Made by a program: the position numbers and the translations under genes. From an uncultured Candidatus Saccharibacteria bacterium (GTDB lineage: Bacteria; Patescibacteriota; Minisyncoccia; Minisyncoccales; JAGGXC01), in the NCBI GenBank assembly GCA_964470765.1, contig CAYYDV010000004.1, forward strand, positions 1 to 32,264: DNA of 32,264 nt. Reading direction: 5' to 3'. Positions 1 through 32,264 of this stretch are shown here, in pieces (within the stretch, counting starts at the first letter, position 1; the number at the start of each line of letters is the position of its first letter). Under the pieces are notes generated by a model. The model made no database searches, was not told where the DNA came from, and saw only the letters and a program-made list of their open reading frames with translations.

Positions 1-2
1 TG

Positions 3-1835
3 GCCGTGGTTGAAGCTGGTGAACCTCAAATAATTGAGAATAAAGAAGGGGCCAGGACAACTCCTTCAGTTGTTGCTTTGGCCAAAAACGGCGAAAGATT
101 GGTGGGAGTTACAGCTAAACGGCAACAGATTACTAATCCTAGAAATACAATTTTCTCAATTAAAAGATTAATTGGTCGGAGATTTTCTGACCTTGAAGTT
201 CAGAAAGATAAGAAACTTTTACCTTATGAAATTAGAGAAGCTTCTGATGGGGGAGTAGAAGTCAAAATGGGAGAGAAATGGTATAAGCCCTTGGAGATTT
301 CAGCCATGATCTTACAGAAGTTAAAGCAGGATGCCGAGGAAAAATTAGGTGAGAAAATTGAAGAAGCTATTATTACTTGCCCGGCCTATTTTGACGATTC
401 TCAGAGGAAGGCCACTAAAGTTTCTGGTGAAGTGGCTGGCTTTAAAGTCAGAAGAGTAATCAACGAACCCACAGCTGCTGCTTTAGCTTATGGTCTAACC
501 AAAAAGAAAAACCAACAGATTGTCGTTTATGATTTTGGTGGCGGAACTTTCGATATTTCTATTTTAGACGTCAGCGAGGATACAGTAGAAGTAAAAGCTA
601 CTGGTGGTGATACTCATCTAGGCGGAGATGATTTTGACCAGAAAGTAATGGATTGGTTAGTTGACCAATTCAAAAAAGACCAGGGCATTGATTTATCCAA
701 AGACGAGTTGGCCCTCCAGAGATTAAAAGAAGCAGCTGAAAAAGCCAAGATTGAATTATCTACTACTTTAGAAACGGAAATTAATCTTCCTTTTGTCACT
801 TCTGATGCTTCTGGTCCTAAGCATCTCTATTATAAGTTAAGCCGGGCTCAACTTGAGAATCTGGTCAAAGAATATATTGATAAATCAATTGAATTAGTTA
901 AGAAAACTCTTAAGGAAGCTAAATTAGAGCCTAAGGATATTGAAGAAATAGTTTTGGTTGGGGGTCAGACTCGGACACCCAAGATAAGAGAAGAAATTAA
1001 GAACTTCTTTGGTAAAGAGCCTTGTAAAGGAATTAATCCTGATGAGGTAGTGGCTACTGGAGCCGCCATTGAAGCAGGAATTTTACAGGGAGAAGTTAAA
1101 GATGTTTTACTTTTGGATGTTACTCCTTTATCTTTAGGAATTGAAACCTTGGGTAGTGTTAATACTATTTTGATTCCTAAGAATACTACTGTCCCAACAG
1201 CTAAAACCCAGATTTTCTCTACAGCCGCTGATAACCAGCCCCAGGTAGAAGTTCATGTTTTGCAAGGAGAGAGACCAATGGCCGGCGATAACAAAACCTT
1301 GGGTCGGTTTATCTTGGATGGGATTCCGCCGGCTACTCGGGGAGTACCCCAAATTGAAGTAACCTTTGATATTGATGCTAATGGAATTCTGAATGTTTCA
1401 GCTAAAGATAAAGCTACGGCTAAAGAACAATCAATTAGGATTGAGGGTTCTTGCGGGGTTTCCAAAGAAGAGATTGAAAAGATGAAGAAAGAAGCTGAAT
1501 TACATTCTGAAGAAGATAAAAAGAAACAGGAATTGATTGGAGCTCGGAATAAAGCTGATAGTTTGGTTTATGCTACGGAAAAAACTTTAAAAGACAGTGG
1601 AGATAAAATTTCAGCTGATTTGAAAAAAGAAATTGAAGAAAAGGTTAAAGCTTTGAAGAAAGTTAAAGACAGTGATAACATAGAAGAGATAAAAAACAAA
1701 ACCTCAGAACTTTCTCAGGTTATCCAAAAAGTTGGAGCTGAGCTTTATAAACAGTCAGCTGAGAAAAAGCCTGAAGAAGGAGAGAAAAAAGAAGATAAAA
1801 AGGACGCCGAAGAAGGCGATTACAAAGAGAAATAA
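3..1835 (+). CDS. dnaK: Chaperone DnaK (Hsp70), 5' truncated by window edge
   Basis: Motifs [70 protein letters not shown]. Confidence 0.99.
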
Positions 1836-1837
1836 TT

Positions 1838-2914
1838 ATGGAAGACTATTATAAAATTTTAGGCGTTCCTCGGAGCGCCACTCAAATTGAAATTAAAAAG
1901 GCCTATCGGAACCTAGCTCATAAGTATCATCCTGATAAAGGAGGAGATGAGAAGAAATTTAAGGAAATTAATGAAGCTTATCAGGTTCTTTCTGATAAGG
2001 AAAAAAGAACTCAGTACGATAGCTTTGGCCAAGTTTTTGAAGGAGGTCAAACTGGACCCGGTTTTGATTTTCGACAGTGGCAGGATTTTAAACCAGGTTT
2101 TGATTTTGAAGGATTCGGAGATTTGGGAGAGATGTTTGAAGAGTTCTTTGGTGGGGGAGTGGCTAGTCGGAAAAAGGACTTAAGGAGAGGAAAAGATATT
2201 CAAATTGGCATTGAAATTCCCTTAGAAGAAACATTAGCTGACCAGGAAAAAGAGCTTGTCTTGACTAAACAAGTTGTTTGCTCTCGTTGTAATGGAAAAG
2301 GGGGAGAGCCAGGCACTTCAGTTAAGGAATGTTTTTCTTGTCGGGGAACGGGTCAGGTTCAGCAGATTAAACGGACATTTTTTGGAACAGTAACTAGATA
2401 TGTTGTTTGTCCTGAATGTAGTGGTCAAGGTTCTAAGCCGGAGAAGCCTTGTAATGTTTGTAAAGGCGAAGGAAGGGTTCAGAAAGAAGAGAAGATAAAG
2501 GTTATTATCCCAGCTGGAGTAGACTCCAATCAGATTTTGAAAATTAAAGGTCAAGGTGAGGCCGGCCGGAGAGGAGGGAAACCGGGCGATTTATATTTAC
2601 GAATTTTAGTAAAAAGACATCCTGTTTTTGGGAGAAAAGGAGATGATTTATATATTAGAAAGGATATTTCTTTTTCCCAAGTAGCCTTGGGAGATGAGAT
2701 TGAAATTCCTACTTTAGAAGATAAGAAAATTTTGCTGAGAGTTCCAGCAGGAACTGAATCAGGTAAGATTTTCCGAATTTCCAAAAAAGGCATTCCTCAT
2801 TTTGGTGGCTTTGGCAGAGGGGATCTTTATGTTGAACTTATAATCAAGACTCCTCAAAAATTAACCAAAAAACAAAAAGAATTACTGGAGAAATTGAAAG
2901 AAGAAGGAGTATAG
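1838..2914 (+). CDS. dnaJ: Co-chaperone DnaJ
   Basis: J domain with HPD, G/F-rich region, four CxxCxGxG repeats, follows dnaK. Confidence 0.99.
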
Positions 2915-2936
2915 TTCAAATCCTAGCGCCGGAGCA
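2914..2936 (+). other. 3' fragment of a tRNA (Asn-like), possible att-site remnant
   Basis: GTTCAAAT-CCTAG-CGCCGGA-G reads as T-loop, 3' T-stem, acceptor strand and G discriminator; no 5' half present. Confidence 0.45.
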
Positions 2937-2974
2937 CCGAATTTCCGTCACCTCTCGTTGTAAAGAAGGTACTA

Positions 2975-3004
2975 TTGACAAATCTATATTAAGTGTGGTA
3001 CAAT
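2975..3004 (+). promoter_or_regulatory. Sigma70-type promoter
   Basis: TTGACA-18-TACAAT with TG extension, followed by SD GGAGG at 3013. Confidence 0.7.
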
Positions 3005-3024
3005 ATAATTACGGAGGTGATGAA

Positions 3025-3282
3025 ATACTTATCACTACTAATACAGAGATTACCTATTTCGTAGAAAGAGACGGGAGGGTTAGTAAGATAGTTGAAAACT
3101 CTCCTGTAGAGGTAGGGTCAGGTGGAAAGCTACTTGGCGCAAAAGAAGGTCTAAGACTATTCTTCAAGACCAATGGTTCAGACTCGGATGTCAAAGAGGC
3201 AAAGGATGTTGTTCCGCAGTCTGCACTCCCTGCTTATGTAGGACTGGTAGCTACTAGCCCTGTCAATATGGTGCTCGTCTAA
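3025..3282 (+). CDS. Small hypothetical protein, probable ATA start
   Basis: Track GTG at 2995 lies inside the promoter; GGAGG-N7-ATA at 3025 is in frame. Confidence 0.55.
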   Translation: MLITTNTEITYFVERDGRVSKIVENSPVEVGSGGKLLGAKEGLRLFFKTNGSDSDVKEAKDVVPQSALPAYVGLVATSPVNMVLV

Positions 3283-3488
3283 ATCCTCCCTCAAAATAGG
3301 TGGCGGGACTCACAAGAGTAAAGAAGCCAATATGCTTCTACCTTCCCGTCTTAATCCCTAAGTAAGCATTTGCAAAAAGGTTTATTTAGGACAAAAAATC
3401 AACTCAAAACGAGTTGGTTTTCTGTTCACAGGCAGATTCTAACATTACCCAGCCACGGGAATTTTGAAAGTTCTCAAATCAATAGAAG

Positions 3489-3520
3489 AAATCGCCAAGA
3501 GGGCGATTTTTTGATAGAAT
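3489..3520 (+). repeat. Hairpin/promoter repeat R1
   Basis: ATCGCC-AAGAG-GGCGAT-T run; TCGCCA-17-TAGAAT; near-identical copies at 4634, 5200, 6293 and 28016(-). Confidence 0.75.
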
Positions 3521-3535
3521 AAAGAAAAGATTTTT

Positions 3536-4573
3536 ATGACAAAAATTTTCTTAACAAAAGAAGAAGAATCTATACTTGAATCCATTAAAATAGGGTCGGA
3601 TAACAATCCTATGGAGCCAGGATTTCCACCAGATGATCCAAAATTTCCGGCCACGCCGATAAAAAAGATAGAAGTTTCTGAATTCAAAAACGTTTCTGTT
3701 AAAGATGAAAGCGTGAACCCTACAGGAACTTTCAAAGACAGACTTACATGGAAAATTATAACAAGATACAGGGATTTTTTAATGGCTAAGAAGGAGGGCC
3801 TCGTGGAGGGTCCTTTGCCTCAGTTTTCTTCAATAAGTTACGGAAATACTGCGATTTCCTTGGCCGAAATGTTTGAAAAATATAACCTGCCAAAACCCAA
3901 AATACTTGTGGATGTCGATATACCCGATAAGATTCATAATTATCTGAAAAAATGCTACTGTGAAATTTATACCTGTAGTTTACACAAAAAAGCTTTGTAT
4001 CCTGAAGAGATACTAAGGCTAACAAATAACCTGAGCGGATTTGACATTACCTCAAATGAAGCTTTAGATCAGCATACTGCTCTTTACGACTGGATGTCTT
4101 TTGAAATTATTAACGAAATACCAGATTATATTCTTGTTCCTTTCGGATCAGGTTGCCTTTATGAAAACATATGTAACACGATAAAAAACGAAGTTCTAAA
4201 AAGTGGGGAAAAGGACCCACGATTAAATGTAGATATAAATAAAGTTAGGAAGTGTCATGTGATTGGTGTAACCGTAGATTATTCTAAAAGTGAAGCATAT
4301 ATGCTTTATTCAGTCTACAGTCCGTTTAGGCAATTTAATAAACAGTGGATTAGTTTCTTTAAAACGTTCGGATATGTAGGTAGACATTCGGACGTTCATT
4401 TTGTGAATGAGGAACACATAAGAGAAGCGTACGAACTTTTGAATTCTCAAGGAATTCGTTGTGAACACTCTGGAGCTGCCGGGCTCGCTTATCTTTTAGA
4501 AAATAAAGATAAATTCCCAAAAAACAAAAAAATATTAGTAATAAACACAGGAAGAGGAAAGTGGTGTGAATAA
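3536..4573 (+). CDS. PLP-dependent fold-type II enzyme (threonine synthase-like)
   Basis: KDESVNPTGTFKDR (PLP lysine), GNTAISLA, PFGSG, EHSGAAGLA, INTGRG. Confidence 0.85.
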   Translation: MTKIFLTKEEESILESIKIGSDNNPMEPGFPPDDPKFPATPIKKIEVSEFKNVSVKDESVNPTGTFKDRLTWKIITRYRDFLMAKKEGLVEGPLPQFSSISYGNTAISLAEMFEKYNLPKPKILVDVDIPDKIHNYLKKCYCEIYTCSLHKKALYPEEILRLTNNLSGFDITSNEALDQHTALYDWMSFEIINEIPDYILVPFGSGCLYENICNTIKNEVLKSGEKDPRLNVDINKVRKCHVIGVTVDYSKSEAYMLYSVYSPFRQFNKQWISFFKTFGYVGRHSDVHFVNEEHIREAYELLNSQGIRCEHSGAAGLAYLLENKDKFPKNKKILVINTGRGKWCE

Positions 4574-4633
4574 TGTGGTAGATGTAGGGACAGCAACTTA
4601 GGGCACAGTTCGAGAGATCGAGAGACCTAAAAG

Positions 4634-4656
4634 AATCGCCAAGAAGGCGGTTTTTT
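4634..4656 (+). repeat. Hairpin repeat R2
   Basis: AATCGCCAAGAAGGCGGTTTTTT. Confidence 0.75.
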
Positions 4657-4737
4657 GTAAAGCCTTGAAATTAAACCCAGGGTTTGTTACTATCTAAGTA
4701 GAATCTTTACAAAATTGTTTAGATTGGAGGCAAAATA

Positions 4738-5112
4738 ATGAATAAAATAAAAAGCGAATGGGACGAAGTTATAGGTAAATATGGAGACAAGGATACATTT
4801 AAGTTTTGGTCATCTAAGATAAAAGGTAAGGGAGATGAAACTTTGGAAAAAGGAGTATCTCTTAAGAAATGGACAAAAGTTATTATTCTCAACCCGAAAG
4901 GGGAACCAGATACTACCTTCTTAATAGGATATGTTCCATATTTTGGAGATATTACAGTAGCTAGGGTGACAAGAAGAATATATAGAGGACCTTTTGGAAT
5001 GAGAATGGGACCTGAAGACTGTGAATTCTTTATTGTAAGCAACCACAAAGAAGTCGAGTTAGAATTTGTGCGTTATGCTCCTATAGGTGAATCAGGAATA
5101 GACCTTTATTAA
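4738..5112 (+). CDS. Hypothetical protein
   Basis: 124 aa ORF with own TTGAAA-17-TACTAT promoter, GGAGG SD and downstream terminator. Confidence 0.7.
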   Translation: MNKIKSEWDEVIGKYGDKDTFKFWSSKIKGKGDETLEKGVSLKKWTKVIILNPKGEPDTTFLIGYVPYFGDITVARVTRRIYRGPFGMRMGPEDCEFFIVSNHKEVELEFVRYAPIGESGIDLY

Positions 5113-5132
5113 GGAGAACAAAGATTTAAATT

Positions 5133-5157
5133 GAGGCTCAATCCAGCCTCTTTTTTT
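5133..5157 (+). terminator. Intrinsic terminator
   Basis: GAGGCT-loop-AGCCTC followed by T7. Confidence 0.7.
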
Positions 5158-5199
5158 ATTTAAACCCCCACCAAAAATTTGTTTGAGAGCCGTCGCTTC

Positions 5200-5229
5200 A
5201 TCGCCAAGAAGGCGGTTTTTTGATAAAAT
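5200..5229 (+). repeat. Hairpin/promoter repeat R3
   Basis: ATCGCCAAGAAGGCGGTTTTTT; TCGCCA-17-TAAAAT with TG extension. Confidence 0.75.
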
Positions 5230-5236
5230 GAGATAT

Positions 5237-5812
5237 ATGAATGATGTTGAAATAGAAATCACAGTTCAAATTGAGAATAGTAAACCGTTAACAGAGTTTT
5301 TAGAGAAAGAAGCTGAATTTAAGAAGGAGAAGCATCAAATTGATGAGTATTTTTCTCCAGCTCATCGTAATTTTATTGAAATTAGGCCAGTTAAAGAATG
5401 GTTAAGGTTGAGAGATGAAGACGGTAACTATTCTCTAAATTACAAAAACTGGCATTATGATGAGAACAATAAGAATTCTTGTTATTGTGATGAATATGAA
5501 ACTAAGGTAGAGAAGATAGATAAGGTTAAAAAGATATTAGAAGTTCTTAATTTTAAATCTCTGGTTATAGTTGATAAGATAAGAAAAACTTGGGTTTGGA
5601 AAGATTATGAGATTGATGTAGATACAGTTAAAGGATTAGGAGATTTTGTAGAGATTGAATACATTGGCAAAGAGGAAGTGGAGCCAAAGAAAACGACTGA
5701 TGAAATGGTAGATTTTCTTAAAAAGCTTGGTTGTGAAAAGTTAAAAAGGGATTATGTAGGTTACCCTTTTAAATTACTTTTTCCCGACGAAGTAAAACTT
5801 GAAGAACAGTAA
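5237..5812 (+). CDS. CYTH-domain protein (class IV adenylate cyclase CyaB-like)
   Basis: EIEI N-terminal motif, DEYF, WLRLR, VDKIR, DTVKGLGDFVEIE; start moved to the ATG downstream of the -10 element. Confidence 0.88.
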   Translation: MNDVEIEITVQIENSKPLTEFLEKEAEFKKEKHQIDEYFSPAHRNFIEIRPVKEWLRLRDEDGNYSLNYKNWHYDENNKNSCYCDEYETKVEKIDKVKKILEVLNFKSLVIVDKIRKTWVWKDYEIDVDTVKGLGDFVEIEYIGKEEVEPKKTTDEMVDFLKKLGCEKLKRDYVGYPFKLLFPDEVKLEEQ

Positions 5813-5821
5813 ATAAAATAT

Positions 5822-6259
5822 ATGAAAAAAGATAATTACGCAACCTTCGAAATTGGTTTTAAAATACTTTTAAGGAAGGGCGATAAAGTGTTGTTTTTGA
5901 GAATGGCTCATAAGAATTATTTTAATCTACTGGATTTACCAGGCGGTCGAGTTGATAGAGGAGAAGAAGGAGCTCCGTTTAAAAAGATAGTCAATCGAGA
6001 AGTTAAAGAAGAAATAGGTAAAGGAGTGAGGTATAAAATGGGTGGCTTTGCCTTTCAGCATCGGAGATATGACAAATCAAGACAGATTTACGTCCTGATT
6101 AATATCTATGAGGGAAAATACTTATCTGGCAAGATTAGGCTTTCGTCCGAACACCTTAGTTATGAGTGGATAAATCCAAAGAAATATAAATTTAGAAAAA
6201 AGAATTTTTTCTGCGAAGAAGAATATTTAGCTTTCAGAAGATATCTTAAATTTAAATGA
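5822..6259 (+). CDS. NUDIX hydrolase
   Basis: LPGGRVDRGE...REVKEEIG Nudix box, SSEH..YEW. Confidence 0.88.
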   Translation: MKKDNYATFEIGFKILLRKGDKVLFLRMAHKNYFNLLDLPGGRVDRGEEGAPFKKIVNREVKEEIGKGVRYKMGGFAFQHRRYDKSRQIYVLINIYEGKYLSGKIRLSSEHLSYEWINPKKYKFRKKNFFCEEEYLAFRRYLKFK

Positions 6260-6292
6260 AACTAATACTTATTCGGGTCTTTATGATTTTAG

Positions 6293-6343
6293 TCGCCAAG
6301 GGGGCGATTTCTTGTTTACACTGAGTTCATCGAAGTGGTAGAA
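6293..6343 (+). repeat. Hairpin repeat R4 with an inserted REP-like palindrome
   Basis: TCGCCAAGGGGGCGATTT, then CACTGAGTTCATCGAAGTG, then TAGAATAAAGAA as in R1. Confidence 0.6.
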
Positions 6344-6359
6344 TAAAGAAGTAAAAAAT

Positions 6360-7091
6360 ATGAGTAAAAATAAACTTTATTTTGTTTCTGATGCTCATCT
6401 CGGCATGAATACAAAAGAAGAAGACATTAGTGAGAAGAAGCTTGTTGATTTTTTCAACTTTATAAAAGATTCTGCTAAAGAGCTCTACTTGGTCGGTGAT
6501 ATTTTTGATTTCTGGTTTGAGTATAGAACAGTAATACCTGCTGGGCATTTTAAGGTTTTTGTCGCTTTGCACAACCTTTTTTTATCAGGAACAAAAATTA
6601 TTTATGTTGGCGGAAATCATGATTTTTGGAAAGGTAATTTTTTAACAAAAGAAGTAGGGATGGAAGTTCATTTTGAACCTATTACAGTAGAAATTGGAGG
6701 AAAGAAGGTTCTTATTCATCATGGTGATGGGTTTTTGAAATCTACTTTGAATTTCAGTTTTTCGAAAAAAATACTTAGAAACAAAGTAAGCATTTTCTTA
6801 TATAAATTAATTCATCCTGATATAGGTATTCCTTTAGGAAGAAAGGTGGTAGGAAGAATCAGGGAAAATGTGTATAAGAAAGTGGATTTAGATAAGGCCC
6901 GTTTAGAGTATAGACAGGCGGCCATTAAATTCCTTGAAGATTCTGATGTTGATGCTCTTATTATGGGGCATACTCATAAAGCTGATTTTTATAGCAAAGA
7001 TAGTAAAACCTATATAAACCTAGGAAACTGGATTTCTGATTTTAACTATGCAGTTCTGGAAGACAGGAAATTTTATTTGAAAAATTTCTAA
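6360..7091 (+). CDS. Calcineurin-like metallophosphoesterase, UDP-2,3-diacylglucosamine hydrolase (LpxH)-like
   Basis: SDAHLG, GDIFDFW, GNHD, HGDG, MGHTH, NLGNW. Confidence 0.88.
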   Translation: MSKNKLYFVSDAHLGMNTKEEDISEKKLVDFFNFIKDSAKELYLVGDIFDFWFEYRTVIPAGHFKVFVALHNLFLSGTKIIYVGGNHDFWKGNFLTKEVGMEVHFEPITVEIGGKKVLIHHGDGFLKSTLNFSFSKKILRNKVSIFLYKLIHPDIGIPLGRKVVGRIRENVYKKVDLDKARLEYRQAAIKFLEDSDVDALIMGHTHKADFYSKDSKTYINLGNWISDFNYAVLEDRKFYLKNF

Positions 7092-7175
7092 ACAATCCTA
7101 CCTTGACTTTTTTTGAAAATATATTATACTATTATTAGTAACATTGAAAAGTTCATATAGAACGGAGGTGAAAGA

Positions 7176-7802
7176 ATAGTAGAAATCAAGAATGCTATTT
7201 TTGATTGGTCTGGCACAATAAGCAACTCTTTGGTTCCTGTTTATCTCCTAGTAATGGGGATATTCCGAAAATTAGGTTTTAAAGAAATGAGCGAAATGAG
7301 TATTAAAGAATTTAGAGAAAGGGTTTCCTTTGTATTTATGCCTTTCTATAATTTGGTTATAAGATTATTTAATCTGGAACTAGAAAAGGTGCTATTACGG
7401 ATAACTCGTTCAGATGAAAAACCAGAATTGTTTCCTGAAATAAAAGAGTCATTGGAGTTTCTACATGCGAAAGGGATAAACTTAGCTGTTTTGACTTACC
7501 ATCTTCAAGAAGAACTTGAGAAGGATATAAAAGATTTAGGACTCCAGGGTCTATTCATTGACATAGAAGGCAGCGTTAAAAACAAGAAGCGAGCGATTAT
7601 TAGGATGATAACGAGAAACAAGTTTAAACCTGAAGAGACGATATATTTCACAGATATGGTGTCTGATATAAAAACTTGTAGAGAGGCAAGAATTAGAGTC
7701 ATTGCAATTACTTGGGGAAATGGACCAAGGTATAAGTTAGTTGCGGCAAACCCAGATTCTCTCATAGATAATCGATCAGAAATAAAAAAGATTATTCTCT
7801 AG
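7176..7802 (+). CDS. HAD-family hydrolase, probable ATA start
   Basis: Motif I (IFDWSGT) lies upstream of the track TTG; in-frame stop at 7158; GGAGG-N7-ATA at 7176; C-terminal TDMVSDI and ITWG motifs. Confidence 0.8.
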   Translation: MVEIKNAIFDWSGTISNSLVPVYLLVMGIFRKLGFKEMSEMSIKEFRERVSFVFMPFYNLVIRLFNLELEKVLLRITRSDEKPELFPEIKESLEFLHAKGINLAVLTYHLQEELEKDIKDLGLQGLFIDIEGSVKNKKRAIIRMITRNKFKPEETIYFTDMVSDIKTCREARIRVIAITWGNGPRYKLVAANPDSLIDNRSEIKKIIL

Positions 7803-7840
7803 GCGGCCTAAAAAGTCGCGCTCTTTTTTTTGCAATACTA

Positions 7841-7868
7841 TTGACAAATCTTATAAATTTGATATAAT
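7841..7868 (+). promoter_or_regulatory. Sigma70-type promoter
   Basis: TTGACA-16-TATAAT with TG; TACTATTGACAAATCT identical to 2970-2985. Confidence 0.7.
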
Positions 7869-7908
7869 ATAAGTAATCTTTTAAAACAGAAAAAGGAGAT
7901 GAAGAAAG

Positions 7909-8499
7909 TTGAAATTTGGAACTCTTGTAGGAATGGGGCTGATTGCAATGCCAGATGTAGCGACGGGAATCTTGATTATACATATAGTAGGGAAACTTCT
8001 TAGTTATAATATTCCAATCTATTTTTATCCAATAGGAATGTTTTTATCTCTACTTCCTGATGCCAATCTTGTGTTAATGCTGATAAGGAAAGAAAAGAGC
8101 TTTTACGGTCATAGGAAGCTTGATCACTGTCCGTTGGTTATTCTTTCTATCGTTTTGACTATTACAATCGTTCTGTACTTGTTGAGTATTTTACCTGGAT
8201 TCTGGGTTATTGTTGTTAATCTTTGTTTGTTCGGTCATTTCGTTCATGACAGTATAGAATACGATTACGGAAGGGGATTACAATGGTTATATCCTTTAGG
8301 AAAGAAATACTATAAGCTATTCGGCAGGAAAGACGGAAAGAGACGGGTGATTGTTTCTTACAATGAAGATTTAGCAGATGGTCAAGAACCGCTAAGTATG
8401 GAGCAGGAAATCAATAAATATTGGCTGAAGTTGAACCGCTTTTCATTGTCTTCCATTGTTACTTTTTTGATAGCTGTGGCTGTTTATTTCGTCTGGTAG
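7909..8499 (+). CDS. Membrane-bound metal-dependent hydrolase (YdjM-like)
   Basis: SLLPD, HRKLDH, HFVHD, GLQWLYPL motifs with hydrophobic segments. Confidence 0.75.
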   Translation: MKFGTLVGMGLIAMPDVATGILIIHIVGKLLSYNIPIYFYPIGMFLSLLPDANLVLMLIRKEKSFYGHRKLDHCPLVILSIVLTITIVLYLLSILPGFWVIVVNLCLFGHFVHDSIEYDYGRGLQWLYPLGKKYYKLFGRKDGKRRVIVSYNEDLADGQEPLSMEQEINKYWLKLNRFSLSSIVTFLIAVAVYFVW

Positions 8500-8522
8500 C
8501 ATCTCCAAATCTCTAAACATAG

Positions 8523-8558
8523 TTGCCTAAGTAAGATTTACTTAGGCAAAATTTTTTT
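8523..8558 (+). terminator. Intrinsic terminator
   Basis: 12-bp stem TTGCCTAAGTAA/TTACTTAGGCAA, then T run. Confidence 0.7.
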
Positions 8559-8615
8559 ATTTAAATGCCTATCAAATTGTTGATTTTATTCTTAAAAATG
8601 ATAAACTGTAATCAA

Positions 8616-8689
8616 GCGCCTATAGCTCAACTAGGCAGAGCAGGACCCTTTTAAGGTCAAGGTTGCAGGTTCGATTCCTGCTGGGCGCA
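8616..8689 (+). tRNA. tRNA-Lys(UUU), CCA not encoded
   Basis: Acceptor GCGCCTA/TGGGCGC, D arm GCTC/GAGC, anticodon loop CT-TTT-AA, T arm GCAGG-TTCGATT-CCTGC. Confidence 0.95.
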
Positions 8690-8751
8690 CATTTTTTTAT
8701 TTTTTAAAATTGTCTAGACTAGAATCTTAAAATTTGCTATATCAAATTAAT

Positions 8752-9921
8752 ATGAAGAAAAAATTATCCCTGATCTTTATAATCGTAATAATACTGACTA
8801 GTTTTGGTTTGGGGATCTTATTTGGAAAGTCTTCAATAGTTTGTCAGGTTTGTCCTCCCGAAGATCTTGACTTTTCTTTGTTCTGGGAAGCCTGGAGAAC
8901 TTTGGAAGATAAGTTTGTAGAACCGGAAAGACTTGATATTCAAGAAATGATTTATGGAGCAATTTCGGGAATGGTAAAAGCTCTGGAAGATCCTTATACT
9001 ACTTTTCTGGACCCGGAAAAATCAAAGATATTTTCTGAAGACATTTCTGGTGAGTTTGAAGGAGTGGGAATGGAAATTGGCATAAGAGAAGAAGAACTTC
9101 AGGTTATCGCTCCTTTAGAAGGAACTCCAGCTCAAAGAGCCGGATTAAGAGCCGGAGATAAGATAATAAAAATAGATGGTGAGTCAGCCTTAGATATTAC
9201 GATTGAAGAAGCAGTCAGTTTAATTAGAGGGCCTAAAGGAACAGAAGTTACCTTAACTATCTTTCGGGAAGATTGGGAGGAGACCCGAGAAATTAAAATC
9301 ATTAGAGCAATAATTGAAATTCCTTCTTTGAGATGGGAACTAAAAGAAGGAGATATAGCCTATATCAAGCTTTACCATTTTACTCAAAGAGCATCTTCTA
9401 AATTTGATACTATGGCTGTAGAAATTCTTAATAGCCCGGCTAAGAGAATAATTTTGGACCTAAGAAATAATCCCGGCGGTTATTTAGAAGTAGCCCAAGA
9501 TATTACGGGTTGGTTTTTGAAAAGAGGTCAGGTTGTGGCTATTGAAGTTTTGGGGGAAGGAGAAGAAAAAGAGTATAAATCTAAAAGAGCGGGAGCTTTT
9601 TTAGAATATCCAGTAGTTTGTTTGATAAATAAAGGAAGCGCTTCGGGTGCGGAGATTTTAGTAGGAGCTTTGAGAGATAATCGAGGAGTGATTATAATCG
9701 GAGAAGGTTCTTTTGGGAAAGGGTCGGTCCAAGAACTGATCAGACTAAAAGATGGTTCTAACTTAAAAATTACTATAGCTAAATGGTTAACTCCCAATAG
9801 AGAATCGATTACCGATGTTGGAATTAAGCCTAATATTGAAATTGAAATAACCGAAGAAGATTATCAAGAAGGAAGAGATCCCCAATTAGAAAAAGCCATT
9901 GAAGTAGTAAAAGAATTGTAG
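8752..9921 (+). CDS. ctpA: S41 family carboxy-terminal processing protease
   Basis: N-terminal TM, DPYT, PDZ (GVGMEI), DLRNNPGG, SASGAEI, FGKGSVQ. Confidence 0.95.
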   Translation: MKKKLSLIFIIVIILTSFGLGILFGKSSIVCQVCPPEDLDFSLFWEAWRTLEDKFVEPERLDIQEMIYGAISGMVKALEDPYTTFLDPEKSKIFSEDISGEFEGVGMEIGIREEELQVIAPLEGTPAQRAGLRAGDKIIKIDGESALDITIEEAVSLIRGPKGTEVTLTIFREDWEETREIKIIRAIIEIPSLRWELKEGDIAYIKLYHFTQRASSKFDTMAVEILNSPAKRIILDLRNNPGGYLEVAQDITGWFLKRGQVVAIEVLGEGEEKEYKSKRAGAFLEYPVVCLINKGSASGAEILVGALRDNRGVIIIGEGSFGKGSVQELIRLKDGSNLKITIAKWLTPNRESITDVGIKPNIEIEITEEDYQEGRDPQLEKAIEVVKEL

Positions 9922-9976
9922 TAATAAAGTTGAAATAATAAGCAGGAACTTATATAATACTATAATAGTTTGCAAT

Positions 9977-10429
9977 ATGAGAATTATTCTTCTTCAAAAT
10001 GTTAAAAATCTAGGAGAGAAATATGAAGTTAAGGAAGTAAAAGATGGCTTCGCCAGAAACTTTTTGATTCCTAAGGGTTTAGCTAAGCCGGCCACTAAAC
10101 AAAATTTGGAGTGGCTGGAAAATCAGAAAGAAACTGAGATAAAAAAAGCCGAAGAAGAATTGAAAAAAACTCAGGAAAGAGCCGAAGCCATTGATGGTCA
10201 TGAAATTATTATTCCGGTTAAAGTAGGAGAAGATAATCAACTTTTTGAATCAATTACCTCTCAAAAAATTTCTGAAAAATTAAAAGAGCTAGGCTTTGAA
10301 GTTAAAAAAGACCAGATTATTATGGAAGAACCAATCAAAGAGTTGGGTGAATTCCCGATAAAGATTAGTTTCAGGCATAATTTAGAGATTGAGATAAGGC
10401 TGATAATTAGTCCCGAAGAAAAACCGTAG
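9977..10429 (+). CDS. rplI: 50S ribosomal protein L9
   Basis: MRIILLQNVKNLG...VKDGFARNFLIPKGLA; PIKELG. Confidence 0.97.
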   Translation: MRIILLQNVKNLGEKYEVKEVKDGFARNFLIPKGLAKPATKQNLEWLENQKETEIKKAEEELKKTQERAEAIDGHEIIIPVKVGEDNQLFESITSQKISEKLKELGFEVKKDQIIMEEPIKELGEFPIKISFRHNLEIEIRLIISPEEKP

Positions 10430-10438
10430 TTTACATTT

Positions 10439-12064
10439 ATGGCTCGATATATTTTTGTTATTGGTGGTGTCATGTCCGGCATCGGTAAAGGAATAGCTAC
10501 CGCTTCCATTGGAAAGCTCTTACAAACCAAAGGTTTTAAAGTAACTGCAATTAAGGTTGACCCTTACATTAACGTTGATGCCGGAACAATGAATCCCATT
10601 GAGCATGGAGAGATTTTCGTAACTAAAGATGGCGTAGAATGCGACCAAGACTTAGGAAACTATGAAAGATTTTTAGACGAGGAGTTAACCACCGACAACT
10701 ATATTACTACAGGTAGAGTCTATCAGGCCGTAATTAATCGAGAAAGAAATTTAGAATACGATGGACGTTGCGTCGAAGTGGTGCCTGATATTCCTAATGA
10801 AGCAATTTACCGAATTAAAAAAGCGGCCCGAAAGACCAGGGCCGATTTTGTTTTAATAGAAATCGGGGGAACAGTAGGGGAGTATCAAAACATGTTGTTT
10901 TTAGAAGCGGCTCGGATGATGAAATTAGAAAACCCGGGAAAAGTCCTCTTCATCCTAATGAGCTATTTACCAGTGCCAGATACTATTGGCGAGATGAAGA
11001 CTAAGCCTACCCAGCAAGCTGCCAAATGGTTGAATATGGCCGGAATTCAGCCAGCTATCATTTTGGCTCGAAGCAAATCTCCTTTAGATAAACCCAGGAA
11101 AAGGAAAATTTCGGTTTTTTGTAATGTTGAAAAAGGAGATGTCATTTCTTCTCCCGATGTTAATTCAATTTACGAAGTTCCCATTAATTTTGAAAAGGAA
11201 AAATTAGGAGATTTAATTTTAAAGAAATTTGGAATCTGGACAAAACGTCATTCTCGGAAAGATTTAAAAGATTGGAGAAAATTAGTCAGGGTGTCAAAAA
11301 CTACTAAGAAACCAGTTAAAATCGGAATGGTGGGAAAATATTTTGAAACCGGGGAGTTCACCTTGATGGATTCCTATATCTCCATAATTGAAGCTATAAA
11401 ACATGCTTCTTGGTATTTTAAGAGGAAGCCTGTGATTCAATGGTTGTCAGCTGAAGGCTACGAGAAGAAGCCTAAAGAGGCTGAATATCTTAAGCAATTC
11501 GATGGAGTTATTGTGCCCGGTGGCTTTGGTGGCCGGGGAATAGAAGGAAAGATTAAAGCTATTGAGTTCTGCCGGGTTAATAAAATTCCTTTCTTAGGAC
11601 TTTGCCTGGGAATGCAGTTGTCAGTAGTAGAGTTTGCTCGGAATGTGGCCAAGATTAAAGAAGCAAACTCAACTGAATTTGCTCCTAAAGAAAAGTATAA
11701 TGTTATCGATATAATGCCCGAACAAAAAGCTCTTTTGCGGGAAAAGAGATATGGGGCAACAATGAGATTAGGAGATTATTTATGTAAAATAAAGCCTCAA
11801 ACAGTTTCTTCTAAGGCCTACCAAAAATCTCTGGTTACTGAACGTCATCGCCATCGTTATGAAGTAAATGATAAATTCAGAAAGACTTTAGAGAAGAAAG
11901 GTTTAGTTATGGCTGGAGTTAATCCTCAAAGAAACTTAGTTGAGATTACTGAGTATAAAAATCATCCTTTCTTTGTCGGGACCCAATTCCATCCTGAATT
12001 TAAATCTCGACCAACCCGTCCCCATCCTTTATTCAGAGAATTCCTGAGGGCCTGTATCAAGTAA
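10439..12064 (+). CDS. pyrG: CTP synthase
   Basis: GGVMSGIGKG, DPYINVDAGTM, KTKPTQ, GLCLGMQ, ERHRHRYE, QFHPEF. Confidence 0.99.
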   Translation: MARYIFVIGGVMSGIGKGIATASIGKLLQTKGFKVTAIKVDPYINVDAGTMNPIEHGEIFVTKDGVECDQDLGNYERFLDEELTTDNYITTGRVYQAVINRERNLEYDGRCVEVVPDIPNEAIYRIKKAARKTRADFVLIEIGGTVGEYQNMLFLEAARMMKLENPGKVLFILMSYLPVPDTIGEMKTKPTQQAAKWLNMAGIQPAIILARSKSPLDKPRKRKISVFCNVEKGDVISSPDVNSIYEVPINFEKEKLGDLILKKFGIWTKRHSRKDLKDWRKLVRVSKTTKKPVKIGMVGKYFETGEFTLMDSYISIIEAIKHASWYFKRKPVIQWLSAEGYEKKPKEAEYLKQFDGVIVPGGFGGRGIEGKIKAIEFCRVNKIPFLGLCLGMQLSVVEFARNVAKIKEANSTEFAPKEKYNVIDIMPEQKALLREKRYGATMRLGDYLCKIKPQTVSSKAYQKSLVTERHRHRYEVNDKFRKTLEKKGLVMAGVNPQRNLVEITEYKNHPFFVGTQFHPEFKSRPTRPHPLFREFLRACIK

Positions 12065-12108
12065 AAAAGCACGTTATTCGTGCTCATAATTTACTGGCTT
12101 CTTGTTTC

Positions 12109-12381
12109 TCATTCTACATCGACAACTTTAAGTGTCCTTTGAGAATTGTCAAACTTCCTCTTTCTCTTAGTGACAAATTTAACTTTCCCTTCCTTAACCG
12201 CATAAAGGGTGTCGTCTCTTCCTCGTCTAACATTTTTACCAGGAAGGAATTTTGTCCCTCTTTGACGAATAATTATCATCCCCGGTCTAACTTTCTGACC
12301 TTCAAAGAGCTTTACCCCTAAGTATTTAGGCTGGGAATCCCTTCCTAATTTTGTTGTTCCGGTAGCTTTAGTCTTAGCCAT
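12109..12381 (-). CDS. rpmA: 50S ribosomal protein L27
   Basis: [30 protein letters not shown]. Confidence 0.98.
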
Positions 12382-12389
12382 AATAAACT

Positions 12390-12560
12390 ATGTTAGCAGA
12401 TATAAAAAGAGTTGTCAAAAGCCATAAAAATGATATAATACTCTTAATTACCATTATTCTTGTCTCTTTACTTTCCTTTGCTCTTGGGTATATAATAGCT
12501 AAATATCAGGAAAAAGAGCCAATTAGGATTGACTATGAAGAAATCTCCTTCCAAAAGTAA
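12390..12560 (+). CDS. 56-aa single-pass membrane protein missed by the ORF track
   Basis: ATG 12390 to TAA 12560: MLADIKRVVKSHKNDIILLITIILVSLLSFALGYIIAKYQEKEPIRIDYEEISFQK; overlaps the uppS start. Confidence 0.65.
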   Translation: MLADIKRVVKSHKNDIILLITIILVSLLSFALGYIIAKYQEKEPIRIDYEEISFQK

Positions 12561-13278
12561 AAAAGAAATAAAACTACCATCTCATATTGTTTTGCTTCCT
12601 GACGGTAATCGGCGCTGGGCTAGAGAGAAAAACTTGTCTACTCTTGAAGGTCATTTAGCCGGCTACCAGAATATAAAGAGGTTTTGTCATTGGTGCCAAG
12701 AAAAAGAAATTAAGGTTCTTACTGCTTTTGGTTTTTCAGCAGAAAATTGGAAGAGGCCTAAGGGAGAAGTTAAATATCTGATGCAGTTGCTAGAAGGAGG
12801 TTTAACTGAGGAAATGGAAAAGTACCATCGGGGGGATGACGAATCTTTGTTATTTGGTAAAAAGGTAAAAGTTCGAATAATTGGTCAGAGAAAGAGATTA
12901 CCTTTGAGTTTACAGAAGGCAATTAAGAAGGTAGAAGATTTAACCAAGAACAATAAAGATTATGTTCTGAATTTAGCCATAAGTTATAGTGGCCGCTGGG
13001 ACATCTTACAAGCTATTCAAGATATTATTAAAAAGAAAGTTTCAGCCCGGAAAATTAATGAAGGATTATTTAATAACTATCTCTCAACAGCTAATCTACC
13101 TCCTCCCGATTTAATTATTCGAACTAGCGGGGTGAGACGTTTTTCTAACTTCTTGCTCTGGCAAGCTGCTTATTCCGAACTTTATTTCTCAGATAAGTAT
13201 TGGCCTGATTTTACTGAGAAAGACTTTGATAAAGCTCTGAAAGAATATAGCCAACGTCAGAGAAGGTTTGGAAGGTAA
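12535..13278 (+). CDS. uppS: Undecaprenyl/polyprenyl diphosphate synthase
   Basis: PDGNRRWA, FSAENWKRP, PDLIIRTSG, SNFLLWQ, RRFG. Confidence 0.97.
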   Translation: MKKSPSKSKKEIKLPSHIVLLPDGNRRWAREKNLSTLEGHLAGYQNIKRFCHWCQEKEIKVLTAFGFSAENWKRPKGEVKYLMQLLEGGLTEEMEKYHRGDDESLLFGKKVKVRIIGQRKRLPLSLQKAIKKVEDLTKNNKDYVLNLAISYSGRWDILQAIQDIIKKKVSARKINEGLFNNYLSTANLPPPDLIIRTSGVRRFSNFLLWQAAYSELYFSDKYWPDFTEKDFDKALKEYSQRQRRFGR

Positions 13279-13302
13279 TTTTTGAAAAAAAACTTTAAGA
13301 GT

Positions 13303-13869
13303 ATGATAACTGATGAACTAAAAAAAATCCCCAAGGAACGTTTAATTTTGATAGGAGCTGTTATTGTAGTTATAATTATTATTGCTGTAATGGCTAGTAC
13401 GATGATGAAACCGTCTCCGCCGCCCGAAGAAGTAGAAGAAGAGGAAGAAGAACTAGTCTATGAAGTTGAGGTTGGTGATATAAAATTTAAGTTGAAAGAG
13501 GTGAAAGATAGAGGAGATGTTCTTAAGGCTTCGGAAAGTAAATACCCTAAATCAACAAGAGAAGATTTAACTACTACTGAAAGATTTATTGAAGTAACAA
13601 TAAGTGCCCAGAATATAGGGAAAGATAATATCCGTTTTGGAGGGTGGGAAGTTAAGGAATTAATTGATAGTGAAGAAAGAAACTTTTATTCTTCCCCGCA
13701 ATTAGACAACTGGATTCTAGAAGAAAATAAATGTGGCGATATCTTAAAACCAGGATTTTCTCCGACTTTCTGTACCAAGATATATGAAGTGGCAAAAATT
13801 TCTACTGGTTTAAAGGTAGAGGTTTTGGCTAAAAAAGGAGGCTCGGACTTTATTGATTTGGGAATGTAA
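13303..13869 (+). CDS. Membrane-anchored hypothetical protein
   Basis: Single TM, Pro/Glu linker, beta-rich extracellular domain. Confidence 0.7.
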   Translation: MITDELKKIPKERLILIGAVIVVIIIIAVMASTMMKPSPPPEEVEEEEEELVYEVEVGDIKFKLKEVKDRGDVLKASESKYPKSTREDLTTTERFIEVTISAQNIGKDNIRFGGWEVKELIDSEERNFYSSPQLDNWILEENKCGDILKPGFSPTFCTKIYEVAKISTGLKVEVLAKKGGSDFIDLGM

Positions 13870-13961
13870 TTTAAGCGGAACAAAACCGTAATAATAACCG
13901 TAATAATAAAAAGCCCTACTAGAGGGCCGCTTTTTTTTGTTTTAGTTTATTGATTTGATTT

Positions 13962-14909
13962 TCAGGATGTCTTCTTGATATCTTCCTTCAAGGCCTTAAT
14001 ATATTTTGTTTCCCTTGGATTGACTTTGTTTTCTTTGGCTAAGAAATAAGAGACAAAATCGCCGAACATTATTAAATAAAGAATTCTTTCCAGTTTATTC
14101 TCTCCCTTTCCGTAAACTTCCAATATCTGAGTTTTGTTCCTTATAATTTTTTTAATCCCTTTGATCAAAGCTTTTATTTCTTTTGTTTCTTTTTTGTCTC
14201 TTAGAAATATTAGAGAATATTTCTTATTTAATTTCTTCCAGCTTTCTATCTCATTATGAGCAAGTTCAGGTAAGGTTTTGCTTTCAGAGATTTGCTTTGA
14301 ATTTTCGCTAAATTGACTTTCCCATCTGAAACTTATTGAGGGGTATTGGCTACAGATTAGGGGGAAGGTTTTTTTGATTTTTTTGGCCAAGGCTTTGGCT
14401 TCTTTTTCTATTTTTTCTCCTTCTTTCTTTAACCTTCTAAGATTAAAAGATTCTTTAGTTAAACCTAAAGTTTTTAATATCTTAATTAAAGCCGAGAGTA
14501 AATAAGGTAAACCTTCTCTAGGCAGGAAACCAGGAGGGATTTCTATTAAAGGTATTTTTAATTTCTGGGCTTGAGCTTTAAGCTTGCCTCCAGAGGCTAG
14601 AGCAATAATCTTAGTTTTTCTTTTTATTCCTTGATTGAACTGACTTAAGGTTTCTTGGGTGTTCCCCGAATAACTTAGACAAATTAAGAGAGTATCTTGA
14701 TTAGCAAAGTAGGGGAGGGTATAACTTTTGGAAACTTCCAAAGGAGACTTCAAAATTAAGCCATCCTTTAAAATCTGGCCGGGGATAGCTGAGCCACCCA
14801 TTCCGGCTACGACAATGTTTTTTATTTTTTTATAATTTTTAGGGAGTTTAATTTTTATTGACAACCCCTTTTCAAAATTAGTTGGAAATTTTCTTAAATT
14901 TTGAATCAT
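13962..14909 (-). CDS. Bifunctional phosphoglucose/phosphomannose isomerase (SIS family)
   Basis: GMGGSA, SYSGNTQET, SGGKL, ENSK, PELAHNEI. Confidence 0.92.
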   Translation of the reverse strand: MIQNLRKFPTNFEKGLSIKIKLPKNYKKIKNIVVAGMGGSAIPGQILKDGLILKSPLEVSKSYTLPYFANQDTLLICLSYSGNTQETLSQFNQGIKRKTKIIALASGGKLKAQAQKLKIPLIEIPPGFLPREGLPYLLSALIKILKTLGLTKESFNLRRLKKEGEKIEKEAKALAKKIKKTFPLICSQYPSISFRWESQFSENSKQISESKTLPELAHNEIESWKKLNKKYSLIFLRDKKETKEIKALIKGIKKIIRNKTQILEVYGKGENKLERILYLIMFGDFVSYFLAKENKVNPRETKYIKALKEDIKKTS

Positions 14910-14983
14910 ATTTTTGGATTAAATTCTTCTTTTATTATAGCGGATTAAATCAATGAAAACTACTCTTTTTTCTTATACTTTAT

Positions 14984-15199
14984 CTATTTCATCCAAGGTA
15001 AATCTTTACTGCTTCCGCAAATGTAGCCATCTTTGATATAAGATCCAGTATTACCATGAGAACCGTAGATATAGTTGTCTTTTAAATAAAAACCAGTAGA
15101 GCCGTGGGGGCCATAGATACGATTGTTATGAACATAATACCCTGTATCTTTAGTAGGACTGTAGATTCTATTTTTATAAATTCTAAATTCAGTACTCAT
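14984..15199 (-). CDS. 71-aa protein with 16-aa internal repeats
   Basis: NRIYSPTKDTGYYVHN / NRIYGPHGSTGFYLKD / NYIYGSHGNTGSYIKD. Confidence 0.7.
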   Translation of the reverse strand: MSTEFRIYKNRIYSPTKDTGYYVHNNRIYGPHGSTGFYLKDNYIYGSHGNTGSYIKDGYICGSSKDLPWMK

Positions 15200-15284
15200 A
15201 TTATTTTATTTTAGCATAAAACTAGATTTTTGCTTCTTGATTTTTGACAAAAATAGGATTACTATAAAAGTAGTAAGCTTATTT

Positions 15285-15698
15285 ATGAAGAAGAAACCGA
15301 AAATCTTAATCTTTGAAGATGACCTTTTTATTGAAGATATCTATTTTAAAAAACTGGCTCAGGTTGGTTTTGAAGTAAAAAGCTTTGGGAGTTATCTTGA
15401 TGTGATAAAGTTAGTTATCAAAGAAAAACCCGATATTTTATTAATTGATCTTCTGGTGCCCGGAGAAGTAGATGGTTTCGAAGCTATTAAATTATTAAAA
15501 GAAAATGAGCGAACTAAAGAAGTTCCGATCATAATTGTCAGCAATGTTGATAACAAAGAGCAAGTTAAACTAGGATTAGGTTTAGGGGCAGTAAATTATC
15601 TAGTTAAGGCTCTTCATACTCCAACTGAATTAGCGGCCTTCTTTATAAAACACCTTATAGAAACTGGTAAATTTACTAAAGAAGATTTCAATTTTTAA
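15285..15698 (+). CDS. Stand-alone response regulator receiver domain
   Basis: ILIFEDD, PDILLID, DGFEAI, IIVSN, GAVNYLVK. Confidence 0.9.
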   Translation: MKKKPKILIFEDDLFIEDIYFKKLAQVGFEVKSFGSYLDVIKLVIKEKPDILLIDLLVPGEVDGFEAIKLLKENERTKEVPIIIVSNVDNKEQVKLGLGLGAVNYLVKALHTPTELAAFFIKHLIETGKFTKEDFNF

Positions 15699-15728
15699 AA
15701 ATTAAATAAATATCTCACTTCATCTGTA

Positions 15729-16694
15729 ATGAAAATTAAAGAAATAAAAGCTAATGAATTGGATACTAAGAAATTTATAGAGACAAAAATAAAAGAAATT
15801 AAAAAAATAGTTAGAGACGATTTTGCCATTACCGCTTTATCTGGTGGAATTGATTCTTCGGTAACCACTACTTTGGGAAAAAAAGCATTAGGTGATAGGC
15901 TTAAGGTTTGTTTCGTAGATAACGGTCTGATGAGACAGAATGAACCTCAGAAAGTTGTTTCGTTATTTAAGGGCTTGGGTATTTTTGTTGAGATAATTGA
16001 TGCCAGGAAAGAATTTTTCGATGTCCTAAAGGGTATTACTGATCCAGAAAAGAAAAGAAAAGCTATTCTCCAAACCTTCTATAAAAAAGTTTTTGGCAAA
16101 GCTGTCAAGGAAAGTAGGGCGAAATACCTTTTACAGGGAACTATTTTTACTGACGTAGAAGAAACAGTTGCCGGAATTAAAAGCCAGCACAATGTTCTTG
16201 AACAGATGGGTATTAATTCTCAGGAAGCATTTGGATACAAAGTCATTGAACCTTTGATGCAACTTCGTAAAGACGGTGTAAGAAAGGTAGCAAAAACACT
16301 TAGGTTGCCAGAATCTATATATAACAAAATGCCTTTTCCAGGACCTGCTCTTGCTGTGAGAGTAGTTGGAGAGGTTACACCAGAAAAGATAGATTTAATA
16401 AGAAAAGCAACGGTTATCACTGAAGAAGTATTAGCCGGGACAGGAGCTTTTCAGTATATGGCAATTTTAAATCCACATCGGGTAACAGGAGTAAGAGAAG
16501 GCAACCCAGTGTCTGGGAGACAAATTGAAATTAGATGTTGGGAGAGTACCGATGCAAAAACAGCAAAACCAACCCGGGTGCCCCATCGGACATCAGAAAG
16601 ATTAGCTGAACGAATAACAGCTGAAATTCTTGAGGTAGTAAGTGTAACTTACAATATGACTTCAAAACCGCCCTCGACTATGGAGACTATGTAG
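15729..16694 (+). CDS. guaA: GMP synthase ATP-pyrophosphatase subunit (subunit B, no GATase domain)
   Basis: SGGIDSS PP-loop, LLQGTI, IKSQHNV, PFPGPALA, SKPPSTME. Confidence 0.9.
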   Translation: MKIKEIKANELDTKKFIETKIKEIKKIVRDDFAITALSGGIDSSVTTTLGKKALGDRLKVCFVDNGLMRQNEPQKVVSLFKGLGIFVEIIDARKEFFDVLKGITDPEKKRKAILQTFYKKVFGKAVKESRAKYLLQGTIFTDVEETVAGIKSQHNVLEQMGINSQEAFGYKVIEPLMQLRKDGVRKVAKTLRLPESIYNKMPFPGPALAVRVVGEVTPEKIDLIRKATVITEEVLAGTGAFQYMAILNPHRVTGVREGNPVSGRQIEIRCWESTDAKTAKPTRVPHRTSERLAERITAEILEVVSVTYNMTSKPPSTMETM

Positions 16695-16740
16695 CAATTT
16701 CTTTCTAAACAAAGTGGCTCAATATTTTTTGAGCCAATTT

Positions 16741-16788
16741 TAATTCGAGTGAAGCGGGAATCAAGGTTCTGCCGAAGGCAGGTTCTTA
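16741..16788 (+). repeat. REP/MITE-like dispersed repeat, copy 1
   Basis: Core GAATCAAGGTTCTGC identical in copies at 18286(-) and 30339(+). Confidence 0.75.
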
Positions 16789-16848
16789 TATAATTGACGA
16801 AACTTAAATTATATAATATAATAGGTTATTAAAAAGGAGGTTAAAAAA

Positions 16849-17847
16849 ATGGAAGTAAGGAAAATTTTTTCAGGCAGTTCTTATTCCGAATTGGCAGAAA
16901 AGGTATGTAAAATATTAGGAGTTAAACTCAGCTCTTCTAAAACCTACACTTATAACAGCACAGGATGTTTTGAGCGCCAGCTCCAGGAAAATGTTAAAGG
17001 AAAGAATGTCTATCTGTTTCAAACAGCCATTCCTAATCTATGCGATAACCATCTCCTTAACTGGGAAGGTTTGGAAATGATAGACGCCGCCTCTTTAAAC
17101 GGAGCGGAAAATATTACTCTGGTGGTATCTTACGTTCCTTATGCCCGGTCTGACAAAGTTCCCGGAGACAAGAAGTTTCTTCCCGGAACAAACATTAACG
17201 CTCAGTTACTGATTAGGTGCTGGCAAATAGCAGGCGTAAACAGGGTTGTCGTTGTTGAGCCGCACTCAAAAAGATTTACTACTTTTTTTAACTCAGACTC
17301 TCCTCATTACAAGCTTTACAGATTTACTACCCCTTACGAAATTGACCCTACTGATTTAATTGCTTCGGAAATTAAACCAGAAATAGCCAAAAATCCTGAA
17401 AACTCTATATTAATTACACCTGATGAAGGCGCTTTTGACAGAAATGAAAAACTTCAAAAAATATTGGGTATAAGAATGCTTTGCGCTGAAAAGGACAGAA
17501 AAAGGGATGCTCCCGTTCAATCAATTAGAAAAAACTGGGGCGTAGAAGACACAGAAGGGAAAGACATTTATTTCCGCGACGATGAAATAAGCAGCGCTGA
17601 CACTGTTAAAGGAACATTAAACGGCTTAAAAGCAAATAAAACCATTGTCATTGCAACCCATGGCGTGTTTTCAGAGGGAGCCTTAAAAAATCTTCAACAA
17701 ATAGAAAATCTAGAGAGAATAATTGTTACGGACACTCTCCCGATTTCAAAACCAATAAAAAACGCATTTCCTTTGAAAATCATTTCTGTGGCAGGCCTGA
17801 TAGCTCAAGCAATAATCCAGATAGAAAAAGAAATAAAAATTAACTAA
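16849..17847 (+). CDS. prs: Ribose-phosphate pyrophosphokinase family protein, divergent
   Basis: IFSGSS..ELAEKV, SYVPYARSDK, TPDEGA, DDEISSADT, ATHGVFS, VTDTLP. Confidence 0.88.
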   Translation: MEVRKIFSGSSYSELAEKVCKILGVKLSSSKTYTYNSTGCFERQLQENVKGKNVYLFQTAIPNLCDNHLLNWEGLEMIDAASLNGAENITLVVSYVPYARSDKVPGDKKFLPGTNINAQLLIRCWQIAGVNRVVVVEPHSKRFTTFFNSDSPHYKLYRFTTPYEIDPTDLIASEIKPEIAKNPENSILITPDEGAFDRNEKLQKILGIRMLCAEKDRKRDAPVQSIRKNWGVEDTEGKDIYFRDDEISSADTVKGTLNGLKANKTIVIATHGVFSEGALKNLQQIENLERIIVTDTLPISKPIKNAFPLKIISVAGLIAQAIIQIEKEIKIN

Positions 17848-17883
17848 AAAAGGTGTTTTAACACCTTCTTTTTTATTTTGGCG

Positions 17884-17926
17884 GTAAGAATACTTCGCCC
17901 TAAAAGGCGGAGTAGCTCATTCTTAC
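17884..17926 (+). mobile_element. Possible IS200/IS605-type end remnant
   Basis: ACTTCGCC-CTAAAA-GGCGGAGT-AGCTCA resembles the subterminal hairpin plus TCA tail of that family; no transposase nearby. Confidence 0.35.
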
Positions 17927-17976
17927 TCTTTAATATTAGGCAACCTTTATTGGTATTTTGTGTTATAATTTAGAAT

Positions 17977-18288
17977 ATGAGAATGAAATACTATATTTTA
18001 ATTGGTTTAGTTGGATTGGTTATTGCTTTAACTTTAGTTACTTGTTATTTCCTAAGACCAGAGAAAATCCCGATTTTAGAATCTTCCCAAGAGGAGATTT
18101 CTGAAGAAGCTCCTGGAGAGGAAGTTTCCGAAGAGGGGAGCGTGGAAGAAGAAGTAACCCAAGAAAGTGAAATACGGGCAGCGATAAATGAGATTAAGTC
18201 AATGGTAAATGATTTTACTGATCTTGTTGATTCTATCAATGAGCTTGATGAAGATGAGGATTTGTTAAAAATTTTCCAAGGTGATTAA
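17977..18288 (+). CDS. Membrane-anchored acidic hypothetical protein
   Basis: N-terminal TM, Glu-rich region. Confidence 0.7.
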   Translation: MRMKYYILIGLVGLVIALTLVTCYFLRPEKIPILESSQEEISEEAPGEEVSEEGSVEEEVTQESEIRAAINEIKSMVNDFTDLVDSINELDEDEDLLKIFQGD

Positions 18289-18331
18289 GAACCTGCGGAG
18301 CAGAACCTTGATTCTCGCTTCGCTCGAATTA
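18286..18331 (-). repeat. REP/MITE-like dispersed repeat, copy 2
   Basis: Reverse complement TAATTCGAGCGAAGCGAGAATCAAGGTTCTGCTCCGCAGGTTCTTA. Confidence 0.75.
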
Positions 18332-18333
18332 AG

Positions 18334-18975
18334 ATGAAAAAAGTAATTATTATATTATCAGTCTGCTTTTTAATAACAGTAAGTGCCTCAACAGTAAGCG
18401 CCCAGTTTGATTTTCCAGGCTTAAAACAAATAATCCTTACTGGTATTGATAGAGCTCTAAACAGAATAGACATTATAGAAAGTAAAATAGAAAATAATCC
18501 CCGAATAAGCGACTTAACCAAACAAAGCGTAATTGAGGCCTTAAATATGGTTGAAGAAACCCTGGTATTGTATAAAGATGATGTTGAGAAAGCAGAAACA
18601 TTAAAGGAATTAAGAGCAGCCAATCAGGCAATTATAAAGTACCTTTGGGAAAATAAAGATGTTATTAGAGAAAACATAAGAAAGGCCATTGTTGATATAG
18701 CCAATGAGGCCGTTGAGAAGGCCGAAGAATTCAAAGAAAAAGTTAGACAAGCACTTAAAATATTAAAAGTAGTTTGTCCAGCTGAAAAAGAAACTATTGC
18801 TCAAGTGGAAGCTCAATTAGATCAATTAGAGGAAGAAATAGATATCCTTAAACAAGCAATCAAGTCAAAAGACATTTTAACTATTAGGCGGGAAGTAAAA
18901 GAAATAAGAGAGCTAATTGAAGATATAAGGGATAACTTAGAAAAAATACAAGAATCCTGTTTTGGAGAAGATTAA
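18334..18975 (+). CDS. Secreted helical/coiled-coil protein
   Basis: Signal peptide ending VSA-Q, heptad-rich charged sequence. Confidence 0.75.
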   Translation: MKKVIIILSVCFLITVSASTVSAQFDFPGLKQIILTGIDRALNRIDIIESKIENNPRISDLTKQSVIEALNMVEETLVLYKDDVEKAETLKELRAANQAIIKYLWENKDVIRENIRKAIVDIANEAVEKAEEFKEKVRQALKILKVVCPAEKETIAQVEAQLDQLEEEIDILKQAIKSKDILTIRREVKEIRELIEDIRDNLEKIQESCFGED

Positions 18976-19036
18976 TATTACGCAACGTTTAATTAGTGAA
19001 GTGAAACCGTTAGAGTAGGGAACTGGCGATTTTTTT
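18972..19036 (+). repeat. Half recombination site plus hairpin unit, copy 1
   Basis: Ungapped ~70% match to 19631-19695. Confidence 0.65.
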
Positions 19037-19085
19037 ATCACTGTGATAAAATTATTATAGAGGTATAATAATAAAAAAGTAACCT

Positions 19086-19589
19086 ATGTTAAGAGAATCA
19101 TCTAAAAAACAGAGATTTCAAAAAGGCTTTTCTCTCATAGAATTATCAACTATTGCTATTATTGCGATAGTCTTAATTTCTCTTATTCTTGTTTCGATAA
19201 AACCTAACCAAGCTAAGAGCCGAGACACAAAAAGAGTTGCAGAGATAAATACCATCAGAACAGCCCTTCAACTTTTCTATATGGATAATGGTCGTTATCC
19301 AATAGAAGAAGATGGATATTGGTGTTCAATAGAGGCTGGGGATTCACAAGATATTCCGCCTGTCTGCGAAAATCTCCCAACTGATTTAGAACCTTACCTT
19401 CCTGAAATACCAGGAGACCCTCTTTATGATAGAGGATGGGAGCCACCAGGCAAAAGATTTTCCTATCAATATACATCTACTTCTTCTGGTGCAGGCTATA
19501 AGCTTTACGCTGACTTCGAAATTGGAGATTCTTCTTATGAAGTTTCTTCTTTTCTTGGCAAAGATATAATTTATACTCCACCAGAGTAA
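19086..19589 (+). CDS. Type IV pilin / GspG-like prepilin
   Basis: KG|FSLIEL cleavage motif, hydrophobic helix, KSRDTKR...ALQLFY.DNGRYP, IPGDP. Confidence 0.85.
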   Translation: MLRESSKKQRFQKGFSLIELSTIAIIAIVLISLILVSIKPNQAKSRDTKRVAEINTIRTALQLFYMDNGRYPIEEDGYWCSIEAGDSQDIPPVCENLPTDLEPYLPEIPGDPLYDRGWEPPGKRFSYQYTSTSSGAGYKLYADFEIGDSSYEVSSFLGKDIIYTPPE

Positions 19590-19630
19590 TTCATCTGCAT
19601 TTATGAGCTTCAGGAGCCAAAGGAAGTATT

Positions 19631-19695
19631 ATAATATTGTGCGACATTTAATCAGACGTTAGAAACTGTTAGGGTAGAGAACTAACAGTTTTTTT
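19631..19695 (+). repeat. Half recombination site plus hairpin unit, copy 2
   Basis: ATAATA-TTGTGCGAC-18 nt-AACTGTTAG-N9-CTAACAGTT-T run. Confidence 0.7.
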
Positions 19696-20650
19696 ATTCT
19701 TTTAAGTTCTTGCCACTATGAAATTTACGATGAACATCTCTTAGACGCTTATTTGTTACATGAGTATATATTTGAGTTGTAACAATATTTCTGTGACCTA
19801 AAAACTCTTGAATGGTTCTTAAATCAACTCCTTGGGTTAATAAATCCGTCGCATAAGAATGGCGGATCGTATGCGGAGTAGTAAATATCGGCACTCCGGC
19901 CAAGATAGCATATTTTTTAACAATTCTTTCCATGGAACGGGAGGTCAAGCGGTTCTCAATATCTTTTTTGGCTCGGTAGTGGATAAAGAGAGCTTTTTCT
20001 TTGTCTTTTCGGGTCTCCAGATACTTCTTAATCCAGGATAAAGCTCTTTCTGAAAAATATACTGTCCGGGGAGTATTTCCTTTACCAATAATTCCTAGCT
20101 CTAAATCTTTTTTATCTTTAATGTTGGTAAACTGTTCTTTGTTGAGAGCTACCAATTCAGCTATTCTCAAACCGGTTGAGAATAAGGTTTCTAAGATAGC
20201 TCGGTCTCTTAGGCCAGTTTGGGTCTTAGTGTTAGGAGCCAGTAGAAGCTTTTGAATTTGCTCTAAATTGAGGAATTTGACTGTTTTTTCCTTTTTAGCG
20301 TCTTTCGGGAGGCTTATCTTATCTGAGGCGATACATTGGACGTCTTTGGCTGTAAAGTAGCTCAGAAGGGCTCTGAGAGCGATTAAATAGTAGTTCTGAG
20401 TGACCTTTTTAAGGGGCTTTCCCTTATTATCCTGAAAACGGGATAAGAAGAGTCGATATTGCCAAATATCATCAGCCGTCAATTCATTAGGCTTCAAATC
20501 TTCTTTTTTGGTCTTTTTCAACCAATAGATAAACTTCTCAAGATAGCGTCTGTAATTTTCCTGAGTCTTGCTAGCAAGGCCTTTTTCAACCTCACAATAA
20601 TCTAGAAAATCAGGAATATGTTTTATAATTGATTTGTTTGATTTTTCCAT
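19694..20650 (-). CDS. XerC/XerD-like tyrosine recombinase
   Basis: Intact catalytic set: TGLRIAEL (R), GKG (K), HTIRH (HxxR), LGH, TTQIYTHV (Y); N-terminal SAM-like domain; no IntI-type insertion apparent. Confidence 0.95.
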   Translation of the reverse strand: MEKSNKSIIKHIPDFLDYCEVEKGLASKTQENYRRYLEKFIYWLKKTKKEDLKPNELTADDIWQYRLFLSRFQDNKGKPLKKVTQNYYLIALRALLSYFTAKDVQCIASDKISLPKDAKKEKTVKFLNLEQIQKLLLAPNTKTQTGLRDRAILETLFSTGLRIAELVALNKEQFTNIKDKKDLELGIIGKGNTPRTVYFSERALSWIKKYLETRKDKEKALFIHYRAKKDIENRLTSRSMERIVKKYAILAGVPIFTTPHTIRHSYATDLLTQGVDLRTIQEFLGHRNIVTTQIYTHVTNKRLRDVHRKFHSGKNLKE

Positions 20651-20733
20651 AAAAATTCTTATATTTTAGCTTATACTCAAAAAAGAGTATTTTGAGGGGA
20701 GCTCTCTAGGCTTATTTATTTGTTCTTAACAAT

Positions 20734-20757
20734 GTCGCTTTACCTACATTGTGCGAC
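20734..20757. other. Candidate chromosomal dif-like site B
   Basis: GTCGCTTTA-CCTACA-TTGTGCGAC, 84 bp upstream of the recombinase start. Confidence 0.7.
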
Positions 20758-20770
20758 TATATCTACCTTA

Positions 20771-20799
20771 ATAATATACTAGGCAAAAGGCCCAGTCAA
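20771..20799 (-). promoter_or_regulatory. Putative recombinase promoter
   Basis: TTGACT-17-TATTAT on - strand, directly upstream of site B. Confidence 0.55.
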
Positions 20800-20884
20800 G
20801 TGGAAAATTACTACTCCCCTATAAAGATGTATAATAAAAAAGAAGGGCTCAAGATTAATCTTTAATTGCCCTTTTTTGTAATAA

Positions 20885-21265
20885 TTATGCTTTGCAACTC
20901 CATAATCCTTTCTTTTTAGGATTGCTAAAGATCTCTGCAGAAACTTCCATAAACTTAGGAACTTTCCATTGCCATCCGTGAGACGGACTAGTAATCGCTA
21001 TTAAAGCTTTCCCTACTTTTTCTGCAAGATTATTTAAAACTTCTGAAGTTATCTTTGGTTTGTCAAAGCGTTTCACAATTTCTACGATAATTTCGTCTCC
21101 TAGTCCTAATTTCATCATGTCTGGAAGGAAAAGAACAGTAATTTCTTCTGGTGTCGTTTCTAATTCTTCTGTGCCAACTATTTTTTTCTTAATAGCTTCA
21201 TACATTTCATTCAATTTTTCTTCGCTTACTTCGCTTGGTAAGCAATAAACTTTTGCTACAGTTAT
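20885..21265 (-). CDS. Hypothetical protein, probable ATA start
   Basis: TTGACA-18-TATAAT (21316-21287), GGAGG-N7-ATA at 21265, in frame with the track ORF. Confidence 0.7.
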   Translation of the reverse strand: MTVAKVYCLPSEVSEEKLNEMYEAIKKKIVGTEELETTPEEITVLFLPDMMKLGLGDEIIVEIVKRFDKPKITSEVLNNLAEKVGKALIAITSPSHGWQWKVPKFMEVSAEIFSNPKKKGLWSCKA

Positions 21266-21449
21266 TTTAACACCTCCAATAATTAAATTATATCACACCT
21301 ATCCCCTACTTGTCAATGTATGGAGAATCTTCGAAATAAAAAAATAAACGGGTATACTGAGATACCCTTAGAATGTGCCAAATGAAGCTGGTTGAATTAA
21401 AAGCCATACATAACCATGAATCCCTCTTTGTCAATATCATACCGAGCAA

Positions 21450-21580
21450 ATAAAAATGGCCAGCATGATAAATAATAACTGGCCCTGGCCGCCGACTCTC
21501 CTAATCGTACTGATTGTTGTAGGCGTGCCCTAAACGCCTCGTTATTCGGTTCTATCCAACCTACAGTCGGTCGTTGACTT
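21450..21580 (-). ncRNA. Candidate structured non-coding RNA
   Basis: GC-richer stretch with nested stems (CCGACT/AGTCGG, AGGCGT/ACGCCT, AATC/GATT), terminator-like GGCCAG/CTGGCC plus T-rich tail, upstream TTGACT. Confidence 0.35.
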
Positions 21581-21618
21581 TAGCTTATTAAAATTAAAAG
21601 ATAAAGTCAAGCTTTATT

Positions 21619-21689
21619 AAAAAACCGTTAGTCCCCCGCCCTAACGGTTGTTGTCTCCCAATTTAGACGCTTTTTATTAGTTATCTAGT
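21619..21689 (-). repeat. Half site plus hairpin unit, copy 3; includes a 29-bp repeat shared with 22742
   Basis: CTAATA-AAAAGCGTC-16 nt-AACCGTTAG-N9-CTAACGGTT-T run on - strand. Confidence 0.65.
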
Positions 21690-22162
21690 TTCCTCTCTAG
21701 GGTCATCTGATAATCCTTGAAACCATATCTTCTATAGAATTTTAACCCTAGCTTGTTTTGAGCAGCAGCTGTGGTAGAAATATAGTTTACTTTATTCTTT
21801 TTACACCACCTTATAAAGTCTTTTATTAGCGCAGCTCCTAAACCCTTACGTCTAAACTTCTTTTCTATAAACATATTTTCTGCTTCAGCATATTTTGCCT
21901 TTTTTCTATAAAATATTCTTTCTTGTATTCCACCGCACATATAACCAATTACTTTTCCTTCTTTTTCTACTACTTCTGCAAAGCTATCCTTTTTTGTTAT
22001 CTTTTTTCTGAAGTATTTCTCCCCTACTTTCCCATATGTCCATTTCATATTTAAACTTTTATCGTATTGCTTATACTCTCTTTTGAATAATTCAAAGTTA
22101 AGCCTCTGAATGTCTTTTAAGTCTTTAACTGTTGCTTTTCTAATTTTAAAATTATTTTTCAT
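21677..22162 (-). CDS. GNAT acetyltransferase
   Basis: IRKAT..DL, FRRKGLG motif A, N..GLKFYRRYGF. Confidence 0.92.
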   Translation of the reverse strand: MKNNFKIRKATVKDLKDIQRLNFELFKREYKQYDKSLNMKWTYGKVGEKYFRKKITKKDSFAEVVEKEGKVIGYMCGGIQERIFYRKKAKYAEAENMFIEKKFRRKGLGAALIKDFIRWCKKNKVNYISTTAAAQNKLGLKFYRRYGFKDYQMTLERKLDN

Positions 22163-22187
22163 AGTTTTAGGCACTTTTTATACTAAA

Positions 22188-22715
22188 TTATTGCTTACTA
22201 ATTTTCTTACTAAGCCTCTGACATTCTTTTATAATATCTTCTCTCTTCTCAGCGTCATTGGCATCTTTTACTCCTTTAGCTGAGATAATATCGATTAAGT
22301 TTAGTTGTAACAGTTTTATTATCTGTTTTAAATAATCAATAGCTATTCCTTGTGATTCATCGGCTTCTTCTCCGGTTAGCTCCCCTGCTATAATAAGCAC
22401 AACTCCTTTCCCTTTTAACATTTCATCGTGATAAGGATGTAATCTGTCTATGAAGTTAAGCATATGAGGAGTAATCATATCATACCAGACTGGAGAGCTA
22501 AGAATAATAATATCTGAATCCTTTACTTTAGGAAAAATTTCTTTCATATCATCGTTATCTTGCATTCTCTGACCTGAACCATTAGCTAAGGCAATATTCT
22601 TTTCCCTAAGCAAAATTAGCTCTGTTTCAGCATCTTCGGTGCTTTCTAAAACTTTACGGAGCATGAATTCACAATTTCCCTTTCTTGGGCTTCCGCAGAT
22701 ACCTATAATTTTCAT
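22188..22715 (-). CDS. Flavodoxin-family / NADPH-dependent FMN reductase
   Basis: IIGICGSPRKGN, SSPVWY, FIDR, LKGK; lacks the Fe-S cysteine cluster of iron-sulfur flavoproteins. Confidence 0.88.
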   Translation of the reverse strand: MKIIGICGSPRKGNCEFMLRKVLESTEDAETELILLREKNIALANGSGQRMQDNDDMKEIFPKVKDSDIIILSSPVWYDMITPHMLNFIDRLHPYHDEMLKGKGVVLIIAGELTGEEADESQGIAIDYLKQIIKLLQLNLIDIISAKGVKDANDAEKREDIIKECQRLSKKISKQ

Positions 22716-22741
22716 ATATTTTATTATACCAAAAGATTATT

Positions 22742-22770
22742 ATTTAGACGATTTTTATTAATTATCTAGT
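22742..22770. repeat. 29-bp direct repeat of 21661-21689
   Basis: ATTTAGACG[C/A]TTTTTATTA[G/A]TTATCTAGT, 27/29 identical. Confidence 0.75.
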
Positions 22771-23397
22771 CTTCTTTAATTTCCCAAATATTACTAAAAC
22801 ATCATCATCAATAGCTTTAACTTTGAAAGCTTTATTAAATAACCTTCTTGGATGTTTTATATTTGGTCCTTTGGTTGGGTCATGAATCCAAACGTTATTC
22901 TTATCTATCTTCAAGATTGTAACAAAATGACCGGCAAAAGATTTCTTTTTCCTTTTCCAGAGGATATTAGTATCTACGCAGGGTACGACAATATATCCTT
23001 TTCTGAGATATCCTTCAAAGTCTCTTAAAGAATGCTTACGAACCTCGAAGATTTTCTCCTTTTTTACCTTTCTATCAAAATATTCTTCTACATCAAGGTT
23101 GATATTTTTTATCAACTTTTCATAATTCTTACCAAAAGCCCTTTTATAAAGATTTATTAGCTTTTTTCTTTCTATAGGGATATCCTTATTTGCATAAGCT
23201 TTTACGCTTAATCCAAGATTTCTTAAAACAACTGCTGCATGACTTGGAGCAACCCACTTTCCTTTCTTTCTCTTCATCTTCTTACTCATCTGTTTAAGGG
23301 TGAATTTCTTTTCAGGAAAAAAATAGCCCAATACCATTACCATATTGGATTGCATGCATTGGTTTTCTTGGTTTTTAACAAAAGGCAATTTCGACAT
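22762..23397 (-). CDS. Peptidase C39-like protein
   Basis: Q...QC near N-terminus, GHFV, IHDP triad pattern. Confidence 0.78.
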   Translation of the reverse strand: MSKLPFVKNQENQCMQSNMVMVLGYFFPEKKFTLKQMSKKMKRKKGKWVAPSHAAVVLRNLGLSVKAYANKDIPIERKKLINLYKRAFGKNYEKLIKNINLDVEEYFDRKVKKEKIFEVRKHSLRDFEGYLRKGYIVVPCVDTNILWKRKKKSFAGHFVTILKIDKNNVWIHDPTKGPNIKHPRRLFNKAFKVKAIDDDVLVIFGKLKKTR

Positions 23398-23399
23398 GA

Positions 23400-23978
23400 T
23401 TATTTACATTTGAACATTTTTCCATGACCAGGAATAATATAATCTGCTCTTTCTAATATTTTCTTACGGCTTTTAATAAGCTTCTCCATATCTACTTCTT
23501 CAGGATGAGCATCATCTTTCTTCTGTATATCTATCTTCTGTTCTTCATTATCTATCCACCAAAAAACATCTCCAGCAATAACATAATTTCCCTCTTGGGT
23601 GAAAACTTCTAATGAACAGTGTTCTGGGCAATGACCTGGTGTTTGAATTATTTCCAAGCCTGTGCCTGGAACTTCATTGTCATGTTCAACTTGATTGTCG
23701 CCATCATAAATCTCATATACAGTTAAAACTTTAGCATTCTCAAAGATGCCAGCTAAGAGAGTGTGATCGGTATGATTATGGGTCAATAGAACAAAATCTA
23801 TGTCAGAGGTTTTAAGCTTATTTTTCTCTAATGCTTCTAATAATTTTTTTCTATTACAACCCGGGTCAATTATTATATTCTTTCCTTTGCTTTGGACAAA
23901 AGTAACAGTAGAGTTTGCTAACCAACCTCCTTCTATTTCTTTTGCATAACCCTCTATTAGGATTTTTACTTTAGCCAT
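23400..23978 (-). CDS. Metallo-beta-lactamase fold hydrolase
   Basis: IIDPG, THNHTDH, TPGH, IAGD, IPGHG. Confidence 0.92.
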   Translation of the reverse strand: MAKVKILIEGYAKEIEGGWLANSTVTFVQSKGKNIIIDPGCNRKKLLEALEKNKLKTSDIDFVLLTHNHTDHTLLAGIFENAKVLTVYEIYDGDNQVEHDNEVPGTGLEIIQTPGHCPEHCSLEVFTQEGNYVIAGDVFWWIDNEEQKIDIQKKDDAHPEEVDMEKLIKSRKKILERADYIIPGHGKMFKCK

Positions 23979-24588
23979 GTTTAGAAATAATCGAATTGAC
24001 TTTTTCCAAGAGTTTTTCCTTTTCGCCGATATTGTAGTGTCCTTCTATCTTTCCAATTAGTTTCCCATTTTTGAAAAATAACAAAGCTGGGAGCTCTTTT
24101 ACTTCATACTTCTTTAAAAATCGATCGTTTTCTTGCACCTTAACTTTTCTATATAAAGCATCAATATCTTTGAATAAATCTTTAATAGGTATTGAATGAA
24201 GTAGACACTTTATTGAGTCATCAGTAAACAATTCAGCAATTGCTAGCTTAGTTGACTGAATTACATGAATATCGAATTCTTCTGTAGAAATTAAAAAAGG
24301 AGGAAATACAGAAACTGCCCCATATCTGTCAACAAATAAATCAGAGATTTTTCTTGGGTCTTTATCAATTTCCTTTTTAATTCTCTTAAATTCTTCTTCG
24401 TCTTTAGCTACCCTTATTGCACCCACGGAACATGATTCTTCGCATTTGCCACAACTAATACATTTTTCATTATCAATTGCTATTGTTTTTTGTTTCTCAT
24501 CCCAATAAAATGCTCCTATCGGGCAAACTTTTATACCGTTACAATCTTTAGAATTATCGCAAATTTTGAAATTTATTAAAACTGACAT
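23971..24588 (-). CDS. 4Fe-4S ferredoxin fused to a thioredoxin-like domain
   Basis: CDNSKDC...CP and CISCGKCEESC; C-terminal ELPALLFFKNGKLIGKIEG. Confidence 0.82.
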   Translation of the reverse strand: MSVLINFKICDNSKDCNGIKVCPIGAFYWDEKQKTIAIDNEKCISCGKCEESCSVGAIRVAKDEEEFKRIKKEIDKDPRKISDLFVDRYGAVSVFPPFLISTEEFDIHVIQSTKLAIAELFTDDSIKCLLHSIPIKDLFKDIDALYRKVKVQENDRFLKKYEVKELPALLFFKNGKLIGKIEGHYNIGEKEKLLEKVNSIISKHG

Positions 24589-24633
24589 ATGTAATTCTTT
24601 ATATTATTTTATTATTATTTTACCAGAAAATTA

Positions 24634-24999
24634 TTACTTTAGCGATTTGCCGTCTTTATCTACAATCTTGGCCTGTTCAGGATACCAAGCTGGATTTTCA
24701 ACGGTAATGTATTCAAAATTACGTCCTTCAGCAGCAAATCTAGTTCCAGGAGGAAAATCAACACAATCACCTTCTTCTACATCAAAAACCTCGTCATTAC
24801 GGAATACTCTTCCCTTCCCTTTTGTTACAAATAACATCCAATGAAGCTTAGTTTCACAAAGAAATGTTCCTTCTTTGTCTGGAGTTCTACCATTGAGAGT
24901 CATATGGTTTATTTCCAGTTGTTTATCTGGAGCTGTATACTTCTTAATTACTTTATCTCCTTTATCTATAATTTTTGCTTGGTTTTTTCTAATTAACAT
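24634..24999 (-). CDS. Cupin-fold protein
   Basis: FVTKGKG, VEEGDCVDFPPG, PAW. Confidence 0.75.
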   Translation of the reverse strand: MLIRKNQAKIIDKGDKVIKKYTAPDKQLEINHMTLNGRTPDKEGTFLCETKLHWMLFVTKGKGRVFRNDEVFDVEEGDCVDFPPGTRFAAEGRNFEYITVENPAWYPEQAKIVDKDGKSLK

Positions 25000-25013
25000 A
25001 TTTTTGTTATTTA

Positions 25014-25037
25014 GACGCTTTTTACACCTTGTGCGAC
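25014..25037. other. dif-like site C
   Basis: GACGCTTTT-TACACC-TTGTGCGAC. Confidence 0.7.
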
Positions 25038-25067
25038 ATTAGGTTTAAATCCAGCACCTCTTTTAAT

Positions 25068-26180
25068 TTATTTTTTAACAAATAGGGCTCCAATTCCTCC
25101 TGGATTCCCACGATAATCATTAGATAAATTAAATTCTTCTATTAGTTTATATTCTGGTACTTCTCGGGAAATAGTATGAATAACCCTTTTTGCAAAATGT
25201 TTTTCACTGTCAGTTCCGAATACATATAAACGTTTAACATTAATTTTAAGATCTTTTTTTGCACGATTAACAAAACCCTGAATAGCTTTGCTTCCTTGAG
25301 AAGCTTTAATTGGCATAGCGATTAAAAGAAATCCATAATTAGTAACGGGGCCTAAACGACTCCACATCTCTGCTGGGATTGTGTTCCTCCATTTGCTTTG
25401 TTTTAATCCTTCATCATAATGTTTTATAAAATCTTCAATGTGCTTAATGATCTCGTTGACTTCTTGACGCATTTTATTACGTAATGAGGTAAGTTTAACT
25501 TCGGAAGCAACCGCATGCACTTCTCTTATAAAAGTTCCCGAAAAAAATCCGCGTTCATCAATTTTGTTGTATCTCTCCAGAATTCTAAGTATTTTTTCGT
25601 TTTTATCAACTTCCGGCTCTAATACATAATCATTAAATAAATCTATTAATTCTGGTTTTTGGTTTTTTAGTATTTTGTTAGAAGTAAATAAGACAGAGGC
25701 TTCAAGGTATGATTCAGGGATAACCTTTTTATTCTTTGGGAAAAAAGATTTTTTTAAAAAACAATAAAGCGCGTTAATAAAATTAATTTTCTGATCTTCT
25801 AATGGTCTAATTCTTATTACTATTTCGTTATCGTTTAAAAAATCTTTTCGATCTCCATATTGAACCCATTCGATTTCCATTGGCTTTAACCAACCGGAGG
25901 GAAACTCGTTTTTAAGTTTTAAAACTGCTGAATTAACATTACCTCTAATATCTGCCTTAATAGCTTGTTTGGTCAGTCTCTTAAATGCTCTTTTTTTTAC
26001 AAGAGGGAGGTATATCTTCGATTTAAAGATCTCAATATTTGGAATTGTATTTACTAAAAGATTGAAAATTCCATAAATGGCAAGAAGGCCAACTAAAAAA
26101 TATGTAATTATTCTGGGCGAATCTTTAATAATTTGACATAAAATTTCTGAATTCAAATACGAACAAACTAAATCAATCAT
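25068..26180 (-). CDS. Hypothetical protein with N-terminal TM
   Basis: 370 aa ORF overlapping the upstream small gene; no family recognised. Confidence 0.8.
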   Translation of the reverse strand: MIDLVCSYLNSEILCQIIKDSPRIITYFLVGLLAIYGIFNLLVNTIPNIEIFKSKIYLPLVKKRAFKRLTKQAIKADIRGNVNSAVLKLKNEFPSGWLKPMEIEWVQYGDRKDFLNDNEIVIRIRPLEDQKINFINALYCFLKKSFFPKNKKVIPESYLEASVLFTSNKILKNQKPELIDLFNDYVLEPEVDKNEKILRILERYNKIDERGFFSGTFIREVHAVASEVKLTSLRNKMRQEVNEIIKHIEDFIKHYDEGLKQSKWRNTIPAEMWSRLGPVTNYGFLLIAMPIKASQGSKAIQGFVNRAKKDLKINVKRLYVFGTDSEKHFAKRVIHTISREVPEYKLIEEFNLSNDYRGNPGGIGALFVKK

Positions 26181-26409
26181 GATGTAATTTAATTAAACAT
26201 TTAACGTTAGTGCATACGAAACAAATATCTTGCCCACAAGGGAATAAGGCTTGTAGGTTTTTAAAGGAGACTTTATTACCGCAGAATTTACAAAGAATCT
26301 TTCCTTCCTTTATTTGTTCATATACCCCTAATGATTTTAAGTAAGGAATTAAATCTTGATCATTAACTGCTTTTATTTTAGTTTTTTCTTTACGAAAGAA
26401 ATTAAACAT
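26173..26409 (-). CDS. Small putative zinc-binding protein
   Basis: CKFCG ... CTNVKC cysteine pattern. Confidence 0.7.
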   Translation of the reverse strand: MFNFFRKEKTKIKAVNDQDLIPYLKSLGVYEQIKEGKILCKFCGNKVSFKNLQALFPCGQDICFVCTNVKCLIKLHHD

Positions 26410-26498
26410 TATACTTGTTTAAGTGAATTAAGTGCCTTTTTCTTCTACTTTTAGAGTATTCTTATTTTTAATAATGGTCAACTAAGAGATCTGTTAAT

Positions 26499-26568
26499 GT
26501 CGCACAAGATGTCTTAAACGTCCCACAACGCATCTTGTGCGAACCTCCCACAATATGTCTTGTGCGAC
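26499..26568. repeat. Three tandem dif-like sites D1-D3
   Basis: GTCGCACAA-GATGTC-TTAAACGTC; GTCCCACAA-CGCATC-TTGTGCGAA; CTCCCACAA-TATGTC-TTGTGCGAC. Confidence 0.8.
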
Positions 26569-26576
26569 GTTTAATA

Positions 26577-26606
26577 TTGACAAACAGGAAGTTAATATGG
26601 TACAAT
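26577..26606 (+). promoter_or_regulatory. Sigma70-type promoter abutting site D3
   Basis: TTGACA-18-TACAAT with TG. Confidence 0.7.
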
Positions 26607-26687
26607 ATGAGTGCAAGAGAATAAGAAATTATTCTTTCGCCTCCCAAGTAATCTTGGGAAAAAACTAGATATAGAAGGTGATAAGAA

Positions 26688-26894
26688 ATGGTAGATGAAG
26701 GTTATTATAGTAAGTTGACGCTTGAACAGCAAGAAAAACTTGATAAAGAAACAACGGATATATTCCTAAAAATAGGAGAAGGAGTCAAAGGATTATTAGA
26801 AATGAAGAAAAAAGGAGTTCCTTTTAATCTTGTTCTTGGTGCTGCAGGTCCATCGCTTAGAGATGTAGTGAAAACACTTTTTCCAGAAGATTAA
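26688..26894 (+). CDS. 68-aa hypothetical protein
   Basis: Own promoter, AAGGTGA SD-like motif, downstream TGATCAAGGAG/CTCCTTGATCA hairpin. Confidence 0.65.
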   Translation: MVDEGYYSKLTLEQQEKLDKETTDIFLKIGEGVKGLLEMKKKGVPFNLVLGAAGPSLRDVVKTLFPED

Positions 26895-26985
26895 AAACTA
26901 CTACGACTTCTTAAAAACAATGTGATCAAGGAGATAATATTCTATATATCCCATCTCTCCTCCTTGATCACTTTTCTATTTAAAG

Positions 26986-27040
26986 GTCCTACAACATAGA
27001 TGGCAGGACCTAACACTATTCAAAATATGTCTTGTGAGAC
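26986..27040. repeat. dif-like sites E and F
   Basis: GTCCTACAA-CATAGA-TGGCAGGAC and TATTCAAAA-TATGTC-TTGTGAGAC. Confidence 0.75.
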
Positions 27041-27092
27041 TCTGGAAAAGAAGAAGCCTTATGATATAAATACCATAAGACATGAGCTTGAT

Positions 27093-27470
27093 TTAACCGT
27101 ATGCCTTAAAGAAGCTACGATAAAATGGTTTACACCATACTGAAACTGATATCAGTTTGTGCTTCTGGAAGAAGTTTACAAGTGTCAGGTCGATCAGATC
27201 ACTAAGCTTTCCTTGCTCTTCAAGAGAAGGATCAAATGGCTTACCTCGATCATACTCGTCTTCGCCTGCTGTATAACGAATCTCAATCTGAATATCCTTT
27301 TCTCCCCTAGTATGAAGAACGGGTGCAGAGATCGTAAGAGCTACATCGTTTAATCCTTCTAAATCAAACCCTTTCTCCACTGCTGAAATAAGTTTTGGTT
27401 CTAGCAGTGAAATCTTACTCATAATCACGTCTCTCACATGAGACGCGATGATCATATAAATCTGTGGTAT
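27093..27470 (-). CDS. Hypothetical protein, probable ATA start (MPQIYMII...)
   Basis: TTGACA-17-TATAAT (27518-27490), AAGGAGG-N7-ATA in frame with the track ORF. Confidence 0.7.
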   Translation of the reverse strand: MPQIYMIIASHVRDVIMSKISLLEPKLISAVEKGFDLEGLNDVALTISAPVLHTRGEKDIQIEIRYTAGEDEYDRGKPFDPSLEEQGKLSDLIDLTLVNFFQKHKLISVSVWCKPFYRSFFKAYG

Positions 27471-27526
27471 ATTACCACCTCCTTTTAATATTATACACTT
27501 ATATTAATAATTTGTCAATATAAAAC

Positions 27527-27550
27527 AGCTTCAAAGACATATTGGGCGAA
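27527..27550. other. dif-like site G
   Basis: AGCTTCAAA-GACATA-TTGGGCGAA; spacer is the reverse complement of TATGTC. Confidence 0.6.
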
Positions 27551-27590
27551 TCTTTCAAAAAGAATAAATAAAAAAGAAGGATTTAACCTT

Positions 27591-27968
27591 CTATAATAAA
27601 ACAGTATTATTGGGTTCCCAGGCTGGTGCACATATTACAATAAAATCAACATTTCCTCCTCTTGCATTTTTAATGTTCAAAATCTGGTGGTGTTCTTGGG
27701 AATGAATCAATATAACATCTCCCGGAGAAAGAAAATATTCTTTGTCGTTAATATACATCGTTGGCTGCCCTTTAAGTATGTAGTATGTCTCCTCAGCTTC
27801 TGGATGACAATGAGGCGGAGAGGAGCAATTAGGTGGCAAAATAACATAACCAACGCTATGTTTAGTCACCTTCCCTAGATGTTCTGGACGGCCAATCATT
27901 TCATATATGAGCTCACCAGTGGGGTTCTCAATGGGTCTTCCAGCTTTTTTTCTTCTTGTAATGAGCAT
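27591..27968 (-). CDS. Cupin domain protein
   Basis: PHCHPEAEETYYILKG, LSPGD, HHQI, CAPAW. Confidence 0.9.
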   Translation of the reverse strand: MLITRRKKAGRPIENPTGELIYEMIGRPEHLGKVTKHSVGYVILPPNCSSPPHCHPEAEETYYILKGQPTMYINDKEYFLSPGDVILIHSQEHHQILNIKNARGGNVDFIVICAPAWEPNNTVLL

Positions 27969-28015
27969 TCTAAACCTCCTATCTCTTTTTACTTGAAATC
28001 AAGAATTTGTCAACT

Positions 28016-28037
28016 AAAAAAACCGCCTTTTTAGCGA
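28016..28037 (-). repeat. Hairpin repeat R5
   Basis: TCGCTAAAAAGGCGGTTTTTT on - strand, 19/21 to R2/R3. Confidence 0.55.
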
Positions 28038-28053
28038 CTTTTTAAATCTGAGA

Positions 28054-28077
28054 GTCCTGCCATCTATGTTGTGGGAC
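28054..28077. other. dif-like site H
   Basis: GTCCTGCCA-TCTATG-TTGTGGGAC; 23/24 to the reverse complement of site E. Confidence 0.8.
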
Positions 28078-28417
28078 TCCGAAATAAAAAAGATCTTCCG
28101 AAGAAGTGCTGAAAAAGAAAAGAGAGAGGAAGGAGAGAAATCTGTTCTAGATTGAGTTGGAAGCTATTGAGGGAGTTTCTAACCTAGAAGATTTTTCCTT
28201 AACCTCTCTTTAAAAGTGATTGAGTCTATTCCAGTTGGTTGGAAATTGACTACAATTTAATGAACTGTTGAAGGGATGAAAAGAAATGAGATAGAGAAGG
28301 GAGCGAAGGTTCTTGTTCTGCCTTTACTTTCTTACAGAAAGGAAGTGCAATTACCCTTTTAAGGAGACATACGTCTCAAACTTGCCTTCTCTAAAAATTA
28401 TTTCTTAGTTTAGCATT

Positions 28418-28666
28418 CTAGCTGTTTTTTATTTCTTCGTGTATTTCTGTAAAACAAGTATCTGTGAATTTCATGAGTTCTTCTTTTGAGATATTCTCTG
28501 CTTTTAGCTCAGGTTCCTTTACAAGATTACCAATTATTCTTTCTATATTCACCCACTGCTTAATAGTCATTTTTTCTCGTATAATGTATTTAATGAGCTG
28601 TACTGCTATCTTACCTTTTCTTTCCTCGCTTAGTTCTTCGTCATATATTCCGGTTCCAATAACCAA
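28418..28666 (-). CDS. 82-aa hypothetical protein
   Basis: TTGACA-18-TATAAT (28738-28709), AGGAGGTGA SD, TTG start. Confidence 0.7.
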   Translation of the reverse strand: MVIGTGIYDEELSEERKGKIAVQLIKYIIREKMTIKQWVNIERIIGNLVKEPELKAENISKEELMKFTDTCFTEIHEEIKNS

Positions 28667-28766
28667 TTTCTTTCACCTCCTGCGGTTTCTTTCATTCCCT
28701 ACATCTATATTATACCATATTTATTTATGTTTTGTCAAGATAAAACCACCCTTTTTACGAGGCGAC

Positions 28767-28790
28767 GTCTTAGAATCTATGTTGAGCGAA
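28767..28790. other. dif-like site I
   Basis: GTCTTAGAA-TCTATG-TTGAGCGAA. Confidence 0.7.
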
Positions 28791-28918
28791 TCTGTAAAGA
28801 AAAAACCTTTCTTTGACAATCCTTCTATATTATAAATCATTGCTTTAAGTTCTTATTATGATAGTATTAAAGATATTCTAAAAAGGTCAAAAAGATTAAT
28901 TATTAATCATTAAAAAAT

Positions 28919-29755
28919 ATGCCAAATACAATCTTGGGAATTTTAGGAGTAATTTTCTTTATTATTTTAATCTCAATTAAGCAGGTTAATCAGTATCAAA
29001 AGGGAGTTAAGTTTATGCTTGGTAAGTACATTGGATTGATGCCGCCCGGTTGGAGAATAGTCTTGCCCATCATCCAGTCTTATCAAAAAATAGACTTAAG
29101 AGTGAAGGCAGTAGATGTGCCGAATCAGGAGGCGATTACTAAAGATAATATTTCAGTAAGCGTTAACGCGGTTATTTACTATAAGGTTAGCGATGCTGAT
29201 AAGGCAGTTTTAGAAGTAGAAAATTTTCGTTATGCCATTTCTCAGTTAGCCCAAACAACAATGCGGAATGCTGTAGGTCAGGTAGATTTGGATGAGCTTC
29301 TTTCTCAAAGAGATAGAGTTTCGGAAAATATAAGAAATATTATAGATAAAGCTACCGATCCCTGGGGAATTAAAGTTAACAACGTGGAATTAAAAGATAT
29401 AACTCTACCAGAAGAAATGAAAAGAGTGATTGGTAAACAGGCTGAAGCAGAAAGAGAAAAAAGAGCAATAATCATTAAGGCTGAAGGAGAAGTAATTGCT
29501 GCCAACAATCTAGCCAAAGCTGCCAATACTTTATCGCAATCCAGCGGAGCTCTTCATTTGAGAACTCTTCAATCAATTAATGACATAAGCTCTGACCAGT
29601 CAAATACGATTGTTTTTGCTGTACCTTTAGAGATCTTAAGAGCCTTTGAAAGATTGGGAAGTAATTCGCCAGGAGAAAAAGGAATTGTAGGGACGATTGA
29701 AAAATTTGGAAAGAAATTCCTAGAAGAGAAAAAAGAAGATAAGGATAATCAATAA
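28919..29755 (+). CDS. SPFH/band 7 (stomatin-like) protein
   Basis: N-terminal TM, ITKDN, LAQTTMR, WGIKV, QAEAEREKRA. Confidence 0.95.
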   Translation: MPNTILGILGVIFFIILISIKQVNQYQKGVKFMLGKYIGLMPPGWRIVLPIIQSYQKIDLRVKAVDVPNQEAITKDNISVSVNAVIYYKVSDADKAVLEVENFRYAISQLAQTTMRNAVGQVDLDELLSQRDRVSENIRNIIDKATDPWGIKVNNVELKDITLPEEMKRVIGKQAEAEREKRAIIIKAEGEVIAANNLAKAANTLSQSSGALHLRTLQSINDISSDQSNTIVFAVPLEILRAFERLGSNSPGEKGIVGTIEKFGKKFLEEKKEDKDNQ

Positions 29756-29831
29756 AATAATAGAGCAAGAAATACAGAAATTAAAAAGACGGTGGATAAA
29801 AACCAACCCGTCTTTTTTAAAAAACTTAAGT

Positions 29832-29855
29832 GTCTTATCGTCTATGATGTAAGAT
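29832..29855. other. Degenerate dif-like site J
   Basis: GTCTTATCG-TCTATG-ATGTAAGAT. Confidence 0.55.
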
Positions 29856-29883
29856 TCTGGAATAAAAAAAACAGGAGAAAGAA

Positions 29884-30156
29884 TTATATTTTCTTATCTC
29901 CCTTAATTGTCTTTTTGAAGCTTTTATAATCACGGAAACCTGAAATAGCGAATGATAATGTAAAAATTGCTAGTATTCCAAGTAATATTACTGCGATTAA
30001 TATTTTTGTTTCAGATAAATCCCCCTTTAAAGCGGCTTGAGTTGTGAGACCTAACAAGAAAAGAATGGTGATTGTTAGGATAACGGCTATTCTCAGATCG
30101 TAGATATAAAGTGCCTCAAAAAGATTAACTTTCTTTTGCTTTTTTTCTCGTGTCAT
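29884..30156 (-). CDS. Small two-TM membrane protein
   Basis: Two hydrophobic helices; TTGACA-16-TATAAT (30218-30191) and AGGAG SD. Confidence 0.7.
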   Translation of the reverse strand: MTREKKQKKVNLFEALYIYDLRIAVILTITILFLLGLTTQAALKGDLSETKILIAVILLGILAIFTLSFAISGFRDYKSFKKTIKGDKKI

Positions 30157-30226
30157 TTATATATCTCCTAAAAAGAACTACTTTACTTTGATTATAAACA
30201 TTTTTTATTATTTGTCAATACTAAAC

Positions 30227-30250
30227 ATCGTCCAAGACATCCAGGCGTAT
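30227..30250. other. Degenerate dif-like site K
   Basis: ATCGTCCAA-GACATC-CAGGCGTAT; spacer is the reverse complement of the D1 spacer. Confidence 0.55.
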
Positions 30251-30338
30251 TTGGAAATAAAAAAAGGAGATAGAAATCTTTTTTATCTCCCTTGGATAGA
30301 TTGACTTTCTTTAGGTTTTTTTAAAATAAGAGTGCCCG

Positions 30339-30395
30339 AATTCAAGCACAGCGAGAATCAAGGTTCTGCCGAGCGTCAGCGAGGCATGGTTCTTA
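30339..30395 (+). repeat. REP/MITE-like dispersed repeat, copy 3
   Basis: AATTCAAGCACAGCGAGAATCAAGGTTCTGCC...GGCATGGTTCTTA. Confidence 0.7.
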
Positions 30396-30830
30396 TTCAA
30401 CGAATTTATCAAATAGCTTGATAGTTTTTTCTAATTCTGCTTCGGCTTCTTTCTTGTATTCTTCGTCTTTTCTCCATATATCAACAGTAATAGTCAGATA
30501 AGTTTTCTTCCCCGCTAAGAAAAGCGACCTTTCTATTCTTATGTCTTTATCCTCTAATTTTAAAATTCGGTTTCGGTGAATTATTATTGTTCCGATAACC
30601 TGATTAAGTTTCTCGTCTATATTCTCTCTGTTAATAAGGAAAAGCCCTATTTCGCTGTCTTCTCCTATAATTTCGGTTTTAAAGTATAAGCAGCCGTTTT
30701 TCTTCCATTTTTTTACTACCCATTGAATATTTTCAATTTCTTCGACATGTTTAGTTTCTAAAGAACGTATTTTTGCCGAATTTAAATCTGCCCTTTCCAT
30801 CGTAGACATAATCATTTCTATAAAACCCAT
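30393..30830 (-). CDS. Hypothetical protein
   Basis: GGAGG SD before ATG (MGFIEM...). Confidence 0.7.
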   Translation of the reverse strand: MGFIEMIMSTMERADLNSAKIRSLETKHVEEIENIQWVVKKWKKNGCLYFKTEIIGEDSEIGLFLINRENIDEKLNQVIGTIIIHRNRILKLEDKDIRIERSLFLAGKKTYLTITVDIWRKDEEYKKEAEAELEKTIKLFDKFVE

Positions 30831-30889
30831 TTTTAGCCTCCAATAATACACTAAAATAGATTAGATTATCTGTCAACGGCGCACCGGCG

Positions 30890-30903
30890 CGGCAGGACCT
30901 AAC
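30890..30903. other. Half site L
   Basis: GGCAGGACCTAAC identical to 27002-27014 (right arm of E). Confidence 0.55.
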
Positions 30904-30963
30904 GATTTTACATTATTAATTAAATGTTTTAATATGTTAATAGGTCTTTATGTGGTGAGGTAA

Positions 30964-31374
30964 ATGGATGATTTATTAAGTTTCAGAGAGAAATTTTTGA
31001 ACAATCCGCCTGACTGTGAAAATCCTGACTGTGAGAATTGCGATACTCCAATGACTCTTGTTAAAGAAGGTATGGTTCTCTCTTCTGAAGAACCTCCTTC
31101 TCTTCTGGGGCATGTTATAATGTTCAGATGTTCTGAGTGTAAAGGCATAAAAACTGCACTTTTTATAACAAAAGCCATAGACCTGAGAAACTTCTCAGGC
31201 CTTTTTTATTGTCGCAGTGTATTTTCGAAACAAAAAAGAGGAAGGACCAGTTGGAACTTCCTACATTTTACTTTTATAATTTCATTACTGTTTTTTCCCG
31301 TTTTTCAGTTTACATCTTTCATCTTTAAGTTGTATGATTCTCATTTTACTTTCAAGATAATCTGGTCCTCTTAA
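30964..31374 (+). CDS. Putative zinc-ribbon protein; C-terminal part probably read-through
   Basis: CENC...CSEC; ORF runs through a terminator-like hairpin near 31182-31207 and overlaps the opposite gene. Confidence 0.5.
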   Translation: MDDLLSFREKFLNNPPDCENPDCENCDTPMTLVKEGMVLSSEEPPSLLGHVIMFRCSECKGIKTALFITKAIDLRNFSGLFYCRSVFSKQKRGRTSWNFLHFTFIISLLFFPVFQFTSFIFKLYDSHFTFKIIWSS

Positions 31375-31491
31375 TTCCTTATCTAGTTCTACATCTATTG
31401 CATAGATCTTTTTCTTTGTTTCTTCATCCGAAACAGCCCTCATATCAGCCTCTACTTGTGAAAAGGGTATTTTTTCGAAAATATGCTTCAT
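31285..31491 (-). CDS. Small hypothetical protein
   Basis: AGGAGG SD before ATG (MKHIFEK...). Confidence 0.6.
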   Translation of the reverse strand: MKHIFEKIPFSQVEADMRAVSDEETKKKIYAIDVELDKELRGPDYLESKMRIIQLKDERCKLKNGKKQ

Positions 31492-31632
31492 TTCCTTTCC
31501 TCCTATATTTTTTGTATATAAAGTACTATTTTGAGTATATTTAAATATAATATATTTTTGATGAAGAGATGTCAATAGAAAAAACCGCAGTTTTGTCTTT
31601 TTTCATTGAGAGAAGCCTTCCCGAACATAGCA

Positions 31633-32127
31633 TTAAAGACCACTTTCATTTATATAATCTTCAAAAATCACCGGGATAATAACCTTATTTATCTCGCTTC
31701 CATCCTTAGCTGAATCTTCAAAAACTTCTACGATACCTTTTTTAGCATAAGGTCTAATATAGTATACATTCTTAGAAAAAGAATGTAATTCACCCAACCA
31801 GCCTTTAGCAGTAGTAAAAGTATTGGCTAAAATTTCACCACTGTCATCTTTTATCTTTATCCTGGTATTACCCTCAAAAAAGTTTGATTTACCAGAAACT
31901 TTAACCGGGCTAGTTATTTTTTGATGAGGAAAAGGAGAAACCACCTCTAAAAATTCATTGCTGGTTTTTATCTTTTTCTCTGGAATCTCTGTTTCTGACT
32001 CTTTGACCTCTTCTTTCTCCATCTCTGAATACTGCCAATAAGTAAATCCTCCAACTAAAAGAGCTAGAAGGAGAATAAGGGTGATAGCTAGAGGGGCAGA
32101 TATTCCTCTGTTGAGATTTTTGATTAT
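31633..32127 (-). CDS. Membrane-anchored Gmad2-like immunoglobulin-domain protein, probable ATA start
   Basis: ITSPVKVSG, FFEGN, EDSAKDGS; in-frame upstream NRGISAPLAITLILLLALLVGGFTYWQY has no ATG after the preceding stop. Confidence 0.75.
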   Translation of the reverse strand: MIKNLNRGISAPLAITLILLLALLVGGFTYWQYSEMEKEEVKESETEIPEKKIKTSNEFLEVVSPFPHQKITSPVKVSGKSNFFEGNTRIKIKDDSGEILANTFTTAKGWLGELHSFSKNVYYIRPYAKKGIVEVFEDSAKDGSEINKVIIPVIFEDYINESGL

Positions 32128-32264
32128 AATGTTTTTTTTGATTAATTAGTTATTGACCTTTTTATTATTCTACCACAAAATCCTAATAAAAGAATGTTCG
32201 GATGGCTTCCTTCCTTCTTTATCTATTTCGCCTTTTAATATTCTTGTGCTTGAGATTGGTTTTC

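Follow-up and report, generated by a model that had tools for sequence, protein, structure and literature searches.

Dif-like sites and small accessory genes beside a single Xer recombinase gene in an uncultivated candidate-phyla-radiation bacterium

In the window analysed here (the whole 32,264-nt stretch of contig CAYYDV010000004.1), unrelated small genes are separated by dif look-alikes beside a very probable dif and a single recombinase gene. We regard the locus, with moderate confidence, as a dif-module island at the terminus, in which modules were gained and shuffled by Xer and the sites then decayed. On this reading, the terminus of replication of a small genome from the Parcubacteria group (candidate phyla radiation) lies in the window. 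A conserved unit there would comprise half site A, a single housekeeping Xer gene, and dif (site B, for chromosome dimer resolution). Accessory DNA would have piled up on both sides as modules of one to few genes, most of them equipped with a promoter and a terminator, and Xer-site variants would stand between the modules. Reading of the sequence bore out the coordinates that an earlier note had given for sites C through K and half site L. The array reaches past that range, with half sites at 21661 and 22742 and A-type half sites at 17930 and 18972, the last two left of the recombinase gene (Table 1).

Table 1. Recombinase gene, sites, and modules of the window in order of position
Feature	Position	Strand	Description
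Decayed A-type half site, TTAATATTAGGCAACCTTTATTGG	17930–17953	+	After PRPP-synthase-like gene; third best A-type PWM match, 16.0 bits
Decayed A-type half site, TTAATATTACGCAACGTTTAATTA	18972–18995	+	3′ end of 213-aa gene; second best A-type PWM match, 16.4 bits
Site A, conserved half site, ATAATA-TTGTGCGAC-ATTTAAT	19631–19654	+	3′ end of xer; 32.7 bits (A-type PWM)
xer	19694–20650	−	Single Xer-type tyrosine recombinase, 318 aa
Site B, GTCGCTTTA-CCTACA-TTGTGCGAC	20734–20757	+	Probable dif; conserved just upstream of xer; 43.3 bits (B-type PWM)
Promoter-like site for xer, TTGACT-17-TATTAT	20771–20799	−	10/12 match
Half site, left-type arm and flank, AAAAAGCGTCTAAAT	21661–21675	−	End of GNAT gene
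Half site, second copy, one mismatch	22742–22756	−	End of C39-like gene
Site C, GACGCTTTT-TACACC-TTGTGCGAC	25014–25037	+	B-like; arms 13/18, P 0.003; 19.5 bits (B-type PWM)
Module, 370-aa and 78-aa genes	25068–26409	−	No known family; flanked by C (+) and D1 (−)
Site D1	26499–26522	−	14.9 bits (B-type PWM)
Site D2	26520–26543	+	Right-type arms on both sides; 12.6 bits (B-type PWM)
Site D3	26545–26568	+	Right-type arms on both sides
Module, 68-aa gene	26688–26894	+	11/12 promoter 10 bp past D3
Site E	26986–27009	−	Inverted near-copy of H (23/24); arms 14/18, P 0.0007
Site F, TATTCAAAA-TATGTC-TTGTGAGAC	27017–27040	+	Right arm and spacer alone retained
Module, 120-aa gene	27093–27455	−	12/12 promoter and terminator
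Site G, decayed, spacer TATGTC	27527–27550	−	Arms 10/18, at background
Module, cupin gene, 125 aa	27591–27968	−	Pfam Cupin_2, 7.9e-15
Site H, GTCCTGCCA-TCTATG-TTGTGGGAC	28054–28077	+	Arms 15/18, P 0.0007
Module, 82-aa gene	28418–28666	−	12/12 promoter
Site I, GTCTTAGAA-TCTATG-TTGAGCGAA	28767–28790	+	Arms 13/18, P 0.007
Module, SPFH/band-7 gene, 278 aa	28919–29755	+	Pfam Band_7, 4.4e-40
Site J, decayed, GTCTTATCG-TCTATG-ATGTAAGAT	29832–29855	+	Arms at background; TCTATG[AT]TG core
Module, 90-aa membrane-like gene	29884–30156	−	12/12 promoter
Site K, decayed	30227–30250	−	Arms at background
Module, 152-aa gene	30393–30851	−	No known family; no profile match
Half site L, GGCAGGAC-CTAAC	30891–30903	+	Identical to arm and outer flank of E

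The recombinase and site B

The xer product matches Pfam Phage_integrase (1.8e-37) and a SAM-like N domain. Among NCBIfam models, XerD and XerC rank top, yet the scores fall below their cut-offs; the best match in the PDB is E. coli XerD (1a0p), with which the catalytic R..K..HxxR..H..Y motifs align. Integron integrase models gave 92 bits against a cut-off of 265 and 55 bits against 435. The product is the sole PF00589 match in the genome, which is a 712-kb draft of 86 contigs at 87% completeness, so that a second recombinase is possible. These matches support the earlier assignment to the Xer type rather than to IntI, and no other tyrosine recombinase was found in this draft. Orthologues with 57 to 83% identity were found in 39 of the 41 genomes searched.

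Site B occurs upstream of xer as a strict pattern in 13 of 14 loci of larger Parcubacteria-group relatives and, with at most five mismatches, in all 20 xer-holding loci. The sign of the GC skew switches at B in 19 of these 20 loci, and the xer gene itself retains the left-hand sign in 19. Cumulative skew in the window peaks at ~20.7 kb, at B. In G036, a relative with a complete genome, B (29668) is 82 bp away from the point where skew over the whole genome is highest (29586), and the lowest point is close to dnaA. Given its conservation upstream of xer, its place at the skew switch, and its distance from the G036 maximum, B is very probably dif. It sits just downstream of the predicted xer start, that is, in the leader of the xer transcript, a position that would permit autoregulation of xer. 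The DNA right of B, which holds the predicted xer promoter, is conserved in several relatives and is intact in the window; thus, nothing has entered exactly at B since this flank was set. The block around site A likewise recurs downstream of xer in most relatives.

Distribution, decay, and relatedness of the sites

In line with the earlier note, the motif is confined to the locus and is not spread over the genome. All five exact copies of the 9-mer TTGTGCGAC in the 712 kb fall on this contig, between 19637 and 26568. With at most one mismatch, 11 copies lie within 17.9 to 31.0 kb (0.62 expected; Poisson P 7e-11) versus 33 across the other ~700 kb. The pattern given in the earlier note, at up to three mismatches, occurs in four places (B, D2, D3, and H) versus 0.01 expected, and none of 100 shuffled sequences reached four. 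Three of the four genomic copies of GGCAGGAC are at the locus. Position weight matrices (PWMs) were trained on relatives only, using 13 B sites or 22 A-type sites. Apart from B, the top genome-wide matches of the B-type matrix are C, the second best, and D1; apart from A, those of the A-type matrix are the half sites at 18972 and 17930. The best background score of the B-type matrix is 12.7 bits. On both sides, similarity falls with distance from the xer–dif unit (Table 1). Two of the 11 one-mismatch copies of TTGTGCGAC (19848 and 30042) are intragenic and may be chance occurrences.

We compared the 18 arm positions in each of the nine intergenic regions with 1500 random genome windows of equal length. 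Sites D1, D2, and D3 abut one another (26499–26568), and their region reached 17/18 (P 0.0007). The statement that all nine regions carry a site held for C, D1 to D3, E/F, H, and I, and the array sites are supported as variants of the site beside the recombinase. The G, J, K, and L regions were at background, with best arms of 10, 10, 10, and 8 of 18 (P 0.49, 0.47, 0.70, and 1.0); in the last three, the top-scoring 24-mer differs from the site noted earlier. Four of the nine sites are too decayed to count as working.

Both spacer classes proposed earlier were confirmed: GATGTC/TATGTC in D1, D3, and F, inverted in G and K; and TCTATG in H, I, and J, inverted in E. The ATGTCTT core, also present in G, has six copies in the nine regions, which total 1856 bp (0.33 expected), versus 125 elsewhere, and TCTATG[AT]TG has four copies versus five elsewhere; both patterns were picked after the sites had been seen, which affects their P values. 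These post hoc cores support G, J, and K as decayed sites, as do the resemblances of G to D3 and its promoter (39 nt, 77%; repeat I3), of J to the H region (48 nt, 71%; D4), and of K to D3 and its promoter (30 nt, 87%; I6). For L, a 13-nt identity to the arm and flank of E (GGCAGGACCTAAC) gives such support. One of the six ATGTCTT copies (27077) lies off any listed site.

Spacer classes recur in other genomes, including those of other families. The class of C (GGTGTA/TACACC) is found in G056 and G115, that of D2 (GATGCG/CGCATC) in G069, G106, L069, and L070, and TCTATG adjoining the same arm as in H in G010 and G087. Within the window, some sites are mosaics. The 24-bp core of E matches that of H (23/24, within an inverted repeat, I1, of 39 nt and 85%), and one arm of E, along with the flank outside it, matches L. 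The outer part of C is the same 15-mer as the half site at 21661 (AAAAAGCGTCTAAAT), which in turn repeats at 22742–22775 (34-nt repeat D9, 88%). In both mosaics, similarity ends at about the arm–spacer border, the position at which tyrosine recombinases cut.

Turnover and content of the modules

In support of the earlier note's reading, gene content beyond B turns over completely between relatives, with breakpoints at sites. In most relatives, a 135-aa gene and gltX come immediately after xer and B; in the genome studied here, this flank lies on a different contig. Between B and these conserved neighbors, G010 holds 13.6 kb and G056 ~12 kb of unrelated genes, with B at one end of each insert and, next to the conserved gene, an inverted site at the other; the interval in G069 is 0.4 kb. 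Other genomes have unrelated content there with the same site types. Between G036 and G106, which belong to one genus, DNA homology stops at the last base of B, and the congeneric G010 and G087 have only the stretch from A to 70 bp past B in common. Identical site pairs bracket modules in G010, and in both G010 and G087, A and A′ form 60-bp inverted repeats around xer–dif. In 14 of 80 further loci, one side carries at least four additional arms within a reach of 10 kb.

The island genes are rare accessory genes: 3 of ~24 ORFs (20.8–32.3 kb) have a homolog near xer among 100 loci, the SPFH/band-7 gene being represented less than 10 kb from xer at two other loci. No match to the 370-aa, 78-aa, or 152-aa proteins was found in Pfam, NCBIfam, PHROG, or PADLOC. 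Among 5.8 billion proteins, 15 clusters are related to the 370-aa protein and 42 to the 120-aa protein, and no homolog of the latter occurred in 300 other genomes of the order. Such arms adjoined the 120-aa gene homolog in none of 22 metagenome contigs, and no other genome was found with the window's modules and the same sites. PHROG gave no match for nine of ten proteins tested, including every module protein right of B. Modules measure 0.4 to 4 kb and are without replication, phage, or transfer genes. The sigma-70 promoters beside sites comprise four 12/12 matches and one 11/12 match; the module of the 82-aa gene also holds a conserved noncoding element (28294–28391).

Proposed origin of the island and related systems

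The identity and position of dif, a single Xer, sites restricted to the locus, turnover with breakpoints at sites, and mosaic sites are the observations behind the island reading. Xer would bind two arms, the conserved right one (TTGTGCGAC) and a weaker one, and strands would be exchanged at the arm–spacer borders between two sites with a common 6-bp spacer. DNA would be gained when an island site recombined with one on an incoming circle, another replicon, or a chromosome copy; a second event at another compatible pair would remove or swap DNA, and inverted pairs would flip a segment. The few recurrent spacer classes would decide which sites pair, and sites far from the conserved unit would escape selection and decay. 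We infer that Xer made the junctions and that some site other than B may still work. The earlier proposal of an Xer/dif capture platform stands for the recombinase, the locus-bound sites, and the turnover, and not for the working state of the decayed sites or the integron analogy. Neither excision, inversion, nor circles appeared in contigs of four runs (two samples of one study, depth ~4–8); from D to H and from J to L, these contigs have the same order as the assembly, with no joints at the sites.

The sites could instead be scars of a few old terminus insertions or duplications, made by Xer or by illegitimate recombination, in slowly decaying accessory DNA where B alone works today. The outward drop in site scores, the background-level arms of G, J, K, and L, and the lack of alternative junctions in the contigs of the four runs all fit such a history. 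We nevertheless consider it unlikely: E and H are 23/24 identical despite differing flanks, D2, D3, and H retain near-perfect arms, identical site pairs bracket the G010 modules, spacer classes are common to several families, and module content is fully replaced between species of one genus. Still less probable is a regulon clustered at one locus, with the sites binding Xer or another protein to control adjoining promoters. Sites D3, G, K, H, I, and L do lie 8 to 45 bp upstream of the −35 boxes of consensus promoters, and the place of B would permit autoregulation; however, no promoter adjoins C, E, F, or J, which separate gene ends or co-oriented genes, promoter distance and orientation vary, the motif is confined to the locus, homology between genomes breaks at sites, and mosaic half sites (E/H/L and C/21661/22742) would be unexpected of operators.

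Equally improbable, in our estimate, is a shufflon-like switch in which Xer flips segments between the inverted pairs C/D1, E/H, and F/G for phase variation. Successive sites are mostly of alternating orientation (C+, D1−, D2+, D3+, E−, F+, G−, H+, I+, J+, K−), E and H form a nearly perfect inverted repeat with 1044 bp between its copies, and A and A′ of G010 and G087 are inverted repeats as well. Yet every segment contains complete genes that have a promoter and terminator of their own, so that flipping would change nothing obvious, and the contigs of the four runs show one orientation alone. Integrons likewise consist of small genes, most of them unknown, lined up next to the gene of a tyrosine recombinase, and the turnover of their content is high. 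We judge a true integron here, like chance similarity in AT-rich intergenic DNA, to be very improbable. The integrase scores are far below cut-off, the cores are 24 bp with 6-bp spacers, each module has its promoter, and orientation is mixed; there is no IntI, attC-like folded site, attI/Pc, or common promoter, which leaves the earlier integron analogy a loose one. Chance is excluded for the main sites by the pattern shuffles, the Poisson count, and the arm test.

As a presumed island of Xer-exchanged modules, the locus is closer to the dif-module islands of Acinetobacter and to IMEX arrays than to an integron. In the literature searched, no description from this lineage was found, although the kind of element is known: a similar layout has so far been reported mainly from Acinetobacter, where dif module islands are described on chromosomes and plasmids (PMC12907356). 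These pdif or dif modules and islands (PMC11705084, PMC12907356) share with our locus short modules of accessory genes between variants of the Xer site, which often alternate in orientation, linear multimodule arrays without their own integrase, one better-kept arm, and a central region that sets pairing. For the Acinetobacter sites, binding and cleavage have been shown, and experiments on plasmid xrs cassettes, the closest system studied, yielded intermolecular recombination only and no module excision (PMC11705084). Unlike Acinetobacter, with XerC and XerD, the uncultivated host here has one Xer; its array lies next to xer and to dif proper, at the terminus, its modules lack resistance genes and IS, and no module turned up in identical form in two replicons.

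IMEX are likewise foreign DNA at dif, with dif on one side and a degenerate, perhaps one-armed dif-like site on the other; they can stack in arrays and use the host Xer. The modules here differ in their small size and gene content, in having several spacer classes and both orientations, and in lying on both sides of the xer–dif unit. Single-recombinase Xer systems are also found in streptococci and lactococci, where difSL is genetically linked to the xerS gene (PMC2731167, PMC5357621), and in Legionella, where the dif mimic of the mobile element LME-1 revealed the site of XerL (PMC9765430). The arm and spacer sequences of the window differ from those of the XerS and XerL sites. An identity of the xer product with XerS was ruled out (108 bits against a cut-off of 267 on the NCBIfam XerS model); by sequence, it is closest to XerD.

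Recombinase and candidate dif site

The source genome is a 712-kb draft of 86 contigs (87% complete), and the window is the whole of contig C4. The xer gene encodes the sole tyrosine recombinase found in this draft. Its product contains Phage_integrase and SAM-like domains, it matches the XerD and XerC models of NCBIfam best, though below the equivalog cut-off of each, and it aligns with E. coli XerD over the full length with the catalytic motifs in place. Judged from its sequence, the protein is a member of the Xer group without a subtype, with a predicted intact catalytic set. Full-length orthologues of 57 to 83% identity were found in 39 of the 41 genomes searched, mostly as a single gene per genome; we therefore regard this conserved gene as the housekeeping Xer of a single-recombinase system. 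The nearest public records bear the names of Paceibacter, Nealsonbacteria, Staskawiczbacteria, and other Parcubacteria-group lineages, and some automated labels disagree. An automated pipeline has assigned many records with close orthologues of the Parcubacteria-type xer (loci L065–L144) to "uncultured Candidatus Saccharibacteria" or "uncultured Gammaproteobacteria", labels that look unreliable.

Models for integron integrases rest on an extra segment specific to IntI. Xer scored 92.1 bits against TIGR02249 (cut-off 265), split over two stretches, and 54.7 bits against NF011946 (cut-off 435), and IntI4 (2a3v) aligned to residues 235 to 301 only. An assignment as an IntI-type integrase was rejected on these scores, and the absence of IntI claimed in the earlier note stands. 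Membership in the XerS family was likewise rejected (NF003462, 108 bits against a cut-off of 267, residues 143–309 only).

The cumulative GC skew of the window peaks at ~20.7 kb, close to site B. Skew changes from positive on the xer side to negative past B in 19 of 20 loci. The xer gene itself, though on the minus strand, keeps its positive skew in 19 of 20 loci, so the flip at B is not an effect of gene strand alone. In the complete genome G036 (639,534 bases), the skew minimum lies at 294,731, near dnaA (304 kb), and the global maximum at 29,586, 82 bp from B (29,668). B has the anatomy of a dif site: it is conserved and single copy, has two inverted arms around a 6-bp spacer, and lies at the replication terminus. 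The genome also contains two matches to FtsK-family genes. By its conservation and its position at the skew switch, B is very probably dif. A promoter-like site (TTGACT-17-TATTAT) precedes xer and would place B within the first 30 bases of the transcript; from this position, Xer bound at dif may repress its own gene. The DNA to the right of B (20734–20799 region) is conserved with several relatives.

A position weight matrix (PWM) built from 22 relatives' A-type sites alone gave 32.7 bits for half site A; the next best matches genome-wide, at 18972 (16.4) and 17930 (16.0), are same-strand half sites that lie where the two gene groups directly left of A end. A second PWM, built from 13 B sites of relatives, gave 43.3 bits for B, 19.5 for C, and 14.9 for D1, with a best background score of 12.7. 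By these scores, site quality therefore drops with distance on both sides of the xer–dif unit. In G010 and G087 (genus g8), 60-bp inverted repeats holding the A-type half site (A and A′) bracket this unit (3959–4019 and 5306–5366 in locus L028; 3903–3962 and 5973–6033 in locus L036), and G003 carries a comparable A-like site, also inverted, 355 bp past B. The xer–dif unit itself may be invertible or formerly mobile.

Features of the xer–dif region and the adjoining array
Feature	Position	Strand	Description
xer	19694–20650	−	tyrosine recombinase gene
Half site A	19631–19654		TTAATA-TTGTGCGAC-ATTTAAT; at the xer 3′ end in this genome and most relatives
Site B (candidate dif)	20734–20757	+	GTCGCTTTA-CCTACA-TTGTGCGAC; 84 bp upstream of xer; same place in relatives
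Promoter-like site	20799–20771		before xer
B–C module 1			109-aa gene
B–C module 2			GNAT and FMN reductase genes
B–C module 3			C39-like, MBL-fold, ferredoxin-thioredoxin, and cupin-like genes
Sites C, D1–D3, E–K, half site L	25014–30903		dif-like sites of nine intergenic regions
12/12 sigma-70 promoters	21287–21316; 27490–27518; 28709–28738; 30191–30218	−	before small function-unknown genes
GC-richer segment	21440–21650		without ORF
Noncoding segment	28294–28391		~100 nt, with hairpin

Sites of the array and their counterparts in relatives

A full site comprises a 9-bp left arm, a 6-bp spacer, and a 9-bp right arm. The pattern proposed in the earlier note, allowing up to three mismatches, matched B, D2, D3, and H against 0.01 expected matches. 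The exact right arm TTGTGCGAC occurs five times genome-wide, every copy within 19637 to 26568 of the window contig and none on another contig. With one mismatch, there are 11 copies in 17.9 to 31.0 kb (0.62 expected; P = 7e-11) versus 33 in the other ~700 kb; the arms thus cluster at this locus, as the earlier note had anticipated. Every site position and both spacer classes that it had named were recovered from the sequence. Its claim of a site in all nine intergenic regions fared unevenly when each region was scored against random windows of the same length: arm matches exceed background at C, D, E/F, H, and I (P = 0.0007–0.007) but are at background at G, J, K, and L (P = 0.47–1.0). The spacer and first arm bases are retained in G, J, and K, and half site L is a 13-nt copy of the arm and flank of E. 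We grade five of the nine regions as solid, three as plausible remnants, and one as a half site. Within the nine regions, the core ATGTCTT has six copies (0.33 expected) and the core TCTATG[AT]TG four, versus five in the rest of the genome, both patterns having been picked after the sites were seen.

The spacers are not random: several classes were found again in the genomes of other families. TCTATG/CATAGA (H, E, I, and J) recurs in G010, G087, and G106; GATGCG/CGCATC (D2) in G069, G106, L069, and L070; TATGTC (D3 and F) in G056; and GGTGTA/TACACC (C) in G056 and G115. TATACC, one base off the TACACC of C, is found in G087, G069, G115, and L070. These classes come in addition to CCTACA at B and the TTAATA-like spacer at A. 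Two further candidates for site components were discarded. The right flank TCTGGAAATAAAAAA, common to F, H, I, J, and K, belongs to terminators of minus-strand genes, of which it forms the T-run side, and contexts similar to the −35 block GTTTAATATTGACAAA are found also on other contigs.

A 15-mer comprising the outer arm and flank of C has further copies at the ends of the GNAT gene (21661) and the C39-like gene (22742); thus, the segment between B and C, which are direct repeats 4.3 kb apart, also divides into modules. The contig stops before the end of the island, the accessory DNA with modules beside the xer–dif unit. The genes that follow B in relatives (a 135-aa gene and gltX) lie on contig C40 of the same genome, and the first 850 bases of C40 contain no dif-like site.

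Among the initial 14 loci of relatives, 10 have the 135-aa gene (or, in two of the 10, a different small gene) within ~100 to 450 bp past B, followed by gltX. In G010, G056, and G069, DNA of unrelated genes (13.6 kb, ~12 kb, and 0.4 kb, respectively) separates B from the conserved genes; an inverted site adjoins the conserved gene, and more sites lie in between. Between G036 and G106, of one genus, DNA homology (83% identity) runs from the xer stop codon as far as the final base of B and goes no further. G010 and G087, also of one genus, have only the DNA from A to B+70 in common, and their modules differ on both sides. Gene content thus varies between species of one genus, as the reading in the earlier note requires, with homology ending at B in the G036–G106 pair. 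Among further public loci, 14 of 80 have at least four extra arms within 10 kb of one side, versus ~0.5 expected at the background rate of the source genome. G036 has 13 of its 44 one-mismatch arms within 17 kb around xer (27.7–44.5 kb), and seven of these, at 39.2 to 44.5 kb, form a large array across the unit, on its A side.

Several genes differ in position between loci. In G069 and L070, the MBL-fold gene (74% amino acid identity) is found across xer from its place here, the small families c30 and c34 occur on opposite sides of xer in different genomes, and G010 and G087 differ in how far the c31–c32 module is from B. A near-identical module together with its sites was not found in the relatives' loci compared. 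Searches of the island ORFs by blastp and tblastn against 20, then 100, relatives' loci matched only the MBL-fold, SPFH, and Gmad2 genes. The 120-aa protein had no homologue in 300 other genomes of the order and had homologues at 22 loci in JGI metagenome contigs. None of these 22 has an arm (at most one mismatch) beside the gene, and two have scattered, background-like one-mismatch matches; because those hosts may have other dif sequences, this absence does not bear on mobility.

Origin of the island and its relation to known systems

Some sites are mosaics. E and H are alike at 23 of 24 core positions and differ in the flank past the GTCCTGCCA arm; E and L are alike in the GTCCTGCCA arm and its outer flank and differ in the spacer; C and the half sites at 21661 and 22742 are alike in the outer arm and flank and differ in the inner part. 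In each case, similarity stops at about the arm–spacer border, the known cutting position of tyrosine recombinases. D2, D3, and several sites in G010 and G106 have a right-type arm on either side, which would be the expected product if two inverted asymmetric sites recombined.

We compared contigs from four sequencing runs (two samples, one study; depth ~4–8) over 18500 to 32264. They confirmed the assembled order. Among the joints and ends listed, none lay at a site and none was a circle junction, so the circles suggested in the earlier note did not appear; contigs drop rare forms, and this result says nothing on rare excision. The listed joints and loose ends fall inside genes or in GC-rich 30330 to 30400, and probably come from related organisms. 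Within the latter segment, between K and the 152-aa gene, several contigs break or diverge, leaving loose ends at 30339, 30367, 30396, and 30397, and the segment may hold a variable spot or a small repeat.

Our preferred reading, which we consider fairly probable, is that the host Xer assembled a dif-module island at the terminus. Xer would join sites of equal spacer class there and thereby add modules, and sites moved away from the conserved xer–dif unit would decay. The same island may be a fossil, a reading that differs solely in denying present activity; it agrees with the population data, in which contigs from the four runs of one study, at low depth, reproduce the assembled order and contain no junctions, and we judge it rather unlikely. 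That the sites are operators controlling the adjoining promoters suits those beside promoters but misfits C, E, F, and J and leaves the breakpoints and mosaic sites unexplained, which makes this explanation improbable. An invertible switch would suit the alternating site orientation, yet turning over whole self-contained genes would have no evident effect, and we give it similarly little credence. An integron, or chance similarity, has next to no probability: the integrase, boundary, promoter, and site-score tests rule it out.

The boundary test is one of anatomy. In integrons, each cassette is followed by an attC site, a long imperfect palindrome that folds as a single strand, and the cassettes are promoterless and co-oriented and share a common promoter. 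The boundaries here are 24-bp cores, each with a 6-bp spacer between two 9-bp arms, so attC was rejected, in agreement with the earlier note; unlike in integrons, gene orientation in the array is mixed and there are five internal promoters (four 12/12, one 11/12). The analogy drawn to integrons holds for the small, mostly family-less genes beside a tyrosine recombinase gene and fails for promoters per module and mixed orientation.

The closest system in layout and presumed mechanism is that of the Acinetobacter pdif/dif modules, in which, as at this locus, several modules in a row are bounded by Xer-site variants. Multi-module dif "islands" have been described there on plasmids and chromosomes (PMC12907356); in bench work, dif sites were bound and cleaved, pairing depended on site sequence, and cassettes were not excised but molecules fused (PMC11705084). 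IMEX likewise form arrays at dif (PMC5357621). Inserts between dif and a dif-like site, as in the definition of IMEX, were found in G010, G056, and G069, versus an empty site in the 10 loci with xer–B and then conserved genes. XerS/difSL resembles the locus in that dif is linked to a single recombinase gene, a likeness of layout and not of membership (PMC2731167 and PMC5357621), and the Xer here is not XerS. The locus differs in host group, single Xer, true dif with arrays on both sides, and cargo. The literature searched, with most subscription journals outside its coverage, contained no dif site or Xer system for candidate-phyla-radiation bacteria or Patescibacteria and no dif modules outside Acinetobacter. 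The earlier note, too, had known of no description in this lineage; the kind of element is known from Acinetobacter.

The dif-module feature is thus, at the sequence level, real and of a known kind, its variant and lineage are new, and we infer that its junctions were made by Xer. For a large uncultivated group, the locus supplies a specific dif candidate, GTCGCTTTA-CCTACA-TTGTGCGAC, together with a single Xer, which is of help in locating the replication termini of draft genomes. Xer-bounded module arrays are not restricted to Acinetobacter resistance plasmids; very distant bacteria have them too, at their chromosomal dif, and the site classes reappear from one family to another. Should the sites be active, one and the same enzyme would serve both housekeeping and gene acquisition in genomes almost without other mobile elements. 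More tentatively, we propose that in the Parcubacteria group, which has few classical mobile elements, one housekeeping Xer and a few shared, spacer-defined site classes might form a general system of module exchange at the terminus. At the xer–dif unit, modules would be gained, lost, inverted, and passed between genomes, the terminus would be the main port for accessory genes in these reduced genomes, and the unit would regulate itself, because dif lies in the xer leader.

Module cargo and noncoding segments

Module proteins of 370, 78, 68, 120, 82, 90, and 152 aa belong to no known family; those with a family are cupin and SPFH proteins. No recombinase, replication, or transfer gene is among the module genes, and the island proteins tested against PHROG (phage) and PADLOC (defense) gave no match. 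The match of the 152-aa protein to a pore-forming toxin subunit in NCBIfam (18.8 bits; cut-off 360) was dismissed as noise. Among 5.8 billion proteins, the 120-aa protein has 42 clusters of relatives and the 370-aa protein 15. Four module promoters match sigma-70 at 12/12 positions and one at 11/12, most modules have terminators, and gene orientation is mixed; most modules thus have promoters and terminators of their own, as previously claimed. The four 12/12 promoters all lie on one strand within 10.8 kb.

Rfam returned one tRNA for the window, else nothing above gathering, and nothing for 20650 to 21700 or 28060 to 28440. The GC-richer segment, which has the GNAT operon's terminator on one side, the 109-aa gene on the other, and promoter-like sites next to it, had no Rfam match at E up to 1. 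The noncoding segment, also without an Rfam match, is 80% identical to L066 3294 to 3394. Its hairpin has changes on both sides (GAGAC/GTCTC versus GAACC/GGTTC), its ends pair with each other, and its fold is more stable than those of shuffled sequences (z = −3.2 on the plus strand and −2.9 on the minus strand). This segment may be a new small RNA riding in the H–I module.
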